Assembly (NCBI GenBank): GCA_022710715.1
Contig: JAKLGJ010000003.1
Coordinates: 358,558 to 422,557 of the forward strand
Length of the DNA: 64,000 nt
From: Candidatus Omnitrophota bacterium
Lineage (GTDB): Bacteria; Omnitrophota; Gorgyraeia; Gygaellales; Profunditerraquicolaceae
Reading direction: 5' to 3'
In this document: positions 1 through 64,000 of the stretch, in pieces
Layout: every line of letters begins with the position of its first letter
How positions within the stretch are numbered: the first letter of the stretch is position 1
Notes under the pieces: model-generated
Databases searched by the model: none
What the model was told of the DNA's origin: nothing
The model's input: only the letters and a program-made list of their open reading frames with translations
Program-made: the position numbers and the translations under genes

Positions 1-54
1 CACCATGATCCGTTTCTTCAATGGTTTAGTCGCCTGTTTCTTGAGAAGATCCAT
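1..54 (-). CDS. Hypothetical protein, N-terminal 18 codons only (MDLLKKQATKPLKKRIMV...); the gene continues beyond the window start
   Basis: ATG at 52-54 on the minus strand, preceded by GGAGG (plus-strand cctcc at 60-64). The frame is open to the window edge. Too short to classify. Confidence 0.25.
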   Translation of the reverse strand, partial: MDLLKKQATKPLKKRIMV

Positions 55-194
55 TCCAACCTCCCCCGATGACGGATAATCAATTGCGTTGCGCATTACG
101 GTCTCTCCTTTTGCTATTAGTATAAGTTCTCTCCCTGAACTGTACATTGCTTTTTTACGCTTTTTACTGACTTTTTTCCACCTTTTCCATTTAA

Positions 195-221
195 CAAAAA
201 AGGAACTCTTCTTTGAGTTCC
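195..221 (-). terminator. Rho-independent terminator downstream of the response-regulator gene
   Basis: On the minus strand: ggaactc-aaagaa-gagttcc followed by tttttt (plus-strand a-run at 195-201). It lies just 3' of the CDS ending at 259. Confidence 0.45.
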
Positions 222-258
222 TCGACGGAAAAACGCGCTTGACGCCGCTGTCCGGCAG

Positions 259-657
259 TTATCCGAGCATAACCTTTAATTTTTTCAGCAATGCCACCAC
301 GTCAAACGGCTTATTCATGAAAGCGTCGGCCAGACGTAAAATTTCCTTGCCCTCCGTATCCTCTTTTTTGTCGAGCGCTGGAATACGATCATCTTCACTG
401 CGGAACATCGGCCGGCCGGTGGTGACAAGGATCTTAAAAGGGACGCGCCGCGATTTCAGCGTGCGCAAAACATCAAGTCCGCTGACTACGGGCAGTTTTA
501 AATCAAGGATCACCAGATCGAAGGCTTCTTTCTCAAGGATCTGGAGCGCTTTTTCGCCGTCAAAAGCCGTTCTGACCAGATACCGTTCTTCTTTGAGCAA
601 TTCGGCGATCTCTTCGCAGATCTCCTCATCGTCATCAACCAGCAGGATTCTTTTCAT
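259..657 (-). CDS. Stand-alone response regulator receiver domain (CheY-like)
   Basis: MKRILLVDDDEE...DLVILDLKLP...: acidic pocket DD, phospho-acceptor Asp in LVILD, conserved T/K positions. 132 aa with no output domain. It sits 10 nt downstream of the HK gene. Confidence 0.85.
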   Translation of the reverse strand: MKRILLVDDDEEICEEIAELLKEERYLVRTAFDGEKALQILEKEAFDLVILDLKLPVVSGLDVLRTLKSRRVPFKILVTTGRPMFRSEDDRIPALDKKEDTEGKEILRLADAFMNKPFDVVALLKKLKVMLG

Positions 658-667
658 GTATCGGACC

Positions 668-3600
668 TTAAACTGTTTTCACTTCCACCGGCAGGCTTAT
701 GGTCACCGCGGTGCCCTTGCCTTGCTCGCTCTCGATCCTTACTGTCCCGTTATGCAAACTGACCAGCTGGTGGCATACCGTCAGCCCCAGCCCCGTACCT
801 TTCGACTTGGTGGTAAAAAACGGTTGCGATATTTTTTTCAAGTCATCCGGACTGATCCCCGAGCCGTTATCCCGGAAAGTCACGGTAAAGTATCCCCGGG
901 GCTTATATTCGGCGGTAATGCCGATCTTCCCCTTCTTCTCCGGCAATGCCTCGTAAGCGTTATTGAGGACATTGTTGAACATTTCCCTGACCTGCAGCGG
1001 ATCCGCCTTGATCGTATCGGCAGGCTTACAGGTACACTTCAACTGCACGTTCACTTTGGCCTTGGGGAAACGCTCGCGAGCCGCGGAAACGCATTCCTGC
1101 AGCAGCTCATGGATGGCCACCGCCTGATAGTGAGGCGTTTTAATCCGGGAATAACTTAACAGATTATTGATAATCTGGTCGCTCTCCACGACTTTTTTCT
1201 CGATGTTGACCAGGTGGCTCTGCAACCGGGCATCGCGGGACTTGCGGTTGATGTTGTACGCGGCAGTGCGGATCGCCGCCAGCGGATTGCGCAGCTCATG
1301 TGCGATCGTAGCTGCCAGCGCCCCGATCTCGGAAAGATGTTTGGCGACCGCCAGTTCTTTCTGCATCCCCAGCAACTGTTCGGTCTTGTCATTAACCATC
1401 TGCTCAAAAGCAGCTTTGTCGTTTTTCAGGATCGCTTCAGCCTGTTTCTGCTCGGTAATATCCCGGATGGTCTCGATAGCCCCGACCATGTGGCCGTCGC
1501 TGTCATACAAGGGCGACGCCTTCGCCCAGACAAACGCTCCTTTGCCGTTATACACCTGCGGGACGAAAACTTCGGCGAAGAGGATGTTTTTTTTGCGTTT
1601 GATAAAGCTGTATTTCCTCTCCATCTCCCGATCGGTCCTGCCGATCAGGTCGATCAGCATGGGCCGGGGTTTGCCGTAGAAAGGTACCGCATACGCGTAT
1701 TCCGCCTTACCGATGATCTCTTTCTTGCTCAAACCGGTCATCTCTTCTATAGCCTTGTTCCAGGCAATCACCTTTTTTTTCTTATCGATAACCAGCGTGG
1801 CATCCGGCAGGAACTCGATGATATCCTGAAGCTGCTGATTGGCCAGCCAGAGCTGTCTTTCGGCAAGCTTGGCTTCGGTATTCTCCAGGCCGTAGATGCG
1901 GATGTGCGAACCGCCCGGCACGGAAAACGACGATTGTTTGTACCAGATGCCGTTTATCTCTACATCGCGGGTGAACGGCTGGTTCCGGGACAGCTTGACC
2001 TGCTCGGACAACCAGGTCAAGCCCGCCAACCAGGGATGCTGCGCGCCCAGAGAGACCAGATCGGGGAATAGCCGCTGCGCAGCAGGATTGAGATAATGAA
2101 TATTCCCCGCGGCGTCGACTTCCACGATCGGATTGAAGTCAAGCTGGGGGAACGTGGCCAGCCAGGCAGTATGCTCCTCTTCTTTCTTGCGGCTGGTGAT
2201 ATCCGTGACCATGGCCAGAAACCCGCTGTAGGTATTGTTGGTTTCAAACAACGGCGAGGCCGAAACGATGGTCCAGAGATCGCCGCCGTCCTTCCTTTTG
2301 AGCCGGAAGTCGGTGCGAATCCTTTCTCCGCCGGCGAGCGTCTTCAGGAAAATCGTCGCTTGCTGCTGCGACTGTTCGTCCAGAAAACCGAAATAATCCT
2401 TACCCATAACCTCGGAAACCTGATAACCGAGCAGATCCGCCATGCGCTGGTTGATGAACACCACCCGGCGCGCGTTATTCACCAGAACGATACCCTCCAG
2501 CGAAGTTTCCACGATATAGCGATACCGTTCCTGGCTGGCGCGCAACGCCTCAAGCGCATGTTTATGCTCGCTGATATCCACTCCGGAAGCGATAATGCCG
2601 TTTATGCTGCCGTCGGATCTGCGCAACGGCTCGATAGTCAGATCATACCAGTAATCCTTCCCCTGATACGTCAGACAGACTTCTTCCCGTGACCCCCGGC
2701 CCGAATCAAGAACCCGCTGTTTCATCAGACGCAGACGTTGCGCCTGTTTCGGCGGATACAGCTCGTCGTCGCATTTGCCGATAAGCTCATCCACGCTTAG
2801 CTGCTTATTGGGATTATGCACCCAGGTATAGCGCAGGTTGCTATCCTGGCTGAAGACGACGGTATGCGCGTGGGCAATGCCTACCCGTAAACGCTCCTCG
2901 CTCAACCGCAACGCTTCTTCCGTAGCCCGGCGTTTAGAAATATCCCTTCCCACCGCCAGCAAACTGTAGAGCCGGCCGTCGGCATCGCGCAGCAGCTTTA
3001 CTTTCATTTCGAACCAGATGGTCGAGCCGTTCTTATGCACCATCTCGTATTCGATGGTAAACATCCTGTCGGCGGGCTGCGCAGGATCCCGCCCCGCGGC
3101 AATCATTTCGTCCTGCTTTTGCCAGGCCAGGGTCAACGAAGCCGGAGTGAATATCTGCTCCGCGGTCAACTCCAGCGCTTCCTGCGGGGTATACCCGAGC
3201 AAACGCTCGATGGAAGGGCTGACATACCTGCAGCGCATGTTGAAATCAAAGATCACGATCAGATCGGTGATATTGTCCGCCAGGAAACGATACCGGCGCT
3301 CGCTCTCCTGCAGGGCCTTTTCACTCGCTTTCTTCGCGGTGATATCGTGGGCAATCTCGAGTATCGCGATGGGATCGCCCTTACGATTCCTCTGCAGCGC
3401 CCAGCGGCTGGAAACGATGATCGGCGTGCCGTCTTTGGTATGATGGATCAGTTCGCCTTCCCAGCGGCCGGCCGCAAAAAGCTCGCTATTAACATCTTCA
3501 AGCGTGCGCGGGAACCTGGTATTAAGCAACTCGTGGGAATTGCGGTCCATCGCTTCTTCTTTACTCCAGCCGTATTGCAACTCCGCGCCGTGATTCCAGA

Positions 3601-3778
3601 GCACGATATGCCCGTCCATATCGGAGATTATGATCGTATCGTCCGCCAGATCAAGCAGCGCCACCAGCTCATCCAGCAATTCAGCCTGCTGTTCCAGTCC
3701 CACCAGGATATGCTCCGGCTTGACCGAAGAGTCCTCTTTAGCGTGGTGCTTGCGGGCGTTGTTGGGTTTTTCGCTCAT
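668..3778 (-). CDS. Multi-PAS/PAC hybrid-type sensor histidine kinase (HisKA + HATPase_c)
   Basis: 1036 aa with several PAS-like modules. H-box is HELRNPLAAI, and N/G boxes (NAYEAL, DNGSGI, GTGLGL) lie at the C-terminus. Its start overlaps the stop of the upstream response-regulator gene (3775-3778). Confidence 0.85.
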   Translation of the reverse strand: MSEKPNNARKHHAKEDSSVKPEHILVGLEQQAELLDELVALLDLADDTIIISDMDGHIVLWNHGAELQYGWSKEEAMDRNSHELLNTRFPRTLEDVNSELFAAGRWEGELIHHTKDGTPIIVSSRWALQRNRKGDPIAILEIAHDITAKKASEKALQESERRYRFLADNITDLIVIFDFNMRCRYVSPSIERLLGYTPQEALELTAEQIFTPASLTLAWQKQDEMIAAGRDPAQPADRMFTIEYEMVHKNGSTIWFEMKVKLLRDADGRLYSLLAVGRDISKRRATEEALRLSEERLRVGIAHAHTVVFSQDSNLRYTWVHNPNKQLSVDELIGKCDDELYPPKQAQRLRLMKQRVLDSGRGSREEVCLTYQGKDYWYDLTIEPLRRSDGSINGIIASGVDISEHKHALEALRASQERYRYIVETSLEGIVLVNNARRVVFINQRMADLLGYQVSEVMGKDYFGFLDEQSQQQATIFLKTLAGGERIRTDFRLKRKDGGDLWTIVSASPLFETNNTYSGFLAMVTDITSRKKEEEHTAWLATFPQLDFNPIVEVDAAGNIHYLNPAAQRLFPDLVSLGAQHPWLAGLTWLSEQVKLSRNQPFTRDVEINGIWYKQSSFSVPGGSHIRIYGLENTEAKLAERQLWLANQQLQDIIEFLPDATLVIDKKKKVIAWNKAIEEMTGLSKKEIIGKAEYAYAVPFYGKPRPMLIDLIGRTDREMERKYSFIKRKKNILFAEVFVPQVYNGKGAFVWAKASPLYDSDGHMVGAIETIRDITEQKQAEAILKNDKAAFEQMVNDKTEQLLGMQKELAVAKHLSEIGALAATIAHELRNPLAAIRTAAYNINRKSRDARLQSHLVNIEKKVVESDQIINNLLSYSRIKTPHYQAVAIHELLQECVSAARERFPKAKVNVQLKCTCKPADTIKADPLQVREMFNNVLNNAYEALPEKKGKIGITAEYKPRGYFTVTFRDNGSGISPDDLKKISQPFFTTKSKGTGLGLTVCHQLVSLHNGTVRIESEQGKGTAVTISLPVEVKTV

Positions 3779-4500
3779 GTGCGTTTCTTGGTTTTTTTGC
3801 GCTTCGTCCGGAACTGCGTGGGGGTAAGCCTGGTGAATTTTTCAAAAATGCGGATAAATGATTCGGGATTACGATACCCCAGCCGGTAGGAAATCTGGTC
3901 GACAGTCAGGCCGGTCCTGGTGAGCAACTCCTGCGCCCTGTGCACTTTCACCTGGAGCTTGTATTCGTTGAAACCGACGCCGGCGTGTTCCTTGAAAATC
4001 CGGCTTAAGTATTTCGGGCTCAAGCAGACGGTGCGGGCGACATCGTTAAGAGACGTTTTCTTTTCGGCATTGCGGCGGGCAAATTGTTTAGCGCGCTCGA
4101 TCTTTGCATGAATATCCTGGCTATCCCCGATAGAACCGCCGCCCCCCGTCAACAGGCGCTCGATGATCTCCTTGGTTTTATCGATATCCAGCGGCTTCTC
4201 GATATATTCATCGGCTCTGCCCTTGAGCGCCTCGATAGCCACATCCTTGGAGCTGTAACCGGTCAGCATCACGATCTTGAGGTCCGGGGCATTCTTTTTC
4301 ATTTCTTTGAGCACATCGGTCCCGCTGGCGCCGGGCAACATCACATCCAGAATGACCAGGTCGATCTCATTCGGTTTACGCAGAAGCGATAACGCTTCCG
4401 TTCCGCCGGAAGCTTCAATGACCTTATAGTGCTCCAGGCACTCCTTGAATTCGCTGCGGAATTCCCTGTCGTCATCAACCAGCAGTATCGTATGCGGCAT
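3775..4500 (-). CDS. Response regulator with receiver domain and AraC-type HTH output domain
   Basis: N-terminal REC (ILLVDDD, LVILDVMLPG). The C-terminus carries an AraC-family HTH signature (SLNDVARTVCLSPKYLSRIFKEH ... YRNPESFIRIFEKFTRLTP). Translationally coupled to the downstream HK. Confidence 0.85.
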   Translation of the reverse strand: MPHTILLVDDDREFRSEFKECLEHYKVIEASGGTEALSLLRKPNEIDLVILDVMLPGASGTDVLKEMKKNAPDLKIVMLTGYSSKDVAIEALKGRADEYIEKPLDIDKTKEIIERLLTGGGGSIGDSQDIHAKIERAKQFARRNAEKKTSLNDVARTVCLSPKYLSRIFKEHAGVGFNEYKLQVKVHRAQELLTRTGLTVDQISYRLGYRNPESFIRIFEKFTRLTPTQFRTKRKKTKKRT

Positions 4501-4519
4501 CGGACGGTCTCCTTACAAA

Positions 4520-4544
4520 CAAAAAACCCGGGCGCTGACCCGGG
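4520..4544 (-). terminator. Putative intrinsic terminator after the phosphorylase gene
   Basis: Hairpin cccgggcgctgacccggg, followed on the minus strand by a T-run (plus-strand a-run at 4520-4526). It lies 70-90 nt 3' of the CDS ending at 4614. Confidence 0.4.
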
Positions 4545-4613
4545 AATATACTATTTTCCTTTTTATCTGTTTTTTCATACCCTCGCGACTCCTAGGTATG
4601 ATTATAGCACAAC

Positions 4614-6632
4614 TTAAACGATGCCCCAGATATTTTTCTTGTACTGATCGAGCATCCGGTAGGTATTGAAATTTGCGCCGGCGATAAGGCAGTTGATCAT
4701 ATAGTCGAGCCATTTGGAAGAGAAATCGATCTGGCCCTTGTTATTGGTTTCGTAATACAGCTTGACCATTTCTTCCAGCGCCGCATACAGCTGTTTTGCG
4801 TCATCGACCATATGCAGGTCGCGCTCATCCCCCACCACTCCTTCCGGATTGACGTATCCGAAGATCTTTCCGATCCCTTTATCCGCCGCCTCTACCACCC
4901 ATCCGTCCAGCGTGCTGATCTGCACCACGCCGTTCAAAATAGCCTTCATGCCGCTGGTGCCGGATGCCTCAAACGGCGGCAGGGGATTGTTCAACCAGAC
5001 GTCGACGCTGGAAGTCAGAATCCTGGCGAGACTGATCTCGTAATTCTCCGGCATCATGATCTTGAGATAATCATACGCATCCACCAGCCCGTCCACCTTA
5101 TCCAGCATATCATTGATGAAGGTAAAACCCAGATTATCGCTGGGATGCGCCTTGCCGGCGAAAATGATCTGAATGGGGCCGATCTTCTTGGCCAGACTGA
5201 TCAATTTCTTGACATCCTGCAGGATCATGCTCGGCCGTTTGTACATCGCCACTCTCCTGGCCCAGCAGATGGTAAAAATATCCGGGCTGAATTTCCATTT
5301 CTCAAGAAGATTGCACAGGTCGATCTTATTCTGCTGATGCGCCTGCCAGACTTCGCGGCGAAAATCCGCTTTGTCCCGCAAACCGTCGACTTTGGTCAAC
5401 GCCATGGGATTGGCTTTGATATCGCCCAGGTCCGCGGCGTATTTCTCGAAAACCCCCTTAAAGCGGTCGGACATCCAGGTATGCGGATGCACGCCGTTGG
5501 TCACATGCTGGATCTGCTCTTTATACCTGGGGAACTGCAGTTGCATGACTTTGCCGTGGTTCAACGCCACCGCGTTGATCCGGGAAGCGATATTCATCGA
5601 AAGCAGCGTCAGGTTAATCGACCCTTTGTCTTTACCGAAGGTCTCGCAGATCTCGAAATCCTCTTTGCGCACGACACGGCTCAAATCCTCGGGAGAAAAC
5701 CGGTCATGACCGGCCTCGACCGGCGTGTGACAGGTATACACGAAATGTTTCTTGAGCGCGTCAACCTCCGCGCGCTGCAATCCCCGGGCTTTTTCCACAA
5801 ACGCGAAAACCGCGTGTCCTTCGTTAAGATGGAAAAGATTGACGTTGTAGCCGAGCTCGCGCAGCGCCGCAACCCCGCCCATGCCCAGGATAACCCGCTG
5901 CATGATCTTGATCCAGACATCATCGGACCGATAGAGCTGGTCGGTAAGATGCCGGATTTTCTCGTTATTCTCCTCTACATTGGCATCCAGCAGAACCAGA
6001 GGGACCACGGCATCGTGCTTATAGCTGTAGACGTAGTATTTCCACAAGCGCAGGTACAGGTCTTCATTGCGCAGGGAGATCTTGACTTTGTTCTTCAACG
6101 GGATCAAGCCGGGATACGACGTCAGGTCCCAGGTCATCCGTTCCGGCATCTGGCCGTACTTGAACCAGAATTTCTGCCGGAAATATCCGGTATTCCAGAG
6201 TATACCGATGGCCACTACCGGAAGCTTGTAGTCCGCCATGGTCTTGACCGTGTCCCCTGCCAGCACGCCCAGACCGCCGCTGTAAATCGGCAGGTCCACC
6301 AGCGAACGCAGGTTCAAGCTGAAATAATAATCCGCAAGGCGGCAATTGGAGAAGATTTCCTGTTCCTGACTCTTATTCTTGGGATCGATAGGGCGGGCGG
6401 AAGTGAATTTATTATAAAAACTGGTGGCCAATCCGTATTCCATGGAGAAATACGCCAGACACTTATCCTTGGGAGAGATCAAACGGCGCTCCGCCTCGAC
6501 GATACTGGAGAGCGGCAAACCGAAATAGGTCGCGTCACCGATATCCCCGGAATACCGTTCTTCAAACGCATCTACTTTGACCAGAGAGAGAAATTCGGCA
6601 AGCAGCTGCTGCTGTGTCACGCAACCCTCCAT
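4614..6632 (-). CDS. glgP: Alpha-glucan (glycogen/maltodextrin) phosphorylase, GT35 family
   Basis: Pyridoxal-phosphate lysine motif EASGTSGMK is present, with GT35-like overall conservation. The 672-aa size fits the short bacterial/archaeal alpha-glucan phosphorylases. Confidence 0.8.
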   Translation of the reverse strand: MEGCVTQQQLLAEFLSLVKVDAFEERYSGDIGDATYFGLPLSSIVEAERRLISPKDKCLAYFSMEYGLATSFYNKFTSARPIDPKNKSQEQEIFSNCRLADYYFSLNLRSLVDLPIYSGGLGVLAGDTVKTMADYKLPVVAIGILWNTGYFRQKFWFKYGQMPERMTWDLTSYPGLIPLKNKVKISLRNEDLYLRLWKYYVYSYKHDAVVPLVLLDANVEENNEKIRHLTDQLYRSDDVWIKIMQRVILGMGGVAALRELGYNVNLFHLNEGHAVFAFVEKARGLQRAEVDALKKHFVYTCHTPVEAGHDRFSPEDLSRVVRKEDFEICETFGKDKGSINLTLLSMNIASRINAVALNHGKVMQLQFPRYKEQIQHVTNGVHPHTWMSDRFKGVFEKYAADLGDIKANPMALTKVDGLRDKADFRREVWQAHQQNKIDLCNLLEKWKFSPDIFTICWARRVAMYKRPSMILQDVKKLISLAKKIGPIQIIFAGKAHPSDNLGFTFINDMLDKVDGLVDAYDYLKIMMPENYEISLARILTSSVDVWLNNPLPPFEASGTSGMKAILNGVVQISTLDGWVVEAADKGIGKIFGYVNPEGVVGDERDLHMVDDAKQLYAALEEMVKLYYETNNKGQIDFSSKWLDYMINCLIAGANFNTYRMLDQYKKNIWGIV

Positions 6633-6838
6633 GCGATTCCTTGGTTTAGCGAACAGCTAAGGCTGTCGACTATATAGTTATCGGCATAGGTACGGTTTTT
6701 TGAAACTAATAATTAACAAACCTCCATCATTATACGTTGCCCCATCCGCTGCGTCAAGCATTTTGCAGACGTTTTCCCCAACTCATTATCCGGCGGGAAC
6801 TTACAAAAGTATTCCGGTAGGCTCCGGGTACAGCAGGA

Positions 6839-7213
6839 TTACTTCTTTTTCAAAGCCCGATCGATCATGGCTTTCAATTCCGCATTATCAAACGGCTTGG
6901 TAAGATATCCGGCGTAACCGGGAATATTCTTTATCCGCTCCACCATCTCGCTGTCGGCGAAAGCGGTAAGAAAAATCACCGGTCGATACGTACCTGCGCT
7001 CAACTGCGTCGCCGTATCCACCCCATCCAGAGAGCCCTTGAGCCTGATATCCATCAGCAATACATCCGGCTGCTCCCGGGCAACATACTCAAGCGCTTCT
7101 TCTCCGCTGGCAACCACTCCCGCATCAAATTTCCATTGCTGCAGAGTATACTTAATGCTCAACGCCACAACGGGTTCATCTTCAACCACCAGTATTTTTC
7201 TCCCGGCACCCAT
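6839..7213 (-). CDS. Stand-alone response regulator receiver domain
   Basis: ILVVEDEP ... VLLMDIRLKG ... LTKP. 124 aa with no output domain. It sits 10 nt downstream of the HK gene at 7224. Confidence 0.8.
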   Translation of the reverse strand: MGAGRKILVVEDEPVVALSIKYTLQQWKFDAGVVASGEEALEYVAREQPDVLLMDIRLKGSLDGVDTATQLSAGTYRPVIFLTAFADSEMVERIKNIPGYAGYLTKPFDNAELKAMIDRALKKK

Positions 7214-7223
7214 CGCCTGCCAC

Positions 7224-9011
7224 CTATTCGCTCTTCATGACTATGCTGTAACGGGTACCTTCCCCGCCTTCCATATGGGCAATACCCAGATTCGTCGCCA
7301 GCGTAGCGACCAGCTCCAACCCCAGAGTCTTGGCTTGTTCCAGCTTGAAATCCGCGGGTAACCCCACGCCGTTGTCGGAGACGCTCAAAACATAATGTTC
7401 CCGGCTATCCTTGTATAACGTTATGGTGATCGAACCTTTCCTCTGATCCGGAAAAGCGTATTTGATGGCGTTGGTCACCAGTTCATTGACGATCAGGCCG
7501 CAGTTGATGGCTTTATCGATGCCGAACTCGATCGTGTCATCGACATCCACCGCTATTGCGATCACCCGCGGGTCAATACCGAACGAACCGCTGATCGTGG
7601 CTACCAGATCAATGAAATAACCCCGCATCACGATGCGTTCCAGATTCGCCGCTTGATAGAGCTTTTCATGCACCAGCGCGATAGACCGGACCCGGGCAAA
7701 ATTCTCCATCAGCACGCTCTTGAGCCGGCGGTCGGAAACTCTGCTCGCCTGAAGGTTAAAAAGGCTGTTGATAATCTGCAGGTTATTCTTCACCCGGTGG
7801 TTGATCTCTCGTAAAAGGATCTCCTTCTCCTTCAGAGAAGCTTTAAGCGCATCCTCCGCCTTTTTACGCTGCGTAACATCATCATACACCACTACCAGTT
7901 CGTCGGACGGTAATTTATAGACATAATTCTCTTTCCAGCCGGATACCCTCTCATCCTGATATAACGTCACGGGAAGATGCTCGGGAGTGCCGGTCTGCCA
8001 GACGCGTTGCAATACTTCCAGCAGGCCGAATTGTTTCACTCCGGGAAAAACCTCGGTAACTTTCCTGTCGATGCAATCGCCGCGCGCAATCTCTTCCGTC
8101 TTTTCCGCAGCTTTATTGAGATCCTTGAATACAAAATCCCGGCCGTTATCCACCGCAGCATAGATCGCCGCGCAACTGCCCATATTGGCGAACAATTCGC
8201 GGAATTTATATTCGCTATCCCGCAAAACATTTTCGATCAGCGTGCGCCGGGTGATATCGACCGCGGAAGTAAACAGGTATTTTTTTCCATCCGAGAATGT
8301 AACGACATCTACGGCGAAAAGCATCCTCTTGATTTCTCCGGATCGAGCGCGCAAATCCACCTCCACGCACTCCTTTCTCCCCTGGGTCAAGAAGTGATCA
8401 ATGACTCTTTCCCGATCAGCCGGACTGATCCAGATGCCCAGCTCAAAAGAAGTCTTGCCGACTGCTTGCGCTTTGGTATATCCCATCACCCGCTCAAACG
8501 CGGCATTGACGTCGATGTACCGACCGGTTTCCACCTCGGTGATAGCGGCGAGCGAAGGACTGGTATAAAAAACAGTCTTGAACTTCTCTTCCGAAGCTTT
8601 CAGCGACAATTCCGCGGTCTTGTGATCGGAGATATCGCGGGCAAGAGTGCCGACAGCGATGATCCGCCCCTTTTTGTTTCTTATGGGATATTTGCGGTCG
8701 ATCAGCCAGATATGTTTCTTCTTCAGGAACACCGATAGTTCCAGAGAAACCGGCTTTCCGGTTTTCAAGCACCGTCTGAATTGATTGTTGAATTTTTTCG
8801 CCACTGCGGGAGGGAAACAATCTTCGGCTTTCTTGCCGATGAGGTCGCCGGGTTCCAAGCCAAAAGTTCCGGCGCCGTTAAAATACACATAGGTGCCTGC
8901 GGGATCCTGAAGAAGGATAATAGAATCGGTATTTTCCGCCAGAAGATGCAGCAAATGCCGGACAGGCGCAGCGCTGGTGAGGGTGCTCTTCGCGATCTTC
9001 TTTTTGACCAT
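7224..9011 (-). CDS. PAS-domain sensor histidine kinase with HisKA_2-type phosphoacceptor
   Basis: H-box is INHRVKNNLQIINSL, which is HisKA_2 style. A C-terminal HATPase follows (NELVTNAIKYAF, DNGVGLP, GLGLELV). PAS-like segments occupy the N-terminal half. Confidence 0.8.
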   Translation of the reverse strand: MVKKKIAKSTLTSAAPVRHLLHLLAENTDSIILLQDPAGTYVYFNGAGTFGLEPGDLIGKKAEDCFPPAVAKKFNNQFRRCLKTGKPVSLELSVFLKKKHIWLIDRKYPIRNKKGRIIAVGTLARDISDHKTAELSLKASEEKFKTVFYTSPSLAAITEVETGRYIDVNAAFERVMGYTKAQAVGKTSFELGIWISPADRERVIDHFLTQGRKECVEVDLRARSGEIKRMLFAVDVVTFSDGKKYLFTSAVDITRRTLIENVLRDSEYKFRELFANMGSCAAIYAAVDNGRDFVFKDLNKAAEKTEEIARGDCIDRKVTEVFPGVKQFGLLEVLQRVWQTGTPEHLPVTLYQDERVSGWKENYVYKLPSDELVVVYDDVTQRKKAEDALKASLKEKEILLREINHRVKNNLQIINSLFNLQASRVSDRRLKSVLMENFARVRSIALVHEKLYQAANLERIVMRGYFIDLVATISGSFGIDPRVIAIAVDVDDTIEFGIDKAINCGLIVNELVTNAIKYAFPDQRKGSITITLYKDSREHYVLSVSDNGVGLPADFKLEQAKTLGLELVATLATNLGIAHMEGGEGTRYSIVMKSE

Positions 9012-9019
9012 ACGGCTGG

Positions 9020-9568
9020 TTATTTTCCGCCGGAATATTCTATGCTGTCGATCATGGATTGAATGCGCGGCTGGTGTTCATTGCGGAAGAGAAACGAGAG
9101 AATCACGCTTCCCTTTTTCCCTTCCGGGAACAAAAATACCTTCTCCTGGATGAACCCTTTGTAATTAGGGTCTTCGGTAACAAAGTAAAACCCTTTATAG
9201 CGCGGCTTATCGATGGTCCCGCGGCTTAGGATCTTGCGGTTGGCATCGAAATACCCTATGGTCTCGGCCAACTCGGAGTCGGGATTGGTAAAAATGCTCC
9301 AGTATTTCTTCCTGGTTGCGGAATCGGTGGTGGCGTCGAACGATATCATCACGATCTCCACCGGTTTCTCGTTGACGTTGACGAACGCGGTGTCCGCGAT
9401 ATCGGCGTTCTCCACCAGGAAACTTTTGTCATGCTTGAATTCCTCTGCGACGCGCATGGAAAAAGCAAAACGCTGCATCTTGAATGTCCCCGGGACATCC
9501 TGAGCGCAGACGCGCCCCCCGAGAATCACGCCCAACAGCAGACAACCGGTTAACAGAATCCTCTTCAT
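9020..9568 (-). CDS. Secreted hypothetical protein (signal peptide)
   Basis: Start chosen at the internal Met (MKRILLTGCLLLGVILGGRVCAQD), which has an RBS-like gagga upstream. No recognisable domain. Confidence 0.45.
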   Translation of the reverse strand: MKRILLTGCLLLGVILGGRVCAQDVPGTFKMQRFAFSMRVAEEFKHDKSFLVENADIADTAFVNVNEKPVEIVMISFDATTDSATRKKYWSIFTNPDSELAETIGYFDANRKILSRGTIDKPRYKGFYFVTEDPNYKGFIQEKVFLFPEGKKGSVILSFLFRNEHQPRIQSMIDSIEYSGGK

Positions 9569-9615
9569 AGGTATCCTCGTTTTGAACTCTATTTTACTCC
9601 CCTCCAAGCCGTATT

Positions 9616-10080
9616 TCAACCCTTAACTTCGCCGATATCCTCATCCCACAGAGCGGGTTTCGTTTTGATAAAAGCGGCCATAAGCTGCCGGCACTCGGGC
9701 ATGTCCAGGTTGATCAATTTCACCCCGCAGCCGCGGGCATAACGCTCGGGGCCTTTAAAAGTACGGTTCTCCCCGATAACCACCAGCGGGATTTTATAAA
9801 GAAGGATCGCCCCGGTGCACATGGCGCACGGTGAAAGAGTCGAATACAACACGCATCGCCGGTATTCACCGGCCTTGAGCCGGCCGGCATTTTCCAGACA
9901 ATCCATTTCCGCGTGCAGGATCGCAGACGTGCGCTGCACCCTGCGGTTGTGCCCCCGGCCGATAATCCGGTCGCCTTTAACCAGCACCGCGCCGATAGGA
10001 ATGCCGCCTTCGCGCAAACCCTTTCTGGCTTCTTTGAGCGCTTCGCGCAAAAAAAAGAGATGCCGGGTGGTAGTATTCAT
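9616..10080 (-). CDS. Cytosine deaminase of the CDA-fold (yeast Fcy1-like) type
   Basis: Zinc-binding motifs HAEMDCLENAG and LSPCAMCTGAI, with extended similarity to the Fcy1 pattern (GRLKAGEY..TTLYSTLSPC.MCTGAI..Y.IP..V.GEN). 154 aa. Confidence 0.7.
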   Translation of the reverse strand: MNTTTRHLFFLREALKEARKGLREGGIPIGAVLVKGDRIIGRGHNRRVQRTSAILHAEMDCLENAGRLKAGEYRRCVLYSTLSPCAMCTGAILLYKIPLVVIGENRTFKGPERYARGCGVKLINLDMPECRQLMAAFIKTKPALWDEDIGEVKG

Positions 10081-10158
10081 ATACGAGTATTATACAACTA
10101 AATGCAGCGGCAGGCAGAAGAAATTTCGGAAGGCGAGAATTTTAAAGTACGCGCGCGC

Positions 10159-11445
10159 TCAACGTTTATGGAAACCGCCGGACCGGCGATGCTGGTCAAA
10201 ACGGCCGCGGGAATGCTGCGAAGGCCGGTGCTGCCCGCCGGAATGATATCCGCCCGGACGATGCGCGCCGGACAAGCCGGCAGTGAACTGCTCCGCGGGA
10301 ATATCCTTATGTTTGGAAACCGGCAAAGTGACCCGGATAAGCTTTTCGATATCCTGAACTTCGGTTTTCTGATCCGGGGTGGCAAACGATATGGCGTGCC
10401 CCTTATGGCCGGCTCTGCCGGTGCGCCCGATGCGATGCACGTAATTCCCCGCGTCTTCCGGCAGATCATAGTTGATCACCAGCTCTATTCCGGTCACGTC
10501 GATACCGCGGGCCGCGATATCCGTAGCTACCAGCACTTTATAAGAACCTCTTTTGAAACCTTCCAGTGCTTCCCGACGCTGGTTCAGGGAACGGTTGGAA
10601 TGTATTTCAGCGGCGTTAAAACCCATCTCTTTGACTGCGCGGGCGATTTTGCGCGCGCCGATCTTGGTCCGGGTAAACAACAATACCGCGCCGTGATACT
10701 GCGCCAGCACCTTGCCTAAAAGCTTGATCTTCGATTCTTTCTTAACGATAAAAAGCTCCTGGGTAACCAGTTCCGCGGCAGTGCCGGACGGAGCGATCTC
10801 CACGCGCACCGGCAATTTCATATGCCCGGTAGCCATCTTCATGATCTCGGGGGGCATGGTGGCGGAAAAAAGCATGGTTTGCCGGTTTTTCGGCACGACT
10901 TTCAGAATCTTATCGATCTGCGGAGCAAACCCCATATCCAGCATACGGTCAGCTTCATCAAGCACGAGCATGGTCACTGCTTCCGGAATGAAATGCCATT
11001 CCCGGATATGATCGATCAGGCGGCCGGGAGTAGCGATAACCACCCGGGGATTACGCTTGAGCGCCATAATCTGATCATCCATGGGCGCGCCGCCGATAAG
11101 ACAGGCGGTTTTGATGCCAAAAGGATGGGCAATGCCCCGTATAGCTTCCTCTATCTGTATGGCCAGCTCTCGTGTCGGCGCAAGCACCAGGCCAACTCCT
11201 TTAGTCTGGGCTAAGAACTGCACCATGGGGATGGCAAAAGAATGGGTCTTGCCGGTACCGGTCTGGGCAATGCCCACTACATCTTTACCTTCAATGGCAA
11301 TAGGAATAGCCTTCTGCTGTATGGGCGTGGGGGCCTTAAATTTAATATGATCGAGTATTTCCAGGATCCTGGGCGCGATCCCCAGGCCGTCAAAACCGCT
11401 GACGTGCGGTAAAACTATCTTTGGAACTTCACTATTTTGGTTCAT
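10159..11445 (-). CDS. DEAD-box ATP-dependent RNA helicase with a C-terminal Arg/Gly-rich tail
   Basis: Motif I AQTGTGKT, Ia PTRELA, II DEAD, III SAT, VI HRIGRTGRAG. The tail contains RGRFDQHRRSGG. Confidence 0.9.
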   Translation of the reverse strand: MNQNSEVPKIVLPHVSGFDGLGIAPRILEILDHIKFKAPTPIQQKAIPIAIEGKDVVGIAQTGTGKTHSFAIPMVQFLAQTKGVGLVLAPTRELAIQIEEAIRGIAHPFGIKTACLIGGAPMDDQIMALKRNPRVVIATPGRLIDHIREWHFIPEAVTMLVLDEADRMLDMGFAPQIDKILKVVPKNRQTMLFSATMPPEIMKMATGHMKLPVRVEIAPSGTAAELVTQELFIVKKESKIKLLGKVLAQYHGAVLLFTRTKIGARKIARAVKEMGFNAAEIHSNRSLNQRREALEGFKRGSYKVLVATDIAARGIDVTGIELVINYDLPEDAGNYVHRIGRTGRAGHKGHAISFATPDQKTEVQDIEKLIRVTLPVSKHKDIPAEQFTAGLSGAHRPGGYHSGGQHRPSQHSRGRFDQHRRSGGFHKR

Positions 11446-11460
11446 TCTTCCTCCATAAAC

Positions 11461-11559
11461 AAAAATACCGTAAAGGTTAGCGCTCTGTCTTCCTTTACGG
11501 TACTAAGACATCTAATCTTTCTTACTGTACTAGTATACACTATTTTACCGTTTTGTCAA
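11461..11559 (-). promoter_or_regulatory. Sigma70-type promoter (TTGACA-N16-TATACT) plus a cold-shock-type leader with hairpin and U-run, driving the DEAD-box helicase
   Basis: Minus-strand -35 is at 11554-11559 and -10 at 11532-11537. The leader hairpin is accgtaaagg/cctttacggt (11467-11501), followed on the transcript by a U-run. The architecture matches the leaders of the two cspA genes. Confidence 0.45.
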
Positions 11560-12124
11560 CTAAATTCTTATTGACTGCCATTTTCCAGAGCAACCATGCG
11601 CCGGCAGTAAAACAAACCAGCATGGTCACTACGGCTACCCCCCTGATCCCGGTGGCAATCGCCGTATCATATTGCAGAACATTCATTTCGCTCAATAAAT
11701 ACTCCCAGTCGTGGATCACGTTATCCCCGCCAAAAGGGGTCACCATGGGTAATTCCAGGCGGCGGGCATCCGCCAGATAGGTGGCGATGTAAAATAGATT
11801 GGTGGATATCCAGCCGAAAGATAGAGCCATGCCGAAAAACTCTTTCTGGCGGTAAAAATTGAATATGGCGAAGACCGGAATGGCCAGTTGAAGGATAGTG
11901 CCTCCGGCCACCCCCATGGTCTGCCCCAGAGGCATGAACACCAGATGACCTAATTCGTGAATACCGAGATTGATCCCCCCCAGAACGCTGGTGTAAACCG
12001 GGTCAGCCAATTGCCGGAACAAAACATAGACAAAATAGACCAGTAAAGGCAACCGGGCCAGCCAATTCTTCCCCCGGCACCACTCTGCAGCTTCATCCAG
12101 CAAATTTTCTACAGATTCCCGCAA
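11540..12124 (-). CDS. Polytopic membrane protein with an intramembrane HExxH motif (possible metalloprotease-like)
   Basis: It has 4-5 hydrophobic helices, and GIHELGHLVF lies inside a predicted TM helix. No confident family call. Confidence 0.35.
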   Translation of the reverse strand: MRESVENLLDEAAEWCRGKNWLARLPLLVYFVYVLFRQLADPVYTSVLGGINLGIHELGHLVFMPLGQTMGVAGGTILQLAIPVFAIFNFYRQKEFFGMALSFGWISTNLFYIATYLADARRLELPMVTPFGGDNVIHDWEYLLSEMNVLQYDTAIATGIRGVAVVTMLVCFTAGAWLLWKMAVNKNLVDKTVK

Positions 12125-12192
12125 ATGAACCTCCGGTTATTATCATAAACCATTATACTGCCAAGAGTTCTGCAAAACAACCAATTATTGAC

Positions 12193-12234
12193 AAAAAAAA
12201 CCCCGCCATGCGCCATCAAAACGCATGAGCGGGG
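12193..12234 (-). terminator. Rho-independent terminator after cspA
   Basis: A 13-bp-arm hairpin ccccgccatgcgc / gcgcatg-a-gcgggg (12201-12234), followed on the minus strand by T8 (plus-strand a-run at 12193-12200). Confidence 0.55.
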
Positions 12235-12249
12235 TTTGTTTAAGGCAAT

Positions 12250-12450
12250 TTATAACTTCACTACATTAGTAGCTTGTTCGCCTTTCGGACCTTTGGTAAT
12301 CTCGAATTCGACTTCCTGTCCGTCGGTCAATGTCTTGTACCCTTCTCCAACGATAGCGCTATGATGTACGAATACATCGGCGCCTGACTCGGGAGTGATA
12401 AAGCCATAACCCTTTTGGTTCGAAAACCACTTCACTTTACCTTTTGCCAT
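12250..12450 (-). CDS. cspA: Cold shock protein, CspA family
   Basis: [21 protein letters not shown]...VFVHHSAI: RNP1 motif KGYGFI and RNP2 motif VFVHH. 66 aa. Confidence 0.9.
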
Positions 12451-12593
12451 TCTACTTCCACCTTCCTTTCTTCAATAGTGTAGTAAATTAAGACAAAAAA
12501 ACCGAAAGGCTAGCAATCTACTCCTTTCGGTCCTAGACTTCTAATCTTCATTTACTACAGTGATAAGTATACCATTCTCCGGCTATTTGTCAA
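12451..12593 (-). promoter_or_regulatory. Consensus sigma70 promoter (TTGACA-N16-TATACT) and a roughly 115-nt cspA 5' leader containing a hairpin plus U7 attenuator-like element
   Basis: Minus-strand -35 is at 12588-12593 and -10 at 12566-12571. The leader hairpin is ccgaaagg...cctttcgg (12502-12530), followed on the transcript by uuuuuuu (plus-strand a-run at 12495-12501). Confidence 0.5.
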
Positions 12594-12603
12594 CTTTTAT
12601 TTA

Positions 12604-13290
12604 TCAAAACAATTTATGCTCTTTAAAGCTGAAAAAAGCCTGCCTGGCGACAATAATATGATCCAGGACTTCAATGCCCAGGATCTCTCCGGCTGCAGCC
12701 AGGCGTTTATTCACCAGAATATCGTCTTCGGAAGGCTGGGTATCTCCTGAAGGATGATTATGCGCCAGAATAACCTGAACTGCCAGGCATTTTACCGCAG
12801 GTTCAAAGACTTCCCGGGGATGGACCAAACTGGCGTTGACCGTGCCCATGGAAATCACTTCCCGATGTATCTGCTGATTACGGGTATCCAGGAAAAAGAT
12901 CACAAAATGCTCTTTCTTGCTCTCCCGGATATCTCTCAAACTGTCAAAGACATCCTGCGGCGAGAGCAACTGCGCGATCCCGGCTTTCTTATCCAGAAAA
13001 AATCTGCGGCCCAACTCCAGACAAGCCAGGATTGAACAGGCTTTTGCCTGACCAATGCCTTTCACCTTACGGCATTGTTCCAGGCTGATCCGGGAGATAT
13101 CCGGCCCGGACAAGAACGCGCGTAAAGCCGCTTCTGCCAGCCCCAGGGCGCTTTTTCCGGGACACCCGCTGCGCAGAATGATCGCTATCAGTTCGGTATC
13201 GCTTAAACGATCCGGACCGTATTTGACCAGCTTTTCCCGGGGACGGTCGATCGAAGGTAAATCGTGGATAGTGATGCGTTGAGCCGGCAT
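12604..13290 (-). CDS. radC: RadC-like JAB/MPN domain protein (UPF0758)
   Basis: JAMM motif HNHPSGDTQPSEDD, and an N-terminal HhH-like region (LSDTELIAIILRSG). Confidence 0.8.
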   Translation of the reverse strand: MPAQRITIHDLPSIDRPREKLVKYGPDRLSDTELIAIILRSGCPGKSALGLAEAALRAFLSGPDISRISLEQCRKVKGIGQAKACSILACLELGRRFFLDKKAGIAQLLSPQDVFDSLRDIRESKKEHFVIFFLDTRNQQIHREVISMGTVNASLVHPREVFEPAVKCLAVQVILAHNHPSGDTQPSEDDILVNKRLAAAGEILGIEVLDHIIVARQAFFSFKEHKLF

Positions 13291-13377
13291 GATAAAACCT
13301 CCTTTCGCGCATAACGCTTTTACTCTAATAGACGCAAAAAGAGGCTGAATCTAACAGTTTTTTTTAAAAGGCAGGTT

Positions 13378-13857
13378 CTAACGATTGAGTATCCAGATGA
13401 AATAATTCAACACTGCGGCAAAACCGACCCAGGCCAGATACGGCACCAGCAGCAGCCCCGCGGGTTTGGAAAGGCGGTAAAAAACAATCACCATGGCCAG
13501 GATCAGGGTCCAGAGCACCCAGATCACTGCCAGGCCGCCCAGAGGCCAGCGCAACCCGAAAAAAACTCCCGACCAGACGACGTTCAAAGCCAGTTGCACC
13601 ATGAACAACGCTTTAGCTCTTCTGGCTGCGACGGAAACAACAGGATTTTTCCAGATCAAAAACAGGGCTACCCCCATCAAAAAATAGAGCCCTGTCCAGA
13701 CCGGAGCGAAAATCCGGTCAGGCGGAGTAAACGCCGGTTTGCTCAACGCAGCATACCATCCGGGTATGGCCGGTTGGGTGTAGAGCGCGCCGAGAAAACC
13801 CGCCAGCTGGCAGATAAAAATACTGGCGATACATTTCGATCTGTTATTTAATTGCAT
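13378..13857 (-). CDS. tspO: TspO/MBR family tryptophan-rich sensory protein
   Basis: 159 aa with 5 TM helices and a Trp-rich sequence. It carries the characteristic W[YF]..L.KP...PP..F..VW..LY pattern. Confidence 0.75.
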   Translation of the reverse strand: MQLNNRSKCIASIFICQLAGFLGALYTQPAIPGWYAALSKPAFTPPDRIFAPVWTGLYFLMGVALFLIWKNPVVSVAARRAKALFMVQLALNVVWSGVFFGLRWPLGGLAVIWVLWTLILAMVIVFYRLSKPAGLLLVPYLAWVGFAAVLNYFIWILNR

Positions 13858-13861
13858 ACGC

Positions 13862-15715
13862 CTACCATGCCAGGATCACCGCAGTCAGGTCATCGTACTG
13901 CGGCGCCGATCCCTGAAAACCGTTGAACTGCGCTTCCATGCCGCGCAGCACGGCGTCGCCGTCTTGACCGCGTAACGCGTAAAAAGTTTCTTTGAGCCGT
14001 TCGGTGCCGAACTCCTGCTGTTTCCCGTTGCGGCCTTCTGTCCAACCGTCGGTATACATGAACAGCCTGTCCCCCGGCATAACCTGTCGCCTTACGGTAG
14101 TATAGGCACAGCCGGGCATCAACCCCAGCGGAGCTGCCGAAGCCTGGCATAATTCTTCCAGCCGGTCAGCGGCGCCCGTGGTATACAGCAGCGCCGGGTG
14201 GCCGGCGCACGCGCCTTCCCAGAAACCTTCGCGCCCATGCACGATCAGGTATTGCCCGGTGACAAATCGTCCCTGGAGCAACGCCACCAACTGATCGTTC
14301 AACCGGGAGAGGACCTGCGCAGGATCGCGGGAATCTTGGGCCAGGACCCGCAGCAGGGAGATCGTCTGGGCCATGATCAACGCCGCCGGCACTCCCTTAC
14401 CGCTGACATCGCCGATGAACACCCCGTAAGTCGATTCATCCAGCCGGATCACATCGTATAAATCGCCTCCCACGAATTTTGCGGGTTTGAGGAACGTGCG
14501 CAGCTGCGCCGCCCCGATCTGCCGCAGGTCCGCAGGCAGAAAACTGCGCTGGATGGAAGCGGCGATCTCCAGCTCCTTCTCCAGAATTCGCCTTTTCTGC
14601 GTTTCTTCCAGGAATTTCAACAGCAAACCCGAGACGTACACTGCCGCGATACCGGCAAGGGGCGTAAACAGATCGATGAAGATGCCCCGCCCAGAAAAAA
14701 GCCCCCAGGCAGCGCCGGTAAACAACGCCGCCAGTCCGATGCAGAGCAAACCCGCCTGCACCGGCGCCGCGATCAAACATATCCACAGCGCAGCCAGGAA
14801 TACGGCGCCGGCAATCAACGCTCTGACGCCCGGACCGGCCCGTTTGACAAATGCCTGGCGCAGAATAGTATCGCAGATGCTCGCCTGCGCGCCGACCATG
14901 GGATACACCGGCTCCAGCGGCGTGCCGCGAAAATCGGAAGTTCCGGTGGCAGTCAGCCCCACAAAACAGATTTTATCCTTGAATACGTTCAGATCGAGGG
15001 CGGCAGGTTGATTATTTTGACGGGCGACATAGGCTTGAAGCACATCGCGATAGGAATAATGTTTGAATGTCTCTTTCCATCGACCGGGGAAATTCACCCA
15101 GAAGGCTCCCCTGGCATCCACCGGCGCGGGGATCTGCGCGGGCGGTTTTCCCAGAAACCCGGCAGCAGCCGCTAATCCCAGAGAAGGCCAGAGAACATCC
15201 GCCTGGCGGACAAAAAGCGGAACTCTGCGCACTTTGCTGTCGGCATCGACAAAGATGTTGATCTGCCCGATCCCGGCGACAACCGGTTCAAGCGGCGCCG
15301 CCACCGCAGACAATGTTCCAGTGGCCGCGGGAAGACCGGCCCCCTCCCGGAGCGAAAATGCGACCGGCAGGATCACCCTGCCGGATTTAGACAATGCGTC
15401 TATCAACAAAAAATCGTTTTTGCCGGGTTCGCTGAAAAGGATATCAAAAACGATAAGCCTGGCTTTGCTGCCGGATAAGATCTGGATCAAGCTCGCATGA
15501 AACGTCCGGGGCAACGGCCAGCGCCCCAGTTCTTTCAACGTGGAGTCATCGATTTCGATAATCGCGATTTCCGGACTGACTGCCTGCCTGGGCCGGGAAC
15601 GCATCAGCCAGTCATAACCGATCATCTCCTGTTTTTCAAAAACCCCGGTCACCGCCGCAGCGCCGATGATAAGAACGCCGGCAGCCGCAACCGACCACAG
15701 CCAGGCGCGCTTCAC
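13862..15715 (-). CDS. CHASE2 extracytoplasmic sensor fused to a SpoIIE/PP2C serine phosphatase (RsbU-like)
   Basis: Signal/TM start, then a roughly 270-aa CHASE2 region including the conserved CFVGLTATGTSDFRGTPL..YPMVG block. Three TM helices follow, then a PP2C domain (EIAASIQRSFLP ... GGDLYDV ... GDVSGKGVPAAL ... YTDG). Confidence 0.8.
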   Translation of the reverse strand: MKRAWLWSVAAAGVLIIGAAAVTGVFEKQEMIGYDWLMRSRPRQAVSPEIAIIEIDDSTLKELGRWPLPRTFHASLIQILSGSKARLIVFDILFSEPGKNDFLLIDALSKSGRVILPVAFSLREGAGLPAATGTLSAVAAPLEPVVAGIGQINIFVDADSKVRRVPLFVRQADVLWPSLGLAAAAGFLGKPPAQIPAPVDARGAFWVNFPGRWKETFKHYSYRDVLQAYVARQNNQPAALDLNVFKDKICFVGLTATGTSDFRGTPLEPVYPMVGAQASICDTILRQAFVKRAGPGVRALIAGAVFLAALWICLIAAPVQAGLLCIGLAALFTGAAWGLFSGRGIFIDLFTPLAGIAAVYVSGLLLKFLEETQKRRILEKELEIAASIQRSFLPADLRQIGAAQLRTFLKPAKFVGGDLYDVIRLDESTYGVFIGDVSGKGVPAALIMAQTISLLRVLAQDSRDPAQVLSRLNDQLVALLQGRFVTGQYLIVHGREGFWEGACAGHPALLYTTGAADRLEELCQASAAPLGLMPGCAYTTVRRQVMPGDRLFMYTDGWTEGRNGKQQEFGTERLKETFYALRGQDGDAVLRGMEAQFNGFQGSAPQYDDLTAVILAW

Positions 15716-16131
15716 AACCCGCCTCCCAGCCGTTTAACCATGCGCACCCCGCTGCCCTGATCGTAGAATTCAACTTCATCCATCAGCTTACGCATCAAAA
15801 ACACCCCCCGGCCAGAAGGCCGATTGACGTATTCCCTGCGGGTAGGATCCGGCAGATGCAGGAAATCGAAGCCCTTCCCCTGGTCATGCACGTCCATCGC
15901 CACCTGACGGCTGTCCGCTTCTATATGCACGCTGACCTGCCGGCGTGGATCGGAAGCATTGCCGTGCCGGATAGCGTTGGTCAACGCTTCTTCCAAAGCC
16001 AGCCTGATATTAAAAGCGTCTTCTTCCTGACATCCCAGCGCGCGGATCTTGTGGATCATTCCGTCGATAAAAGGCGTTACCATCTTCAGGTCTGAAAACA
16101 GCAGTTCATCGGCACGAAAAGAGTCTGTCAT
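15712..16131 (-). CDS. Anti-sigma regulatory factor-type Ser/Thr kinase (RsbW/SpoIIAB-like HATPase)
   Basis: 139 aa. N-box LALEEALTNAIRHGN and G-box DQGKGFD. Translationally coupled (4-nt overlap) to the CHASE2-PP2C gene. Confidence 0.8.
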   Translation of the reverse strand: MTDSFRADELLFSDLKMVTPFIDGMIHKIRALGCQEEDAFNIRLALEEALTNAIRHGNASDPRRQVSVHIEADSRQVAMDVHDQGKGFDFLHLPDPTRREYVNRPSGRGVFLMRKLMDEVEFYDQGSGVRMVKRLGGGL

Positions 16132-16139
16132 GGGAAAGT

Positions 16140-16532
16140 TTATTCCAGCGGTTTGCGGGGTTGGATCGTTCCTTTTTGCACCCCGTCGAGAAATTTATCC
16201 AGGTACTGATCCGCTTCCTGCAGACTGGCGAACATCTGCGGCGTAAGCACCTTCATCGTTTCAAAAACCAGCTGCACCTTAGGCTGCATATTCACCAGAG
16301 CCACTGTCCCGCCGCGCTCCTCAATGGCGAGCTTGATCCGGAATACCGCGCTCAAACCCATGCTGCTGATATAGGTCACCTGGCTCATGTCCAGCACCAG
16401 CGCCCGGGCAGCGGGGATCACCGTTTTAACCCTGTCTTCGAACTGCTGATAGGTCTGCGTATTGATTTCGCCCTTCGGGGTCAGCTGATAAATACCTTTC
16501 TCATGCTCCGCGATCGTAATATCGAATGCCAT
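16140..16532 (-). CDS. STAS-domain anti-sigma-factor antagonist (SpoIIAA/RsbV-like)
   Basis: 130 aa. Phospho-serine motif region YISSMGLSAV. It sits 8 nt upstream of the RsbW-like gene. Confidence 0.8.
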   Translation of the reverse strand: MAFDITIAEHEKGIYQLTPKGEINTQTYQQFEDRVKTVIPAARALVLDMSQVTYISSMGLSAVFRIKLAIEERGGTVALVNMQPKVQLVFETMKVLTPQMFASLQEADQYLDKFLDGVQKGTIQPRKPLE

Positions 16533-16541
16533 AACCTCTCC

Positions 16542-17516
16542 TTATCTTTTCCGGCCGCCGCCCCCCCCGCTTCTGGGTGCTTTGGCGGGAGGCGGATTCT
16601 TAGGCGCTTGCGCATTCTTAGCCGGTTGAGCATCCTTGACCGCCTGCCCATCCTTGACCGGCAGGATCATCTTCTGCGCAGCCGGGCTGTCTTTGATCTG
16701 CTGTTTGATCTCTTCGGCCTGCTGCGCGCGCGCGGGCTGATCTCCGCTGCGCAAAGGTCTGAACCCTTCGCCGGCGGACTGCTTGATCCGCTGCTTGAAA
16801 TCCTGGCGGTTGAAAGCCGGGCGCTGCTGCCGTTTGACCATCGCTTCGCCGCCGCGCCGGCGCACATCCTGTTTCAGCGATTGCCACTGCTGCCGCCGTA
16901 CCCCGGATACAGGCCGCATCTCTGCCGGCCGCTGGAACTTGCGCACCGTGGTCATTTGCCCGGGCTGAATGGGAGTGAACTGCTGCGAAACCTCGCCGCT
17001 GGACTCGAAATGACGCACATACGGCTGGCTGTCCACAGCTTCCACATCCGTTCCGTCCGCGGTTACTTTGGTCACCCAGTCCGTGCCTCTGGCGCCGGAA
17101 ACGGCAGTGGGAGTGCGGATCTCGAAAGAGCTTCCGCAGGACAAAGCGTTCACGGTGGCAAAAACCTCGCCGTCAGTCATTTCGAGCTTCTCATCGACGG
17201 ACAAAGTCAACCGCACCGTGGTATATTCACTCAAGCGAACAAGATTGGTATTGTCTTCGTTAAAAGCGAGCTCCGCCGAAGACGAACCGCCGGTCTTGAG
17301 CGTATCCCCGGCTTCCAGGATCATCCCCTCTTCGGCCGGAGCATATCCGTCGGCTTCTTTGAGCAAAACTTCCACCGTGCCGCTCAAACTGGTTATTTCC
17401 GCCTGCTGCGCGGTCTGCGCCCGCACAACGTCACCCGCCGGCCAACCGCCGCAGGCCGTCAATAAACCAACGAAAACACCTATCCCGCAGGATAACAAAG
17501 CCGTTTTTCTCCGCAT
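16542..17516 (-). CDS. FecR-domain lipoprotein with a long basic/Gln-rich disordered C-terminal tail
   Basis: Lipobox LLTAC. The FecR-like core is GTVEVL...G...EAGDTLKTGGSSSAELAF.D...RLSE.T...EIRTPTAVSGARGT. The C-terminal 130 aa are low-complexity (Q/R/K/P/A). Confidence 0.6.
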   Translation of the reverse strand: MRRKTALLSCGIGVFVGLLTACGGWPAGDVVRAQTAQQAEITSLSGTVEVLLKEADGYAPAEEGMILEAGDTLKTGGSSSAELAFNEDNTNLVRLSEYTTVRLTLSVDEKLEMTDGEVFATVNALSCGSSFEIRTPTAVSGARGTDWVTKVTADGTDVEAVDSQPYVRHFESSGEVSQQFTPIQPGQMTTVRKFQRPAEMRPVSGVRRQQWQSLKQDVRRRGGEAMVKRQQRPAFNRQDFKQRIKQSAGEGFRPLRSGDQPARAQQAEEIKQQIKDSPAAQKMILPVKDGQAVKDAQPAKNAQAPKNPPPAKAPRSGGGGGRKR

Positions 17517-17537
17517 CGGTTTCTCCCCTCTGACGTC

Positions 17538-18008
17538 TTATCTTGAGATCTTAAGCACTTTGTAGCGCAGGATACCGGCGGGGATCTTGATCTCCACGAT
17601 CTCGTTCTCTTTATGCCCGACCAGGCCTTTGCCCACAGGCGACGTGACCGAGATTTTGCGCTGCTCGAAATCCGCTTCCACCTCGGACACCAGAGTATAC
17701 TCCAGTTCATCCCCGGTATCGACGTTCTGCAGCTTTACTTTCGCGCCGATGAGTACCTCGTCGGCGGAAATGTTCATGTCGTCAAGAACGTGCACGCGGG
17801 AAAGCTTATATTCCAGCTCGGCGATGCGCTGTTCGTTATGCGCTTGCGCCTCTTTTGCCGCGTCATACTCGGCATTCTCGCTCAAATCACCGTGCGCCCT
17901 GGCTTCGGCCAGAGTCCTGGCGATTTCCCTGCGTTTGGCATTCTTGAGAAATTCGAGCTCTTCCAGCAGCTTGTGATACCCGTCCTTGGTCAAATATATT
18001 TCATCCAT
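17538..18008 (-). CDS. greA: Transcription elongation factor GreA
   Basis: Start taken at the internal Met (MDEIYLTKDGY...). It has a GreA N-terminal coiled coil (AEARAHGDLSENAEYDAAKEAQ) and a C-terminal FKBP-like domain (ISVTSPVGKGLVGHKE). Confidence 0.85.
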   Translation of the reverse strand: MDEIYLTKDGYHKLLEELEFLKNAKRREIARTLAEARAHGDLSENAEYDAAKEAQAHNEQRIAELEYKLSRVHVLDDMNISADEVLIGAKVKLQNVDTGDELEYTLVSEVEADFEQRKISVTSPVGKGLVGHKENEIVEIKIPAGILRYKVLKISR

Positions 18009-18091
18009 TCTTTTGACTCCCTGTGTGTTGATCTGCGTAAACTTCCGTAGTGCGTTCATTATAGCACATTTTTGAGCGGTTTACGCATCTG

Positions 18092-19654
18092 TTAAAGCAA
18101 ATCCGTCCTGACATAATAGATCTGTCGGCCCAGAGGTTTCCGGGTATAATGCTCAAGCATAAAGCCGACCAGTCGCTTATACCCGGAGGCAGAGATCAGT
18201 TTTTTCTGATACAGCTCAAGGAGAAAGTCTTTGTGTTGATACCGGCATTGCACCACTGCCGGCCGGCGCTCCAGGACCTGCGTAACCAGATCCTGCCGGA
18301 CAACGTCATCCCGCACGATCTTGAAATTCCCGGCAAAATAATACTGCCAGGCGGAATAAAGCCTGGTAGTGTCGCGGGCAAAGATCGGATGCAACGGCAT
18401 AATGACCAGACAGGAATCCCCGGCGCAATACTGCATCAAGCGTGCGATGGTCCGCTCATCCTGGAAATAATTATCTTTATGGCACGTCCACAAATAAGCG
18501 GCGTTGGGGATCAGCAACGCACCTCCCAGTATCCCCGCCAGCAATGCGCGAGCGGATCGCGACTTCACCCGCTCCATATACGCCGGCACATCCATGGCGC
18601 AAACAGCGATGGCGCACATAAAAAACCAGAAAGACAGGTAATAGCCGGTGTTCACCGTCGAGGTGGTAGTCAACGAGCTGACCGTGCTCAAGCAGAAAGC
18701 CAGCAGAACGATCAGCGACTGATGGTCGCGGCGGCTGCGGGAACGTTGCCACAGCAGATACGCTCCCCACCCTCCGGCTGCTGCGATAAGCAGCGGAAAG
18801 ACAACCTGGAAAACCACGATCTGACGGTTGAAGCCGAACACCCAGAAGAAAAATTCCCGCAGAATCCCGCGGCTGACGAGTATGGAAACCAGCGGGACTA
18901 TCCCCGCGCATACACCGCAGATATACGCCGCGACCTTCTTCCAGCGGTCTTCGGTCCCGCCCAGAAATACGGCGAATAACGGCAGAAAGAACAGAAGGTA
19001 TTGTTTGATCATGAATGAAGCGGCCAGAGCAAACGCGATCCCGGCAAGAAAGCTCGGGGTAATCCTTTTTCCCGGAATATCCAGGCAGAACCAGACTGTC
19101 GCCAGCAAAAACAGACTCATCAGGCTATCCGGCCGCAGGCACAGGAAACGCGCAAAGATCGCCACGCTGGAAAGCGCCAGCAGATAGATCGATACTCCGG
19201 CTTGCCGGCCCCAGGCTCTGCGGGCGATCTGCCAGCCCAGAGACGCATTCGCCGCAAAGATCACTCCCTGCGCCAGACGACTGATCGGGAATACCGCTGC
19301 AGTGGCGGGTGAATGCCGGACTGCCGGCTCCAGCAGGATCCAGAAAAACGGCGAATGGTGCTGCCAGAAATCCTTAAAAGGGATCTGTCCCTGCGACATC
19401 AACCAGGCCAGATGTAAATGCACGGCTTCGTCGTGATCCAGCTGCGCGATCAACGCCCAGATCAACAGTATGCCCAGGTTAATCGCAACCAAAGGCGCCG
19501 CGGACAACGAAGCGTTTTTCCTCAAACGCGCGTATGCCCATAACCCGCAGATAGCGGCGCACACGACAAAAAAGAACAGGTTGATCGATGAACCGAAACG
19601 CACCCCTAACTCAAACAGCATAGGCTTCTCCGGGTTTGACCTGCCAGAGATCAT
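18092..19654 (-). CDS. Polytopic membrane protein, GT-C fold glycosyltransferase-like (ArnT/PMT-like)
   Basis: About 10 TM helices in the N-terminal two-thirds, plus a soluble C-terminal domain. A DHDEA motif sits in the first loop. The true start may be the Met at 19621; the ORF overlaps the upstream gene by 11-44 nt. Confidence 0.4.
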   Translation of the reverse strand: MISGRSNPEKPMLFELGVRFGSSINLFFFVVCAAICGLWAYARLRKNASLSAAPLVAINLGILLIWALIAQLDHDEAVHLHLAWLMSQGQIPFKDFWQHHSPFFWILLEPAVRHSPATAAVFPISRLAQGVIFAANASLGWQIARRAWGRQAGVSIYLLALSSVAIFARFLCLRPDSLMSLFLLATVWFCLDIPGKRITPSFLAGIAFALAASFMIKQYLLFFLPLFAVFLGGTEDRWKKVAAYICGVCAGIVPLVSILVSRGILREFFFWVFGFNRQIVVFQVVFPLLIAAAGGWGAYLLWQRSRSRRDHQSLIVLLAFCLSTVSSLTTTSTVNTGYYLSFWFFMCAIAVCAMDVPAYMERVKSRSARALLAGILGGALLIPNAAYLWTCHKDNYFQDERTIARLMQYCAGDSCLVIMPLHPIFARDTTRLYSAWQYYFAGNFKIVRDDVVRQDLVTQVLERRPAVVQCRYQHKDFLLELYQKKLISASGYKRLVGFMLEHYTRKPLGRQIYYVRTDLL

Positions 19655-21011
19655 GGCCGGCCCCGAGAATATTCTCCGCCGCCAGTAAACCGGTGAGCAC
19701 CGAATGATCCATACTGTTATAATGAAACATCCCGAACCTGCCGATAGACTGGAGGTTGGCGAATCCGGACAGATAGCATTTAAGCTCCGCGAGGATACGC
19801 TCGTATCCCAGAGCGTAAACCGGATAGGCTTTGGGCACCCTGACCACTAACGCATCCTGGATCTGCGCCGGCCGGGCCAGCTTGATGGTTTCCAGTTCCC
19901 GTCCGGCCAATGCGATCAGAGCGGCATCGCTTTGAGACCAGAAATCGTCGGCCTCGTCGCAGAAATATTCCATGCCCAGCGAACTGGTATGCGCGTCGGC
20001 CAGCAACGCCGGGCTCCACTGGCGGAAATTCTGTATCCGGGCGACTTTGACCTCCTGCGAATGGACATAGATCCAATTATCCCGAACCAGGTCTTTTTTC
20101 TTGACGATAACATACACCAGGATCAGGCTCCGGTAACGCAATTTGCCGCACATCTCCAGGAGCTGGCGGTCAGGCAGCGGATCCAGTCTCCAGAGCAGAT
20201 CGGTAATGGGCATACTCGAACAGTAATCGCTGCCCTGATGCTCGACAACAGTGCCGGTGAGACGATCCTGGCAAACAACCGAAGTGATCCTGCGCTGCGC
20301 GTGGCGCACACGCAAGACTTCGTGATTAAGCTGCAGCTGCCCTCCCTGCCGGCTGAATTCCGAAGCGGCAGCCTCATACATCATCCCGGCGCCCAGACGC
20401 GGGTAATAGAACTCGCTGATCAGCGAGGCCACGGCATGGCCGCGATTCGCCAGTAAAGCGTTGCGTAAAGCGACCGGCAATGACATCCCCGGAATACGCT
20501 GCCCGGCCACATCCGCGGAGAGCTGTTCGCCGGAAAGTCCCCAGACTTTCTCGGTATAATCCTTGAAGAAAATATCATAGAGTTTCCGGCCGAAACGGTT
20601 GGAGACCCAGTCGGAAAAAGTCGTTTCCTGCTCACGGCGGGCCGAGAGGCGGCTGTAAAGGAAACTCAACACGATGATCAGTGAATGGAAGAAACCCATG
20701 CGGGCAATCACGTCGGGAATGGAGATGGGGTATTTCAGGAAGATGTCCCGGTAATAGATCCTGGACTGCCGGGGAATGCTCAAAAAATCATCCTTGAGCA
20801 ATCCTCTCCACCAGTCCAGCACCTGTTTGTTCTTGGTGTAGAAACGATGACCGCCGATATCGAAACCATATCCTTTGTACCGGACCGTCCGGCTGATCCC
20901 CCCTACGTGCGCTTCCTGTTCCAGGATCACGGTCTCAACCCGGTTTTCGCTCAAGCGGTGGCCGGCCGCGAGACCTGCCGGTCCTGCGCCGATAATCACG
21001 GTCTTTTTCAT
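19611..21011 (-). CDS. NAD(P)/FAD-dependent oxidoreductase (amine-oxidase / phytoene-desaturase-like Rossmann)
   Basis: N-terminal dinucleotide-binding motif VIIGAGPAGLAAGHRL..E..ILE....GG. 466 aa. Confidence 0.6.
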   Translation of the reverse strand: MKKTVIIGAGPAGLAAGHRLSENRVETVILEQEAHVGGISRTVRYKGYGFDIGGHRFYTKNKQVLDWWRGLLKDDFLSIPRQSRIYYRDIFLKYPISIPDVIARMGFFHSLIIVLSFLYSRLSARREQETTFSDWVSNRFGRKLYDIFFKDYTEKVWGLSGEQLSADVAGQRIPGMSLPVALRNALLANRGHAVASLISEFYYPRLGAGMMYEAAASEFSRQGGQLQLNHEVLRVRHAQRRITSVVCQDRLTGTVVEHQGSDYCSSMPITDLLWRLDPLPDRQLLEMCGKLRYRSLILVYVIVKKKDLVRDNWIYVHSQEVKVARIQNFRQWSPALLADAHTSSLGMEYFCDEADDFWSQSDAALIALAGRELETIKLARPAQIQDALVVRVPKAYPVYALGYERILAELKCYLSGFANLQSIGRFGMFHYNSMDHSVLTGLLAAENILGAGHDLWQVKPGEAYAV

Positions 21012-21120
21012 ACTCTTATACTACCCAATAAGCGGGCTTCTGACAAGCAGATTTTGGTCAAAAAGAAAACGCCGGCTGTTCAAGCCGGCGCTGATTCAAC
21101 ACGCGGATCACGCTACAGAT

Positions 21121-24100
21121 TTAGTTTCCTGCATTCTCTTTCTGCTTCTCGTCAAAGGCCTGGAAGAACTCCAGCAGGTCATTGTGTCCGACGAGCTGCA
21201 ACTGACCGTCTTTGAGCTCATAGGCGTCGGCACCGACCGAGAACTGGTCGAATGCGCCCATGTCCGTTGAAGTAAGCGGATGGTAGAAATACACCGATCC
21301 GATGGTAGAACTGAACTGATAGGTATCCAGATCAGCCACATTCGTCACTACCGGCTCATAAGCCATAATATCGCCGACAGGAGCGATAAACTCTTCCTCC
21401 TCCTCGACCGGCTCGGGTTCAGGAATGACCGGCTCTTCTTCATCGGGAATGTCGTTGAAATAAACGATGCCGGGAGCGGCATACACGGTAATAGCGTCCG
21501 GCGTGGTCTGCTCACGAACGCTTCCGGTCAACGCCGCGCTGACGCCTTCGATCTCGCCGTATGATATCAGGTACAGAGCCCCTTCGCCGGTAATGAGCAC
21601 GTCGAGCGGATTGTCCGTGGTGCCGATGGAGCTTTCGGAATAAATGATCTCATAATCCGGATATTCGCCGGTATACGAATAGCTGCCGCCATAGATATAC
21701 ACGGGACCGGCGCTGGTAATATGCGCTCCTTCGATATCGCCGGCAATGATCGATCCTCCGGCGATCAGGTACAGCCCGGACGCCGCGCCGTTAATCCCGG
21801 CGTTAAGAATGATATCCCCGGCAGCGTAAAGAGTCTCCAGGTTATAGTATGCAGCAAGGCCGGTTTCAGGAGTTTCTACGGCGATATCCCCTGCGGTGGA
21901 ACGAATGCTGATCCCGTCAAGCCCGTCGTCGTCGCTGTACAGATACGCGCCGAACGCGGGTTCCTCTGCGTCCCCGCAGAGAATGATTTCGCCGCTAAAG
22001 ACGATGTCGCCGGCCGATTGAAGCGAGAAATATTCTGCGGTCAGCGCAGGCATCCCGTCGCCGGTATCGCTGTACAGGCTGCCGTAGCCGTTAAGGTTTT
22101 CATCCGCGTGCAAAACGATCTCCTGCGCCTCCAGGTTACTGTACAGGTACAGATCGCCCGCGGAATACAGATAAATATATTCGGTTCTCGGCTCGAGATC
22201 GTAAACGGTCAGGGTTTCTTCCAGGGTGGAGAAAATTGAGATGGATAACGGTTCCGCATCTTCAACCGGCGTATACAGCTCTAACGTCGCGCTTGCCTCA
22301 TCCAGCGTCAGATAGAACGATCCATCCGCGCCTTCGCTGACGTAGAAATCATTGGCCCCCTGGAAGGTGTGGCGGAAACCGACCAATTCGAGATACTCGC
22401 CGGCAAAGCGCAGCTGGCCTGATCCATCCTGATCGCTGTCGGCAATGGCAGTGATGGAATCACCCATCAGGCTGTTATACGAAATCAAATCTCCCTGCGC
22501 CTGCAGGCTAAGACCGCCGAAGGTTTCAAACGGGATCTGCGCGTTTTCTGCTATGGCTTCGGAGCGCACCGGGAAATCATAACCGTCCACATCGATCTCG
22601 ATATCTCCCCCGGCGACCACGCTTACCGCTCCCGCCTGGGCTGTGGCTGACGCCGCAAGAGCTACTGCGCCCTGGCCGGTGGCCTGCGCCATTGAATACA
22701 CCTGGGATGCGCTTAACACGCTGAAATCTCCGCCTGCAGAAATCTCCAGCGGACCGCTGACAGCCGCAGCCGTATCCATGGCGTAGGCGTACGCCGTAGA
22801 ATCCAGCCCGGAAACCAGGTCGATAATGAAGCTGCCGACAGCCGAAACCAGGATCTCGCCCGCAGTGGCATCGGCGGTGTCGCTGGCCGGCACGTCCCCG
22901 CCGACATAAGAAGTACCTGCGCTGGCCAGGGTATACACGTGAGCGCTGTTAAAATTAATAGACCCGTTGGTGAACAATCCCATATCTCCGGAAACCGCCG
23001 TTGCTACCGATCCGCCCATGGCTGAAGCCGAAGAATAAACCGAAGATTCGCCGGCGATGGAAATCCCGCTCTCCTCGCTGAAAGAACCGGCGTCCAGGAC
23101 TACTTCGCCGCTGGTCGCTGCCGCAGCGCCCTCGCCCCAGGAAAGCGCGCTGGCCGCGGAATAAATGCTGCTGATGTTGTCCATCCCGGAATCAAGGTAA
23201 ATGCCCATTGCCAGGACGCCTACGTCGCCGGAGGTTGCGCCGGCATCTCCGGAAGCCTCGGCAACAGCCGAGGAATAAAGGCTGCCGGCGATCCCGACCG
23301 TGCCCTCTTCGGCGAACAAAGTCACGTCGCCGGAGAACGCTTCCGCGGAACCGTTGCCATAAGCCGTAGCGCTGGAATTGATGGTTTGATCGAGCTCGAT
23401 AGCGCCGGTCAGAGCGGTCACATCCACGTCGCCGGACCGGGCTGTCGCCTGGTTGAAAGCGTCTGCGGACGCCGAGGTGTACGCTTCTGCGCCGTTAAAG
23501 AGCTCCACGCTGCCGGCTTCGATAAGGATATCGCCGGACTCGGCGGTCGAATTATAGGAAACATCCGCGATAGCGCGGGTATTGGGATCAACGCCGTCGG
23601 AACTCAATGTCCCCGCGGCAATCAGGCTGATGTCGCCGGAATAGGCTACTGCTTCGTCTCCCTCTCCGGTTGAGGCTTCTGCCAGGGATGAGAGGAATCC
23701 TTCGTACAGCGAGATCGAGCCGCTGGCGCTTTCCAGGCTCACGTCCGAAGCGTACGCGTATGCGTAAGCGTCGCCTTCGGCGGTTGCCCAGGAAGTGAAT
23801 GATGCGGTCGCCTCATATTCGGGATTGCCCTGGGCAGTGATCCCGTTGTAACCGTATACGCTCACGCTGCCGGCGTAAGCGTAGGCCTGCGGGTATTCGC
23901 CGCCGGAGGCATAGGCTTCGGCGCGGCTGTTGAGGTCCGGAGACCCGAGCAGGCTGAAAAGACCGTAGCAGGTAATATCGATATTCCCGGTAGAAGCGTA
24001 GGCGTATTCCCGGGCATAAGCAGCGGCATTGGACTGCGCCGGGGTATAGGTCAATTGCATATCGCCGCTGGAATACAAGGCAACGTCGCCTGCGGTCAGG

Positions 24101-27100
24101 CTCACCGAATCCGCTTCCACCACTTCGCCGTAGAGCGAAGCCTCGGAATAGATCGAAGCGCCGATGCCGTTCAATGCGCCGTAGGCCGTGATCCAGAGAT
24201 CGCCGGATTCAGCTTCCAGGGTACCGGTGCCGGCGACCGAAGCGATCGAATATACCGAAAATTCGGAAAGGGTATAATTGCCGTTGATCATCAGGTTCAG
24301 ATCGCCGGAATAAGCCTGGGCATCGCTTGCGGAAGCGATTGCCGAGGAATAGAATGCGCAGGTCTGGTCCACTGATCCGGCTTCGATGTTCACCGAACCG
24401 GAAGAAGCCCGGGCGTACTCGCTGCCCTCGGCTTGCGCGGACGAATAAATATCCTGATTGACGTCCAGGAAATTAGAAGCATCAATGGTTACGTTGCCCG
24501 CGGTGGCGTACGAATAGGTCCCGCCCAGGGCCTGGGCGTTGCTGTAAACGTAACATTCGTTCAGATAAACGTCGTAGCCGGCAAGATTGACGTTGCCCGC
24601 GGTCACGCTGGTGTTCAATGCGGGATATTCGGAAATGACTTCGGAATTGGCGTAATAGACCCGCAGGGTCTGCCCGGCATAGATCGTCACATCGCCGGTA
24701 ACAGCCTGAAGCAGGTTCGGGAAGGTTCCGTCGCCGCTGGAATAGGCTTCCGCCGTGGAAACAGCGGCGTTCAGGTTGACCGATCTATACCAGCTGTGCA
24801 CGTCGATATCGTCAGCGGTGGCATACGCCTCCCCTGCGTCCAAACGGACATCCGCGGAAGCGTTGGACTGCGCCGTGGAAGGTATCTCGATATCGCCGTC
24901 CTGGGAGGCTACGGTAATCCTGCCGGAGACCGATTCCGCTCTCTGGTAGGCGTAGGTCCGGGCCTCGGAATTGAGGTACTGTTCGGAAAGGGTGATATCT
25001 CCGCCGGCGTCGATGGTTATGTCTCCGGCCAGGCCGTAAGCCTGGGCAGCTTCTCCCTGCGCCGAGGTGTCCGCGTACACGTGTGAGCCGTTGGAAAGAG
25101 CGATCGCGCCGCCGGCGTCGATCATTACCGCCAGATACGACCATTCATAATTGTTGTAATCGTAATATTCTGCTCCCGCGTAGGCCTGGGACAACGATCC
25201 GGGCTCGTTGGGCATGCTGGTCTGGGAGTCGGAGGAAGAATACACGTCGGTCATGCTCAAGTCGATATTCCCGCTGTCCGCGGAAAGAATTACGCTCGAG
25301 GAATTGGCCAGGGCCCGGGAGCCGGCGGAGGCGTGCGCGTACGAGTAAACATCTGCGCCGTATCCTGATCCAACCGAAGATATCCCGGCATTGCCGGAAA
25401 GGGTAACCGAGCCGCTGGTGGCGATAGCCGTGGAACCGGACAGGCCGTTATACACATTCGCATCGGCCGAGGAAAAGATCTGAGAGCCTTCGATATTGTT
25501 CAACAGTCCGCCGGCGCTGACGCTCACATTACCGGAAGTCGCAGTTGCGGTTTCCGATCCCGACGCGCGGGCTTGAGAGGAAATGTTCGCCCAATCCAGG
25601 GAGATGTTGCCGCCGGCGATCAGGCTCACCGCTCCGGAAACAGCGGAATTGTCGTACGCCGGACCGGATCCGGATGCATACGAAGAAATGTTGACGCCGT
25701 AATTAAAGGTAATCGCGCCGCCGGCATCCAGGGTGACATCTCCGGAGACCGCATTCTGCACCGGCTCGCCTTGGCCGCCACCCACTGTCGAACTGATGCT
25801 CACCTGATTGTCAACCAGGATATCCCCGCCTGCGGACAGATAGATCGATCCGCCCGCAGCATCGGTGAAAACATCGTTGTGAACAGTAAGGCCGGCCATT
25901 GCCTGCACGATAATATTGCCGCCGGCGTTATACATGCCGTCCGCATATTCGTCGGGATGAACAATCTGCAGATCGCGGTCATTGGAGATATAGATATCGC
26001 CGGAGCCGAGGTTCTCCGCGGCGACAGCCTGCACGTTCAAAGCCGCATCGATGCCGCTGGCCGCGGAAAGCATCGCGGCGCCTGCTGAAACCCGGCCGGT
26101 TCCCGGCTGTATCAACGTCTGACTGTAGATCTCGAAACCGGAAAGCGCGCTGGCGTACACCCTCACATCGTCAATAGCGCCTTCAGTAAGACGCGACCTG
26201 GCGCCGAAACCGCCGATCCAGAAACTCGCGCCCGTATCGACCGTGCCTTCGGGAACCGCGAATTCGCTGCCGTACTTGACGTCATCGTTGAATATGTAGA
26301 GGCTGCCTTCCGTGCCGTCGCGCACCATGGATACCTGATACCAGTTATTGTCATTAATCGCTATGGCGCTGTTGTCCATATCGTTATTCACCCAGCTCTG
26401 CAGGGAACCGTTCAAGGTCTCCAGCGCGTAACCGGTGGTGTAGAGCGGGCTCAAAGAAGCGCCCAACAATCCCACATTCTTGTCGCGCAGCTGGGTTCCG
26501 CGATACCAGCACAACAGGGTAAACGGCTCCGCGCCGAAGCCGAAATCAGTGCCGATGTTGAAATAGTCGTTGATCCCGTCAAAATAGAGCGCCTGGCCAT
26601 ATATGCCTTCCGGAACGATATCCGGGGTACCGCTGGCGTAAGCGGAATAACCGTTGCCGCTGACGTCCTGGGCATAATAATAGGAATAATACTGGTCGAA
26701 ATTCCAGTAAGCGCGCAAACCGTATTCTTCCACTTCCAGGTTACGGCGGATAATCGCGCCGTTATCCGCCCTCAAATAGACCGTTGCCAAATCAGGAGCG
26801 ACGATATCGGCCAGGGTATTCAGGATGATCCCGTTCTGTCCCTGGGCCTCCAGATACACATCGCCTTCGGAAATGATGCCATACCGCACCCGTATATCCC
26901 CGGCAGCGTATATAGCCGTTTCGGTCTGTGCGGCATAATTCTCCGCTACCAGCACCACCAGGTCTTGGTCGTTATACAGATAAATGCCGCCATATCCTTC
27001 ATTATACGCTACCAGCTTATTGACGGAAATTGCCAGGCCTTCCTCTATATTATCACCGATACCGCCATATGCTTCCAGATAGAGCTCATCCGCTTCAATG

Positions 27101-28911
27101 CAAACCCCTTCATCGCCCTGCAATAATTGTCCGGAAGAAGTCAAAACCACCAGGCCGGGAGAATAGATCTCCTGGATATAAAGCGGCGCCGAATCCTGCT
27201 CGATCCAGATATCGCCTGCGGAAGATTCCGGGTTGATCGTAGCCCGGACATAGCCGACATTGGTCAATATGGGGTTGGCCATGGTTCCGATACCGGAACC
27301 GGCCCGCATATTAAGGAAAGCTGTCCCTGTTTCTGAAGTGGCGGAAATTACATATTCTCCGGCATTGTAAATCGCGCCAATGCCCGGATCATAGGTAGTG
27401 TCCCATTCATACCAGAAATATTCTTCGCCTTCGGAAAAACGCTCGTGATCGGCGTAAAGATTGAGGGTGGAATTGTAACCGAGGAAAATGTCGCCGGTGA
27501 TGGTGATATCTTGCCAGGCATCAACCGTGACTGTGGTGTATTCACCGATGGTACCGCTATACTCGTTGGTGGCAGGGTCTAATAATGCATTACCGGGGGT
27601 AAATCCCGGAGGCGCCCGGCCGTTTAAAATGCCGTAAAAGCCCAATTGGGCGAAAGCGTCTACCCGCGCGACGCCGCCGTTACCGGAAACCGCGCCTGCG
27701 GAAAAATCTATTACTGCGTTCTTATTCACGAAAGTGTTGCCGTTTTTGGAATCGACCAGGATCCGGCCGCCGTTCCCGGCCAAACCGACTGCCTGCGCTT
27801 CCGTAACGCTGTTTTCATCCAGAACCGTCAAGGTATCGCTGACAATACTGATCTCTCCGGCTGTGCCCTGCTCCAGAGCATTGGCGGAAATGATACCCTG
27901 CTGCAGAATTGTTGCGGCTTCCAGGGCTATTTTGCCGCCATCCGGGCTGGTCGCGCTCAAAGCATCGGCTACGATCCTGCCTTCCGGGGCATTGGTAATC
28001 CCGGCATCGCTTACCTTAATATGTACTTGTGCAGCTTCCAGGGTACCGCTGTTGACTACTGGCGCCCCTTCCGCTACCAGTTCGATCACCCCGTCCTTTT
28101 CCACCAGAGAGGTTACTTTCACCAAACCGGTGTTATTGATGGCGTAATCGAAAACGCGATTGAGCACTTTAGCGGTCAAAATAACTTTGCCGCCTTGAGC
28201 CAGGATGGTGCCGCTATTCTTGACCGCGGAATCGATCCTCCGGCCATCCGGTCCGAATAACTCTTCCTGCACAGCCTGATCGATCGCTACGGAAATGGCG
28301 TTGGAATCTTCCAGCGACAAAGTCATCTTTTCACCGGAAGCCAGGACCACGGTGCCCAGATCAGCCTGGATCACCATTCGGTTATCCACTGCGTGTCCCA
28401 GCAGACAGACATAACCGCCGGCCTGCGCGGTGATCGTGCCCTGATTGATGATGTATCCGGCTTTACCGGCTTTGCTGAAAACGTAATTGCCTTTCAGGAA
28501 ATCTTCATTGGAAATGTTCAAGGTCGAAGCGACCAATCCGGCAACATCAACCTGCGAACCCGGTCCGAAAACAATCCCGTTGGGGTTGATCAGGAATACT
28601 TTTCCATTGGCGCTCAATGAACCCAGAATGCTGGAAGGATCACCGCCAACCACGCGGTTCAGCGCTACCGCGCTGGCAGAAGGCTGCGCGAAACGCACTG
28701 CTTCCTGCGCGGCAATATTGAAACTGTTGTAATCCACAATGAGTTTATCGGAAGGGGTAGTGACGGTCAGGGAATCGGCTTGAGAACGATCAAAGGTTGC
28801 GCTGCCGGCAACCACATTCTCGCCTTCAGGCAAGGCATAAACAAAAGAACAGCAACTTAAAAGGATGCTGGTTGCTGCTATCAGTATTCTTACATGGGTT
28901 TGTTTCGGCAT
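21121..28911 (-). CDS. Giant two-partner-secretion exoprotein (TpsA/filamentous-haemagglutinin-like, 2596 aa) with an N-terminal TPS domain, an internal LamG/concanavalin-like domain, and a long Tyr/Ala/Ser/Gly-rich beta-helical repeat region
   Basis: Signal peptide, then a TPS domain with ALNRV....NPNGIVFG (aa ~30-300). LamG-like block YGQALYFDGINDYFNIG...CWYRG...WYQVSMVRDG..SLYIFND...FWIGG...IDDVRVYASALS (aa ~745-930). It is followed by about 1500 aa of degenerate ~38-aa repeats (consensus ~[SA]GD[VI].[LV].A.G.I.L....YSSA.A.A). The C-terminus has an acidic linker (DEEEPVIPEPEPVEEEEEF) and a ~100-aa tail domain. Encoded immediately downstream of the tpsB gene. Confidence 0.8.
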   Translation of the reverse strand: MPKQTHVRILIAATSILLSCCSFVYALPEGENVVAGSATFDRSQADSLTVTTPSDKLIVDYNSFNIAAQEAVRFAQPSASAVALNRVVGGDPSSILGSLSANGKVFLINPNGIVFGPGSQVDVAGLVASTLNISNEDFLKGNYVFSKAGKAGYIINQGTITAQAGGYVCLLGHAVDNRMVIQADLGTVVLASGEKMTLSLEDSNAISVAIDQAVQEELFGPDGRRIDSAVKNSGTILAQGGKVILTAKVLNRVFDYAINNTGLVKVTSLVEKDGVIELVAEGAPVVNSGTLEAAQVHIKVSDAGITNAPEGRIVADALSATSPDGGKIALEAATILQQGIISANALEQGTAGEISIVSDTLTVLDENSVTEAQAVGLAGNGGRILVDSKNGNTFVNKNAVIDFSAGAVSGNGGVARVDAFAQLGFYGILNGRAPPGFTPGNALLDPATNEYSGTIGEYTTVTVDAWQDITITGDIFLGYNSTLNLYADHERFSEGEEYFWYEWDTTYDPGIGAIYNAGEYVISATSETGTAFLNMRAGSGIGTMANPILTNVGYVRATINPESSAGDIWIEQDSAPLYIQEIYSPGLVVLTSSGQLLQGDEGVCIEADELYLEAYGGIGDNIEEGLAISVNKLVAYNEGYGGIYLYNDQDLVVLVAENYAAQTETAIYAAGDIRVRYGIISEGDVYLEAQGQNGIILNTLADIVAPDLATVYLRADNGAIIRRNLEVEEYGLRAYWNFDQYYSYYYAQDVSGNGYSAYASGTPDIVPEGIYGQALYFDGINDYFNIGTDFGFGAEPFTLLCWYRGTQLRDKNVGLLGASLSPLYTTGYALETLNGSLQSWVNNDMDNSAIAINDNNWYQVSMVRDGTEGSLYIFNDDVKYGSEFAVPEGTVDTGASFWIGGFGARSRLTEGAIDDVRVYASALSGFEIYSQTLIQPGTGRVSAGAAMLSAASGIDAALNVQAVAAENLGSGDIYISNDRDLQIVHPDEYADGMYNAGGNIIVQAMAGLTVHNDVFTDAAGGSIYLSAGGDILVDNQVSISSTVGGGQGEPVQNAVSGDVTLDAGGAITFNYGVNISSYASGSGPAYDNSAVSGAVSLIAGGNISLDWANISSQARASGSETATATSGNVSVSAGGLLNNIEGSQIFSSADANVYNGLSGSTAIATSGSVTLSGNAGISSVGSGYGADVYSYAHASAGSRALANSSSVILSADSGNIDLSMTDVYSSSDSQTSMPNEPGSLSQAYAGAEYYDYNNYEWSYLAVMIDAGGAIALSNGSHVYADTSAQGEAAQAYGLAGDITIDAGGDITLSEQYLNSEARTYAYQRAESVSGRITVASQDGDIEIPSTAQSNASADVRLDAGEAYATADDIDVHSWYRSVNLNAAVSTAEAYSSGDGTFPNLLQAVTGDVTIYAGQTLRVYYANSEVISEYPALNTSVTAGNVNLAGYDVYLNECYVYSNAQALGGTYSYATAGNVTIDASNFLDVNQDIYSSAQAEGSEYARASSGSVNIEAGSVDQTCAFYSSAIASASDAQAYSGDLNLMINGNYTLSEFSVYSIASVAGTGTLEAESGDLWITAYGALNGIGASIYSEASLYGEVVEADSVSLTAGDVALYSSGDMQLTYTPAQSNAAAYAREYAYASTGNIDITCYGLFSLLGSPDLNSRAEAYASGGEYPQAYAYAGSVSVYGYNGITAQGNPEYEATASFTSWATAEGDAYAYAYASDVSLESASGSISLYEGFLSSLAEASTGEGDEAVAYSGDISLIAAGTLSSDGVDPNTRAIADVSYNSTAESGDILIEAGSVELFNGAEAYTSASADAFNQATARSGDVDVTALTGAIELDQTINSSATAYGNGSAEAFSGDVTLFAEEGTVGIAGSLYSSAVAEASGDAGATSGDVGVLAMGIYLDSGMDNISSIYSAASALSWGEGAAAATSGEVVLDAGSFSEESGISIAGESSVYSSASAMGGSVATAVSGDMGLFTNGSINFNSAHVYTLASAGTSYVGGDVPASDTADATAGEILVSAVGSFIIDLVSGLDSTAYAYAMDTAAAVSGPLEISAGGDFSVLSASQVYSMAQATGQGAVALAASATAQAGAVSVVAGGDIEIDVDGYDFPVRSEAIAENAQIPFETFGGLSLQAQGDLISYNSLMGDSITAIADSDQDGSGQLRFAGEYLELVGFRHTFQGANDFYVSEGADGSFYLTLDEASATLELYTPVEDAEPLSISIFSTLEETLTVYDLEPRTEYIYLYSAGDLYLYSNLEAQEIVLHADENLNGYGSLYSDTGDGMPALTAEYFSLQSAGDIVFSGEIILCGDAEEPAFGAYLYSDDDGLDGISIRSTAGDIAVETPETGLAAYYNLETLYAAGDIILNAGINGAASGLYLIAGGSIIAGDIEGAHITSAGPVYIYGGSYSYTGEYPDYEIIYSESSIGTTDNPLDVLITGEGALYLISYGEIEGVSAALTGSVREQTTPDAITVYAAPGIVYFNDIPDEEEPVIPEPEPVEEEEEFIAPVGDIMAYEPVVTNVADLDTYQFSSTIGSVYFYHPLTSTDMGAFDQFSVGADAYELKDGQLQLVGHNDLLEFFQAFDEKQKENAGN

Positions 28912-29027
28912 TCAGAGGATTGAATCACTGACCGTGGCTGTAAGTGACTCGCATTGAAAAGGTTTTCTTCCTACTCTAACTTATAAGTAAGTATACTCTA
29001 AAAGTGCTGATTTGTCAAGGAAAACCA

Positions 29028-30731
29028 TTAAAATTGCTTGGATGCTGAAAGCCAGGGATGGAAATGATCGCCGTCCGACGGTGTTTTAGCCAGCGGCCAG
29101 GCCAGGTCAACCCGCAGGGAAAAATCCTCCGGCAGGGTAAACCTGAAACCGAAGCCCACGCTGCGCAGAGTGCCGCGTTTCCTCTCTCCTGCCTGGGGAT
29201 TCTTCAGACGCACCCAGCCCAGATCATAGAAGAGCGCAGTTTTGAAAGCATTGTAGAATGTTGCTTTGGAGAAAGGAACCTTTAAATCTTTGGGACAGCA
29301 ATACGGCGGAATGATCCATTCCAAAGTGGAAGTGAATCCCTGATCCCCGACATATTCGCCGGAAGGATACCCTCTGACATTGGAGATGCCGCCAATCTGC
29401 ATCTGCTGGGAAGCAGCCAGGACATACGGGGAAAGCTGCAGCTGATTTTTCCACAAAACCGCGGTGGACCAGGGAGCTTTCTGCAAATGCAGCAGATTCG
29501 CGGAATGCTTAAGGAACTTGCCGCCTGCGCCGGTTCGCGAAGCGCGGCTGTCTTTAGCTTTCAAGCCGCCCATGATGCCGGAAAATCCAAAATCGGATTC
29601 GGGAGAAAAAATCGTTCTGCCGCCCCAGGGATTGGAGTAATCGATATCAAAACCCAGCTTCGCCCAACGCAACCGGTCCCGGCTCTGTTCGACTCCGGCC
29701 TGAAAGTTGAACGAATCCAGATAATCGAACCCGGTGTTGAACGTAACCGTCAGATCGTTGCGGCTTAACATTTCGTACATGCCGAATATTCCGTACATCC
29801 GGCTTTTTCCCCGGGACTGTAAAGCCCGGTATTCCTGACCCAGGGCAAGTTTCGAGTGGGTAGCGTAGACGCCCACTTTTGTCCGCGGATTCACCGGCGC
29901 CAGGTAACGAGCGGCAAGCAAACGATAATCTTCCGCATCAGCCAGCTGATACTGCAAAGAGAAAATGTCGTCAAAACCGAGCAGATTGTTATGGCTTAAG
30001 GTGGTGGAATAACGGTCTTTGCGCACATAACGGGAACCGTAATTGTCCCAATCCAGCCGGGCGTGCAGAGGCAATCGGTCGGTCACCTGCAAAACGATAT
30101 CCGTGGACCCGGGGTCTTTTCCCGGGACCAGCACTGCTTTGACCTGGCGGTCGGGATGCTCATTGAGCTTGGAGAGGCTTACCCGGAGATCGTCATAGTT
30201 GAACGGCTCTCCCCTTTCAAGGATGATCGCCTTGCGGATCAGAGCGGATCGAAAAAAACGGTTGCCCTTTACCTCCACATCCCCGGTAGTTCCCTCTATG
30301 GCCTTGATCTGCAGCTCGCCGCCTTCGATTTTCTGGGGAGGCAGGTAGCCGCGCGAGGTCACATACCCCTTACTGCGGTAAGCGTCGGTAATCAGATCGA
30401 CCACTTTCTGCATATCCGCTAAAGAAATCTCTTTGTTCTCGAACGGAGCCACGATATCCGCGATTTCCATCTGGCTTAAGAGAGTAACGCCGGTAACAGT
30501 GATCTTCTTGACGAAAGCCTTTTGATCTTTGGAAGGCAACGGCTGTGAAACTACCGGCTGCTCTTCTATGACCGGAGCCGCCGGTTCCTGTTCAATGCGT
30601 TCCCGCAGAGCTTTCTCCTGCTCGATCTGACGTTCCTCCTGCTGGACTTTCTCCGCCTGCTGGGCAAGAACCAACGAAGGGAATAACAACGTCATAGAGA
30701 TGATCACTATGCCGATCTTTGATCTGTTCAT
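29028..30731 (-). CDS. ShlB/FhaC/HecB-family TpsB outer-membrane transporter (POTRA domains plus 16-strand barrel)
   Basis: Signal peptide. POTRA region ITVTGVTLLSQMEI...YRSKGYVTSRGYLPPQKIEGGELQIKAIEGTTGDVEVKGN. A C-terminal barrel has alternating hydrophobic residues and ends SASKQF. Confidence 0.85.
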   Translation of the reverse strand: MNRSKIGIVIISMTLLFPSLVLAQQAEKVQQEERQIEQEKALRERIEQEPAAPVIEEQPVVSQPLPSKDQKAFVKKITVTGVTLLSQMEIADIVAPFENKEISLADMQKVVDLITDAYRSKGYVTSRGYLPPQKIEGGELQIKAIEGTTGDVEVKGNRFFRSALIRKAIILERGEPFNYDDLRVSLSKLNEHPDRQVKAVLVPGKDPGSTDIVLQVTDRLPLHARLDWDNYGSRYVRKDRYSTTLSHNNLLGFDDIFSLQYQLADAEDYRLLAARYLAPVNPRTKVGVYATHSKLALGQEYRALQSRGKSRMYGIFGMYEMLSRNDLTVTFNTGFDYLDSFNFQAGVEQSRDRLRWAKLGFDIDYSNPWGGRTIFSPESDFGFSGIMGGLKAKDSRASRTGAGGKFLKHSANLLHLQKAPWSTAVLWKNQLQLSPYVLAASQQMQIGGISNVRGYPSGEYVGDQGFTSTLEWIIPPYCCPKDLKVPFSKATFYNAFKTALFYDLGWVRLKNPQAGERKRGTLRSVGFGFRFTLPEDFSLRVDLAWPLAKTPSDGDHFHPWLSASKQF

Positions 30732-30925
30732 ATACCCCTCTCTTTTTCTGGAAATAGATCCTGCGGCCTGCCTGCGCCCGGAAGAAAGCAGGAGTGTAAA
30801 TTTCGCGTATATACGTATTTTATCATAGACTTTCGTCTCTGCAATAAATTATTATTCTAACCGGTCACCAAACGTTGTGATGATTTTTTGCTTGAATTTT
30901 AACGCAATTACGCTACAATACAAGT

Positions 30926-31663
30926 ATGTTCCTCTTTATCCGGCTGGTACTGGCGCATTTCCTGGGAGATTTCCCCTTTCAGTTCGACACCATTTACAAA
31001 CTGAAGTTCCAGGGGATCAAAGGAATCATCCCGCATGTACTGATCATTGCCGGCTGCAGCCTGTTGCTCTCCTGGCCTTATCTCAACCTGCCGCTGATGT
31101 GGGTCTTTATTGCGTTTGTCACCGCCGTACATTTGATCGAAGATTCCATCAAACTGAATTTCGGGACTAAAAAGTTCAGCTTCTGGGCATATATCGTCGA
31201 CCAACTGGTACATGTGGGCACTATCGCGCTTTTGCTGCTTACCGATCTCAAGCATCTTCCCCCTCCGGCAAACCAGGAAAACGTCCTGGTGCGGATCTAT
31301 ACCAATAACCATCTGATGCTTTTCATCATCGCGCTGATCGTGGCCACGTATAACGGGCATTTCCTGATCCGCTGCTTCAAAGACACCTTTTTTACCCGAG
31401 TAAATCAATGTTATATGCACGAAAAATGGTTCGGGATGGTAGAACGGGGAATGATCGTAGCGCTCTTCTTCGCTCGGGTGCCTCTTTTGATCCTGCTGGC
31501 AGTTAGCCTGTTGCTGCGGCCGCTGGCCTACCGCCTGCTCAAAAAACCTCTCTCTTTACACTCCTGCTTCATATCCAGAGCGGATACCGCGTTGAGCTGG
31601 ACGGTGGGAATGCTCACCGGCATAGCCCTCTGGCTACTTCAAACCCACTACCCGGTATATTGA
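30926..31663 (+). CDS. DUF3307-family polytopic membrane protein
   Basis: The only clear plus-strand gene in this region. N-terminal LAHFLGDFPFQ motif typical of DUF3307. 6-7 TM helices. Confidence 0.45.
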   Translation: MFLFIRLVLAHFLGDFPFQFDTIYKLKFQGIKGIIPHVLIIAGCSLLLSWPYLNLPLMWVFIAFVTAVHLIEDSIKLNFGTKKFSFWAYIVDQLVHVGTIALLLLTDLKHLPPPANQENVLVRIYTNNHLMLFIIALIVATYNGHFLIRCFKDTFFTRVNQCYMHEKWFGMVERGMIVALFFARVPLLILLAVSLLLRPLAYRLLKKPLSLHSCFISRADTALSWTVGMLTGIALWLLQTHYPVY

Positions 31664-33883
31664 AATAGGTTTGGCCTTACCCTTGACCGAGATCGGCTCG
31701 AGTTTTTCCACGTTGATCTGGTCCTTGACCTGCTCGTAGGTACCCTCGCTTATGATGATCTCGTCTTTGCTCGCCGCCGCGCAAAGCCGGGCGCCCAGGT
31801 TCACATTATCGCCGATGACCGTGTAATCCATGCGCGCGGCAGACCCCATGTTCCCCACGACCATATCCCCGGTATTGATCCCGATCCCGATCTGCAAAGC
31901 CTGTTTCTTCTCCTGATCCCACTTTGTCTTGAGCCCCTTCATCTTTTCCTGTATCTCGATGGCGGTGCGCACCGCCATCAAAGCGTGGTTGTTGACATGC
32001 TGATTGCCCGGCGCCCCGAAGAACGCCATCAGCTCATCTCCTACGAATTTATCCAGCGTGCCGTTATACTTGAAAACCACATCCACCTGCTGGGTGAGGA
32101 TCTCGTTGAGCATGGCCACGACTTCTTCGGGTTGATGCGATTCCGAAAACGAAGTGAATCCTCTGACGTCGGAGAAGATGACCGTGAGCATCCTGCGCTC
32201 CCCGCCCAGCTTCAGGCGGGAAGGATCATCGAGCAACTCGGTGATGACCGCGTCGGAAAGATAATGGCCGAAGGCGTGTTTGATCCAGAGCTTCTCTTTC
32301 TCTTCGGTAAAGAAACGGAAGCTGGTGATGGACATGAAACCGAAGACGACGATGCCCGTCGGCCCCACCAGGTCGATCCAGAGCCCGGCAGTGATAAAAA
32401 GATATAAAGCCAGCAGGAAAAAACCCACCGCATACCCCAGAACGATAAGCAGGCTCTTCCAGAGTTTAAGCAGCGAGCTGAACCCTACCACCAGAGCGGT
32501 GAACAGAAAGATCAGTATGCGCGGCAGCGCCGACTGCCGGACGATGAAACGCTCGGTGAGAATGGTATTGATCAGGTTGGAGTGCGTGCCGACCATGGGA
32601 TAATGGTCCTGCAGCGGGATCGGACGCAGGTCATGCGTGCCGGTGGCGGTCAGGCCGACGATACAGATCTTATCCCTGACTATGGACGCAAGCAGATCTT
32701 TAAGCTTCTGCGCGTCCTTGCGCCAGTAAGCAAGCTCTTTTTCGGTCAACGCCTCTCCCGGCTGTTCCAGTCGCCGGCGGTTCTGCTGCAGCTCCAGGAT
32801 ATCGCCATACGATACATGCTTGAAGGTGGAATCCCAGGTGCCGTGCCAGTTCACCAGCATGCATCCCTGTTCATCCACCGGGATAACGATATCCTTGATC
32901 CCGGGATGAAAACGCGCTCCTTTAAAAATGATCCGGTTCCTGCCGATTTCCACCTTCTTTACTTCCAACCGGTCAAGCAGCGCGGCAACGGTCAGCTGGG
33001 GCAGGATATTGTCATGGTAGCGCACGAATAACGGGACCTTGCGGGTGACCCCGTCCAGATCAGGATCGGCATTGATGAACCCGCTTCCTTTCATCCTCTC
33101 CGCGAAAAGACGGATAGGGACATTCAATCTTCCGGACTCTTTTTTGAACGGCCAGCGGTCAACGGGGATGTCCGCGGCGAATCTTTTCACGAAAAAATCC
33201 ACCAGTTTTTGATGTTCCACTTCCCCCTGGACGATAATCTCTTCGGCGTCAAACAAAAACCACCCGTAGGTTTTCTCCATCTGATCCAGGATATCCTCAA
33301 ACGAACTGTCCGGCTGCTTGCGCAGCAGCTCGCGCGCTACTTCTTCAAGCAGCATTCTCCTGGCTTCAGGAAGCTTTTCTCCCACCATCTTGATATCGAT
33401 GCCCAGATGCGCGGCGGCTTCCCGCGCGGAGAGATCGATTTTCTTCAGGAGCAATTCTTTCAGTTTGGGGAACGGGAAAGCTTTGACTTCGTCGAAATAA
33501 AACGGCAGGTAGGTTATGGCAGAACGGTAGATAGCGTCGTTGAACAGCGCGTCCTGCTGCGGGTCATCCTTGAATTCTTCGCTGAAAATGACATCCCAGA
33601 GCACCTGCTTGGCGCCGCATTCTTTCAAGAAGGACGTCAACTGGGCGTGATAGCTCCTCGGCCAGGGCCATCTGCCTACTCGATCCAGACTTTTTTCGTC
33701 TATATCGATGTGCACGATCGGCCCCCGGGTAGGCATCGCCCCCCGAAGGATAAAACGCAGGTCTAACGCTTTGAGTTCAAGAATCTGGTAGGCCCTTGAC
33801 TGTAAGGAAAGCAGCAGCAGGCCCGCCACGCCGAGCGCAAAAGCAAGGCTGACCAGTAGTTTAATGCGGGTTTTCTTATTCAC
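31634..33883 (-). CDS. CHASE2-sensor class III adenylate/guanylate cyclase
   Basis: N-terminal TM, then a CHASE2 region (ICIVGLTATGTHDLRPIPL..YPMVG) and a TM bundle. The C-terminal cyclase domain has TVIFSDVRGFTSFSE ... FVGDELMAFFGAP ... GINTGDMVVGNMG. Confidence 0.85.
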   Translation of the reverse strand: MNKKTRIKLLVSLAFALGVAGLLLLSLQSRAYQILELKALDLRFILRGAMPTRGPIVHIDIDEKSLDRVGRWPWPRSYHAQLTSFLKECGAKQVLWDVIFSEEFKDDPQQDALFNDAIYRSAITYLPFYFDEVKAFPFPKLKELLLKKIDLSAREAAAHLGIDIKMVGEKLPEARRMLLEEVARELLRKQPDSSFEDILDQMEKTYGWFLFDAEEIIVQGEVEHQKLVDFFVKRFAADIPVDRWPFKKESGRLNVPIRLFAERMKGSGFINADPDLDGVTRKVPLFVRYHDNILPQLTVAALLDRLEVKKVEIGRNRIIFKGARFHPGIKDIVIPVDEQGCMLVNWHGTWDSTFKHVSYGDILELQQNRRRLEQPGEALTEKELAYWRKDAQKLKDLLASIVRDKICIVGLTATGTHDLRPIPLQDHYPMVGTHSNLINTILTERFIVRQSALPRILIFLFTALVVGFSSLLKLWKSLLIVLGYAVGFFLLALYLFITAGLWIDLVGPTGIVVFGFMSITSFRFFTEEKEKLWIKHAFGHYLSDAVITELLDDPSRLKLGGERRMLTVIFSDVRGFTSFSESHQPEEVVAMLNEILTQQVDVVFKYNGTLDKFVGDELMAFFGAPGNQHVNNHALMAVRTAIEIQEKMKGLKTKWDQEKKQALQIGIGINTGDMVVGNMGSAARMDYTVIGDNVNLGARLCAAASKDEIIISEGTYEQVKDQINVEKLEPISVKGKAKPISIYRVVGLK

Positions 33884-33907
33884 TACTCTCTCTAGCCTTC
33901 TATGCCA

Positions 33908-34945
33908 TTAGAAACGGTAATAGGTGGTCAAGGCGATCAGTGAGCCGGAATAACGCTCTGAAGGTTCGTTAGAGCGATTCTGCCGATACGTATAGCTCAA
34001 ACCGAAGGTCGTGGCTTTATTATACGCGTAATAGAGCGCGGTATTGATCAGATAGGTCTTGTCGCGCTCGTGCGCGCCGGCGTCATTGATCAACGTGCGG
34101 CTGCGGAAATCACGATACTGCCGGGAAGCCGAAGCATACCCCGAAAACTTATCGTTAAAAATATGGGTGAACGCGGCGCCCAGCCGGTATGAATCATAAT
34201 CATAGTAATTCAGGTATTTATCGTTGGAGTTATTGTTGAAATACTGGAAAGTGAGCTTCAGCATGTCTTTGGTGAAATATTTACCGATCTCGTAATCGAC
34301 GGTATTGCGCACATCCTTGCGGTTCTTGGTGGTGACCAGAGCGCTGGTGGTGCGGTTATACCTCCTGGAATAATCGCGGTAGCTCAATCCATAGCCAAGG
34401 GTTTGGAACATCTTATTCCCCAGCATATGCTTGAGCTTGCCGCCCAGTTCATGCTCGGTGTAATCATCGACTCCGGTCTGGATATATTCGATGGAGTCAA
34501 AAGCGTAGCCGCCGGACAGATTCAGATTTTTTGTCAACGCGTGATCGATCTCGCCGCTGACGCCGTTACGGATGACATCGAGCTTGCTTTCTCCGGCGTA
34601 CATCAGGTTCATCACTTCATAACTCGCCGTTACCCCGGTTTTCTCGGAAAGAGAGCTGACGAACGTCCCGCGCAGGAACTGCTGGGTATACATATCCCCT
34701 TCCCGGCGGCTATCCAGCCAGGTATTGTTATCATAACCAACGGAGACCGCGGCCAGCCAGCCGACCATGCCTTTGTCGATAAGCGTCTGTTTCGGCTCAA
34801 GATAGATCTTCTTATGCGGCTCCAGATACATCTGTTTCGTGCGCGGAGTCACTTCCTCATCGGGCTTATCCTGCGCGAAACCGGCGGCAGGAATAAGCGC
34901 CAACCCCAGGATTACCATTAGCGACTTACGATACATGCTCTTCAT
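33908..34945 (-). CDS. Putative outer-membrane beta-barrel protein
   Basis: Signal peptide (LALIPAAGFAQD). Alternating amphipathic strands rich in Y/T/S. The C-terminal residue is aromatic (YYRF). Confidence 0.5.
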   Translation of the reverse strand: MKSMYRKSLMVILGLALIPAAGFAQDKPDEEVTPRTKQMYLEPHKKIYLEPKQTLIDKGMVGWLAAVSVGYDNNTWLDSRREGDMYTQQFLRGTFVSSLSEKTGVTASYEVMNLMYAGESKLDVIRNGVSGEIDHALTKNLNLSGGYAFDSIEYIQTGVDDYTEHELGGKLKHMLGNKMFQTLGYGLSYRDYSRRYNRTTSALVTTKNRKDVRNTVDYEIGKYFTKDMLKLTFQYFNNNSNDKYLNYYDYDSYRLGAAFTHIFNDKFSGYASASRQYRDFRSRTLINDAGAHERDKTYLINTALYYAYNKATTFGLSYTYRQNRSNEPSERYSGSLIALTTYYRF

Positions 34946-34970
34946 TGTCCCTCCTTAGAAAAATCCGGGT

Positions 34971-35804
34971 TTAATACTGCGGCTCTTCTTCGATAACCGT
35001 ACGCAATTCTTCGATCTTCTTTTCGGTATTGGAATCGTCGGTCGCTTCTTTCAGGGTATCGACGACTTCTTCGATCACGCCGGTCTGCTCGACTGCCTCG
35101 GCCGCTTTCTCCTGCACGGTCTCACGCAACCTGCGTGCGCCTTCGGATTCGACGCGCTCCCTGCCTTCAGCGCGCGAAGTCAGGTCTTCCTTGATATTAT
35201 CGAACCGGTCGAATTCCCGCATGCTGATCTGGCTCAAAGCTCCCGGAGATTCAAAACGGTCGATAAAGGTTTTGAACCCCTGCGGCAGCATAATATCCGA
35301 AAGCTGGTTCTTTTCGGCGTCGAATGTTTTGACAAACACCGTGTCTTTATACGCGGATACCTCGTCGGAATCAACTTCGCTGTACACCATATAGCTGGAT
35401 CCTCTGACGCCGGCTACCGCGGAAGGCGTGGTGACTTCGAAGCTCAACCCTTCCTTAATATTCTCCATGTTGGAATACACCCGGCCGCGGGAAAGGTTCA
35501 AACGGTCGATCTGATCGTCGGATTCGGTATTCAGGACCACCAGGGTCTTTTCTCCCAGACGGATGGTGTTCTTTTTCTCCGCATCGAGAGCGATATCCAC
35601 TTCGGAACGCCGGGCGGTGCGGATAGAATCGCCGATATCCACTTTCATGCCCTTTTCCAAAGTCTTCCAGACCCCGTCGGTTGACGACATGACCTGGACG
35701 TTTCCCTTGACATAGATAGCTTCGGCTGCCTCAACCAGCGCGGCGCCGCAGAACAGCCCGCATAACAGCATTGCGCCTGTAACCACTTTCTGATATTTTT
35801 TCAT
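34971..35804 (-). CDS. FecR-domain periplasmic protein with an acidic, probably coiled-coil C-terminal tail
   Basis: Signal peptide. FecR-like core GNVQVM....W..L..G..V..GDSIRT...SEVDIAL......RL.E.T......FEVTTPSAVAGVRGS. The C-terminal 90 aa are E/K-rich. Confidence 0.6.
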   Translation of the reverse strand: MKKYQKVVTGAMLLCGLFCGAALVEAAEAIYVKGNVQVMSSTDGVWKTLEKGMKVDIGDSIRTARRSEVDIALDAEKKNTIRLGEKTLVVLNTESDDQIDRLNLSRGRVYSNMENIKEGLSFEVTTPSAVAGVRGSSYMVYSEVDSDEVSAYKDTVFVKTFDAEKNQLSDIMLPQGFKTFIDRFESPGALSQISMREFDRFDNIKEDLTSRAEGRERVESEGARRLRETVQEKAAEAVEQTGVIEEVVDTLKEATDDSNTEKKIEELRTVIEEEPQY

Positions 35805-35864
35805 GCCTGCCTCTCCCTTTTATACGCCTATTAGCGACATTCCATCCAACGTCATCGATCTACT

Positions 35865-37604
35865 TTAGAATCCTTTGGTCACACACCACCAGATATGCGG
35901 GGAATCGCCGTCTTTCGGCTCATCTTCCGTAAGCGGCCACCCTACATCGACGCGGGTGGACAGGCTTTTGTCGGGAACGGTGAAGGTAAAGCCAAAACCG
36001 GCGGAAGCCAGTTCAACGCGTTTTGCGTCTGTAGGCTGCGGATTCTTCAACGTCGCCTTAGCCCAATCCATAAACGTGAACAGTTTGATCGCATCGTACA
36101 TCTTGGTCTTGGAACCCGGGACGTTCATGGAGCGGGAAACGCCGAACGGCGGAAAAGTAAACCCGGCCATCAGGGATTGCCCGGAGTCTCCGGGAGCCTG
36201 GGCGCGGGGATAACCGCGGTCGTCGATAACGCCCATGAAACCGCCCACGCTGAACACGTTCACGCCGGTCAGCGACTGGTTGGAAAGCTGCCAGTGGCCC
36301 TTGGTGATAAAATCGATCCCGTTGAAAAGCTTCTGCCTGCGGGCGATCACCAGGTGATTCTTCTTGTAACCGCTGCCCGCGCCCTTGACCGAAGTAGAAT
36401 CGTCCTCGCGGGTAGAACCGCCGAACAGCCTCGGGATGCCGATCTCCAGGTCATTGCTGATCACCCATCTGCCGTATTTATCCGCGCGGTTGAAATCCAG
36501 CCCCCACATAAGCGCACGGAACAGATCGGAACTCTGCTGGCGTCCGTATTTCCACCAGTGGATATCCTTCTGGACATAGCCGTATTGCGAACTCAATTCA
36601 AAATCCGGCTGATCGACCAGGGACTGATAGAACCAGAAATACCATTTATGTGCGTGCTTCTCGAAATCCGTATCCGGGTTGTCCGACCCGACATAATCTT
36701 CCTTCTTATACGGCATGTAATACAGTTCCAGCTTCCAGTTCCGGTTCAAGGGAAGGAAGTAATCCGCGTCGTAAAGCTTATGCGTATTACCTTCCGTCAA
36801 CTGCGCCTTGAAGGTAATGGAATCGTCATGGCCGGTAAGGTTATTGTTGGTGAAGAATGTCTTGTACCGTCTATAGTTGATGAATTCCGACCCGTAATTA
36901 TCCGTCTGCAGGGTTACGTGCAGGGGAGATTTATCTTTCACGGTCAGGGTAATATCGGTAAATCCGGTGGCGACATTGGGATCGCAGGTAAGCGCGACTT
37001 TGCGGTCCGGATGCTTGTTCATCTTATACAGATCGTTATTGAGCTCTTTGAAATTGAACAGGTCGCCTTCCTGCAAGCCGACCTTCTTTCTCAAGATCTC
37101 TGTGGAGAACGTCTGGTTGCCTTCGATAATGATCTTGCCGGTGCGGCCTTCCGAAACCTGTATCTCGAGAATTCCCGCAGAAAGCTTGTCCGTATTGACC
37201 ACGCCGAAAGAAGTGATGTAGCCTTCGCGAGTGTAGGCGCGGGTGACCGTATCCGCGACCATCTGGATCTGCCGGGCGGATAGTTCCCTGTTTTCATACT
37301 CCGCCTTGAGCTTGTTGATCGCTTCCGGGGCGAGAATGGTCGAGCCGACCACCGAAACTTCGCTGATCTTCGTCTTGCCGGCGGGAATGACCGGTTTGGG
37401 CATCTGGGCTTCGACGCGCTGTTTAAGTACGATCGCCGGAGACTTAACCCTCTTGCTTGAAAGACTATCGGCTATCGCCTGCGCCTTGGGACCGTCCTCA
37501 TCTCCTCCGTCTACGGCGAATACCGCAGCGGGAATTGCCATGACCGCGAAAAACAGGGTGAGCGCAAAAAACAGTGAATTGCGTAACCATTCTTTGTTCA
37601 GCAT
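35865..37604 (-). CDS. ShlB/FhaC-family (TpsB-like, Omp85 superfamily) outer-membrane transporter with no adjacent TpsA
   Basis: Signal peptide. POTRA region ISEVSVVGSTILAPEAI...YTREGYITSFGVVNTDKLSAGILEIQVSEGRTGKIIIEGN. The barrel ends VTKGF. About 30% similar to the TpsB at 29028 across the POTRA region. Confidence 0.8.
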   Translation of the reverse strand: MLNKEWLRNSLFFALTLFFAVMAIPAAVFAVDGGDEDGPKAQAIADSLSSKRVKSPAIVLKQRVEAQMPKPVIPAGKTKISEVSVVGSTILAPEAINKLKAEYENRELSARQIQMVADTVTRAYTREGYITSFGVVNTDKLSAGILEIQVSEGRTGKIIIEGNQTFSTEILRKKVGLQEGDLFNFKELNNDLYKMNKHPDRKVALTCDPNVATGFTDITLTVKDKSPLHVTLQTDNYGSEFINYRRYKTFFTNNNLTGHDDSITFKAQLTEGNTHKLYDADYFLPLNRNWKLELYYMPYKKEDYVGSDNPDTDFEKHAHKWYFWFYQSLVDQPDFELSSQYGYVQKDIHWWKYGRQQSSDLFRALMWGLDFNRADKYGRWVISNDLEIGIPRLFGGSTREDDSTSVKGAGSGYKKNHLVIARRQKLFNGIDFITKGHWQLSNQSLTGVNVFSVGGFMGVIDDRGYPRAQAPGDSGQSLMAGFTFPPFGVSRSMNVPGSKTKMYDAIKLFTFMDWAKATLKNPQPTDAKRVELASAGFGFTFTVPDKSLSTRVDVGWPLTEDEPKDGDSPHIWWCVTKGF

Positions 37605-37706
37605 GGATACATCCTCCTTTTACAAGACGCCAAACCTACATACGCACAGGTATATAGGTATTATGTTAAAGACTCCCCGTAAAATTGTCAAGCTAATACT
37701 GCGCTC

Positions 37707-38384
37707 TTATTTTTCGTTAAGCTTTTGCGAAAAATAGTTGATAAAAATGACCACAAAGAGCACGCAAACCATTAATTGCGCCATGACCACTACCTGCCCG
37801 GCATGATCCCTGGCGGTGATATCCCCGAATCCCACCGTGGTAGTAGCCACAATGCTGAAATACAAAGCGCCGATCGCATCCACCGGCCGGGAAAGCAGAT
37901 CATACGCCCGATAGATCACCGCGAAACCGAAAGCGATCTCGGCGTAATGCAGAAAGATCAATACCAGCGACCGGCGATAGGAAATTGCCGCGGAATGGAC
38001 GTCCGCAAGGAAGATCAAATGGAGAATGTGCACCAGCGTATCGCTCATCAGATACACCACCAGAAAGATCACTGCCGGCGATTGATACCCGCGCGTAAAC
38101 AGCACTGCCAGGGGGAAGAAGAACTTGAGAACCGCATAGACCTCGACTGCCAGCCTCCGGCCGCGGCTCCCCCACCGGCCGAAAATATCGCGGATGAGCA
38201 AAACCGGATACAAAAACTGGATCGCGCACAAGAACAGACGCACCAGCCGCTCCAGACCGTAATTTTCCTCGTTCCAGACTTTCTTGAGGAACTTCCACTG
38301 CTGGGCGTAGGCTTCCGCGAGCCGCGGTTCGCCGCCTGAAGCGGTTGCAGGATTCAAAAAAAGTTTAAGCAACGTTTTATGCAT
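37707..38384 (-). CDS. Potassium-channel-like ion channel (pore loop TTVGFGD)
   Basis: C-terminal pore helix with the selectivity filter FSIVATTTVGFGDITA. Several TM helices. Confidence 0.65.
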   Translation of the reverse strand: MHKTLLKLFLNPATASGGEPRLAEAYAQQWKFLKKVWNEENYGLERLVRLFLCAIQFLYPVLLIRDIFGRWGSRGRRLAVEVYAVLKFFFPLAVLFTRGYQSPAVIFLVVYLMSDTLVHILHLIFLADVHSAAISYRRSLVLIFLHYAEIAFGFAVIYRAYDLLSRPVDAIGALYFSIVATTTVGFGDITARDHAGQVVVMAQLMVCVLFVVIFINYFSQKLNEK

Positions 38385-38395
38385 ACAGCGTGAGC

Positions 38396-39226
38396 CTAGT
38401 TCTCGGAAATAGTGTAATACTGCATTTCGTCATCCGGAGTAAACCATTTGCCGTCCGCGCCGGCGGAAATATACTTTTTATCCGTGATCTCCCTGCCGTC
38501 GTCGCTGTAAAAGTATTCCTTGGCGGACGAGACCGCATCATCACCGGTAAACCACTGCCCATCCGGCCCCTTACCGTTCTTCTCGGTATGATACTCCACT
38601 GCCCGGCTCAACCTGCCCTGGCTGTCATACTCGAAACGGTGGTATTTCTCCAGCTCTTCAGGCACGTACTCCTCATCCCGGATGATCAATCCTTGCGGAT
38701 TATAGGTAAACGTCATCACGCGGATCTTTTTATTCCTGGGATCGAAACGGGTGATCCGGGTTTTCTTGCCGTCGGCGTCATACGCATACGCCGCGGTAAA
38801 CTGCTTATGACCTGTAGCGTCAAAACCGAGCTCTTTTTCCAGCTTGCCGTTACGGCCGTAACGCATCACTTGATAGTCCTGCAGTTCATCATCGGCGGTA
38901 AAAGCCGCGGCATCCTTACCCGGTTTAAAGGTTGACTTCTTGAGAACAACGCCTTTCGCGTCCAGATCTTTAAGGTAATAGAGATAGACCTGGTCGTCCT
39001 GGGTAAACATCAGTTTATCCGGCCCGGCGATATACCGGACTTCCTTTTTCACCAGCGCGACTTTCGGGTTGATCATCCGCTCCTGCTTGATATCGGCGAT
39101 CCCGGTCTTCTGCACCGTAAACCGCTCTTCCTCGACGTCGCGGATTTGAGCGTAGCCCTGGACCGGCGCGCACGCTATCCAGCTTACCATTCCCAGGCAC
39201 AGCATTTTCATCAGTTTTATATTCAT
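38396..39226 (-). CDS. Secreted protein with short YD/RHS-type repeats
   Basis: Signal peptide. Repeats are YAYDADGKKTRITRFD, FEYDSQGRLSRAVEY and YFYSDDGREITDKKY (consensus Y.YD..G.L). Only 276 aa, so not a full Rhs toxin. Confidence 0.5.
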   Translation of the reverse strand: MNIKLMKMLCLGMVSWIACAPVQGYAQIRDVEEERFTVQKTGIADIKQERMINPKVALVKKEVRYIAGPDKLMFTQDDQVYLYYLKDLDAKGVVLKKSTFKPGKDAAAFTADDELQDYQVMRYGRNGKLEKELGFDATGHKQFTAAYAYDADGKKTRITRFDPRNKKIRVMTFTYNPQGLIIRDEEYVPEELEKYHRFEYDSQGRLSRAVEYHTEKNGKGPDGQWFTGDDAVSSAKEYFYSDDGREITDKKYISAGADGKWFTPDDEMQYYTISEN

Positions 39227-39236
39227 CGTACACTTC

Positions 39237-40328
39237 CTATTTTTCCGGCGCGCTGAATACCGCGGGCGTATTAGCCGTGGCGAGCGTCTTAACCACGCGA
39301 AAACCGATCACCTGCCGGCTCAAATGATCAAAACTGCGATACCGGTTATTATAGACGTCCGGCGTCAATACGCAATCCATGATAAAGGGACGCCCCATCT
39401 CTTTGCGGTAACCCGGATCGAGAAGAAAACTTCCGCCCCGGACTACCCGCGCCGCACGGAAATCCTTGAACACCGGCAGATTGAAGAATAATACCTGACC
39501 GGGACCCGCCGGCGCGGTCTGCCGGGCTTCGCCGGCGTAAAAATCGTTATACCAGTCGTTGCACCATTCCGCGACATTACCGGCCAGATCGGCGATACCC
39601 AGTTTGCTGTCGCCTCGGGGAGAATACGAACCTACCGGCCGGGTATCCACATCCACCGGATTCTTCACCGTATGCTTGATATTCGCCAGCGTATCTTTGG
39701 CCGGAGCCTTTCCCCAGGGATAGGGGCGCCGGTCGTTATACGTAGCCGCATATTCCCATTCCGCCTCCGTAGGCAGACGATAACCGCTCTTGCCGTACAC
39801 CTGGCAGGACCAGTCGTCAAGATTATATAACGGAGTCAGTCCTTCTTTTTCGCTAAGCATATTGCAGTAGAATGCCGCGCCGTACCAGGAGACCTCGACC
39901 ACCGGAAAGGTCTCCTTGCCCGGATGCGGCGCAAACTTTCCGCCGGCAAAAGTGATCTGGGAATGCTCGTCGAACACATCCTGGTATTTCTGCGGAGACT
40001 TACTCACGCCGCGGGCTTCTCTTCTTTTAGCGGTCTCGGATAAGGCCGCAGTATCCAGATAGCCCCTGGCCAGGGCGTAATTGAGCATGTCCGCGTAGTT
40101 CTGATTGGTGACTTCGTATTTGCCGATGGCGAACCCATCGGTCAGCTTCACCTCATGCACCGGCTGGGCATTATCGAAAGCGCTGCTGCCCATGGTAAAC
40201 GCGCCTGCCGGGACCTGCACCATGGTTAACGGAACATTCTGCGGCTCTCCATCCGCCGCCAGAGCCTGCGCCGCGATAATCAGCGCAACTCCCATCAAAG
40301 TTACAGCTATCATACCTATTTTTTTCAT
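39237..40328 (-). CDS. Formylglycine-generating-enzyme (FGE-sulfatase/SUMF1) family protein, secreted
   Basis: Start taken at MKKIGMIAVTLMG (signal peptide); the longer ORF in the track is an N-terminal over-extension. Motifs GYRLPTEAEWEYAA, GNVAEWCNDWY, RVVRGGSF. Confidence 0.8.
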   Translation of the reverse strand: MKKIGMIAVTLMGVALIIAAQALAADGEPQNVPLTMVQVPAGAFTMGSSAFDNAQPVHEVKLTDGFAIGKYEVTNQNYADMLNYALARGYLDTAALSETAKRREARGVSKSPQKYQDVFDEHSQITFAGGKFAPHPGKETFPVVEVSWYGAAFYCNMLSEKEGLTPLYNLDDWSCQVYGKSGYRLPTEAEWEYAATYNDRRPYPWGKAPAKDTLANIKHTVKNPVDVDTRPVGSYSPRGDSKLGIADLAGNVAEWCNDWYNDFYAGEARQTAPAGPGQVLFFNLPVFKDFRAARVVRGGSFLLDPGYRKEMGRPFIMDCVLTPDVYNNRYRSFDHLSRQVIGFRVVKTLATANTPAVFSAPEK

Positions 40329-40368
40329 GGCATCCTCGAATAGGAACGTTCTTGTTAACGCCCGGCTC

Positions 40369-41976
40369 TTAGAAACCCAGGCGGCATCCTGAATTCTTCC
40401 CGTCCTCCGACTTGGGAAAATTTGCCGCAAAGCGCAGAGAGATGCGCAGATATTTCGGTGCGGGACTCGACCACACTCCGCCGCGGTTGCCCGCGCCTGC
40501 GCCGTCTTTACCCGGCCAGTTGGCGACATTGGCGAAACCGTCTTCGGCCAGAACTCCGTCGCCGTGCTGCCCGTCATAGATGCGGCCGAGCTGATGGCCG
40601 ATGGTAATGCAGCGTTCCCACACGTTGCCGGAAAGATTGTGTACGCCGTAAAAAGAAGCGCCGGCATTGACCCTGGGATCGATACCCGCGTGCTGACTGT
40701 TCTCGAAAAGCTCGCCTGAAACCGGGCCTTCGAATCCCGGATTATCCGGAACCGTCTTTTTACCTACATCAAAAGGAGCGATGCCGCCGCCGAAACAGGC
40801 GTTGACTGCGCCGGTCTGGGGAACCTTCTTCTCCACACCGGAACCGTCGGCGCCGTCAAAGGTCTGGGCGCGTCCTACCAGAGGCGAATCCATATCCACG
40901 CCCCAGGCCAGTTCGTTAACCAGCGGTTGCCCCGGGCCGCGGGCTGCTTTTTCATATTCCAGCTCGGTGATCGGCCTTAAACCCGCCCAGTCGCCGATCG
41001 CGGTAATATTCGACCAGGACATGAAATTGACCGCGCGGGCCGGAGCGTAGGTGTAGAATTTCACCGGCTCGGCGGTCCCATTGCCTTTTTTCGCCACCAC
41101 GATGGCGTTACGCAGATGCTCTTCTTCACTGTTGGTCTTGACATAGTAATTCTTGATCTCGTCGCCGCTGATATCCGATTCCACCATGCTTTGCTGCTGC
41201 TTACGGGTCAGCGTATTCACAAAATTGCAGAACTGCTGGGAAGTCAATTCGTATTTCATCACCCAGAACGGATCGAATCCCTTGGGGAATGTCTGCGGCA
41301 CGGTGAACGGAGTATCTTCGCGGCTGCGGGGATTGTCCTGATCGCAGAACAACGCGCCGTCGACTTTATCCACCAGGATCGGCTCTTCGGATTTGATCAG
41401 ATAAGAACCGTTATTAGGATAGGTATACAGGGTATTATCCGGGCCATCCGGTCCTTTGGGGTCGCCCACATAGAACTTGCTCCGGGGAATATAGACCATT
41501 TCAAAACCAAAAACCTTTATCGCGGTCTTTTTTACCTGATCCGCGGTCAATCCGTCTCTGGCAAAATCCCAGACCAGCACGGCATTGCGGGAAAACACGC
41601 TGCCGCTGCCTTTGGTCTTGAAAATGAATGCGCCGGTCTTCTCTGCCGGGATCCACAGCCCCAGATCCGGATTATCCCCCGGAGAGAACAACGCCGGCGC
41701 GGCGTCCACGCCGTTGAACGCTTTGCCGCTGGCGCTGGTCAAAGACACGTGCTTCCAGGTCCGGTCAGGCGCGAGGAACTTGGCAAACACCCAGACTCCG
41801 TCGCAATTCGTTTCGTTCTTCCAGGAATTATCCCAGGAGAGATTAAACTGCACCTTGGCGGCTTTGCGGTCGGTATTGATCTCGCTGACCATCCCGTTAT
41901 CGATCTTCAAATGGCTGGCAAAAGCCAGCATCGGAACCAAGAGCATCGCTGCAACCAACAACACCAGCTTTTTCAT
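40369..41976 (-). CDS. FGE-sulfatase/SUMF1 family protein, secreted paralog with a large N-terminal extension
   Basis: Signal peptide MKKLVLLVAAMLLVPMLAFA. C-terminal FGE-like motifs ELEYEKAARG, HNLSGNVWERC, NRGGVWSS. The N-terminal 300 aa match no recognised domain. Confidence 0.7.
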   Translation of the reverse strand: MKKLVLLVAAMLLVPMLAFASHLKIDNGMVSEINTDRKAAKVQFNLSWDNSWKNETNCDGVWVFAKFLAPDRTWKHVSLTSASGKAFNGVDAAPALFSPGDNPDLGLWIPAEKTGAFIFKTKGSGSVFSRNAVLVWDFARDGLTADQVKKTAIKVFGFEMVYIPRSKFYVGDPKGPDGPDNTLYTYPNNGSYLIKSEEPILVDKVDGALFCDQDNPRSREDTPFTVPQTFPKGFDPFWVMKYELTSQQFCNFVNTLTRKQQQSMVESDISGDEIKNYYVKTNSEEEHLRNAIVVAKKGNGTAEPVKFYTYAPARAVNFMSWSNITAIGDWAGLRPITELEYEKAARGPGQPLVNELAWGVDMDSPLVGRAQTFDGADGSGVEKKVPQTGAVNACFGGGIAPFDVGKKTVPDNPGFEGPVSGELFENSQHAGIDPRVNAGASFYGVHNLSGNVWERCITIGHQLGRIYDGQHGDGVLAEDGFANVANWPGKDGAGAGNRGGVWSSPAPKYLRISLRFAANFPKSEDGKNSGCRLGF

Positions 41977-41994
41977 ACCATCTCCTTTGTTATG

Positions 41995-42054
41995 GGGACG
42001 TTCCCCAAGGTACCACCCCTGGTTACAGGGGTGGTACCTTGGGGAACGTCCCCT
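41995..42054. repeat. Perfect 60-nt palindrome: 28-bp stem and 4-nt loop (GGGGACGTTCCCCAAGGTACCACCCCTG-gtta-CAGGGGTGGTACCTTGGGGAACGTCCCC)
   Basis: Read directly from the sequence. It lies in the 82-nt gap between the MFS stop (42059) and the FGE-sulfatase start (41976). A second copy of one arm occurs at 50979..51006. Confidence 0.9.
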
Positions 42055-42058
42055 TTCA

Positions 42059-43483
42059 TCAATGACCGGGAACTTTAACCGTTTTGTATTGCTCGAACCC
42101 GCCTTTGCGCGCGCTTTGCATCGCGCTCACCAGACTCCACACCGTAGCCACCCCCAATCCCGCGGCCAGGAAATTGAACTGCGACCTGAACACGTCCTGC
42201 CCGGGAAACGCGGAAGCCGCTTTCAAGATCACCGGTGACATAAACTGGCCCAGATAAATACCACAGCTGACCACAGCCATGGAGAAAGCCCGGGAAGTAT
42301 CACCGGCAATACGCGCCACGCGCAAAAGCAGCAGCGGCATCAATATCCCTGAACTGAACCCGATACACACCATCGGGATCAGAACCGCGATCAGAGAACC
42401 GGCCTGACCCAGCAAAGCATAACCGATGGCCATAGCCACAATGCCCACCACCGCGCAATACGGCCCCCACATGCGCAAAAGCATGGCCAGTATCACGCCG
42501 GAGAACACGCCGACCATGGTCATGGTCGACAGAAAGAACCCCGATATTCCCGGCCGGCCCAGGCGTTCCGTAGAAACCACCAGACCGTCAGGTATTCTCG
42601 TTACCACGAATTTTCTCGAGCGATCCTGGATCAACCAGGATTTCCCCGGCTCCTTGACCGCAAAAGAAGCCCGTTCAGAAATCATGATCCCGTTTTCTTT
42701 AAAGGACGTCCGCACCGACTCGGCAAGAGTTCCCGCAGCCAGGCTGGATTCCAATTCAGCCTTATCCTTGAAGAGCGGAGTAACGCTGGTGTACATTTTC
42801 TGCTGATTTTCGATAAACATCGCCAGATTGGTCGGCGCGGCATAGAATGCCACCATCATCAGAGCGCCCAGGAATGCGCACCAGTAGATCTGCCAGGGCA
42901 GAGTTGCCTTGGCCGGACCGCCGGTTTGTTTGACCGGAGGCTCGGGCAGCCAGAAGAATACCGTAAACATGATCACCGCGGACAAGCCGTAAACGCCAAA
43001 AGCATACCGCCAGCTGAAACACGCCAGCCAGCCGGATAAAAGCAAAAATATCACCCCGCCGAAATGCGAAACCGATCCTGAAAGCCCCATCATCTTCGCG
43101 CGTTCGGCTTTCTCGTAAAAATCCGCGATCAGGCTGATAGACAAAGGAATGATCAATCCCACGCCGATGCCGAAGATGCCGCGGATGATCAACAGCTGGG
43201 TAATGGTGCGGGCCAGCCCCCCGCCTACCCCGCCCAGAAAATAGATGAGTAAGCCGACGAGCAAAATGGTTTTCTTCTTCATTCTGCCGGCGAGCCAGCC
43301 GCCCAGCAGACTGAAAGGAATGATCAATAAAGACGGCAAGGTCAGCACCAGCTTGATCATGGTGATATCCGCAGCGGGAAAAGCCTGGCGGATCTTAGCC
43401 AGCGCCGGAGAAATGGCCGCGGAAGCCATGACCGTCAATAACGAGATCGAGAGTATGCTTATTCTTACCAGCAGATTGTTCAT
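42059..43483 (-). CDS. MFS-type transporter (12 TM) with an inserted soluble loop domain
   Basis: N-terminal and C-terminal 6-TM bundles. GRMKKK occurs after TM2. A ~90-aa hydrophilic insertion (KAELESSLAAGTLAES...) lies between the halves. Confidence 0.65.
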   Translation of the reverse strand: MNNLLVRISILSISLLTVMASAAISPALAKIRQAFPAADITMIKLVLTLPSLLIIPFSLLGGWLAGRMKKKTILLVGLLIYFLGGVGGGLARTITQLLIIRGIFGIGVGLIIPLSISLIADFYEKAERAKMMGLSGSVSHFGGVIFLLLSGWLACFSWRYAFGVYGLSAVIMFTVFFWLPEPPVKQTGGPAKATLPWQIYWCAFLGALMMVAFYAAPTNLAMFIENQQKMYTSVTPLFKDKAELESSLAAGTLAESVRTSFKENGIMISERASFAVKEPGKSWLIQDRSRKFVVTRIPDGLVVSTERLGRPGISGFFLSTMTMVGVFSGVILAMLLRMWGPYCAVVGIVAMAIGYALLGQAGSLIAVLIPMVCIGFSSGILMPLLLLRVARIAGDTSRAFSMAVVSCGIYLGQFMSPVILKAASAFPGQDVFRSQFNFLAAGLGVATVWSLVSAMQSARKGGFEQYKTVKVPGH

Positions 43484-43495
43484 CTTTTTTCTCCT

Positions 43496-44083
43496 TTATA
43501 AAGACCTGGCCAGTTCCTGGCCGAACTCCGCAGCCGAACCCGGTCCGTCGGCAGTAATGATCCTACCTTCCCGCTCCACCGGCTTAGAGGTATATTTAAC
43601 ACCTTCGGCTTTCAATTGATCGGCCATGGTGGGAAATACCGTGGCTTTCTTGCCTTTAAGCAGGCCCGCCTTTGCCAGGATCATCGGCGCGATACAGATA
43701 GCGCCGACTATTTTACGTTTTCTGACCGCGTCCTGCGCGAGCTGCTGCGCTACCGGATCAGTAACGTATTCTGCGGCGCCGGCGCCGCCGATAAAAACCA
43801 CCGCGTCAAAATCACCCGCCGCTACGTCTTTGAGCAACATATCCACCCGGGCTTTGGCGCCTTTCATGCCCACTGCCTCTCCCAGCTGGGTGGAAGCCAC
43901 GGTTATGTTAACCCCTTTTTGCAGCAAGATAGCGAACGGCCGGCTGAACTCTTCTTCCTGGAAATCTTTGGCGGCGATTATAAATACCGCCTTTTTCGGT
44001 TTGGTTTCAGCCCGGGCTCCGGAAAACAGGGAAAAACACATCAAAAAGGCCATGACAAAACTAAGCGTTTTTTTCATCTGCAC
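43496..44083 (-). CDS. DJ-1/PfpI family protein with a signal peptide (exported)
   Basis: Signal peptide MKKTLSFVMAFLMCFSLFSGARA. DJ-1 fold motifs AVVFIGGAGA and the nucleophile-elbow VGAICIAP. Confidence 0.75.
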   Translation of the reverse strand: MQMKKTLSFVMAFLMCFSLFSGARAETKPKKAVFIIAAKDFQEEEFSRPFAILLQKGVNITVASTQLGEAVGMKGAKARVDMLLKDVAAGDFDAVVFIGGAGAAEYVTDPVAQQLAQDAVRKRKIVGAICIAPMILAKAGLLKGKKATVFPTMADQLKAEGVKYTSKPVEREGRIITADGPGSAAEFGQELARSL

Positions 44084-44098
44084 TCTCTTTTTTTTGTC

Positions 44099-46096
44099 TT
44101 ACCTGATGGTGCGTACCGGCCGAAAAGGATACTTCCCCTCTTTCTTGCCGGCGTAATATCCGTCGTAACCGAACTGGAAATTAACTCCCCAGCCGAACGT
44201 ATCCCCATAGGTGGTCGACGACCAGTAAAATCCCAGAGGCGCGGTTTTGGTGCCGGGGAAATAATTCTTATGGAACCAACAGCCGTCTTTAAAGGAAAGA
44301 TCCATCAGCGATCCGATTTCGCGTATCGTAGGCAACCGCCAATCCTTATACCCGGCCAGCTCCATATCCTGGCAGAATTTCATCGCTTCTTCCCAGTTCA
44401 ATTCCGGACCTTCGTCTTTTTTCCACATCAGATTGGAATTAAGATCCGTGACCGTACCGTCGCCGTTATCTTTGAAATCATAGGCGTTGATGATCCCGAA
44501 ACGCCTGCTGTAGCCGCCTCTCACCGCGCGCACCGGATAATAGGAGGTTTTCAAATAGCAGATCGCGCAGCCATAAGCAAAATAAACGCCCCAGCCGAAT
44601 ATCGGCTCTTTAACGTCGGAATCTTTGGACCAGTAGAATGCCGGCAGGCAATCCAGGAAGAATTTCGGGTCGCAAGCCGGGATCTGTCCGTTGTAATCCA
44701 CGATCATGCGCAGCTCTTCGCGGGAAGGCAGCCGCCAGTCGCGAAAACCGCCGAAATTTTTTTTGTTGAGTTCTTTGACGTAGGTAAAAGCGTCTTCCCA
44801 GGTATAGCTGTCGCCGCCGAAATTAACGTCATGCGCTGCCGGTGACTTGACCTCCCAGATCAGGCCGGTATTGTTATCTTTGACCATGCGCCAGCCTTTT
44901 TCCCAGGTAGCTTTGTCCGAAAGCAGCCGTCCCTCTGTCCCCAGCTTGCTGAAAGATAACGGATAGATACTGTAAGAACCATCCTGCCCGAAATAACGCT
45001 CGCCGGGTTTGGGCGCTTTGATAATATCGCCGTTCTCGGTATAACAGCGCTTCTGGCCGGAATCCGGGAATTTGAACTTCACCTCCTGCGCAGCCGCGGG
45101 CTTGTTCACGTTGCGCACTGCCCGGAAAAGAAGCTTGGCGTTCTTGGAAGCGTAATACCCGTCGTAGCCGAAACAGAAATTAGTCACCCAGACATAAATG
45201 CCTTCATAAGGAGTCGAGGAGAAATAATGCAAAAGCGGCGGCTTCAATCCGTCCGCCGGAAAGAAATCCTTGAAATACCACCAGCCGTTGGTGTAATCGA
45301 GGTTCAAAATGGTGTTCAATTCTTTGAGATTGGGCATGCGCCAGTCGTCGTGGCCGGCTAAACGCATTTCGCGGCACACTTTCAGCGCCGCATACCAGTC
45401 CATGCGTTCGTTCTCGCCCTTCTGCCACATCAGGCCGGTAATGCCGTCGGTGATCGTGCCGTCGCCGTTATCCTTGAAACGCGAAGGATCAGCCACTCCA
45501 TACTTACGATTCGCTCCTCCCCTGACTGCGCGCACAAACCGTTCGCTCGACGGCGTATAGCAAATGCCGCTGCCCAAGCCGAAGAACAATCCCCAGATAA
45601 AAGGCTTCTGCATATTATACGGATTAGCCGTCCAGTACAGATCGCTCTGGGTATTGGGAAAATAATTCAAGTCAACCGCCGGATTCGTGCGGCCGTAATC
45701 CAGGATAGTGCGCAGTTCGTCTTTATTGGGCATGCGCCAGTCGGAAAAACCGCTGTACTTGGCCTTGTTGAGCTTCTTGATGTAGGCGTCGCCGGCCTTT
45801 TTCCAGGAATAACGATCCGCGGTATAATTGACATCGCCTTTTTTGGGAGATTTAACTTCCCAGACCAGGCCAGTATTGTTGTCCAGCACGCAGCGCAGCC
45901 CGTCTTTCCACTCTGCTGCGTCTTCAAGCACCTTCCCGGCCTTGCCCAGCTTGGTAAACGACATGGGATTGACCGTGAAGCACCCATTCTGTCCCCAGAG
46001 TTCATCCCCGGGCTTGACCTCGATCTCCAGCCCCTGCTTATCGAAACATTTGATCGCGCCGGCATCCGGCATCCTGAACACTTTGGATTCTTTCAT
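44099..46096 (-). CDS. DUF1566 (Lcl C-terminal-like) repeat protein, four tandem repeats of about 165 aa
   Basis: Start taken at MKESKVF (ATG at 46094-46096, with AGGAGG 5 nt upstream). Each repeat contains W..A...C.....GY.DWR[LM]P...EL..I: SDWRMPNKDEL, DDWRMPNLKEL, RDWRLPSREEL and KDWRLPTIREI. Confidence 0.7.
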   Translation of the reverse strand: MKESKVFRMPDAGAIKCFDKQGLEIEVKPGDELWGQNGCFTVNPMSFTKLGKAGKVLEDAAEWKDGLRCVLDNNTGLVWEVKSPKKGDVNYTADRYSWKKAGDAYIKKLNKAKYSGFSDWRMPNKDELRTILDYGRTNPAVDLNYFPNTQSDLYWTANPYNMQKPFIWGLFFGLGSGICYTPSSERFVRAVRGGANRKYGVADPSRFKDNGDGTITDGITGLMWQKGENERMDWYAALKVCREMRLAGHDDWRMPNLKELNTILNLDYTNGWWYFKDFFPADGLKPPLLHYFSSTPYEGIYVWVTNFCFGYDGYYASKNAKLLFRAVRNVNKPAAAQEVKFKFPDSGQKRCYTENGDIIKAPKPGERYFGQDGSYSIYPLSFSKLGTEGRLLSDKATWEKGWRMVKDNNTGLIWEVKSPAAHDVNFGGDSYTWEDAFTYVKELNKKNFGGFRDWRLPSREELRMIVDYNGQIPACDPKFFLDCLPAFYWSKDSDVKEPIFGWGVYFAYGCAICYLKTSYYPVRAVRGGYSRRFGIINAYDFKDNGDGTVTDLNSNLMWKKDEGPELNWEEAMKFCQDMELAGYKDWRLPTIREIGSLMDLSFKDGCWFHKNYFPGTKTAPLGFYWSSTTYGDTFGWGVNFQFGYDGYYAGKKEGKYPFRPVRTIR

Positions 46097-46112
46097 AGAA
46101 CCTCCTGAACAT

Positions 46113-46144
46113 GTCATTGCGAGCCCCGCAGGGGCGAAGCAATC
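46113..46144. repeat. Left flanking nested-hairpin repeat of the GIY-YIG cassette (gtcattgcgag-ccccgcagggg-cgaagcaatc)
   Basis: The unit is itself a hairpin: outer arms attgc/gcaat and inner arms gcccc/ggggc. It is an imperfect inverted repeat of 46438..46475. Confidence 0.7.
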
Positions 46145-46431
46145 TACAATTTCTTATACAAATCCTCGAATTGCGGATTCATCTGGGCGATCAAATCAAG
46201 TTTCTTTTGCCTCGATCCACCCTTGATCTGCTTTTCCCGGGTAATTGCCTCGTAGATGTCATCAAATACTTCATAAAAAACCAGTTTGGTCACGTTATAC
46301 TTTTTAGTAAAACCTTCAAATTTTTTCTCTTTGTGTTCATATACCCTTTTTTTCAAGTCGCTGGTTACGCCGGTATAGAATACCTTATTATTCCAGTTAG
46401 TCAGGATATACACACAACCTTGCTTTTCCAT
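46144..46431 (-). CDS. Small GIY-YIG nuclease-domain protein (COG2827-like)
   Basis: 95 aa. GIY-YIG core CVYILTNWNNKVFYTGVTSDLKKRVYEH ... with a conserved Arg and Glu (EAITREKQIKG). Confidence 0.8.
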   Translation of the reverse strand: MEKQGCVYILTNWNNKVFYTGVTSDLKKRVYEHKEKKFEGFTKKYNVTKLVFYEVFDDIYEAITREKQIKGGSRQKKLDLIAQMNPQFEDLYKKL

Positions 46432-46437
46432 GCTTCA

Positions 46438-46475
46438 GATTGCTTCGTCGCCCCTTCGGGGCTCCTCGCAATGAC
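46438..46475. repeat. Right flanking nested-hairpin repeat of the GIY-YIG cassette (gattgcttcg-tcgccccttcggggctcctcgcaatgac), plus a further partial copy tcgcaatgac at 46490-46499
   Basis: The reverse complement of the left repeat, with indels. It has its own inner hairpin gcccc-ttc-ggggc. Confidence 0.7.
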
Positions 46476-46503
46476 TTTGACTTTGCTCATCGCAATGACG
46501 ATT

Positions 46504-46899
46504 TCACGATTCCATCAGTTCGACCAGATTTCCATCCGGATCTTTGAGGAAGAAATACTTTCTGCCGTCGGCAAAGACGCGCAGGTCCGTGGCTAAACCC
46601 ACGCGCGCTTGCTTGAATTTCTTGAAAGCGGCTTCGATATTTCCGGTTTCCAGGGAAAAATGTTTGACGCCGAGGGTATGCAGATCATTATCCAGCGTCT
46701 TTCTGTACTGCGGCAGCGGTTTGCGCTTCTTGAACTCGAAAAGCTCCAGGGTCATATCTTTATTCTTGAGCAGGACGATGGTCATGCCTTTATCTTTGAA
46801 GCTGTAGCGTTTGCTCACGCGCAATCCAAAGTGCTTCTTGTAGAAAGCCGCGGATCGAGCAATATTCGCAACGCTTAAAGCTATGTGTCCAAGTTTCAT
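46504..46899 (-). CDS. VOC-family (glyoxalase/bleomycin-resistance/dioxygenase fold) protein
   Basis: Start taken at MKLGHIALSVANIARSAAFYKKHFGL. The fold ends DPDGNLVELME. The 5' extension in the ORF track is rejected. Confidence 0.7.
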   Translation of the reverse strand: MKLGHIALSVANIARSAAFYKKHFGLRVSKRYSFKDKGMTIVLLKNKDMTLELFEFKKRKPLPQYRKTLDNDLHTLGVKHFSLETGNIEAAFKKFKQARVGLATDLRVFADGRKYFFLKDPDGNLVELMES

Positions 46900-47121
46900 A
46901 TGCCATTCCGAATGCTGCAAGACTGTTCGCACAGCCGCAATATTGACGGGTGATTTGGCTTGGTTGAACAGGGCGTACGGAAATTCGAGCGGCCAGAGTG
47001 TCCCCGCTATAACGTCAGGGACGAGCGAGAATTTACGCCGAGTGAGTCCGTCTCGGTGGGACGGACGAACGTCCCTGCGAAACCAAGACAAAACAGGACC
47101 CGTTAATATTGCGGCTGCTCG

Positions 47122-48774
47122 CTACACCTTGCCCAGCCCGAACGGCGGATACACTTCGGACTCGACCACCACGTCGATGATCGCCGCCTTGCCGCAGGCC
47201 AGCGCTTTCTGGAACACCGCGTCGAAATCTTCGAGCTTCTCCACCCGCGCGCCGAAGGCTTTGCAGGCCTCGGCGTATTTGACGAAATCCGGATTGGTGA
47301 ACTGCATGAACGCCTGATCGTTGAACAGGTTCAACAGGAATTTCTTGATCACGTTGAACTCGCCGTTATCGAAGATCACCCAGATCACCGGGATATTGTA
47401 CTGGATCGCTGTCATCAACTCGAACCCCGCCATCTGATACGCGCCGTCTCCGCAGCCGCAGACCACAACTTTATCCGGATGCGCGCATTTTACGCCGATC
47501 GCGCCGTTGACGTGGCTGGCCATGGGACCGAAGCTGCCGGGATTCTGGTAGATCTGATTTTTGGTCAGGTGCATGTAGCAGTTGAGCCACAACATATGCG
47601 CTCCGGCATCGCCCATCACGAACGAATTCGCGGGCAGGTTGCGGGAGATCGCTTTAGCCAGATCAGCGGGATGTATCTTGGTCCCCGGAGCCTGCACCGG
47701 CCGGTCGAACCAGAGATCTTTTTCAACTTTTTTAGGAGCGACGGTTTTGACTCTTTTGCTCAACGCTTCGGTCAAAGCGATGATCGCCGGCCTGGCGTCG
47801 CTCAACACCGGGTAATCCGCTTTATACACTTTGTCGATCTCATGCCGGTCGATATTGATATGGATGAGGATCTTGTCTTTGAACAGATCCGGTTTGAACC
47901 CGAAGCTCCAGTTCTGGGCAAAAGAATTACCGATGGCCAGGATCACTTTCGCTCCCATGATATATTTGTTGGCGCCGGGATCTCCGGAGGTGCCGAAGAT
48001 GCCTACATTCAACGGATGATCCTCGGGAATCAGGCCTTTGGAATCCATGGTCGCGCTGAAAGGTATCTGGAATTTCTCAACCAGCGTCTGCGCTTCTCTT
48101 TCCCCATGGCTGCGCACCACGCCGTACCCCAGCACCGCGCAAATCGGCTCGTTGTTCTGCAGCGCTTTAGCCAGAGCATCGGCTACGGCGTCGATATCCT
48201 GCTGTCTGGGCAGCACTTTCTTGATATCGACTTTGATCTCGCGGAAATTTTTCACCTGCATGATGGTCACGTCCTTGGGCACGTGGATATGCACCGGGCC
48301 GGGCCGGCCTTCATAAGCCAGATTGATCAATTCTTCCAGGATATCGCAGGTGGAATCCGGGTCTTCGATGACCATGGACTTCTTGGTGGTGGCGTTGAAC
48401 ATCGCCGGAGAATCCGGAGTGCGGGATTTACCGGTAGCTTCGTTCAACGCGCCCTTGCCGCGGTCGCGGGCCGAAGTATAGCCGGAAATCCCCAGAACAG
48501 GCAGTGAATCCGAATACGCCACGGCCAGGCCGGAGAACAAATTGAATTCCCCGGGACCGCCGGTAGCGAAACACACGCCCAGCTTGTCCGAGAACATGGA
48601 GTATCCGCAGGCCATGAACGAAGCCGCCTGCTCGTTACGGATGATCACGGTTTTGATCTGGGGGGATTTCTTGAGCGCGAGGAGCATCGAGCCGTTGACC
48701 TGGCCGGAACCGCCGAATACATGGTCCACGCCGATATGTTCGAGTGTTTTGACGATCGCTTCATTGACATCCAT
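47122..48774 (-). CDS. Thiamine-pyrophosphate-dependent enzyme of the acetolactate synthase large-subunit family
   Basis: N-terminal TPP (Pyr) domain (HVFGGSGQVNGSMLLAL ... GVCFATGGPGEFN). C-terminal TPP-binding motif GDGAYQMAGFELMTAIQYNIPVIWVIFDNGEFN. Confidence 0.8.
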   Translation of the reverse strand: MDVNEAIVKTLEHIGVDHVFGGSGQVNGSMLLALKKSPQIKTVIIRNEQAASFMACGYSMFSDKLGVCFATGGPGEFNLFSGLAVAYSDSLPVLGISGYTSARDRGKGALNEATGKSRTPDSPAMFNATTKKSMVIEDPDSTCDILEELINLAYEGRPGPVHIHVPKDVTIMQVKNFREIKVDIKKVLPRQQDIDAVADALAKALQNNEPICAVLGYGVVRSHGEREAQTLVEKFQIPFSATMDSKGLIPEDHPLNVGIFGTSGDPGANKYIMGAKVILAIGNSFAQNWSFGFKPDLFKDKILIHINIDRHEIDKVYKADYPVLSDARPAIIALTEALSKRVKTVAPKKVEKDLWFDRPVQAPGTKIHPADLAKAISRNLPANSFVMGDAGAHMLWLNCYMHLTKNQIYQNPGSFGPMASHVNGAIGVKCAHPDKVVVCGCGDGAYQMAGFELMTAIQYNIPVIWVIFDNGEFNVIKKFLLNLFNDQAFMQFTNPDFVKYAEACKAFGARVEKLEDFDAVFQKALACGKAAIIDVVVESEVYPPFGLGKV

Positions 48775-48785
48775 GGACGACTCCT

Positions 48786-49010
48786 TTATTTAGGCGGCTG
48801 ATTGAACTTGCCTATTGCCAGTTTCGGCGGGTTTTCCGAGAACATCACCCCGTTGCAGGCGGCGTTGTCCAGGGTGTAGCCGTCGAAGAACAGATAAATG
48901 CGGTCTTTGGGAACTTTGGAAATTTCGGAAAAAATGGTGATGTATTTGTCGGCGAGGACTTTTTTCTGATCGTCGGTCAACTCTAAGGAATGGATGATGA
49001 TTGCGGGCAT
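48786..49010 (-). CDS. Tautomerase-superfamily (4-OT-like) small protein
   Basis: Start taken at MPAIIIHS... (Pro1 after Met removal), with GGAGG upstream. 74 aa in a beta-alpha-beta pattern (MPAIIIHSLELTDDQKKVLADKYITIFSEI). Confidence 0.45.
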   Translation of the reverse strand: MPAIIIHSLELTDDQKKVLADKYITIFSEISKVPKDRIYLFFDGYTLDNAACNGVMFSENPPKLAIGKFNQPPK

Positions 49011-49103
49011 ATGCGCCTCCGAAAGTTTGTGCGGCTGGAACGAATGGGATTGCGCTTGCGGGCCGCCGCAATAAGCGGCAGCCCGCAGCACTCAACGACT
49101 GTA

Positions 49104-49910
49104 TTAGCCTACTTTGATCTTCTTCAGGCCGGCTTTGCCTTCTTTGGCCAGGACATCGAGGACTTCCACGATCTTCTTGCCATACGCGATGGACGATTCG
49201 ACCGATGTTCCGGTGACGAACGGCCAGTCAAAAGCTACGCGCGGATTGTCGCGGGAAGCTTTCTCTTCGGCGATGCATTTACCCTGCGGGCCGACCGCGT
49301 CGCGCACGATATGCTCCAGTGGCCACAAGAAACCGGGAGTATGCACGTCGGTGCCTTTATTATCCGGGCTGGCGCCGTAGAGATCATAGGTAAAGTCCCA
49401 ATCCGGTCCGTAGAAATCCCAGGATGCCGGATGCGCGGTGATCTGCTTGCCGAAGATAACGCTGTTCTTGGTCTTGGGATTGCGGCAATAGACCAAAGTA
49501 GCCACAGAATAGCACAGCGCGCCTACCAGCTTGTCCTGCGCGATAGCGTCGATGATAAGCTTGTGCACGTTATAGTTATTGCACATATCGATCATTGCGC
49601 CCAGGCCGCCGGTCAAAACCAGCGCGTCGTAATTCTTCATATCCGCGTCTTTGAATTTGATCGGATTTGCCCATTCTTTACCGTCGGTCAACTCTTTGAT
49701 GCGCTTGCAGACGTCCGGCGGATTGGTGTTGAATTTGATGATCGGATCGAAGAAGTTCGGATCGCAGCTCACTGCCAGGGGCAGCGGCTTCTTGCCGAAC
49801 CAGGTGGTCAGAGTAACGTCATGGCCGGCCTTCTTGATGATATCCCACGGCGCCTGAAGTTCCTCTCCCCACGTCCCATAGTTTGTCGCACAGATCAATA
49901 CCTTTGCCAT
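49104..49910 (-). CDS. DJ-1/PfpI-superfamily (class I glutamine-amidotransferase-like) protein
   Basis: DALVLTGGLGAMIDMC...KLVGALCYSVATL matches the DJ-1 pattern (GG.GA ... nucleophile elbow C). 268 aa. Confidence 0.5.
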   Translation of the reverse strand: MAKVLICATNYGTWGEELQAPWDIIKKAGHDVTLTTWFGKKPLPLAVSCDPNFFDPIIKFNTNPPDVCKRIKELTDGKEWANPIKFKDADMKNYDALVLTGGLGAMIDMCNNYNVHKLIIDAIAQDKLVGALCYSVATLVYCRNPKTKNSVIFGKQITAHPASWDFYGPDWDFTYDLYGASPDNKGTDVHTPGFLWPLEHIVRDAVGPQGKCIAEEKASRDNPRVAFDWPFVTGTSVESSIAYGKKIVEVLDVLAKEGKAGLKKIKVG

Positions 49911-50002
49911 ATACTCCTCCTCGTGTTACCAATCCTCCATACTGGCTTAAACACCGACGCATCTACGAGCGGCGGCAGCCGGATTGGGTGCTGCGTTGAT
50001 TG

Positions 50003-50371
50003 TTATTTCTTCGCTTTGATCCTCTTTCCCGCGTTGCCGCCCTTGGACATCCAGGGAAAGTCCTTCTTGACCGGGGTGAAAAGATCGATCGCCTCGGTCT
50101 GACCGACGGCCACGAACTCGTGCCAGACGTTCGGCGGGATGAAATAAGCGTCCCCCGCCTTGAGCACGGCTTTTTCTTTGCCGATGAGCATCTTGAAGCC
50201 GCCCTTGATCACGTAGCCGAACTGCTCCTGCTTGTGCTTGTGCCATTTGACCACGCTCTTATCGGCCATGTCCCAGTGCTGGGCATTGAGCTTGTTTCCT
50301 TCGCCCAGGTACTGGCGGATCACCCCTCCTCCCATGTCGAACTTGTCCAGCTTTTTCCTGTATACGTACAT
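50003..50371 (-). CDS. Cupin-domain protein
   Basis: Cupin_2-like motifs HKHKQEQFGYVIKG ... GDAYFIPPNVWHEFVAVG. 122 aa. Confidence 0.6.
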   Translation of the reverse strand: MYVYRKKLDKFDMGGGVIRQYLGEGNKLNAQHWDMADKSVVKWHKHKQEQFGYVIKGGFKMLIGKEKAVLKAGDAYFIPPNVWHEFVAVGQTEAIDLFTPVKKDFPWMSKGGNAGKRIKAKK

Positions 50372-50389
50372 CCGGGACCTCGCTTTCTT

Positions 50390-50956
50390 TCAGGCTTTGT
50401 CGATCATCTCGATTATTTTCCTGGCGAATACGTTGCAATGGCCGCCGCTGCGGGCAGTCACCAGGTCGCCGTCAACCACCACATCCTCATTCACGTACAC
50501 CGCGCCCATATTCTTAGCGTCGCCGAGCAGGTTGTTGTGCACCACCAGCTTCCGGCCGCGCACCAGTTCCGGCGCCGACGCCACCAGCCACAGGCCGTGG
50601 CAGATAATGCCTTTGATGATCTTCTTTTCGGTAAAAGCGCGCTTCAGGAATTCCGTAGCCGGAGAAAGTTTGGCGATATCTTCGGTGTAACGCAACCGGT
50701 CCGCGACCATGCCGGCCGGAACAATGATGGCGGAATAACTCTTCAGGGTAACGTCGTCCATATTCTCGAAACTTTCGCGAACCTCCATCGGCGCGCGGTA
50801 TTCATGCCCCTGGAACGTCAATGAAGCGCAGCCCCAGAGCCGGGTCAGGAAATGCACGTCCAGGCCTTCTTCGGCAAAACGGAATTTATAATACCAGATT
50901 TCAGGCTCGTAATAATCGCCTTCCAGCAGAATGCCGATTTTCTTGCCTTTTAACAT
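50390..50956 (-). CDS. PfpI/DJ-1 family intracellular protease/amidase
   Basis: KKIGILLEGDYYE ... nucleophile elbow IKGIICHGLWLV ... EDVVVDGDLVTARSGG. 188 aa, with GAGGAGG 5 nt upstream. Confidence 0.8.
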   Translation of the reverse strand: MLKGKKIGILLEGDYYEPEIWYYKFRFAEEGLDVHFLTRLWGCASLTFQGHEYRAPMEVRESFENMDDVTLKSYSAIIVPAGMVADRLRYTEDIAKLSPATEFLKRAFTEKKIIKGIICHGLWLVASAPELVRGRKLVVHNNLLGDAKNMGAVYVNEDVVVDGDLVTARSGGHCNVFARKIIEMIDKA

Positions 50957-50973
50957 ACTTCCTCCTCGAGTTC

Positions 50974-52521
50974 CTACGCAGGGGTGGTACCTTTGGGAAC
51001 GTCCCCTTTGTATTTGACTGCAAGCATGGTGATGTCGTCGGATTGCGCCGCGCCCCTGGCAAAGGAATACACCGCGTCGCGCACTTTGCCGATCATCGTC
51101 TTCATATCGCTGCCGTTGAGCCCGGAGAGCGTGGCCTTCAACCTGGCGTCGGTGAATTGCTGGTGCTCGGGGTCCATCGCTTCGGTAACTCCGTCGGTAT
51201 ACAGCACGATGGATTCACCCGGCCGCATCACTATGCCGTTATTGCCGCACCTGGTCTGTTCCATCACCCCCATGACCATCCCCGCCGGCACTTTGATAAA
51301 ATCAGCCGCCCCGCCGACCTTGATCAATAGCGGCGGGTTGTGCCCGGCGTTGCAGTATTGCAGATTCCCGTTCTCCATATTCAGGATGGCGCAGAACACG
51401 GTGACGAACAGACAGCTCTGGTTATCGGGATAGAGAATATTATTGACCCTGGACAGTATCTCGTTGGTAGGCAACCCTTCCTTGGCCTTGGTCTTGATCA
51501 ACGTCTTGGTGATGGTCATGAACAGCGCGGCGGGCACGCCCTTGCCGGAAACGTCGCCGATAACGAAACACAGGCGTTTGTCGTCCACAAAAAAGAAATC
51601 GTAAAAATCGCCGCCGACCTCTTTAGCCGGGTCCATCATCGCGAAAATCTCGAATTCCTTACGCTGCGGGAACACCTGCGGCAGCATGCTCGCCTGGATC
51701 TCCTGGGCGATGCGCAATTCGCTTTCGATGCGCTCCCGTGACGCGGTTTCCGCTTTGAGATTCTCGATGAAACGTTTGATCGACATCTCGATCAGATCGA
51801 GAGCCATCGCCGGATCATGGGCGAAGAACTTGATCACCTCGTCCCGGCCCATGGTATAGGCTTCCAGGTCCTCCTCGCATACCGCGGAAGCGGTGCGCTG
51901 CTTGAAGGGAGAGAATATCCCCATCTCGCCGATAACTTCCCCCTCCGGGATAACCTTGTTGATCTCGACCAGCCGGATCGCGCCTTTCTTGATATAGAAC
52001 ATCCGGTCAGCTTTGTCTCCGGCCTTGAAAAGCGTATCGCCCTTCTTGAAACGCTCCAGTTTCATGAACGTGATCGGCCAGCGGCAACCGGCAGCTTCCC
52101 CGGGAACGATCGGGGTACTCCCGTTCTTCTTGATCAAGGTCAGAACATTGCGGTCGTTCTCCCTCTTATAACTGACCTGATCCATGAGCTTGCGTATCAT
52201 GTAAATACCCAGGCCGCCGATCTTGCGTTCTTCCATCGGCGCGGTTATATCCGGCGCCGCCAGAGCAAGCGGATCGAACGGGATCCCGGAATCGCTGATC
52301 TGTATCTCCAAAGCGTCCGGTTTATTATCAAAAGCGATCTCCAGTTCGCCGTCTTTGTCCGGATAGGCGTAATTGATCACGTTCACCAGGGCTTCTTCGC
52401 AGGCGAGCTGAATCTTGTTGGCGGCTTCGTTATCGAAACCCTGCCTGGAGGCAGCGCCCCGGATAAAGGAGAACATGGCTTCCAAATGCTGGAGTTTTGC
52501 CGGTAGGACTAATCGTTCCAT
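50974..52521 (-). CDS. Three-domain signalling enzyme: N-terminal RsbW-like anti-sigma-factor-type Ser/Thr kinase (HATPase), central cyclic-nucleotide-binding domain, C-terminal SpoIIE/PP2C phosphatase
   Basis: aa 1-135 has the N-box CEEALVNVINYAYP, the G1 box SDSGIPFDP and the G2 box GGLGIYMIRKLMD. aa 145-265 is a cNMP-binding domain (FKKGDTLFKAGDKADRMFYIKKGAIRL..GEVIGEMGIF...RTASAVC). aa 270-505 is a PP2C domain (IAQEIQASMLP ... GGDFYDF ... GDVSGKGVPAALFM ... LYTDGVTEA). The last 10 codons are encoded by a copy of the 42-kb palindrome arm. Confidence 0.8.
   Translation of the reverse strand: MERLVLPAKLQHLEAMFSFIRGAASRQGFDNEAANKIQLACEEALVNVINYAYPDKDGELEIAFDNKPDALEIQISDSGIPFDPLALAAPDITAPMEERKIGGLGIYMIRKLMDQVSYKRENDRNVLTLIKKNGSTPIVPGEAAGCRWPITFMKLERFKKGDTLFKAGDKADRMFYIKKGAIRLVEINKVIPEGEVIGEMGIFSPFKQRTASAVCEEDLEAYTMGRDEVIKFFAHDPAMALDLIEMSIKRFIENLKAETASRERIESELRIAQEIQASMLPQVFPQRKEFEIFAMMDPAKEVGGDFYDFFFVDDKRLCFVIGDVSGKGVPAALFMTITKTLIKTKAKEGLPTNEILSRVNNILYPDNQSCLFVTVFCAILNMENGNLQYCNAGHNPPLLIKVGGAADFIKVPAGMVMGVMEQTRCGNNGIVMRPGESIVLYTDGVTEAMDPEHQQFTDARLKATLSGLNGSDMKTMIGKVRDAVYSFARGAAQSDDITMLAVKYKGDVPKGTTPA
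50979..51006. repeat. Second copy of one arm of the 60-nt palindrome, 27/28 identical (CAGGGGTGGTACCTTTGGGAACGTCCCC)
   Basis: Read directly from the sequence. It overlaps the 3' end, including the stop codon region, of the fused kinase/cNMP/PP2C gene. It sits 22 nt upstream of the PfpI start. Confidence 0.6.
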
Positions 52522-52538
52522 AATAGATCTGTTGCGAA

Positions 52539-52859
52539 TTACTCGGTATAGGTAGCCTGAATGGTCATGAAGTTATCCAAACCGCTCATTTTGACGACGC
52601 TCAAGATGGCATCCTGCGCCCCGACCAGGAAAATTTGCGCGTCCACGCCGATCTTCTGTTTGGCGAAGATGATCACGCGCAGCCCCGCGCTGGAGATATA
52701 TTCCAGTTCTCTGGCGTGAAACACCAGTCGCGCTATTTTCTGACCGGCGAATTTCTTCAGTTCGCCCTGCAAGCCTTCGGCATTGGTCGCGTCCAGGCGC
52801 CCGCAGAGATCGACTTTCACCACATCGTTGTTGCAGGTGACGGCATATTTTGATTCCAT
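52539..52859 (-). CDS. STAS-domain anti-sigma-factor antagonist
   Basis: 106 aa, with the phospho-Ser region YISSAGLRVIIF. It lies 17 nt upstream of the fused kinase/phosphatase gene and 3 nt downstream of glgX. Confidence 0.8.
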   Translation of the reverse strand: MESKYAVTCNNDVVKVDLCGRLDATNAEGLQGELKKFAGQKIARLVFHARELEYISSAGLRVIIFAKQKIGVDAQIFLVGAQDAILSVVKMSGLDNFMTIQATYTE

Positions 52860-52862
52860 GGA

Positions 52863-55016
52863 TTAAGACTCCTTTCGTGATTTCTTTTTCTTATCCCTGC
52901 CCACCAGGATCACCACTGACCTGGGACCGACTAAAAATTCTTTCTGGCTCGCCAGACCGACCTCTTTGCCGGGCACCCAGATATCGTGCGGGGGCGCGGC
53001 GTCGGTATTGGCAAACACCGCCCACTCCATATAATCGGGGAGCTGCGGCATTTCGAATCCGTGCATCTCCCAGTGCATATTCATTGCGACGTAGACGGAA
53101 TTGTCGTCTACCGTGCCGCCTTTGGCGTGCATACCGCAGAGCATGAACGCCAGACAGCGGCTCTCCTCGGACCAATCCACGTTCCAGGCTTTCTGACCGT
53201 GCCAGGTAATATCGGCGAAACCCGATCCCATATAATCGCGGTTCTGGAAATGTCCGCGGTTGCGCAAAACCGGATGCGCCCGGCGGAAAGCGATCATGTT
53301 CTTGAAAAAATTGAAGAGTTCCTTATTCTTGTCCAGGAGCGACCAATCTATCCAGGAAATCTCATTATCCTGGCAATACGCGTTATTGTTGCCCCACTGG
53401 GTATTGGCCATTTCATCGCCGGCTAAGAGCATCGGCGTGCCCTGACTGACCAGCAGCATCGCCACCGCGTTCTTCATCTGTTTGATACGCAGACGATTAA
53501 CCTGCGGGTCGGTGGATTCGCCTTCCCATCCGCAGTTCCAGCTGTAATTATCGTTGGACCCGTCGCCGTTGTTCTCGCCGTTGGCTTCGTTATGCTTGCC
53601 GTTATAAGCGACCATGTCATACAGGGTGAAACCGTCGTGAGCGGTGACAAAGTTGATCGAAGCGGTGGCGCCTCTGCCCGCCATCTGATACAGGTCGGGA
53701 GATCCCTGCAACCGCTGGGCCATGGCGCCGAGCATATTCGGCTCGCCCTTGAGGAACCTGCGCAGATCATCCCGGTATTTTCCGTTCCATTCCGCCCATC
53801 TGCCCCAGGCCGGGAAACAACCCACCTGATACAACCCGCCGGCGTCCCAGGCTTCGGCGATCAGTTTGCATTTTCCCAGGATAGGGTCGAAAGCCAGGGT
53901 TTCCAGAAGCGGCGGGCTGTGCATGGGCGCGCCGTTCTGATCGCGGCCCAGGATGGACGCGAGATCGAAACGGAAACCGTCCACATGGTAATCCGCGGCC
54001 CAGTAACGCAGGCAGTCCAGGATCATGTTGCGCACGATAGGATTATTACAGTTAAGCGTGTTGCCGCAACCCGAAAAATTGAAATAATACCCCTCGGGCG
54101 TGAGCAGATAATAGGTCTTGTTGTCGATACCCCGGTAGGAAATATACGGACCGCGCTCGTTCCCTTCGGCGGTATGGTTGAACACCACGTCGAGGATGAC
54201 CTCGATGCCGTTCTTGTGCAATTCCCGGATCAGGGTTTTGCATTCATCCACCTGCATGCCGAATTTTCCGGTGGCCGCGAATCCGGCCTTAGGCGCGAAA
54301 AATCCGACGTTGCTGTACCCCCAGTAATTATAAAGCGTTTTGCCGGTGGTCGGGGAAATGCGGGAGTTCTCGAATTCATCGAATTCGTGAATAGGCATCA
54401 GCTCGATACAGTTGATCCCCAGCTCCTTGAGATAGGGGATTTTCTCGCGGATGCCGGAAAAAGTCCCGGGATGCTTGACCCCGGAAGAAGGATTCTGGGT
54501 AAACCCGCGCACGTGCGTTTCATAAAAGATCAGGTCTTCCACCGGCGTTTCCAGGGGATGGTCGTTCTCCCAGTCGAAATCGTCGAAGATGATGCGCGCG
54601 CGGTGCTGGTACATATCGTTCCAGTCCGGCTGCTTGCCCCAGACATCCCTGCCGCCGATGGCTTTGGCGTAGGGATCCATCAGCACCCTGGTCTTGTCGA
54701 AACGATGCCCTTCTCTGGCATCAAAAGGCCCCTCCATATAAAATCCGTATTCCAGATTTTCGTAGTCCAGGTCGAACACCACCATGGTAAATACATTACC
54801 AATGCGGAATTCGTCTTTAAAAGTAATGACGCTGAACGGTTTAGGCTCGTGCTTGTTAAACAGCGCGAGTTTGCAGGAAGTGGCTGACCGGGAATAAACC
54901 GAAAAATTCACTCCCCCGGGAACGATGGACGCGCCGAACGGCAACGGCTTGCCGACGCGCAAGCGGAACTTGCCGCAATCGGATACATGCGTGGGATGCA
55001 GATCGACCCTGAACAT
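52863..55016 (-). CDS. glgX: Glycogen debranching enzyme (GlgX/isoamylase type, GH13)
   Basis: N-terminal CBM48-like region, GH13 region II GFRFDLASILGRD, and further blocks VILDVVFNHT and EAWD. 717 aa. Its start ATG overlaps the stop of the upstream STAS gene (TAATG). Confidence 0.85.
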   Translation of the reverse strand: MFRVDLHPTHVSDCGKFRLRVGKPLPFGASIVPGGVNFSVYSRSATSCKLALFNKHEPKPFSVITFKDEFRIGNVFTMVVFDLDYENLEYGFYMEGPFDAREGHRFDKTRVLMDPYAKAIGGRDVWGKQPDWNDMYQHRARIIFDDFDWENDHPLETPVEDLIFYETHVRGFTQNPSSGVKHPGTFSGIREKIPYLKELGINCIELMPIHEFDEFENSRISPTTGKTLYNYWGYSNVGFFAPKAGFAATGKFGMQVDECKTLIRELHKNGIEVILDVVFNHTAEGNERGPYISYRGIDNKTYYLLTPEGYYFNFSGCGNTLNCNNPIVRNMILDCLRYWAADYHVDGFRFDLASILGRDQNGAPMHSPPLLETLAFDPILGKCKLIAEAWDAGGLYQVGCFPAWGRWAEWNGKYRDDLRRFLKGEPNMLGAMAQRLQGSPDLYQMAGRGATASINFVTAHDGFTLYDMVAYNGKHNEANGENNGDGSNDNYSWNCGWEGESTDPQVNRLRIKQMKNAVAMLLVSQGTPMLLAGDEMANTQWGNNNAYCQDNEISWIDWSLLDKNKELFNFFKNMIAFRRAHPVLRNRGHFQNRDYMGSGFADITWHGQKAWNVDWSEESRCLAFMLCGMHAKGGTVDDNSVYVAMNMHWEMHGFEMPQLPDYMEWAVFANTDAAPPHDIWVPGKEVGLASQKEFLVGPRSVVILVGRDKKKKSRKES

Positions 55017-55357
55017 TAACCCTCCTTGGCCAGCGCCTCGACAGCAGAGGCAACGCAGTCAAACATCTTGAAGAAGTTGCTGAATCCCGTCATCTCCATC
55101 ACGTCTTTAACTTCGTCGGAGAGACCACTCAACACCAGCACTCCGCCCTGGGTGGAAAGCTGTTTTGCCGCCAATAACAAAAGGCGCAAGCCTGCGCTGG
55201 AAACATACTTGCACTCTTTAAGGTCCAGCACCATGGAAATTTTCGAGGAGATCAACGGCATGATCTTATCCTGGGCGTCGCTCACCGTGCCGCCGTCAAG
55301 GCTGCCGGAAAAACTGGTAACAGTCACACCGTTCTGCGTAGTTGTACTGATCTCCAT
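55016..55357 (-). CDS. STAS-domain anti-sigma-factor antagonist
   Basis: Start taken at MEISTTTQNG, with GGAGG upstream. Phospho-Ser region YVSSAGLRLLLLA. Its stop overlaps the glgX start by 1 nt. Confidence 0.75.
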   Translation of the reverse strand: MEISTTTQNGVTVTSFSGSLDGGTVSDAQDKIMPLISSKISMVLDLKECKYVSSAGLRLLLLAAKQLSTQGGVLVLSGLSDEVKDVMEMTGFSNFFKMFDCVASAVEALAKEG

Positions 55358-55383
55358 AGAACCTCCTTGCCCACGAGGGCAAC

Positions 55384-55457
55384 CCTTGCGCAATTCTCCG
55401 CCACATGGCGGACACTGACGCAATGCCGATCTGCGTCAGGTGCGATCTGCGCAAGGG
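55384..55457 (-). promoter_or_regulatory. Multi-stem RNA/DNA structure upstream of the STAS-glgX-STAS-kinase/phosphatase operon
   Basis: The outer 10-bp stem cccttgcgca (55384-55393) / tgcgcaaggg (55448-55457) encloses two inner hairpins: ccgcc-acat-ggcgg (around 55399-55411), and ctgacgca-atgccgatc-tgcgtcag (55415-55439). No adjacent U-run, so it is not a canonical terminator. Confidence 0.3.
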
Positions 55458-55480
55458 GGTGCCAAAGGGGATATTTTATT

Positions 55481-57298
55481 TTACACCGGCACGATCCTGA
55501 CCTTGATCTTGGGCCGGTAATTCACGTTAGGGATCTGAACAGTCAGATTCGCCGCGTCGAAATTCTTCCAGGGATTGCCGTCTACCCAGACGTCGGAAAT
55601 GCGAATGCTGCCCGCAGGCAGGATATCCGGCTGCACGCGTAACACGTCACCGGGGAATCCGTGCGGCAACGGCTTGAAATACAGATCCAGCGGTTGTTTG
55701 GTATACAACAGATTCTGATAGATCTGCGCCAGATAGCACAATTCAATGGAATGATAACAGGCCATGGAATGGCTGCCCTTCAGACGCTCCGTTCCCAGCA
55801 AAAACGGCAAGCCGTTGTTCAACACGTTGAAATAGACCGCGCCGTCGTCATGGTCCAGATAAAAAGCGTTGTAGAACGCCGCGGATTCCCGTCCCAGACG
55901 CAGATATTCGGGATCTTTGAGTACGCCGTACATGATATCGTACGCGAGTATCCCCTGCTCCTGCTGCCACCAGGCTTTGCGGTCATGCCAGACATGGCGG
56001 TAGCATTTCTCTCCGGGAGCCAGTTCGCGCTCCATCACGTCGTACCAGCCGCCGCGCTGCACGTCCATGCCCACGGTAGGCATGATCTGGGCGATCTTTC
56101 TGGCAAATTCGACGTATTCCTTTCGGGGAGTGAGACTGTTGATACGCAGCAGATTCCAGGCGATCTTGAGGTTATGGCCGATGACGCCGCGGTTCTGCTG
56201 CCATCCCCAGGTCTTGTCGTGGCTCCAATCTTCGTGGAATTTCTCCTGCACGAACGGCGAATGCGCGTAATCCTGAAAATGATCGGTAATGCAATCCGCG
56301 GTATACTTGAGAAAATCGCGGTACTTGGGATCGCCGGTAGCCAGCCAGAGATTGATCAGATACGCCGGAGCATGATCTCCTACCGAGTTCCAGTTCTTTC
56401 TGCCGCGGTTGCGGCCCAGGCTTTCGGCCCGGGGATTCAAGGCGATGGGGTCGACATGCGAAAAATAGCCGCCTTTTTCCTTATCCAGGAAGAAACGATC
56501 GAACAGATCGATGGTCATCTTGATATCTTTCATGATCGCCGGATCGCCGGTAATGCGGTAGGTCTGGGTAGGACCGGCCAGAGCATAGATCTGTTCGTAC
56601 GCGGGAATAGCGTCGTAATCGTCGCCGAATTCCGAAGCGAATACTTTATGCTCCTGGGCATGCTTGACATCGATGCCGTGATACCAGTACACCACATTCT
56701 CGTCGGTATCGTAGAAACGCATGTGATCGCGCAGGTACTGCGTGCCTTTTTCCGCGGCTTCCAGGAAACGGTCTTCGCCGGTCAAAAGGAACGCCGACGC
56801 CATGCCGTAAACCATACGCGAGATAGTATCGGTTTCCTGACGGTGTTCCGGTTTGCGTTCGCCGGTCAAAGAGATCATGGTGCGGTAATTCTTGTAATCG
56901 ATCGTATCGGGACTGCCGAATTCCGCTTTGATATAGAAATCCGCGATGCTCACCGCCTGCTTCACCCACCAGTCGGCTTCTTCGAAACGGTATTTACCCA
57001 GCCCTTCCCCGGGGAACACCAGCACTTTGGCGTCAAAATCAAATCCTTTATTTTCCGGGTAAAAGATCCCCAGGACAAACAAATACTGTCCCGGAACCAT
57101 CAAAGAGTCGATTTTTCCGGTATAATCGCACCAGCCCTCATGAAGGTTACGCGGCCCCTTGGCATAGGCAGTAGGTGTCATCCGCGCGGAAAATTCACGC
57201 CCGTCCGTGGTTTTCATGGTAAATGTTTTTTTAGCAGAATCATAACTCGTTACGTAGCCAGCGATTGTATCAGAGAACTCAAAACGTATCTCATTCAT
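55481..57298 (-). CDS. N-acylglucosamine 2-epimerase (AGE)-superfamily / six-hairpin (alpha/alpha)6 glycosidase-like protein with an N-terminal extension
   Basis: The C-terminal ~400 aa resemble the AGE/cellobiose-2-epimerase fold (KIAWNLLRI, GGWYDVMERE, RKAWWQQEQGILAYD). The N-terminal ~200 aa are unassigned. Confidence 0.45.
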   Translation of the reverse strand: MNEIRFEFSDTIAGYVTSYDSAKKTFTMKTTDGREFSARMTPTAYAKGPRNLHEGWCDYTGKIDSLMVPGQYLFVLGIFYPENKGFDFDAKVLVFPGEGLGKYRFEEADWWVKQAVSIADFYIKAEFGSPDTIDYKNYRTMISLTGERKPEHRQETDTISRMVYGMASAFLLTGEDRFLEAAEKGTQYLRDHMRFYDTDENVVYWYHGIDVKHAQEHKVFASEFGDDYDAIPAYEQIYALAGPTQTYRITGDPAIMKDIKMTIDLFDRFFLDKEKGGYFSHVDPIALNPRAESLGRNRGRKNWNSVGDHAPAYLINLWLATGDPKYRDFLKYTADCITDHFQDYAHSPFVQEKFHEDWSHDKTWGWQQNRGVIGHNLKIAWNLLRINSLTPRKEYVEFARKIAQIMPTVGMDVQRGGWYDVMERELAPGEKCYRHVWHDRKAWWQQEQGILAYDIMYGVLKDPEYLRLGRESAAFYNAFYLDHDDGAVYFNVLNNGLPFLLGTERLKGSHSMACYHSIELCYLAQIYQNLLYTKQPLDLYFKPLPHGFPGDVLRVQPDILPAGSIRISDVWVDGNPWKNFDAANLTVQIPNVNYRPKIKVRIVPV

Positions 57299-57495
57299 CG
57301 ATGTTCCCCCTTTGTATGGTTTGATGGTTATCAGGAAGAAAGGTTAGACAATAAAAAAGCCGAGACAGGATTGTCCCAGCATGAATTAGAGCATATTTTC
57401 CGGATAAACGTATTTCGTAAGGCCTGCATAATCCTCCTGCCAAGCGAGAACTGCGTTTTCCTACAATATACCTGCTTACCTAATTGTAACTTGCT

Positions 57496-57523
57496 ATTAT
57501 ATCATTTTTCTTTGAATTGACAA
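57496..57523 (-). promoter_or_regulatory. Sigma70-type promoter TTGTCA-N16-TATAAT for the AGE-family gene
   Basis: Minus-strand -35 is the complement of 57518-57523, and -10 is the complement of 57496-57501. This would give a ~190-nt 5' UTR. Confidence 0.4.
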
Positions 57524-57551
57524 GTATTTTGAAAGAAAAGACGATACAGCA

Positions 57552-58178
57552 TTAATCATTCAAATAATAGTTGCCTTTTCCCGCCCCCATGCCGGTCATG
57601 CCGGAACCGCCTTTTCTTGTTCCCGGCTTGGCCCCGTGCTCGCGTAAATAAGCGGCGATTTCCGTATTCTGACGGAACACGGCCATGGACAGAGGCGTTG
57701 CTCCGGTATCGGTCCGGGCATTGACATCCGCGCCGCTCTCTACCAGGATCTTCAGCGCTGCAAAATGGCCGCTTTGACCTTTAAAAGCGGCGAAATGCAG
57801 CGGAGTCGAATCGTTCTGCGTACGGGCATTGACGTCCGCGCCGCGGTCGATCAGAATGCGGGCGCATTCAGGCTGCGCCTGGGAAGCCGCGACATGTAAA
57901 GGAGTGCCGCCGTTATTATTGCGGATATTGGGATCGGCTTTATAGGTGTCCAGCAACAGCTTCAGTACTTCGGGCTGTCCCCTGCCCACGGCCCAGTGCA
58001 CCGGGGTTTTCCCGATATCATCTTTTAACGTCAGCAAAGTGATATTTTTATCCAATAACGCTTTTACCCTGGCGATATCCCCGCTCTTGGCAGCCTCATG
58101 GATCTCGGCTGCGCAGGCCGGAGAAACCGCTACACACCAGATAACCGCCGCTATAAGATACCGGACAGCCTGTCGCAT
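57552..58178 (-). CDS. Secreted ankyrin-repeat protein (about 5 ANK repeats)
   Basis: Start taken at MRQAVRYLIAAVIWCVAVSPACA (signal peptide, with GAGGAGG upstream). ANK consensus G.TPLH.AA..G....V..LL..GAD.NA is repeated (GKTPVHWAV, GGTPLHVAA, STPLHFAA, GATPLSMAV). Confidence 0.75.
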   Translation of the reverse strand: MRQAVRYLIAAVIWCVAVSPACAAEIHEAAKSGDIARVKALLDKNITLLTLKDDIGKTPVHWAVGRGQPEVLKLLLDTYKADPNIRNNNGGTPLHVAASQAQPECARILIDRGADVNARTQNDSTPLHFAAFKGQSGHFAALKILVESGADVNARTDTGATPLSMAVFRQNTEIAAYLREHGAKPGTRKGGSGMTGMGAGKGNYYLND

Positions 58179-58191
58179 GTCTTCCTCCTCT

Positions 58192-60102
58192 TTAATTGAA
58201 CCGTAAAATGAGCATGGTGATATCGTCCGACTGCGGCGCGTTACGGACAAAAACGCTTACTTCTTCCCGCACGGTACGGATCATCTCCACCAGATACTTG
58301 TCCCGGCCCAGGCGGGAAAGCGCATCCTGCAACCGTTGTTCGGAGAACAACCGCTTTTCCGGATCCATAGCTTCAGTGACACCGTCCGTATACAGAAAGA
58401 TCGTGTCGCCGTGCCCCAGGTTAAGTTTCCGGGAAGTAAATTTAAAATTCTGCATCGGGCCCAGGACAAACCCTTTATCCACGGTCAAGAACTCGAACGG
58501 CCGGCCGTCGAGACTGACCAGCGGCGGATTATGCCCGGCGTTGGCGAACTCCACCTCCCCGGTTGCGGTATCGAGTATCCCGCAAAAAACCGTGGCAAAC
58601 ATGGTCGCGGTATTGTCCAGAGCCAGAATATTGTTCACCTTGTAGAGTATCTCGTGCGCCGCCAACCCCTGCAACGCTTCGTTCTTGAGCAACGTTTTGG
58701 TGATCATCATGAACAGCGCCGCCGGCACGCCTTTGCCGGAAACATCGCCCATCACGAAGAACAAGCGTTTTTCATCGATCAGGCAGAAATCGTAGAAGTC
58801 CCCTCCGACTTCCTTGGCCGGCTCCATCATCGCGTAAATATCGAATTCCTTGCGGTCCGGAAAAGCCGGGAATATCCGCGGCAGGATGCCGGTCTGGATT
58901 TCGTGCGCGATCTTGAGCTCACTCTCAATGCGCTCTTTGGCGGCAGTGGTTTCGGTCAAGCGCTTGATGTACTCCTTGAGCGCGGACTGCATGTTCCCGA
59001 AAGCCCGGGATAACCTGCCCACTTCGTCCGCGGAATCAACCGCCGGCAGCTTGGCGTCGAAATTCCCCTCTCCGATACTGTGCGCTGCCCGCGAGATCAA
59101 ACGCAACGGTTTGGTGATGGAATGCGCCAGCAACGCGATCACCAGCACGAGAAAAATGATGCCGGCTCCGGCCATCGCCCCGGTCAGGGCGGTTTGCCGG
59201 CGGATATCTTCAAAGAGCTCATCCTGCGGGAACACCACTGCCAGCGTCCAGCCGGTAGAGGGCACCGGCGCGTAATACATCCAGCTTTTCTTGTTCCTGG
59301 CCAGGGAAGTGAACGGCACAAACCCGCTTTCCCCGCGGACCATCCGTCTGCCGATCTCGCGCAAAGCCGGATCGTTCCGGCTTTCGGCTACGCTGAAAAC
59401 AGTTTCATTCATGATCAATTCCTTCAACGGATGGGTAATGATCATGCCGTTGCGGGAAATAAGATACGCGTCGCCGGTTTTGAAGATCTTGACCGAAGAA
59501 ACGATATCCGTAAGCCATTGCAGGGAAATATCGGCATTGACGATACCCTTGAGCTTGCGCCCCTGCGCCGAAGCCTGGTAAAACGGGACCGAATAGCTGG
59601 CCATCAGCACATCGTCAAAATAAGGTTCGGTCCAGACCGCTCTGCCCAGTTCCCGGGGTATTTGATACCAGTCAAGAGTAAAGTAACGGTACGCTTCGGC
59701 GCCCAGATTGTACAGAACCAATCCGGACTTTTCCTTGGCGTAATAGGGACAGAAATAAAGCGATTTCGGGTCGAAGGCATACGGTTCAAAAGCTATCCCC
59801 ATACCGTAGAGCTCTTTATTATTGACCACCACCAGCTTGAGCAGCCTCTCGATACGTTCCTTGCTGACCGCGCCTTCCTCGAGATAATCCGCGACGGTAT
59901 CCGCGGTTTTTTTCACCGAAGCCAGTTCGATCTCGATCTTATTCACCGTGCGCAGGGCAAGATTCTCGGCGTTCTCCCGGATCTTGGCCATGATAATACC
60001 TTCGGAAAAACGGTAATTGAAACCGATGATCGCCAGCAGGATCACGACGCAGCAGCCGGACACATACAGAATGAATTTAACCGCGAGGCTTCTTATTTTC
60101 AT
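58192..60102 (-). CDS. dCache-like extracytoplasmic sensor - HAMP - SpoIIE/PP2C phosphatase (RsbU-like)
   Basis: N-terminal TM, then a ~270-aa periplasmic Cache-like domain and a second TM. HAMP region ITKPLRLISRAAHSIGEGNFD ... DEVGRLSRAFGNM. The PP2C domain has AHEIQTGILP, GGDFYDF, GDVSGKGVPAALFM and LYTDGVTEA. Confidence 0.8.
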   Translation of the reverse strand: MKIRSLAVKFILYVSGCCVVILLAIIGFNYRFSEGIIMAKIRENAENLALRTVNKIEIELASVKKTADTVADYLEEGAVSKERIERLLKLVVVNNKELYGMGIAFEPYAFDPKSLYFCPYYAKEKSGLVLYNLGAEAYRYFTLDWYQIPRELGRAVWTEPYFDDVLMASYSVPFYQASAQGRKLKGIVNADISLQWLTDIVSSVKIFKTGDAYLISRNGMIITHPLKELIMNETVFSVAESRNDPALREIGRRMVRGESGFVPFTSLARNKKSWMYYAPVPSTGWTLAVVFPQDELFEDIRRQTALTGAMAGAGIIFLVLVIALLAHSITKPLRLISRAAHSIGEGNFDAKLPAVDSADEVGRLSRAFGNMQSALKEYIKRLTETTAAKERIESELKIAHEIQTGILPRIFPAFPDRKEFDIYAMMEPAKEVGGDFYDFCLIDEKRLFFVMGDVSGKGVPAALFMMITKTLLKNEALQGLAAHEILYKVNNILALDNTATMFATVFCGILDTATGEVEFANAGHNPPLVSLDGRPFEFLTVDKGFVLGPMQNFKFTSRKLNLGHGDTIFLYTDGVTEAMDPEKRLFSEQRLQDALSRLGRDKYLVEMIRTVREEVSVFVRNAPQSDDITMLILRFN

Positions 60103-61088
60103 GGCTCGTCCTGAACCGGGATGGAAAAAGAGTCAAACGCAGGCGCCGCTTTGATCAAACCTTTCCGCGCAAGCTCGCCCGAGACGCGCAGGTAATCGTT
60201 CTGATTCAACCGTCCCAGCGCCGCTGCATCGTTGCCGGGCAGGATAAGATCTTTCATCCGTTCGAGCATCCAGCGCTGATGCACGCGATTGGCCGGCACG
60301 TGCGCCGTTTGCATGTACCGCAGCACGATATCCAGCGTTTCATCCGGATGTTCAAAAGCATACCGCCATCCCGCAAGCGAAGCCCGGACAAAAGCCGCGG
60401 CGGCCTGCGGCGCATCGCGCAGCGTTTCCTCCCGGCAATAAATTCCGTCTTCCGGGAAATTCAGCCCGTAATCGCTGAAGAAAAACGTGGAGAGCTCGTC
60501 GGAATTGAACCCGGCGTTGAGTAGAGTGTGATACTCGTTATACCACATCGCCGAGATCACATCCACGCCGCCCATCAGGAACAGATTGACGGTATACCCC
60601 TGCGGAACGATCTGCGCCTGCACCCCGTTATCGCGCAGGAATGCCTGCGGCTGCAACTGCAAATCGCCTTCCCACAGACTGACCTTTTTTCCGGCCATAT
60701 CCTGTGGTTTGAGGATCCCGCTGGACTTCCTGGCCACCAGCATCAACGCCGAACGCTGGACGATCTGGCTGATGTTGACGATTTTCATTCCTTCGGCGCG
60801 ACGGCGCAGCGCCGGCGAAAGCCACATCACGCCGAAATCCGCGGTGCCGGCAGCCAGCATTTCTTCGGGAGGATTCTCCGGGCCGCCTTCCAGGATGGTC
60901 ACATCCAGACCGGCAGCTTTATACAGCCCTTTTTCATACGCGACGTAATAGCCGGCGAACTGGGCCTGCGGTTTCCACAGCGGGATGAACGAAACTTTTT
61001 TGAGCTGCGCCTGTTCGGCAGATACGGCGGGACAAAACGAGAGAGTAATAAGTAAGCAGAAAATACGCAGGAACATGCGGGATCTCAT
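60099..61088 (-). CDS. Periplasmic substrate-binding protein of the NMT1/THI5 (SsuA/TauA-like) family
   Basis: Start taken at MRSRMFLRIFCLLITLSFCPAVSA (signal peptide). Type-II SBP pattern (VSFIPLWKPQAQFAGYYVAYEKGLYKAAGLDVTILEGG). Its stop overlaps the Cache-HAMP-PP2C start (ATGA). Confidence 0.55.
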   Translation of the reverse strand: MRSRMFLRIFCLLITLSFCPAVSAEQAQLKKVSFIPLWKPQAQFAGYYVAYEKGLYKAAGLDVTILEGGPENPPEEMLAAGTADFGVMWLSPALRRRAEGMKIVNISQIVQRSALMLVARKSSGILKPQDMAGKKVSLWEGDLQLQPQAFLRDNGVQAQIVPQGYTVNLFLMGGVDVISAMWYNEYHTLLNAGFNSDELSTFFFSDYGLNFPEDGIYCREETLRDAPQAAAAFVRASLAGWRYAFEHPDETLDIVLRYMQTAHVPANRVHQRWMLERMKDLILPGNDAAALGRLNQNDYLRVSGELARKGLIKAAPAFDSFSIPVQDEP

Positions 61089-61372
61089 AGCCCCTCTATA
61101 AAAACGACATTGGTCTGTGCCGCCAGATGACGCAGCTTCCTGGCTGCGGTATATTCGGGAGAATCCCACCACTGCCGGGCCTGTTCCATGGAAGGAAACT
61201 CGATGATCACAACCCGTTGCGGTTGCCAGTCGCCTTCTTTAACTTCGGCCGCGCCTCCCCTGACCAGCGGTTTACCGCCGTAGGCGAGAATCGTCGGCGC
61301 ACCCCGCTTCTTGTACTCTTCGTAACCGAGCGGATCCCTGACATCGATATCGAGGATGACGTAGGCAGACAT
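61085..61372 (-). CDS. DUF1330-family small protein
   Basis: Start taken at MSAYVILDIDV. Conserved YGG..LVRGG..E..EG.W.P.RVVIIEFPS.E.A..W..S.EY. Its stop overlaps the SBP start (ATGA). Confidence 0.5.
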   Translation of the reverse strand: MSAYVILDIDVRDPLGYEEYKKRGAPTILAYGGKPLVRGGAAEVKEGDWQPQRVVIIEFPSMEQARQWWDSPEYTAARKLRHLAAQTNVVFIEGL

Positions 61373-61462
61373 GCGGCTATTATACACCAGCGCCCCGATT
61401 CGTGTAAAGAAGTTCCAAAACCGCTTGACCATACCCGCGACTTCCTATACAATACGCTTGTT

Positions 61463-62209
61463 ATGGACAAAACCCTCGCGATCAAGAAAGTCGGAATCAC
61501 CGGTTCCTCGGGCAACATCGGCTCTACCCTGCAACAAGGGCTCTGCGACAAATACGAGCTTTCACTTTTCGATATCAAAGAGGCCAAACTGCTCTGCAGC
61601 GCGCATTTCAAAAAAGTGGACTTCGCCGAACCCGGACAGGTTAACGGGATCTTCAACGGCCTGGACGCGCTGATACACCTTGCCGGCAATCCCCGTCCCG
61701 ACGCTCCCCGGCAGCAAACGTACCGCAACAATTTCGCCGCCACCAGCTATGTGTTCGAAGAAGCCCGGCGCGCCGGCGTCAAAAAAATCGTTTACGCCAG
61801 CTCGAACTTCTATCATGAAGCGGCCATAGGCCAGATACTGCAGGGCGATGCCACCGAACGCATCACCCTGGATTTCCCGCCCAGCCCGATCTGCCTTTAC
61901 GGGGAATCGAAAGTATTCGGCGAAAGCCTCGGCCGGCACCTGGCTTACCTGGGCATGCCGTTCGTAGCCCTGCGCATCGGCTGGACCGTGCCCCAGGACA
62001 ACCCCGCGATGTACGGGGGCGATTATATGCGCGCGGTTTTCTGCAGTAAACGCGACCTGGTGCAGGCGTTCGACAAAGCGCTGGAGATCGACACGGAATT
62101 CCTGGCCGCGTTCGTCACCAGCAACAATACCCGCAACGTCTTTGATCTCGCCGAAACCCGCAAGAAACTGGGGTTCTCACCGCAAGACAACGCAGATACC
62201 TACTTTTAA
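61463..62209 (+). CDS. NAD-dependent epimerase/dehydratase-family (extended SDR) protein
   Basis: Start at MDKTLAIKKVGITGSSGNIGSTL (Rossmann GxxGxxG), with the catalytic YGESK. The long 5' extension in the ORF track, antisense to the DUF1330/SBP genes, is rejected. Confidence 0.75.
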   Translation: MDKTLAIKKVGITGSSGNIGSTLQQGLCDKYELSLFDIKEAKLLCSAHFKKVDFAEPGQVNGIFNGLDALIHLAGNPRPDAPRQQTYRNNFAATSYVFEEARRAGVKKIVYASSNFYHEAAIGQILQGDATERITLDFPPSPICLYGESKVFGESLGRHLAYLGMPFVALRIGWTVPQDNPAMYGGDYMRAVFCSKRDLVQAFDKALEIDTEFLAAFVTSNNTRNVFDLAETRKKLGFSPQDNADTYF

Positions 62210-62314
62210 ACAATCAGGCTGTTTTTGCCGATAGCGAAACAACGGGCGTGTTTATTTTTCGAGGATAGAAACGGGTTATGGCCGGCTTTGCGCTCGACCG
62301 CCCCTCCTGTTTTC

Positions 62315-62689
62315 TTACTTCTCTTTGATGCGCTTCTGGATCTCGCCGAAATACCGGTCGGCTTCCGCGACACTCTCGAACATCTGAACGTTGGGCAAAG
62401 CGTGCACGATCTTGAAAACCTGTTCGATATGCGGCGGGACATTGGACATCATAAAGGTCGTTCCACGGGCCGTTGCGGCTTTATGCAATTCCAGAACCGC
62501 GCCGATGCCCATACTGCTGATATACTCGAGGGCTTTGAGATCCAGAGAAAGAGCCCTGGGAGATTTCTCCAGACAGATCATCGCTTTGGACTTGAAATCC
62601 TGATACGTCTCCGTATCCAGTGAACCGGTAAGCACGCACACCACGATTTGATCTTCATCGTTTCTAAGAATATTCACCTTAAGCGCCAT
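62315..62689 (-). CDS. STAS-domain anti-sigma-factor antagonist
   Basis: 124 aa, with the phospho-Ser region YISSMGIGAVLEL. Confidence 0.75.
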   Translation of the reverse strand: MALKVNILRNDEDQIVVCVLTGSLDTETYQDFKSKAMICLEKSPRALSLDLKALEYISSMGIGAVLELHKAATARGTTFMMSNVPPHIEQVFKIVHALPNVQMFESVAEADRYFGEIQKRIKEK

Positions 62690-62719
62690 ACAAACCTCCT
62701 GCGATTAACCGGTCAACGA

Positions 62720-62974
62720 TCATTTCTTCCGAATATTCTCGGCATCCTTTTCCAGAATAGTTGCATCGACTTTGGTCGGAACGATCATCAGTTTGCGGTA
62801 TTGCGCAGCGCAACTGGTATACGCGGACAGGGTTTTATACGCGACATGACAGGCAACCATGGAATCACAGAGTTTTGCGTCATGCTGACGGATATTCAAG
62901 ATCAACTGTACGGGAATGGCGATAAGCAGGAAAACCAGGACCGCGGAGAGCACTATCTGATTGACTTTGTTCAT
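62720..62974 (-). CDS. Small single-pass membrane protein (hypothetical)
   Basis: Start taken at MNKVNQIVLSAVLVFLLIAIPV, with GAGGAGG 5 nt upstream. One TM helix. 84 aa. Confidence 0.35.
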   Translation of the reverse strand: MNKVNQIVLSAVLVFLLIAIPVQLILNIRQHDAKLCDSMVACHVAYKTLSAYTSCAAQYRKLMIVPTKVDATILEKDAENIRKK

Positions 62975-63045
62975 CCCACCTCCTCTATTGGGGTTTTCTT
63001 GATTATACCCTGTCGGAGGCCGGTTGTAAATTAAGAAAAAAGAAA

Positions 63046-63077
63046 ACAAAAAAGGCGCCGGTTTCCCGGCGCCTTTT
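63046..63077 (-). terminator. Bidirectional rho-independent terminator
   Basis: Hairpin ggcgccgg-tttc-ccggcgcc (63054-63073), flanked by a plus-strand a-run (63041-63053) and ttt (63074-63077). It lies just 3' of the CSD gene that ends at 63093. Confidence 0.55.
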
Positions 63078-63092
63078 AGCGATCAAAAACAG

Positions 63093-63305
63093 CTATGCTG
63101 CCGCAGTGGCAATTTTAATATTGACTGCGCGCGGACCTTTCGGTGAATTTTCCACATCGAATTCCACAGCTTGTTCTTCATTCAAAGCTTCCATTCTGAC
63201 TTCGACCAGGCTGGACTGATGGAAAAACACTTCCCTGCCGTCGGTATCGCTGATAAATCCGAAGCCTCTGTCACGAACAAGCTTCTTGATCTTTCCCGTA
63301 TGCAT
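63093..63305 (-). CDS. Cold-shock-domain protein (divergent CSD)
   Basis: GKIKKLVRDRGFGFISDTDGREVFFHQSSL: RNP1-like RGFGFI and RNP2-like VFFHQ. 70 aa. Confidence 0.7.
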   Translation of the reverse strand: MHTGKIKKLVRDRGFGFISDTDGREVFFHQSSLVEVRMEALNEEQAVEFDVENSPKGPRAVNIKIATAAA

Positions 63306-63337
63306 AACTGCTCCTTCCGTTACTACTTCGTTGCTGC

Positions 63338-63372
63338 AAAAAAGAAGCCCGGCCCCTTACGAGGGGCCAGGC
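63338..63372 (-). terminator. Putative intrinsic terminator after cspA (second copy)
   Basis: Hairpin gcccggcccc-ttacga-ggggccaggc with one mismatch, followed on the minus strand by a T-run (plus-strand caaaaaag at 63338-63344). Confidence 0.4.
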
Positions 63373-63388
63373 TGCGATACTCTAAAAA

Positions 63389-63589
63389 CTAGAGTTTAGC
63401 TACGTTAGTAGCCTGTTCTCCTTTAGGACCCTTGGTGATTTCGAACTCCACCTCCTGTCCTTCTTCCAGCGATTTATATCCTTCGCCCAGAATAGCGCTA
63501 TGATGCACGAAGACATCATTGCCGTTTTCCGGAGTGATAAATCCGTAACCTTTCTGATTAGAGAACCATTTTACTTTACCTTTTGCCAT
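63389..63589 (-). CDS. cspA: Cold shock protein, CspA family (near-identical paralog of the gene at 12250)
   Basis: [33 protein letters not shown]. 66 aa, about 89% identical to the first copy. Confidence 0.9.
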
Positions 63590-63742
63590 GTTCTTGTTAC
63601 CTCCCTTCTTCGTTATTATAGTACCTCAAGGAAGAAACAAAAAAACCGCAAGGCGTCGTCATCTTCTGCCTATGCGGTCTTAAGATTTCTTTTCCTTTAG
63701 TAACTACAGTTAGTAGTATACCTGTTTTTCGGAATAAGTCAA
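63590..63742 (-). promoter_or_regulatory. Sigma70-type promoter (TTGACT-N16-TATACT) and cspA-type leader with hairpin plus U-run
   Basis: -35 is the complement of 63737-63742 and -10 the complement of 63715-63720. The leader hairpin is accgca-aggc...gcct-a-tgcggt (63646-63679), preceded on the plus strand by an a-run (63637-63645). Confidence 0.5.
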
Positions 63743-64000
63743 GCTTTTTTTTGGCGATGTTTCCAGACCTCTATGACCGCGGGCAGGATGGAAATGAGGA
63801 TGATAACGATGACCACAATGAGAAAATGCTCTTTGACCATGGGGACATTGCCGAAATAATAACCGCCCAGCACGAATGAACAGACCCAGAGCAACCCACC
63901 GGTCACATTATATAAGAGGAATTTACCGTAGTGCATCTTGCCGATACCCGCGACAAAAGGCGCGAACGTGCGTACGATGGGGATGAAACGAGCCAGAATG
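63739..64000 (-). CDS. DedA/VTT-family membrane protein, C-terminal part (gene continues past the window end)
   Basis: The reading frame is open from 64000 down to the stop at 63739. DedA-like conserved block [34 protein letters not shown]. Confidence 0.6.

Follow-up and report, generated by a model that had tools for sequence, protein, structure and literature searches.

The window, by which we mean the whole 64,000-nucleotide stretch of a Candidatus Omnitrophota contig that was analysed, carries in the short gap between genes for an MFS transporter and an FGE-sulfatase-domain protein a 60-nt palindrome (41994-42053), in which two 28-nt arms that are exact reverse complements of each other (100% complementarity) flank a 4-nt loop (Table 1). 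The MFS stop codon lies 5 nt upstream of this doublet and the FGE-sulfatase start 17 nt downstream, the Shine-Dalgarno sequence (AAGGAG) and ATG of the latter gene being situated just beyond the doublet and left free. One arm recurs, with a single mismatch (C to A) and in the opposite orientation on the + strand, at the end of a PP2C-type gene, where it is read in frame as ...KYK-GDVPKGTTP-A-stop, that is, ...KYKGDVPKGTTPA* of the 515-aa protein; all four genes around the copies are on the - strand. The initial annotation had set the palindrome one base too high, at 41995-42054, but was right in describing a perfect 60-nt structure with a 28-bp stem between the MFS stop and the FGE-sulfatase start, and an arm that recurs with 27/28 identity at 50979..51006, where it encodes GDVPKGTTPA and the stop of the kinase/cNMP/PP2C gene 22 nt before the PfpI start.

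Table 1. Copies of the repeat in the window and the genes that adjoin them
Feature	Position	Strand	Remarks
Repeat unit, doublet arm 1	41994..42021	+	GGGGACGTTCCCCAAGGTACCACCCCTG, 5' to 3' on the + strand; exact match
Loop GTTA, 4 nt, between the arms	42022..42025	.	Seen in the sequence
Repeat unit, doublet arm 2	42026..42053	-	Perfect copy; convergent with arm 1, 3' ends facing
Single repeat unit	50979..51006	-	27/28; sense orientation, within the last codons of the PP2C-type gene
MFS transporter gene	42059..43483	-	Pfam MFS_1, E = 4.6e-34
FGE-sulfatase-domain gene	40369..41976	-	Pfam FGE-sulfatase
HATPase_c_2/cNMP_binding/SpoIIE (PP2C) gene, 515 aa	50974..52521	-	Contains 8 inserted codons, derived from the repeat, ahead of its final codon
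DJ-1/PfpI gene	50390..50956	-	Starts 22 nt past the single unit

Two trivial explanations that had been entertained at the outset, a chance palindrome combined with a chance match and contamination with vector or adaptor sequence, did not survive closer inspection. When the window was shuffled, matches at <=3 mismatches were found in 0/100 shuffles, and the repeat proved to be dispersed over 90 loci elsewhere. As DNA, the 60-mer folds with -38.5 kcal/mol (z = -12.6), a value equalled by 0/200 shuffles, and the RNA of the doublet with its flanks reaches -72 kcal/mol (z = -8.2). An MFS protein identical to that of the window was read on 13 contigs from JGI, NCBI and Logan; the whole palindrome occupies the same place in three of the four such loci that were fetched, and the fourth contig stops inside the palindrome, so that an assembly or vector artefact is ruled out by recurrence on contigs from other sources. 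Within the window we found no copies or half-copies beyond the three in searches at a Hamming distance of <=9, with 12-mers and with 13-mer half sites. The two arms are identical, the single unit deviates from them at one position and all three copies share a genome-specific 3' extension ending in ...ACCCCTG; these features of the sequence therefore suggest that the copies arose by recent copying inside this genome.

The doublet was correctly described as neither a canonical terminator nor a CRISPR repeat. It has no U-tract, the stem being followed on the transcribed strand by AUAACAAAGGAG, and a terminator scan does not call it; the window contains no regularly spaced direct repeats of the unit, only the inverted pair and one distant copy. 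Rfam matches to the palindrome region were at chance level, far below gathering scores.

Comparison with other genomes and with metagenomes defined the repeat as a 26-nt core, GGGGACGTTCCCCAAGGTACCACCC[C/T], a conserved block of exactly this length with sharp edges and unrelated flanks; counted from this core, the spacer of the window doublet is 8 nt (TGGTTACA). A scan with the exact 26-mer yielded four genome loci in three metagenome-assembled genomes (MAGs), one labelled Candidatus Omnitrophota and two "uncultured Eubacteriales" (L001-L003), and a 24-mer scan yielded 86 metagenome loci from many samples, on contigs with GC contents of 0.40 to 0.62; viral contigs gave no match. The proposal of a dispersed REP/MITE-like element is thus upheld by 90 loci. 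The core of arm 1 is identical to copies in L001-L004 and in many of L005-L090. At <=6 mismatches, these loci and the window together hold 189 copies, or 186 when the duplicate locus L078 is set aside, and variation is concentrated in the middle of the unit, where AAGGTACC alternates with AAAGTGCC, GAAGTGCC, GCGGAGCC and AAAGGGAC. Neighbouring copies are arranged convergently in 63 pairs, in tandem in 20 and divergently in none; the gaps between them span 4-201 nt, apart from a single gap of 394 nt and a further group clustered at 684-694 nt. Copies are located mostly just downstream of genes, and their 5' flank is A/T-rich (AT, TA, TT or AA in 120/186). In many doublets the two arms are different variants, and several contigs have compact doublets whose loop resembles TCAA. 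The individual unit has little structure of its own: its hairpin, with a 5-bp stem and -5 kcal/mol, is no better than those of shuffled sequences (z = -0.8 to -1.1), compensatory changes or covariation within the unit were not found, and a GTAG tag is absent from it. Full units are immediately preceded by partial copies of the 5' half (GGGGACGTTCCCCA...) in L018 (~670-720), L051 (~1106-1156) and L087 (~6885-6935), and in L044 (9515-9583 and 11002-11050) the unit is embedded in a longer repeated block composed of the unit and TTAACGATAGCGCCTTGAGG.

The history of the window copies can be read from two syntenic relatives, whose PP2C proteins are about 68-69% identical to that of the window and which keep the order STAS, PP2C, PfpI ... 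Lcl_C, PfpI, MFS, FGE; more broadly, the PP2C protein is 60-70% identical to Omnitrophota-labelled proteins with conserved gene order, and its named homologues are all from Omnitrophica or Omnitrophota, apart from one partial Acidobacteriota-labelled protein at 51% identity. No copy of the repeat is present in the 21.5 kb available from the two relatives. Their MFS-to-FGE gap measures 12 nt and 39 nt, as against 82 nt (22 + 60) here, and their PP2C proteins end in KYKGA* and RYKGKPKGV*, PfpI following after 1-3 nt, whereas the protein encoded in the window ends in KYKG[DVPKGTTP]A*, a net lengthening by 8 codons or 24 nt that keeps the frame; other PP2C orthologues stop 0-6 residues past the conserved Y[KN]G. 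Because the relatives are without the repeat at both sites, both window copies are lineage-specific insertions. Target-site duplication is not seen in the sequences bordering the window doublet (TGAAA | ... | ATAAC).

The PP2C gene is not alone in having acquired residues from the repeat. RmuC in L004 and L025 and a hydrolase-like ORF in L065 all end in GDVPQGTTP, the tail of a pseudouridine synthase in L103 reads GTFPEVPP..., and the TAG stop of several genes consists of TA and the first G of the unit. As none of the six frames of the unit is closed by a stop codon, such insertions into coding tails are tolerated; for the same reason a naive census of overlaps with ORFs is noisy, since the unit prolongs spurious ORFs, and only cases backed by Pfam or lying in called genes were used. 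The suggestion that the element has been exapted as a coding 3' end therefore needs to be divided: the repeat does supply C-terminal residues to several unrelated genes, in different frames, but "exapted" overstates what we see as tolerance of in-frame insertions.

The 684-694 nt cluster of gaps comprises eight distinct loci, each with an ORF of 195-197 aa between two inverted copies of the repeat. The ORF matches Pfam Y1_Tnp above the cut-off (E = 8e-12; domain at residues 14-124), and scores 69.8 bits against NCBIfam REP_Tyr_transpos, under the cut-off of 80. Among 36 transposase sequences H60 and Y120 are invariant; H62, invariant among the first six, is conserved in at least 90% of the 36. 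The histidine motif takes the form [NT]H[LIVF]H, an FQ motif is also seen, and the tyrosine motif is YIE[RK]NPLRA, with I121, E122, N124 and A128 invariant and P125 and R127 conserved in at least 90%. As for the residues taken as specific to RAYTs (REP-associated tyrosine transposases), an N-terminal Thr and NP(L/V)(R/K)xG beside the tyrosine (PMC2817692), the final G after NPLRA occurs in two of six sequences and Thr18 in five of six. A search of the PDB with the single sequence gave no match and a profile search gave weak matches only, so the structure was predicted and folds were compared. The AF2 model (pLDDT 92.4), which includes a helical C-terminal part of ~70 residues, matches best the E. 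coli TnpA-REP bound to REP (4er8_A; E = 7e-9, TM 0.65/0.76, 159 columns), with the IS608 and ISDra2 TnpA structures ranking next (TMq about 0.45); the fold is thus closer to TnpA-REP than to IS200/IS605 TnpA, although by sequence alone the link is weak. Pfam detected no C-terminal HTH-like domain in the 195-aa protein.

The association between enzyme and repeat also holds in reverse, in that repeat variants in a + ... - arrangement flank all three homologues that had been selected solely for their protein similarity. The transposase family amounts to 3,378 clusters at E <= 1e-20, and among the matches listed every one with a named organism is from Omnitrophica or Omnitrophota. The search for an associated Y1 gene of the IS200/TnpA-REP kind, proposed at the outset, was hence rewarded in related genomes, where such a gene is flanked by the repeat in 8+3 loci, but not in this genome over the 79.5 kb covered: the window, queried by tblastn with the transposase, and 15.4 kb of added flank, examined through its Pfam gene calls, revealed no Y1 gene. 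At the transposase loci a third unit is often found in the same orientation, 350-750 nt beyond the right-hand copy (L004 1732-2131, L025 7115-7515, L072 3641-4434, L083 1704-2497). The flanks of these loci are conserved between related contigs, with RmuC upstream in both L004 and L025, which hints that the whole transposase locus is vertically inherited.

We suggest, with a probability of roughly 85%, that the palindrome is a tail-to-tail doublet, and the third copy a singlet, of a repeat that flanks a RAYT-type family of Y1 HUH transposases; the transposase-repeat family has so far been found mostly in Candidatus Omnitrophota. By analogy with E. coli TnpA-REP and with IS608 and ISDra2, whose biochemistry is the source of the scheme of single-strand binding and tyrosine cleavage (PMC3479197, PMC6006769), the transposase would bind the unit as single-stranded DNA, recognising one of its two strands, for example at a replication fork, cleave it through the catalytic Y120, with H60 and H62 holding the metal, and then carry out strand transfer, and new copies would be seeded, with no duplication of the target site, where the DNA is A/T-rich directly beyond stop codons. 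GC skew on the + strand is negative throughout the window, and the GGGGACG... strand of the singlet therefore lies on the G-rich strand, i.e., as lagging-strand template sequence; as a single data point, this placement would fit a model of single-strand transposition. In the transcript of the MFS and FGE-sulfatase genes, the doublet would form a very stable 28-bp RNA hairpin between the cistrons, leaving the downstream ribosome-binding site free, and like known REPs it may block 3'-exonucleases or attenuate read-through; the singlet would do no more than add 8 residues to the PP2C protein beyond its last domain. Mobilisation and RNA effects alike are inferred from the E. coli and Pseudomonas systems (PMC3479197, PMC3116915).

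Some of the evidence pulls the other way. The single unit has neither a convincing hairpin nor a GTAG tag. Spacers of doublets differ between loci and even within single contigs (e.g., L015), so that either the doublet or the single unit could be what moves. The density of the repeat, at three units in two sites in the 79.5 kb covered (the window plus flanks of 9.3 kb and 6.1 kb, or ~5% of the 1.62-Mb contig), is far below that of classical REPs. Since the window and its 15.4 kb of flank hold no Y1 transposase gene, the copies could be relics, and a possible, if doubtful, alternative is that a system of REP/RAYT-type origin has lost its transposase here and that its copies persist as neutral or mildly useful hairpins. 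The low copy density speaks for such fossils, and the lack of copies in 21.5 kb of the syntenic relatives indicates that loss or absence is common in the clade; however, identical arms, a singlet only 1/28 off and a common 3' extension point to recent copying or strong constraint, and the stretch searched for the gene represents only ~5% of the contig.

Explanations that dispense with this class of transposase fare less well. A site for a host protein, be it an operator or a recombination site bound by a regulator, an IHF-like or a XerC/D-like protein and conserved through that binding, is improbable: the near-invariance of the 26 nt could reflect an additional host function, yet no host-factor gene is consistently linked to the repeat, and insertions in coding tails in three frames argue against regulatory placement. 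The copies are not tied to particular operons, and the idea of a protein-binding or recombination site specific to this operon finds no support. Still less probable, and already contradicted as an account of the origin, is a local RNA element of the MFS-FGE operon, a terminator, attenuator or mRNA stabiliser unrelated to mobile DNA; a very stable RNA hairpin between co-directional genes is what such an element would look like, and known REPs do have effects of this kind (PMC3733652), but the same 26-mer is found in 90 unrelated contexts and around transposase genes, relatives lack the palindrome at the same junction, and the absent U-tract, the negative terminator scan and the chance-level Rfam matches offer no help. 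Inverted terminal copies with a variable interior are reminiscent of a MITE descended from an insertion sequence of the classical DDE-transposase kind, with its terminal inverted repeats and target-site duplication, the more so in L002 (2801-3246), where two perfect convergent units stand 394 nt apart without an ORF between them. This origin has hardly any likelihood, however, and is already contradicted by the enclosed gene, since the only one repeatedly found between copies encodes a Y1 HUH enzyme; moreover, single units are common and the window doublet is without target duplication. The interior of the L002 element has a long-range inverted repeat of its own and showed no ORF, transposase remnant or Rfam match; it may be non-coding cargo or a deletion derivative.

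Among known systems, the REP/RAYT systems or REPtrons resemble the RAYT-type arrangement proposed here in having a small Y1 HUH gene between two inverted copies of a short, dispersed extragenic repeat (PMC2817692), and the two share the conserved HUH and Tyr residues, the Y---NP form of the tyrosine motif and the top structural match, 4er8 (PMC3479197). In contrast to REPs, the Omnitrophota unit has neither the 5' GT[AG]G tag nor the form of an imperfect palindrome, its local density is low where REPs usually exceed 100 copies in the host genome (PMC2817692), the enzyme falls below the REP_Tyr_transpos cut-off, and the host belongs to Omnitrophota and not to Proteobacteria. The doublet looks like a REPIN in its layout (PMC3116915), with two inverted units and a short spacer that together give one long hairpin, singlets also being present. 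In Pseudomonas, however, the two arms and the spacer replicate together as one unit and reach hundreds of copies (PMC3116915), whereas spacers here differ (4-201 nt, one 394 nt) and 79.5 kb contain one doublet. Members of IS200/IS605 such as IS608 and ISDra2 have the same HUH/Tyr fold, a presumed single-strand mechanism without target duplication and insertion by a short specific or A/T-rich sequence; unlike them, the present system has Y---NP in place of Y---Q, ends that are inverted and not direct and no tnpB, and its structural match to them is weaker than that to 4er8.

Given a repeat without palindromic symmetry and with GGGG at its start, the closest description appears to be that of the TIRtrons and their TIRYT enzymes (PMC3733652), which correspond to TnpAY1 subclass 2.1 (PMC6006769) and to the Group 1 RAYTs of Bertels (PMC5581495). 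In TIRtrons, terminal inverted repeats that are not palindromic and begin with GGGG stand on either side of RAYT-like genes and form moderately abundant families, often as dimers (PMC3733652); a RAYT-like gene flanked by non-palindromic inverted repeats that are also dispersed is what we observe here. The assignment rests on motifs and not on a phylogeny, and the agreement is imperfect. The unit starts with GGGGACGT, which fits the GGGGWSAS consensus of that class at six of eight positions, positions 7 and 8 being near-invariant G and T. Subclass 2.1 is characterised by NH[VYF]H, W[EQ] or FQ, and YIELNP or Y[IV]HLNP (PMC6006769), and the protein motifs found here, among them FQ in place of WQ/WE, are nearest to this subclass without being exact, the tyrosine motif reading YIE[RK]NP as against YIELNP (PMC6006769 Table 1). 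The protein is also shorter (195-197 aa versus a median of 238), and no HTH-like tail was found with Pfam.

The palindrome is therefore no new type of signal; it adds a further example to a class of miniature mobile elements that is already known. No published link of Omnitrophota with RAYTs or REPs was found in the literature searched, and the present family would extend REP/RAYT-type systems to an uncultivated phylum for which that literature holds no earlier description. The 26-nt unit is near-invariant across transposases that are ~50% identical and across genomes of 40-62% GC, in contrast to the fast co-evolution of REPs and RAYTs in proteobacteria (PMC2817692), and this makes the family a useful case for asking what fixes a recognition sequence. 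A tentative reading, for which the odds are distinctly unfavourable, is that the unit represents an uncatalogued, non-palindromic and untagged type of REP belonging to a RAYT system of ancient origin that is passed on vertically across much of Omnitrophota and may have been domesticated; were this true, the signal would be held constant by more than transposase-repeat co-evolution, for example by a part that it plays for the host in replication, repair or RNA processing. The family offers a 26-nt sequence and an enzyme of 195 aa, both defined, for testing in vitro, and for annotators of Omnitrophota MAGs the repeat accounts for odd C-terminal tails (GDVP[QK]GTTP, GTFP[KE]VPP) as well as long perfect hairpins.

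Other features of the window deserve mention in their own right. A stand-alone gene for a GIY-YIG nuclease-domain protein of 95 aa (46144-46431, - strand; Pfam E = 5e-18) lies between the glyoxalase and Lcl_C genes and looks like another lineage-specific insertion, because the relatives L095 and L097 are without a gene there. A 20-nt inverted repeat (46932-46951/47098-47117), 95% complementary and with its arms 146 nt apart, is unrelated to the repeat studied here; it extends over the region where the glyoxalase gene starts and the gap that follows the TPP-enzyme gene. A 2,596-aa ORF (21121-28911, - strand) contains internal repeats of ~30-35 nt (families D3 and D4). Finally, SpoIIE/PP2C domains are encoded by three genes that differ in their sensor N-termini, at 13862-15715 (with CHASE2), 50974-52521 (with HATPase_c_2 and cNMP) and 58192-60102 (with dCache and HAMP); STAS genes lie nearby, two of the PP2C genes are 78% identical in DNA sequence over 239 nt, and the three sensor-PP2C genes with their STAS neighbours constitute a dense repertoire of partner-switching signalling.

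Follow-up and report, generated by a model that had tools for sequence, protein, structure and literature searches.

A small nuclease gene between inverted hairpin repeats

The window (the whole 64-kb stretch of Candidatus Omnitrophota DNA analysed here) holds a small gene for a GIY-YIG nuclease, set between two hairpin repeats in inverted orientation (Table 1). The resulting cassette occupies the spacer between a glyoxalase-family gene and a gene for an Lcl_C repeat protein, runs in the same direction as both, and leaves both intact. Four nucleotides separate the glyoxalase stop codon from the cassette, and the AGGAGG ribosome-binding site of Lcl_C (46101-46106) lies 6 nt off the other end. 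The GIY-YIG ORF is the sole gene between the repeats, with no Y1 (HUH) transposase gene within the cassette. The maximal Lcl_C ORF starts at 46117, inside a repeat; orthologues start at MKESKVF, with the ATG at 46096, which agrees with the start proposed in a preliminary description of this locus. That description also placed the insertion exactly at the 5′ end of the Lcl_C gene (there called DUF1566). An insertion does lie there, but its position is more precisely the spacer, and neither gene is disrupted.

Table 1. Features of the cassette and its neighbours (window coordinates).
Feature	Position	Strand	Description
Downstream host gene, Lcl_C (formerly DUF1566) repeat protein	44099..46096	minus	665 aa, PF07603 E=2e-110
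Whole cassette	46113..46499		387 bp, GTCATT ends outward, absent from related genomes
Downstream SRM-like repeat	46113..46144	plus (inverted relative to the gene)	32 nt, GTCATTGCGAG-CCCCGCAGGGG-CGAAGCAATC
ssn-type gene	46144..46431	minus	95-aa single-domain GIY-YIG nuclease, Pfam PF01541 E=5e-18
Upstream SRM-like repeat	46438..46475	minus (gene's sense)	38 nt, GTCATTGCGAG-GAGCCCCGAAGGGGCGA-CGAAGCAATC
Orphan third copy, truncated	46476..46499	minus	GTCATTGCGAT-GAGCAAAGTCAAA
Upstream host gene, glyoxalase/VOC-family	46504..46899	minus	131 aa, PF00903 E=2e-18; gene call in L121

The upstream repeat reads GTCATTGCGAGGAGCCCCGAAGGGGCGACGAAGCAATC on the minus strand and ends 6 nt from the ATG of the gene. 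The downstream repeat reads GTCATTGCGAGCCCCGCAGGGGCGAAGCAATC on the plus strand, and its final base is also the final base of the gene's TAG stop codon. A repeat search recovered two arm pairs of 11/11 nt with 100% complementarity and a 17-nt inner arm pair with 94%. The window contains two occurrences of the composite ATTGCGAG-N4-30-GAAGCAAT, as against 0.00 expected from 100 shuffles. DNA folding of both repeats gave a nested hairpin, with the outer stem ATTGC/GCAAT and the inner stem GCCCC/GGGGC. Folding energies were -9.1 kcal/mol for the left repeat (z=-2.7) and -7.0 kcal/mol for the right (z=-1.4), and the thermodynamic support, taken alone, is therefore modest.

The orphan 5′ half-site sits outside the full upstream repeat, 24 nt from start to start; 46485-46499 is a direct repeat of 46461-46475 with 93% identity. 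Elsewhere, 16 of 354 copies have such a ‘stuttered’ half-site 24-27 nt upstream of the full repeat, where chance would give an estimated ∼0.5. The ORF and repeat coordinates of the preliminary description thus all hold, as do its imperfect inverted repeats, its double hairpins, its third fragment beside the right repeat and the overlap of the Lcl_C ORF with the left one. Half-site and composite searches allowing up to two mismatches found no further credible repeat copies in the 64-kb window, whereas Neisseria genomes carry hundreds; for a host-level role like the one proposed in Neisseria, no substrate is apparent within the window. Two half-sites with one mismatch, at 17004 and 17176, fall within the coding sequence of a 324-aa protein and do not exceed the chance level.

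Probable kinship with single-strand-specific Ssn nucleases

The closest published counterpart is SsnA of Neisseria (NMV_0044/NMB0047; Chenal et al., Nat Commun 2025), a 94-aa cd10448 protein that acts on single-stranded DNA alone, both in binding and in cleavage, and cuts a few nucleotides upstream of the NTS repeat CGTCATTCCCGCGMAVGCGGGAATCYRG (PMC11893778). The ssnA genes carry NTS/SRM repeats on either side, and four Ssn homologues directly bound and cleaved their own flanking repeats (PMC11893778). The likeness of the NTS-ssnA-NTS unit to insertion sequences has been raised as a hypothesis only (PMC11893778). Our literature search found no follow-up paper on Ssn.

The 95-aa protein resembles these enzymes in several respects. 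PF01541 spans residues 5-77, bearing out the earlier GIY-YIG assignment, and the protein has neither a second Pfam domain nor a separate DNA-binding domain, in keeping with the ∼94-aa, single-domain build of Ssn proteins. At the catalytic positions stand Y8, Y19, R29 and E66, which are invariant in 32 homologues. The spacing of the two tyrosines and the glutamate (11 and 47 residues) is identical to that of Y6, Y17 and E64 in Neisseria meningitidis SsnA, whose catalytic roles were established by mutagenesis (PMC11893778). The gene has hairpin inverted repeats on both sides, at 38 and 32 nt within the 20-50 nt of SRMs. As stand-ins for Neisseria SsnA, we used IMG/VR GIY-YIG genes that bear exact NTS repeats. 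The products of four of these with canonical NTS flanks (L200, L225, L147 and L258) are 39-46% identical to the 95-aa protein over the full length, NTS-flanked proteins find the window by tblastn at E=1e-15 to 4e-24, and Y8, Y19 and E66 align with the corresponding positions of such proteins. Judged by these alignments, the protein very probably belongs to the Ssn family and the locus is very probably an Ssn/SRM module.

Other matches are weaker. A PDB sequence search returned solely BH0048 (1zg2; E=3e-5, 27 bits), a UPF0213/YhbQ-type protein that shares the GIY-YIG fold and is similarly long; this similarity falls far below that to NTS-flanked Ssn proteins, and we know of no repeat association in the UPF0213/YhbQ-type group. 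The only NCBIfam match, TIGR01453, reached 22.2 bits where the cut-off is 56.05, and it was confined to residues 5-40, an N-terminal stretch of 36 residues. The protein carries the C-terminal motif IKGGSRQKK, where NTS-type proteins instead have KKWxRAWK. A search of viral contigs returned two loci with the single protein as query; with an alignment as query it returned 22, every one of another Ssn subtype.

A widespread repeat class and a cassette missing from relatives

The repeat is conserved in its 5′ end (Y-GTCATT), its 3′ end (AATC) and its outer stem (TGCGAG/CGAAGCA), while the inner hairpin varies. Most conserved are the non-paired ends, GTCATT and AATC, which are identical across phyla. 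The preliminary description had called for a search of the genome for further copies, and in other genomes these proved abundant: the exact 21 conserved bases occur at at least 120 loci in GTDB genomes and at least 120 in IMG/VR. They are found in more than ten phyla, including Proteobacteria, Chloroflexota, Bacteroidota, Patescibacteria, Cyanobacteria, Planctomycetota, Zixibacteria and Firmicutes; Bradyrhizobium and Sphingomonas are among the carriers. Copies elsewhere are mostly solo or arranged in REPIN-like doublets. Adjacent pairs have the outward GTCATT geometry in 50 of 76 cases, with a spacer of mostly 20-32 nt, and the opposite geometry in 7. The inner insert forms a stem of at least 4 bp in 42% of 135 distinct inserts and in 17% of shuffled ones, an effect that is real but modest. 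The GTCATT end shows no preference for gene starts or ribosome-binding sites over the AATC end, with 80 gene starts beyond the former and 75 beyond the latter among 298 copies. Beside the GTCATT end, a base bias is confined to positions -1 and -2, toward pyrimidines. A full-text literature search for the repeat sequence gave unrelated primer matches only.

The published SRM pattern, HGTCWYN(0-2)YYVSBRHN(0-5)WNVSBRGN(0-2)RNCYNB, matches none of the three local copies and none of 171 elsewhere; it was built by hand from 29 genomes and serves as a search aid, not a definition. The copies depart from it at the YY(V)(S) stem positions and fit it at the GTCWY start and at the 3′ end. AATC continues into CAG in 66 of the 171 copies elsewhere, which fits the YRG of the NTS. 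One match to the pattern, at 18774-18803 in the window, was taken as chance (0.68 expected from shuffles). Stem and protein co-vary: KKWxRAWK proteins go with a TCCCGCG stem and IKGGSRQKK proteins with TGCGAG/CGAAGCA, and the repeats of other Ssn subtypes start with GTCATCCC or GTCACCCCGG. On its sequence, then, the window's repeat is a class distinct from the published pattern that shares the GTCATT...AATC frame with the NTS.

Homologous cassettes occur in other genomes, where they sit in queA–tgt, uvrB–uvrA and atpA–atpG, co-directional with the operon. In all five whose DNA was retrieved, repeats of the window's class flank the gene on either side, although the distance between repeat and gene varies. 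The repeat abuts the stop codon in three cassettes, including the one in the window (the others are L125 and L129), and lies 5-20 nt further downstream in L128 and L130. The four NTS-type cassettes are built alike: the repeat upstream of the gene is oriented as the gene is, and the one downstream is inverted and follows the stop after 0-25 nt. Among the matches listed, only 3 of 120 genomic repeat loci include a GIY-YIG gene in the 8 kb covered; most copies are therefore away from a nuclease gene. Of these three, L061 has repeats to either side of the gene and L120 an exact copy upstream of it.

We recovered 15 related metagenomic loci that wholly or partly keep the order TPP enzyme, glyoxalase, Lcl_C and DJ-1, with Lcl_C proteins 49-89% identical to that of the window. 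Every one of them that spans the glyoxalase–Lcl_C junction lacks both the GIY-YIG gene and the repeat there. In the empty sites (L132-L135, L139, L140 and L145), about 5-50 nt run from the glyoxalase stop to the Lcl_C start. Relatives thus share the gene order without the gene and its repeats, which argues that the 387-bp cassette is an insertion relative to related genomes, as judged by sequence comparison. The copies elsewhere and the empty sites bear out the earlier suggestion that the GIY-YIG gene and its structured termini form a small mobile or selfish cassette; the opposite pattern, a repeat found nowhere else and a gene conserved at this locus among relatives, did not appear.

All 11 contigs that encode the identical protein have the same context, which gives no sign of recent movement in this population. 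MITEs and classical insertion sequences have terminal inverted repeats plus a target-site duplication. The cassette has terminal inverted repeats, and neither its ends (GAAATC on one side, ATGTTC on the other) nor 50 doublets show a direct duplication, in a comparison from which this lineage's exact pre-insertion sequence is absent. No excision product of the cassette was seen.

Proposed mode of action, rival explanations and significance

We propose that the flanking repeats are the cognate sites of the 95-aa protein, which would bind the hairpin repeat only as single-stranded DNA, with cleavage a few nucleotides to its 5′ side. Since the copies are inverted, with their GTCATT ends outward, the plus strand would be cut near 46110 and the minus strand near 46478, in both cases just beyond the cassette. 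The 387-bp unit would have inserted into the short glyoxalase–Lcl_C spacer and may act as a compact selfish or REP/RAYT-like module, with the nuclease promoting the spread of the cassette and its repeats. Hydrolytic GIY-YIG nucleases cannot rejoin DNA, so transposition-like spread would need host functions. It is possible, and we suggest it only tentatively, that SRM-ssn-SRM is an autonomous mobile element of a hitherto undemonstrated type, in which the single-strand nuclease, together with host repair or replication, drives the insertion of cassettes and doublets into spacers. An autonomous element would explain the 21 bases identical across phyla, the cassettes in operons and the gain in Omnitrophota at the glyoxalase–Lcl_C junction.

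Could the gene instead be a resident one, its hairpins serving as terminators, or as RNA stabilisers or attenuators for three co-directional genes? All three genes do lie on the minus strand with the hairpins in intergenic spacers, and both strands of each repeat can fold. A terminator scan nonetheless found no site at either repeat, where the stems are followed by AATCTAC and AATCTGA and by no T-run, and Rfam at gathering thresholds gave no match anywhere in the window. An RNA hairpin would not require the unpaired GTCATT and AATC to be identical across phyla, gene and hairpins are both missing at the junction in relatives, and SsnA does not bind RNA (PMC11893778). A resident gene with RNA-level hairpins is thus extremely improbable. 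A free-standing homing endonuclease of the I-TevI/Seg type, which would cut double-stranded DNA at the empty site and spread through recombinational repair, would account for the GIY-YIG catalytic domain and the presence/absence polymorphism, and TIGR01453 is a group I intron endonuclease model. That match, however, is below its cut-off and N-terminal only, and the 95-aa protein lacks the DNA-binding domain that homing GIY-YIG enzymes require (PMC11893778). Homologous cassettes lie in unrelated genes (atp, queA/tgt, uvrBA) with no single conserved target, and inverted hairpin repeats with hundreds of solo copies are not known to bracket homing endonuclease genes. We consider homing very improbable.

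A further reading assigns the repeats to another enzyme: they would be REP/REPIN- or MITE-like elements moved by a RAYT or an IS200/IS605 Y1 transposase, with the GIY-YIG gene a passenger or a bystander in a repeat-rich spot. The doublets, with their fixed 20-32 nt spacer, are indeed strongly REPIN-like, and most repeat copies are distant from any GIY-YIG gene. Against this stand the co-variation of the stem with the GIY-YIG subfamily and the five homologous cassettes, each with repeats on both sides of the ORF and three abutting the stop codon. Four Ssn homologues, moreover, are known to bind and cleave their own repeats (PMC11893778). We consider movement by such a transposase very improbable.

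Set against known systems, the locus looks like a mobile cassette of an already published kind, with the NTS-ssnA-NTS architecture. Like that unit, it combines a ∼95-aa single-domain GIY-YIG protein having the same Tyr/Tyr/Glu spacing with inverted hairpin repeats on both sides, which start with (C)GTCATT, end with AATC(YRG), have their upstream copy oriented like the gene and also occur as dispersed copies. It differs in its stem (TGCGAG/CGAAGCA, as against TCCCGCG/CGCGGGA in the NTS), in an extra variable inner hairpin and in its host, a Candidatus Omnitrophota metagenome-assembled genome instead of Neisseria. Direct empty-site evidence, moreover, backs insertion of the whole unit here, unlike in published Ssn systems. 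REP/REPIN-RAYT systems likewise place one enzyme gene between inverted short hairpin repeats, have dispersed singlets and inverted doublets with a fixed short spacer, and are thought to be recognised as single-stranded DNA (Nunvar 2010; Ton-Hoang 2012; cited in PMC11893778). A RAYT, however, is an HUH Y1 transposase with a covalent intermediate that can rejoin DNA, whereas the GIY-YIG nuclease here is hydrolytic. Vertical inheritance is usual for RAYTs, whereas Ssn cassettes show insertion polymorphism and occupy housekeeping operons. IS200/IS605 elements are also small, with subterminal hairpins recognised as single-stranded DNA, no terminal target duplication and a repeat-gene-repeat layout. 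TnpA (Y1) cuts both of their ends on one strand, and these ends are not inverted copies of each other, whereas the cassette ends are inverted repeats.

To our knowledge, no site-specific nucleases other than the Ssn enzymes are known to cut single-stranded DNA exclusively; the Ssn enzymes are under development as single-stranded DNA tools. Every new protein-repeat pair may offer a further specificity, and the locus described here defines one such pair, an IKGGSRQKK-type Ssn with GTCATTGCGAG...CGAAGCAATC, that is present in many phyla yet missed by the published search pattern. The comparison of filled and empty sites, with the operon cassettes, bears on whether NTS-ssnA-NTS units have been or still are mobile, a question left by the study of SsnA (PMC11893778). 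As far as we know, the empty sites and operon insertions provide the first direct comparative evidence for the insertion-sequence hypothesis. Finally, the locus accounts for the very common mini-genes annotated as ‘GIY-YIG nuclease family protein’ and for the junk ORFs called across their repeats.

A GIY-YIG mini-gene of the Ssn family

Re-reading of the sequence bore out the coordinates and layout given for the ORF and its repeats in the preliminary description (see the table). Pfam finds no domain besides GIY-YIG in the 95-aa product, and there is no second GIY-YIG gene in the 64-kb window. The identical protein is annotated in a metagenome-assembled Candidatus Omnitrophota genome and is found on a JGI contig of 1.62 Mb. 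Every contig with this protein has the same neighbourhood, a single cassette context within the window's population.

SsnA of Neisseria meningitidis is a single-domain GIY-YIG protein of 94 aa (CDD family cd10448) that binds and cuts only ssDNA, strand-specifically and a few nucleotides 5′ of the hairpin repeat NTS, CGTCATTCCCGCGMAVGCGGGAATCYRG (Chenal et al. 2025, PMC11893778). Its catalytic residues Y6, Y17 and E64 were established by mutagenesis, and cleavage of ssDNA 5′ of the cognate repeat was demonstrated for four Ssn homologues (PMC11893778). Homologues of ssnA in many phyla have NTS-like repeats (Ssn-related motifs, SRM) on both sides, and the authors remarked on the insertion-sequence-like look of NTS-ssnA-NTS (PMC11893778).

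For a comparison set, IMG/VR was scanned for the exact NTS consensus and adjoining GIY-YIG genes were sought. Locus L200 has NTS on both sides of such a gene, and L225, L147 and L258 are similar. The window protein is 39-46% identical to these four proteins end to end, and the layout is the same: the upstream repeat lies in the gene sense and the downstream one is inverted, 0-25 nt past the stop. Residues Y8, Y19 and E66, invariant among 32 homologues, correspond with identical spacing to Y6, Y17 and E64 of SsnA. The best solved structure by sequence is UPF0213 BH0048, at 27 bits only. The view of the locus as a small cassette, selfish in appearance and structured at its ends, is supported. 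To the known Ssn family it brings a new phylum and a new class of repeat and specificity; it is only a new member because this kind of element was already published in 2025 (PMC11893778).

Features of the cassette, its host genes and homologous cassettes
Feature	Position	Strand or direction	Remarks
Lcl_C (formerly DUF1566), 665 aa	44099-46096	minus	host gene
Downstream repeat GTCATTGCGAG-CCCCGCAGGGG-CGAAGCAATC	46113-46144	plus	sequence read
ssn-type GIY-YIG ORF, 95 aa	46144..46431	minus	Pfam GIY-YIG catalytic domain, E=5e-18
Upstream repeat GTCATTGCGAG-GAGCCCCGAAGGGGCGA-CGAAGCAATC	46475-46438	minus	sequence read
Third, truncated copy (GTCATTGCGAT...)	46499-46476	minus	24 nt outside full upstream copy
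Glyoxalase/VOC gene	46504-46899	minus	host gene
ssn cassette between queA and tgt	L125 2001-2288	operon direction	
ssn cassette between uvrB and uvrA	L128 2001-2288	operon direction	
ssn cassette between atpA and atpG	L129 2001-2291	operon direction	metagenome-assembled Omnitrophica genome

Repeat structure, subtypes and dispersal

The outer arms of the flanking repeats (11-nt and 10/11-nt) form inverted repeats without a mismatch; complementarity over the inner 17 nt is 94%. The window has two occurrences of the composite ATTGCGAG-N4-30-GAAGCAAT, and 100 shuffles gave none. Folded as ssDNA, both full copies form the nested double hairpin first described, in which an internal loop separates the outer stem ATTGC/GCAAT from the inner stem GCCCC/GGGGC, at -9.1 and -7.0 kcal/mol (z-scores only -2.7 and -1.4). 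The frame of the repeat is that of NTS, namely pyrimidine, GTCATT, stem, loop, stem and AATC; elsewhere the AATC is often followed by CAG, consistent with the YRG of NTS.

The inner stem is common to both cassette repeats (46124-46134 and 46449-46461); the loops, GCA and GAAG, differ. Five other cassettes were compared, and there the two ends have inner hairpins unrelated to each other. The shared stem could be the outcome of a recent event between the ends, either duplication or gene conversion. The third repeat fragment is real, and 16 of 354 copies, the one in the window included, have an orphan 5′ half-site of this kind, GTCATTGCGA(G), 24-27 nt away on the upstream side of a full repeat. 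Its frequency is far above chance (other examples are in L007, L271, L301 and L117), and it could be a nested-insertion scar or a second binding site. Locus L061 has a duplicated outer end of the same kind on the opposite side of the gene.

The published degenerate SRM pattern misses all three local copies and all 171 copies examined from other genomes, the stem positions being different. Its only match in the window, TGTCTTTCCGCTGCTTATCGCAGCAGCCGG at 18774-18803 (-), lies inside a 520-aa ORF and was judged fortuitous because 0.68 matches are expected by chance. In alignment, two protein subfamilies each have their own repeat stem: KKWxRAWKLxLIE proteins pair with the NTS-type stem TCCCGCG, and IK(G/A)GSRxKKxxLI proteins with TGCGAG/CGAAGCA. 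This pairing is the protein-repeat co-evolution predicted by PMC11893778. A profile-based scan added further subtypes with repeats beginning GTCATCCC or GTCACCCCGG. In L406 and L407 (~1501-1766), a homologue of the GTCATCCCAGC-repeat subtype is seemingly frameshifted past its REK motif (…AIREKSRSRRGSAPGRSSCSGT); it is probably in decay, with its flanking repeats still in place.

Other copies of the repeat occur in other genomes; in the 64-kb window nothing further resembles it beyond chance level. The exact form GTCATTGCGAG-N4-30-CGAAGCAATC occurs at at least 120 loci in GTDB species genomes and at least 120 in IMG/VR. The GTDB matches listed include Alpha-, Gamma- and Deltaproteobacteria, Chloroflexota, Bacteroidota, Patescibacteria, Cyanobacteria, Planctomycetota, Zixibacteria, Sporomusa and Helicobacter. 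A GIY-YIG gene lies within 8 kb of just 3 of these 120 listed loci, so that most copies of the repeat are dispersed. What separates the two conserved halves is variable: 354 copies contain 176 different versions, of which CGAAG is the shortest, and longer ones tend to be palindromes (stem of at least 4 bp in 42%, against 17% after shuffling).

Adjacent copies have their GTCATT ends outward in 50 of 76 pairs and the opposite order in only 7. The spacer of outward pairs is mostly 20-32 nt, usually AATC-CAG...CTG-GATT, and a short (26-nt) copy is often paired with a long (32-nt) one. These doublets (GTCATT...AATC-CAG-(about 20 nt)-CTG-GATT...AATGAC), found in many phyla, resemble REPINs; examples lie in L062 (472-555 and 2859-2944), L041 (3703-3793 and 5977-6067) and L308 (8663-8738). 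Their geometry is that of the gene cassette, with a short spacer in place of the ORF.

Filled and empty sites

The longest Lcl_C ORF begins at 46117, inside the repeat, as had been noticed. Its orthologues have their start at MKESKVF or a similar sequence, and the AGGAGG motif is at 46101-46106. This puts the repeat outside the gene, on its upstream side, and the start proposed in the preliminary description agrees with the orthologues. The cassette occupies the spacer from 4 nt past the glyoxalase stop to 6 nt before the Lcl_C ribosome-binding site.

A metagenome search with the Lcl_C protein returned 15 related loci (Lcl_C identity 49-89%) that keep the order TPP enzyme-glyoxalase-Lcl_C-DJ-1 wholly or partly. 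Their glyoxalase|Lcl_C interval contains no GIY-YIG gene and no repeat half-site. The anticipated empty sites are seen in L132-L135, L139, L140 and L145, where the glyoxalase stop is followed after ~5-50 nt by the Lcl_C ribosome-binding site and start. By parsimony, a single gain in the window lineage is strongly preferred to many independent losses. The same slot holds an unrelated 166-aa ORF in L131 (2504-3004) and a 114-aa predicted membrane protein in L144 (2628-2972) and L142 (about 1755-2100); the junction is a generally variable, insertion-tolerant slot. L135 (Lcl_C 79% identical) has a solo repeat, GTCATTGCGAGGACAGCGAAGCAAGACGAAGCAATC, at 756-795, immediately before the TPP-enzyme gene. 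The equivalent window position has none, so that among these Omnitrophota relatives polymorphism extends to solo repeats.

Homologous cassettes (protein identity 68-73%), each bracketed by repeats of this class, sit in operon direction in three other gene pairs, with the adjoining stop codon and ribosome-binding site intact. In L130 (2001-2321), a further homologous locus, the called 106-aa product begins at a TTG within the upstream repeat; annotated N-terminal extensions of ssn mini-genes can be read-through of the repeat. Some 60 nt of upstream flank recur in its downstream region, which suggests tandem or nested elements.

Nicking, spread and alternative readings

Cassette architecture, homology to NTS-flanked Ssn genes, repeat-protein co-variation, wide distribution and filled and empty sites are established here. 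By analogy with SsnA, the window protein would recognise the GTCATT...AATC strand of each flanking repeat in single-stranded DNA and would nick just outside the cassette, close to 46110 (plus strand) and 46478 (minus strand). Religation of DNA is beyond a hydrolytic GIY-YIG enzyme. Such nicking may drive the spread of cassette and doublets through host repair, in a homing-like or REP/RAYT-like manner; alternatively, it may serve the host, in a role like that suggested for transformation in Neisseria. Neither the cassette ends nor the doublets show a target duplication.

Hairpins beside a gene might be transcription terminators or RNA elements. This reading is very unlikely: no T-run follows the hairpins, a terminator scan was negative, Rfam gave no match and the most conserved part of the repeat is its unpaired ends. 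A classical dsDNA homing endonuclease is likewise very unlikely, as the protein lacks a DNA-binding domain, its match to the group I intron endonuclease model (TIGR01453) is far below cut-off and the cassette insertion sites are unrelated to each other. It could also be supposed that an unrelated Y1 transposase mobilises the repeats and that the GIY-YIG gene is a mere passenger. This reading is unlikely: it fits poorly with the way repeat and protein co-vary, and with repeats that bracket every cassette examined and abut the stop codon in three.

To the published picture of Ssn elements, the locus and its relatives add a repeat class missed by the SRM pattern, REPIN-like doublets and, from clean empty sites and insertions within operons, evidence that the whole unit is mobile.

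What the first reader, a model, noticed from the sequence alone, without database searches (positions are those of the whole stretch)
50974..55357. Operon STAS - GlgX - STAS - fused [RsbW-like kinase / cNMP-binding / PP2C phosphatase]
Four co-directional genes are tightly packed. The first STAS stop overlaps the glgX start (TAATG at 55016), the next gap is 3 nt, and the last is 17 nt. The last gene combines a partner-switching kinase (N-box EEALVNVINYA, G-boxes DSGIPF and GGLGIYMIRKLMD) with an opposing SpoIIE/PP2C phosphatase in one polypeptide, separated by a cyclic-nucleotide-binding domain. This arrangement suggests a cNMP-gated partner switch. A GH13 glycogen debranching enzyme sits between the two STAS genes, and no sigma factor is nearby. 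The output may therefore be metabolic (glycogen turnover) rather than transcriptional. In Bacillus-type systems the RsbW kinase and RsbU phosphatase are separate proteins, and I am not aware of a characterised HATPase-cNMP-PP2C fusion.
Basis: partly seen in the sequence, partly recalled or inferred. Interest (0 to 1): 0.8.

Follow-up and report, generated by a model that had tools for sequence, protein, structure and literature searches.

The report
cNMP-gated partner switch beside glycogen debrancher
The four genes are real, but they form an Omnitrophota version of the long-known, still unexplained cyanobacterial icfG cluster (two small phospho-switch proteins flanking an isoamylase); here the kinase and phosphatase are fused around a cyclic-nucleotide sensor.

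Summary
STAS (55016-55357), GlgX (52863-55016), STAS (52539-52859) and a 515-aa HATPase_c_2 / cNMP_binding / SpoIIE protein (50974-52521) lie on the minus strand with the stated junctions. All domains score far above the Pfam cut-offs.

The fusion is not an artefact. The same four genes occur on 11 independent contigs, and dozens of Omnitrophota and Aminicenantes homologues share the architecture.

The arrangement is not new in kind. [AGE-like epimerase]-STAS-isoamylase-STAS-kinase/PP2C is the Synechocystis icfG cluster (slr1855-slr1861), characterised biochemically in 1999. I found this cluster in at least eight phyla. Its enzymes are 66-88% identical across them, while the sensor domain on the phosphatase varies (dCache-HAMP, FHA-PAS, cNMP).

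The fused kinase-sensor-phosphatase order matches Vibrio fischeri SypE, with cNMP in place of REC. The cNMP domain always travels with the PP2C and joins it through one long predicted helix. It therefore most likely gates the phosphatase.

Whether the output is GlgX itself or an unlinked sigma factor is open. Synechocystis Slr1861 is an anti-SigC factor.

Verdict: a new variant of a known kind, of moderate interest.

The parts
50974..52521 (-). Fusion protein, 515 aa: RsbW-like Ser kinase, cNMP-binding domain and SpoIIE/PP2C phosphatase.
   Evidence: Pfam domains. A 52-sequence alignment shows all catalytic residues invariant. The AF2 model has pLDDT 85.7. The same 515-aa gene call appears on independent contigs.
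52126..52521 (-). Kinase domain (aa 1-132). The N box includes E43 and N47, the G1 box D77-x-G79, and the G2 box G102-G105. A disordered tether (aa 133-150) follows.
   Evidence: RsbW structure 6m36 matches aa 5-122. In L005 this part is a separate 139-aa gene.
51814..52071 (-). cNMP-binding beta-barrel (aa 151-236) with the phosphate-binding cassette G198-E199-M200-G201...R209-T210-A211.
   Evidence: PF00027, E = 1.6e-14. The cassette aligns with GELSIF..RTSSAVC of the PDB entries 4cyd/4byy, annotated there as CRP/FNR-family transcription regulators. G198, E199 and R209 are invariant in 52 sequences.
51685..51813 (-). A single long predicted helix (aa 237-279) joins the cNMP domain to the PP2C. 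It carries the ERIESELRIAxEIQ motif, which the neighbouring HAMP-PP2C shares.
   Evidence: DSSP on the model gives H237-279. Residues 244-504 are 53% identical to the dCache-HAMP-PP2C protein.
50977..51684 (-). PP2C/SpoIIE phosphatase domain (aa 280-515) with invariant metal-binding Asp residues D305, D308, D323, D443, D495 and D496.
   Evidence: PF07228, E = 4.7e-49. Invariant columns. PDB matches are Rv1364c, RssB and SpoIIE.
52539..52859 (-). STAS2, 106 aa. It belongs to the orthologue group found downstream of GlgX, and its conserved Ser lies in YISSAGLR.
   Evidence: TIGR00377. The alignment covers 13 loci.
52863..55016 (-). GlgX / isoamylase-type debranching enzyme, 717 aa (CBM48, GH13, ISOA C-terminal domain). 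Catalytic motifs GFRFDLA, AEAWD and AHDGF are present.
   Evidence: The best solved relative is plant ISA1 (2e-189), with the motifs aligned.
55016..55357 (-). STAS1, 113 aa. It belongs to the orthologue group found upstream of GlgX, is translationally coupled to glgX (TAATG), and has its conserved Ser in YVSSAGLR.
55481..57298 (-). AGE-superfamily (alpha/alpha)6 sugar epimerase/isomerase-like protein, 605 aa, with extra N- and C-terminal beta domains. It is the first gene of the conserved cluster and the counterpart of Slr1855.
   Evidence: PF07221. Homologues are 66-89% identical in many phyla. The model was matched with Foldseek to glucose and cellobiose 2-epimerases. Synteny.
57359..57523 (-). 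Sigma-70-like promoter (TTGTCA-16-TATAAT with TG), followed about 115 nt later by a GC-rich hairpin plus U-run, upstream of the AGE-like gene. This is a possible leader or attenuator.
   Evidence: Both elements recur, with different stem sequences in L001 and L002, in window, L001, L002 and L005. No Rfam family matches.
58192..60102 (-). dCache-HAMP-SpoIIE membrane phosphatase, a close paralogue of the fusion's PP2C. In other phyla it is the cluster's own phosphatase.
60099..61172 (-). NMT1/THI5-like solute-binding protein. Its gene overlaps the start of the dCache-PP2C gene by 4 nt.
   Evidence: The same pairing sits directly upstream of the Cache-PP2C in L010 and L027.
57552..58250 (-). Ankyrin-repeat protein lying between the Cache-PP2C and the AGE-like gene. 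The listed TTG start overlaps the Cache-PP2C gene, so the true start is uncertain.
   Evidence: An ankyrin gene also lies near the cluster in L001, L081 and L083.
47122..50956 (-). Tightly packed downstream genes: DJ-1/PfpI (50390-50956), cupin (50003-50371), ThiJ-like (49104-49910), a 101-aa ORF (48786-49091) and an ALS-like ThDP enzyme (47122-48774).
   Evidence: The same genes follow the cluster in L001, L002 and L005. Cupin, ThiJ and ALS follow it in Riflebacteria. DJ-1 sits next to the AGE gene in the Cyanobacteriota MAG and in Nostoc.
31634..33883 (-). CHASE2 plus class III adenylate/guanylate cyclase, a possible source of the cNMP signal. This is context only, not part of the operon.
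   Evidence: PF00211, E = 3.5e-27.

Best explanation
This is an Omnitrophota version of the icfG-type carbohydrate partner-switching cluster, AGE-like enzyme - STAS1 - isoamylase GlgX - STAS2 - kinase - PP2C. Two formerly adjacent genes, an RsbW-like kinase and a cNMP-PP2C phosphatase, have fused into one protein.

**Shown**
- All parts are present and catalytically intact.
- The cluster order is conserved in many phyla.
- Fused and split forms both exist.

**Inferred mechanism**
1. The N-terminal kinase domain, held on a flexible tether, phosphorylates the conserved Ser of STAS1 and STAS2 (xSAGL).
2. The C-terminal PP2C removes that phosphate.
3. cAMP or cGMP binds the central domain. Through the long helix that runs into the PP2C regulatory region, most likely within a dimer, this changes phosphatase activity. 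The cNMP level therefore sets the phosphorylation state of the two STAS proteins.
4. A paralogous membrane phosphatase, dCache-HAMP-PP2C with an NMT1-like binding protein, feeds a second, extracytoplasmic signal into the same STAS pool.

**Most likely output (inferred; the weakest step).** The unphosphorylated STAS proteins act after translation on the co-encoded glucan enzymes, GlgX and possibly the AGE-like epimerase. The target would then not be a dedicated sigma factor. This couples a second messenger to glycogen or maltodextrin processing.
For: **Domains and catalytic residues.**

**The fusion is real.** The identical four-gene arrangement, including the 515-aa call, occurs on 11 independent contigs. 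More than 50 homologues share the architecture.

**The fusion arose from neighbouring genes.** In the related Omnitrophota locus L005 the kinase (139 aa) and the cNMP-PP2C are separate adjacent genes in the same cluster. Many cNMP-PP2C proteins of about 385 aa are 60-72% identical to the fusion.

**cNMP belongs to the PP2C.** Related architectures are cNMP-PP2C-kinase, REC-cNMP-PP2C, CHASE5-HAMP-cNMP-PP2C and dCache-HAMP-cNMP-PP2C. The model shows one continuous helix (237-279) from the cNMP domain into the PP2C. The kinase, by contrast, hangs on a disordered linker at 135-145.

**Both STAS groups keep the SpoIIAA-Ser58-equivalent Ser**.

**The two local PP2Cs are close paralogues.** They are 53% identical, against 33% for the PP2C of the window's other module.

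**The cluster is conserved.** It occurs in Omnitrophota, Riflebacteria, Desulfuromonadales/Geobacteraceae, Fusobacteria, Bacteroidota, Gemmatimonadota, a Cyanobacteriota MAG and Nostoc. A STAS or kinase gene is always adjacent to glgX, and no sigma gene appears in any locus.

**Literature**
- Slr1861 phosphorylates Slr1856 and Slr1859, and IcfG dephosphorylates Slr1856 only (PMC12329169, PMC11619594, both citing Shi 1999).
- The cluster isoamylase Slr1857/GlgX2 is inactive on its own in vitro and its role is 'elusive' (bioRxiv 10.1101/2022.11.21.517384).
- SypE/SypA shows that a kinase-sensor-PP2C fusion can drive a STAS protein with a non-sigma output (PMC3610818, PMC8256260).
- Streptomyces GlgX is allosterically activated by c-di-GMP (PMC9530166).

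**A cNMP source exists.** A class III cyclase is encoded in the window.
Against: - No experiment or multimer model links either STAS protein to GlgX.
- No STAS-GlgX fusion protein appears among the 120 best GlgX homologues.
- STAS1 is missing in the Gemmatimonadota locus and STAS2 in the Fusobacteria loci, so neither is strictly required next to glgX.
[quoted passage not shown] Fused kinases can still do this; CrsR of Shewanella is my recollection and was not checked here.
- The same fusion occurs in Aminicenantes with a single STAS and no GlgX. The fusion is therefore a general module, not specific to glycogen.
- The nucleotide (cAMP or cGMP), the sign of its effect and dimerisation are all unproven.
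- The gene before the fusion has no obvious Shine-Dalgarno sequence in the 17-nt gap.
Confidence: 0.45

Rival explanations
1. The switch core is the same: a cNMP-gated phosphatase and a tethered kinase acting on two STAS proteins. The output, however, is transcriptional. The kinase domain sequesters an unlinked alternative sigma factor and releases it when unphosphorylated STAS binds. GlgX, the AGE-like enzyme and DJ-1 sit in the operon only because they belong to the regulon, or are co-expressed with it.
For: Synechocystis Slr1861, the kinase of the equivalent cluster, binds SigC and the STAS protein Ssr1600, and sigC is not in the cluster (PMC12329169). RsbW and SpoIIAB are the closest named families for aa 1-130 (PDB 6m36). 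The window genome carries at least three STAS and two RsbW-like genes with no adjacent sigma factor, so unlinked targets are normal in this genome.
Against: In that study the SigC antagonist was Ssr1600. The cluster STAS proteins Slr1856 and Slr1859 still have no known sigma target. No sigma gene lies in any of at least 14 cluster loci from eight or more phyla. The interleaved, translationally coupled STAS-glgX-STAS order is conserved far beyond what co-regulation alone usually preserves. Tethering the kinase to a dimeric phosphatase may hinder sigma binding; this last point is inference.
Confidence: 0.33
2. The neighbourhood has no regulatory meaning. GlgX and the AGE-like gene are metabolic passengers that stay beside a signalling module through operon inertia or joint horizontal transfer, and the switch controls something unrelated.
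For: AGE, GlgX and DJ-1 are 66-88% identical across distant phyla, which is compatible with recent transfer of the block as a unit. The fusion plus one STAS works without GlgX in Aminicenantes. The Synechocystis glgX2 knockout has no phenotype.
Against: The signalling genes change between phyla (different sensor domains, split or fused, rearranged in Nostoc). Even so, a STAS or kinase gene always remains next to glgX. Mutants of icfG and slr1859 have glucose and carbon phenotypes (PMC12329169, PMC11619594).
Confidence: 0.12
3. The fused ORF is an assembly or frameshift artefact that joins a kinase gene to a cNMP-PP2C gene.
For: A split form exists in a related genome (L005). The junction (aa 133-150) is poorly conserved and predicted to be disordered.
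Against: The ORF is uninterrupted. The same 515-aa product is called on 11 contigs from independent metagenomes. Dozens of proteins of 513-545 aa, 46-71% identical, from different phyla share the architecture.
Confidence: 0.01

Closest known systems
Synechocystis sp. PCC 6803 icfG gene cluster: slr1855 (AGE-like), slr1856 (STAS), slr1857 (GlgX2 isoamylase), slr1859 (STAS), slr1860 (IcfG, PP2C) and slr1861 (RsbW-like kinase)
   Same: Gene content and the order AGE-like - STAS - isoamylase - STAS - phosphatase/kinase are the same (PMC8670252; PMC12329169). I read the same cluster directly in a Cyanobacteriota MAG (L081) and, in rearranged form, in Nostoc (L086). In those loci AGE and GlgX are 68-71% identical to the window proteins. 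There are two phosphorylatable STAS proteins, one kinase, a PP2C, no sigma gene in the cluster and a link to sugar metabolism.
   Different: In Synechocystis the kinase and phosphatase are separate proteins in the order PP2C then kinase, and IcfG has no reported cNMP domain. Here they are fused as kinase-cNMP-PP2C, and a second dCache-HAMP-PP2C lies upstream. The organism is a non-photosynthetic candidate phylum. Orthology to the Synechocystis proteins themselves rests on published annotation; I could not fetch their sequences.
Vibrio fischeri SypE / SypA
   Same: SypE is a single polypeptide with an N-terminal RsbW/HPK-like Ser kinase, a central regulatory domain and a C-terminal PP2C phosphatase. 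It acts on a single-domain STAS protein, and the output is polysaccharide-related with no sigma target identified (PMC3610818; PMC8256260).
   Different: The central domain of SypE is a phospho-accepting REC domain fed by a sensor kinase. Here it is a cNMP-binding domain, so the input is a diffusible second messenger. SypE has one STAS substrate, this system has two. The genomic context is the syp exopolysaccharide locus rather than a glycogen debranching enzyme.
Other fused kinase/phosphatase partner-switch proteins: M. tuberculosis Rv1364c (PP2C-kinase-STAS), and P. aeruginosa HsbR and Shewanella CrsR (REC-PP2C-kinase)
   Same: PP2C and an RsbW-like kinase sit in one chain. Rv1364c is the best PDB match to the PP2C part (3ke6, 1.1e-17).
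   Different: The domain order is reversed (PP2C before kinase) and the sensor differs (PAS or REC). The architectures of HsbR and CrsR are from my own knowledge and were not checked here. A permuted cNMP-PP2C-kinase form does exist in metagenomes (P0122, P0123).
Bacillus RsbU/RsbV/RsbW and SpoIIE/SpoIIAA/SpoIIAB
   Same: The same three protein families are involved and the STAS Ser is in the same position.
   Different: The Bacillus components are separate proteins and the sigma gene lies in the operon. No cNMP input and no enzyme gene is interleaved.
c-di-GMP-activated GlgX of Streptomyces venezuelae
   Same: It is a precedent for a bacterial GlgX being the direct end-point of second-messenger signalling (PMC9530166). 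Its structure 7u39 matches the window GlgX at 2.6e-152.
   Different: In Streptomyces the nucleotide binds GlgX itself. Here any control would pass through a kinase/phosphatase and STAS proteins. The c-di-GMP-binding motif was not examined in the window GlgX.

Membership tests
Partner-switching module (RsbW/RsbV/RsbU type) | Single-domain STAS antagonist with the conserved phosphorylatable Ser | tested here: met
   PF01740 and TIGR00377 score above their cut-offs for both STAS proteins. The Ser of xSAGL aligns with SpoIIAA S58 in all STAS1 and STAS2 orthologues.
Partner-switching module (RsbW/RsbV/RsbU type) | GHKL-type Ser kinase (HATPase_c_2) with N, G1 and G2 boxes | tested here: met
   PF13581 scores 106.9 bits against a cut-off of 27.4. 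E43, N47, D77 and G102-G105 are invariant.
Partner-switching module (RsbW/RsbV/RsbU type) | PPM/SpoIIE-family phosphatase with metal-binding aspartates | tested here: met
   PF07228 scores 167 bits. D305, D308, D323, D443, D495 and D496 are invariant.
Partner-switching module (RsbW/RsbV/RsbU type) | A target protein (classically a sigma factor) that the kinase sequesters and the STAS protein releases | tested here: not met
   No sigma-factor domain occurs in any of the 51 gene calls of the 64-kb window or in the cluster loci. An unlinked target cannot be excluded.
icfG-type cluster (Synechocystis slr1855-slr1861) | Gene content and order: AGE-like, STAS, isoamylase, STAS, then PP2C and RsbW-like kinase | tested here: met
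   The Synechocystis order comes from published annotation. The same order was read directly in a Cyanobacteriota MAG.
icfG-type cluster (Synechocystis slr1855-slr1861) | Sequence orthology to Slr1855, Slr1856, Slr1857, Slr1859, Slr1860 and Slr1861 themselves | not tested
As proxies, the Nostoc GlgX P0501 is 71% identical and the Cyanobacteriota MAG AGE P0377 is 68% identical.
icfG-type cluster (Synechocystis slr1855-slr1861) | The kinase phosphorylates both STAS proteins and the phosphatase acts on the first only | not testable with these tools
   This is biochemistry from Shi et al. 1999, as cited in PMC12329169 and PMC11619594.
SypE-like bifunctional regulator | Order: N-terminal Ser kinase, central regulatory domain, C-terminal PP2C | tested here: met
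   for the window protein; PMC3610818 for SypE.
SypE-like bifunctional regulator | The central domain is a response-regulator receiver (REC) | tested here: not met
   The central domain is cNMP_binding (PF00027) with no Response_reg hit. The protein therefore works like SypE but is not a member.
GlgX glycogen debranching enzyme (TIGR02100, GH13 isoamylase type) | Score above the equivalog cut-off, a CBM48 domain and the GH13 catalytic Asp/Glu/Asp motifs | tested here: met
   The score is 706.7 bits against 640.9. The motifs GFRFDLA, AEAWD and AHDGF align to active plant ISA1. Enzyme activity is untested, and the Synechocystis cluster paralogue was inactive in vitro.
Cyclic-nucleotide-binding domain (PF00027) | Beta-barrel with a phosphate-binding cassette: Gly-Glu, then Arg-Thr/Ser-Ala | tested here: met
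   The score is 54.1 bits against 27.5. G198, E199, R209, T210 and A211 are conserved and align to the cassette of PDB entries 4cyd/4byy. Ligand identity and binding are not testable here.

The most novel reading that the evidence does not exclude
The STAS proteins are direct, phosphorylation-dependent regulators of the isoamylase, and perhaps of the AGE-like epimerase. The pathway would then read: cNMP to a Ser kinase/phosphatase, to a phospho-switch protein, to a glycogen-degrading enzyme. That would be a bacterial counterpart of the classical cAMP-kinase-glycogenolysis cascade and a partner switch whose 'partner' is an enzyme. It would also explain why Synechocystis GlgX2 (Slr1857) is inactive when assayed alone. 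It would redefine the icfG cluster, known since the 1990s, as a pan-bacterial glucan-processing control unit with interchangeable sensor domains (cNMP, dCache-HAMP, FHA-PAS).
Probability: 0.3. Interest if true: 0.8.

Novelty: new variant of a known kind. Interest (0 to 1): 0.5.

Why it matters
The role of the isoamylase inside the Synechocystis icfG partner-switching cluster is still undefined; a 2025 preprint calls the function of GlgX2 'elusive'. This window and its relatives show three things.
- The cluster is not a cyanobacterial or photosynthesis-specific oddity. It is found in anaerobic candidate phyla, Bacteroidota, Geobacteraceae, Fusobacteria and others.
- Its enzyme core (AGE-like, GlgX, DJ-1) is unusually conserved.
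- Its sensory input is modular.

The Omnitrophota form names a concrete, testable input, cAMP or cGMP. It also packs kinase and phosphatase into one soluble protein. That makes it a convenient system for in-vitro reconstitution of the whole switch and for asking whether STAS proteins act on GlgX.

Tried and rejected
- **Sigma-54 promoter upstream of STAS1.** TGGCAC-N4-TTGC at 55451-55464 has a spacing one base short of consensus. At least one match arises in 28 of 100 shuffles, and the motif is absent from related loci. I treat it as chance.
- **Rfam.** No family reaches its gathering score anywhere in the window. The only weak hit in the AGE leader is L20_leader (23 bits against 58.7), treated as chance. 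The leader as a whole is not unusually stable (z = -0.9).
- **Rosetta-stone test for STAS-GlgX.** None of the 120 best GlgX homologues carries a STAS domain.
- **Shi et al. 1999 (PMC93959).** The paper is not held, so its content is cited second-hand through PMC12329169 and PMC11619594.
- **Look-up of P0001.** The 500-aa alternative start call failed. The source was identified through GlgX P0389 instead. The 515-aa start is supported by the conserved N-terminus MERLxLPAKLExLE.
- **AGE-like protein as a glycoside hydrolase.** Weak GH127, GH76 and GH9 hits exist. This reading is not favoured, because the best fold matches are glucose, cellobiose and mannose 2-epimerases/isomerases.
- **Antisense ORF.** The longer ORF at 55661-57520 (619 aa) was rejected as a shadow ORF, based on Pfam and codon scoring.
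- **Not attempted.** The cyclase's substrate specificity (AC or GC) and cAMP/cGMP discrimination by the binding domain.

Full report
**Observation**

The four ORFs lie on the minus strand exactly as described.

| Gene | Coordinates | Length |
|---|---|---|
| STAS1 | 55016-55357 | 113 aa |
| GlgX | 52863-55016 | 717 aa |
| STAS2 | 52539-52859 | 106 aa |
| Fusion protein | 50974-52521 | 515 aa |

Reading the sequence confirms the one-base TAATG overlap, the 3-nt gap and the 17-nt gap.

Pfam places HATPase_c_2 at residues 6-131 (E = 9.5e-31), cNMP_binding at 156-235 (1.6e-14) and SpoIIE at 313-504 (4.7e-49) in the last protein. It finds a STAS domain in both small proteins, and CBM_48, Alpha-amylase and ISOA1-3_C in the large one. 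NCBIfam names the large protein GlgX above the curated cut-off (TIGR02100, 706.7 bits against 640.9) and both small proteins anti-sigma-factor antagonists (TIGR00377).

**Is the fusion real?**

Yes, on three lines of evidence.
- The ORF is uninterrupted.
- The same STAS / GlgX / STAS / 515-aa arrangement is called independently on 11 contigs from different metagenomes, the longest of them 1.62 Mb and from Candidatus Omnitrophota.
- Dozens of proteins of 510-545 aa, 46-71% identical, share the three-domain architecture. They come mostly from Omnitrophota, with a group at about 50% identity from Aminicenantes and Acidobacteriota.

I searched 1.84 billion cluster representatives with residues 1-265. 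Only three full-length clusters (P0026, P0058, P0177) and one fragment (P0121) have kinase and cNMP domains contiguous in this order (P0177 checked with Pfam). The architecture is therefore rare but genuine.

**How the fusion arose, and what the cNMP domain belongs to**

In the related Omnitrophota locus L005 the same cluster encodes a separate 139-aa kinase, followed by a separate cNMP-PP2C gene. Many cNMP-PP2C proteins of about 385 aa are 60-72% identical to residues 130-515 of the fusion.

Other relatives have these architectures:
- cNMP-PP2C-kinase (P0122, P0123)
- REC-cNMP-PP2C (P0170)
- CHASE5-HAMP-cNMP-PP2C (P0153)
- dCache-HAMP-cNMP-PP2C (P0171)

The constant unit is cNMP-PP2C, and the kinase is an add-on.

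An AlphaFold2 model built from 52 sequences (mean pLDDT 85.7) agrees. The kinase (1-132) is attached by a low-confidence linker (135-145). The cNMP barrel (154-225) runs through one continuous helix (237-279) into the PP2C (290-504). That helix and the PP2C are 53% identical to the helix and PP2C of the neighbouring dCache-HAMP-SpoIIE protein.

**Catalytic competence**

- Kinase: E43, N47, D77 and G102-G105 are invariant in 52 homologues.
- Phosphatase: D305, D308, D323, D443, D495 and D496 are invariant.
- cNMP pocket: G198, E199 and R209 are invariant, and T210 and A211 nearly so.
- The phosphate-binding cassette GEMGIFSPFKQRTASAVC aligns with GELSIFDPG-PRTSSAVC of PDB entries 4cyd/4byy, annotated as CRP/FNR-family regulators.
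- Both STAS proteins, and all their orthologues in 13 other loci, keep the Ser that aligns with SpoIIAA Ser58.
- GlgX keeps the GH13 motifs. Its best solved relative is plant isoamylase 1 (2e-189), ahead of bacterial GlgX and TreX.

**Surroundings**

The unit is larger than the finding. The full minus-strand order is:

1. NMT1-like binding protein (60099-61172)
2. dCache-HAMP-SpoIIE (58192-60102)
3. ankyrin protein
4. a promoter-like site and a hairpin with a U-run
5. a 605-aa AGE-superfamily protein (55481-57298)
6. the four genes of the finding
7. DJ-1/PfpI, cupin, ThiJ-like, a 101-aa ORF and an ALS-like ThDP enzyme, tightly packed
8. a glyoxalase-fold protein

The window also holds a second, complete partner-switching module (FecR-like, STAS, kinase, CHASE2-SpoIIE; 13862-17516) and a third STAS gene (62315-62689). 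It further encodes a CHASE2 class III nucleotide cyclase (31634-33883) and a glycogen-phosphorylase-family protein (4614-6632). No sigma factor is present.

**Related loci**

I scanned one genome per species with an alignment of the fusion and then ran tblastn with the window's proteins. The order AGE-like - STAS1 - GlgX - STAS2 - kinase - PP2C appears in Omnitrophota, Riflebacteria, an unclassified deltaproteobacterium, Geobacteraceae and Desulfuromonadaceae. Fusobacteria have STAS1 - GlgX - kinase.

Starting from homologues of the AGE-like protein and of GlgX added further loci:
- A Cyanobacteriota MAG has ankyrin, cupin, DJ-1, AGE, STAS, isoamylase, STAS, kinase, FHA-PAS-SpoIIE and dCache-HAMP-SpoIIE.
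- A Bacteroidota MAG has the cluster, with glyoxalase, DJ-1 and ankyrin genes nearby.
- A Gemmatimonadota genome has AGE, GlgX, STAS and kinase.
- Nostoc has MFS, DJ-1, AGE, STAS and GlgX, with STAS, kinase, SpoIIE and CHASE2 genes 6 kb away.

The enzymes are strikingly conserved across these phyla: AGE 59-88% (the 59% is a 129-residue partial match), GlgX 66-85% and DJ-1 64-83%. The STAS proteins (30-78%) and the sensor domains vary. No locus contains a sigma-factor gene. In Aminicenantes the fusion occurs with a single STAS and no GlgX.

**What is known**

The same gene set is the Synechocystis sp. PCC 6803 icfG cluster.
- Another paper lists slr1861 (kinase), slr1856 and slr1859 (antagonists), icfG/slr1860 (phosphatase) and slr1857 (isoamylase) (PMC12329169).
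- According to those papers and PMC11619594, which cite Shi, Bischoff and Kennelly 1999 and Gonzalez et al. 2001, Slr1861 phosphorylates both STAS proteins. IcfG dephosphorylates Slr1856 but not Slr1859. Mutants of icfG and slr1859 fail on glucose under carbon limitation.
- In 2025 Slr1861 was shown to be an anti-SigC factor whose antagonist is a different STAS protein, Ssr1600. The targets of Slr1856 and Slr1859 remain unknown.
- A 2025 preprint reports that GlgX2 (Slr1857) has no debranching activity in vitro and no knockout phenotype, and that its function is 'elusive'.

The kinase-sensor-PP2C order is that of Vibrio fischeri SypE, which carries a central REC domain. SypE phosphorylates and dephosphorylates the STAS protein SypA, and the output is not a sigma factor. 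Streptomyces GlgX is activated directly by c-di-GMP. My full-text searches found no described kinase-cNMP-SpoIIE protein. A 2010 survey noted PP2C-cNMP fusions in myxobacteria only.

**Mechanism**

Three statements are well supported: this is a partner-switching cassette of the icfG type; the kinase and phosphatase act on STAS1 and STAS2; and the cNMP domain is wired to the phosphatase.

Three further statements are inferred.
- cNMP binding changes phosphatase output through the helical linker, probably in a dimer.
- The dCache-HAMP-PP2C paralogue supplies a second input.
- The two STAS proteins may be matched to different phosphatases, as the IcfG/Slr1856 specificity hints.

The output is the open step. 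I favour direct action of the STAS proteins on the co-encoded glucan enzymes. The reasons are the interleaved, translationally coupled order conserved in at least eight phyla, the absence of sigma genes in every locus, and the in-vitro inactivity of the Synechocystis cluster isoamylase when assayed alone. The Slr1861-SigC result keeps a transcriptional output a serious rival. I have no physical evidence for STAS-GlgX contact and found no fusion protein that would imply it.

**Verdict**

The arrangement is a variant of a cluster known since the 1990s and of the SypE design, so it is not a new kind of system. Two points appear to be undescribed: the cNMP-centred fusion, and the evidence that the icfG-type cluster is widespread outside cyanobacteria with interchangeable sensors.

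Noticed in passing
window 13862-17516 (-): A second, independent partner-switching module: FecR-like (16542-17516), STAS (16140-16532), RsbW-like kinase (15712-16131) and CHASE2-SpoIIE phosphatase (13862-15715). GreA lies upstream and there is no sigma factor. Its PP2C is only 33% identical to that of the fusion.
   Followed up: partly
window 62315-62689 (-): A third, orphan STAS-domain gene (124 aa; PF01740, E = 3.6e-17).
   Followed up: no
window 31634-35804 (-): A CHASE2 class III adenylate/guanylate cyclase (31634-33883), preceded by an unannotated 345-aa ORF and a FecR-like protein. The FecR-like/CHASE2 pairing matches the one in the second partner-switch module. This cyclase is a possible source of the cNMP sensed by the fusion. 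Its AC or GC specificity was not determined.
   Followed up: partly
window 57359-57523 (-); L001 ~1100-1330, L002 ~150-340, L005 ~60-340: Upstream of the AGE-like gene lies a strong sigma-70-like promoter (TTGTCA-16-TATAAT with an extended TG). About 115 nt later comes a GC-rich hairpin with a U-run. Both recur in four Omnitrophota loci, and the stems in L001 and L002 have different sequences. This may be a transcription attenuator or an unknown riboregulator. A 32-codon ORF with a good RBS overlaps the hairpin in the window. No Rfam family matches.
   Followed up: partly
window 55481-57298 (-), and P0269-P0388: The 605-aa AGE-like protein is 66-89% identical across Omnitrophota, Elusimicrobiota, Desantisbacteria, Bacteroidota, Latescibacterota, Gemmatimonadota, Cyanobacteriota and Riflebacteria. 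This is unusually high for an enzyme with no NCBIfam model. It points to extreme constraint or to horizontal spread of the whole block. The model shows extra N- and C-terminal beta domains around an epimerase-like barrel.
   Followed up: partly
window 42059-50956 (-): Aldehyde- and carbonyl-handling genes are concentrated beside the cluster: three DJ-1/PfpI/ThiJ-family genes (50390-50956, 49104-49910, 43496-44083), a glyoxalase/VOC protein (46504-47091), a cupin and an ALS-like ThDP enzyme. An MFS transporter sits next to one DJ-1 gene. The order MFS - DJ-1 - AGE - STAS - GlgX is also seen in Nostoc (L086). This suggests a link between glucan breakdown and reactive-carbonyl detoxification.
   Followed up: partly
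window 55661-57520 (+): A 619-aa antisense ORF is longer than the real AGE-like gene it shadows (605 aa). It is a trap for length-based gene callers.
   Followed up: yes
window 21121-37604 (-): A 2596-aa TPS-domain (two-partner secretion) exoprotein with a Laminin_G_3 domain (21121-28911) lies next to a ShlB/FhaC-type transporter (29028-30731). A second such transporter is further along at 35865-37604.
   Followed up: no
window 4614-6632 (-): A glycogen/maltodextrin phosphorylase-family protein (PF00343) is embedded among PAS histidine kinases and response regulators, so another glucan enzyme sits in a signalling-rich neighbourhood.
   Followed up: no
window 55451-55464 (-): A sigma-54-like TGGCAC-N4-TTGC motif lies between the AGE-like gene and STAS1. 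The spacing is one base short of consensus, the motif is absent from related loci, and chance matches are frequent (28 of 100 shuffles).
   Followed up: yes
L085 (Aminicenantes) 7649-11401: In Aminicenantes the STAS plus kinase-cNMP-PP2C pair stands alone. A PrsW-like protease gene on the opposite strand follows, and then an ECF-type sigma factor gene about 1.3 kb downstream of the pair. That sigma factor is a conceivable target there.
   Followed up: no
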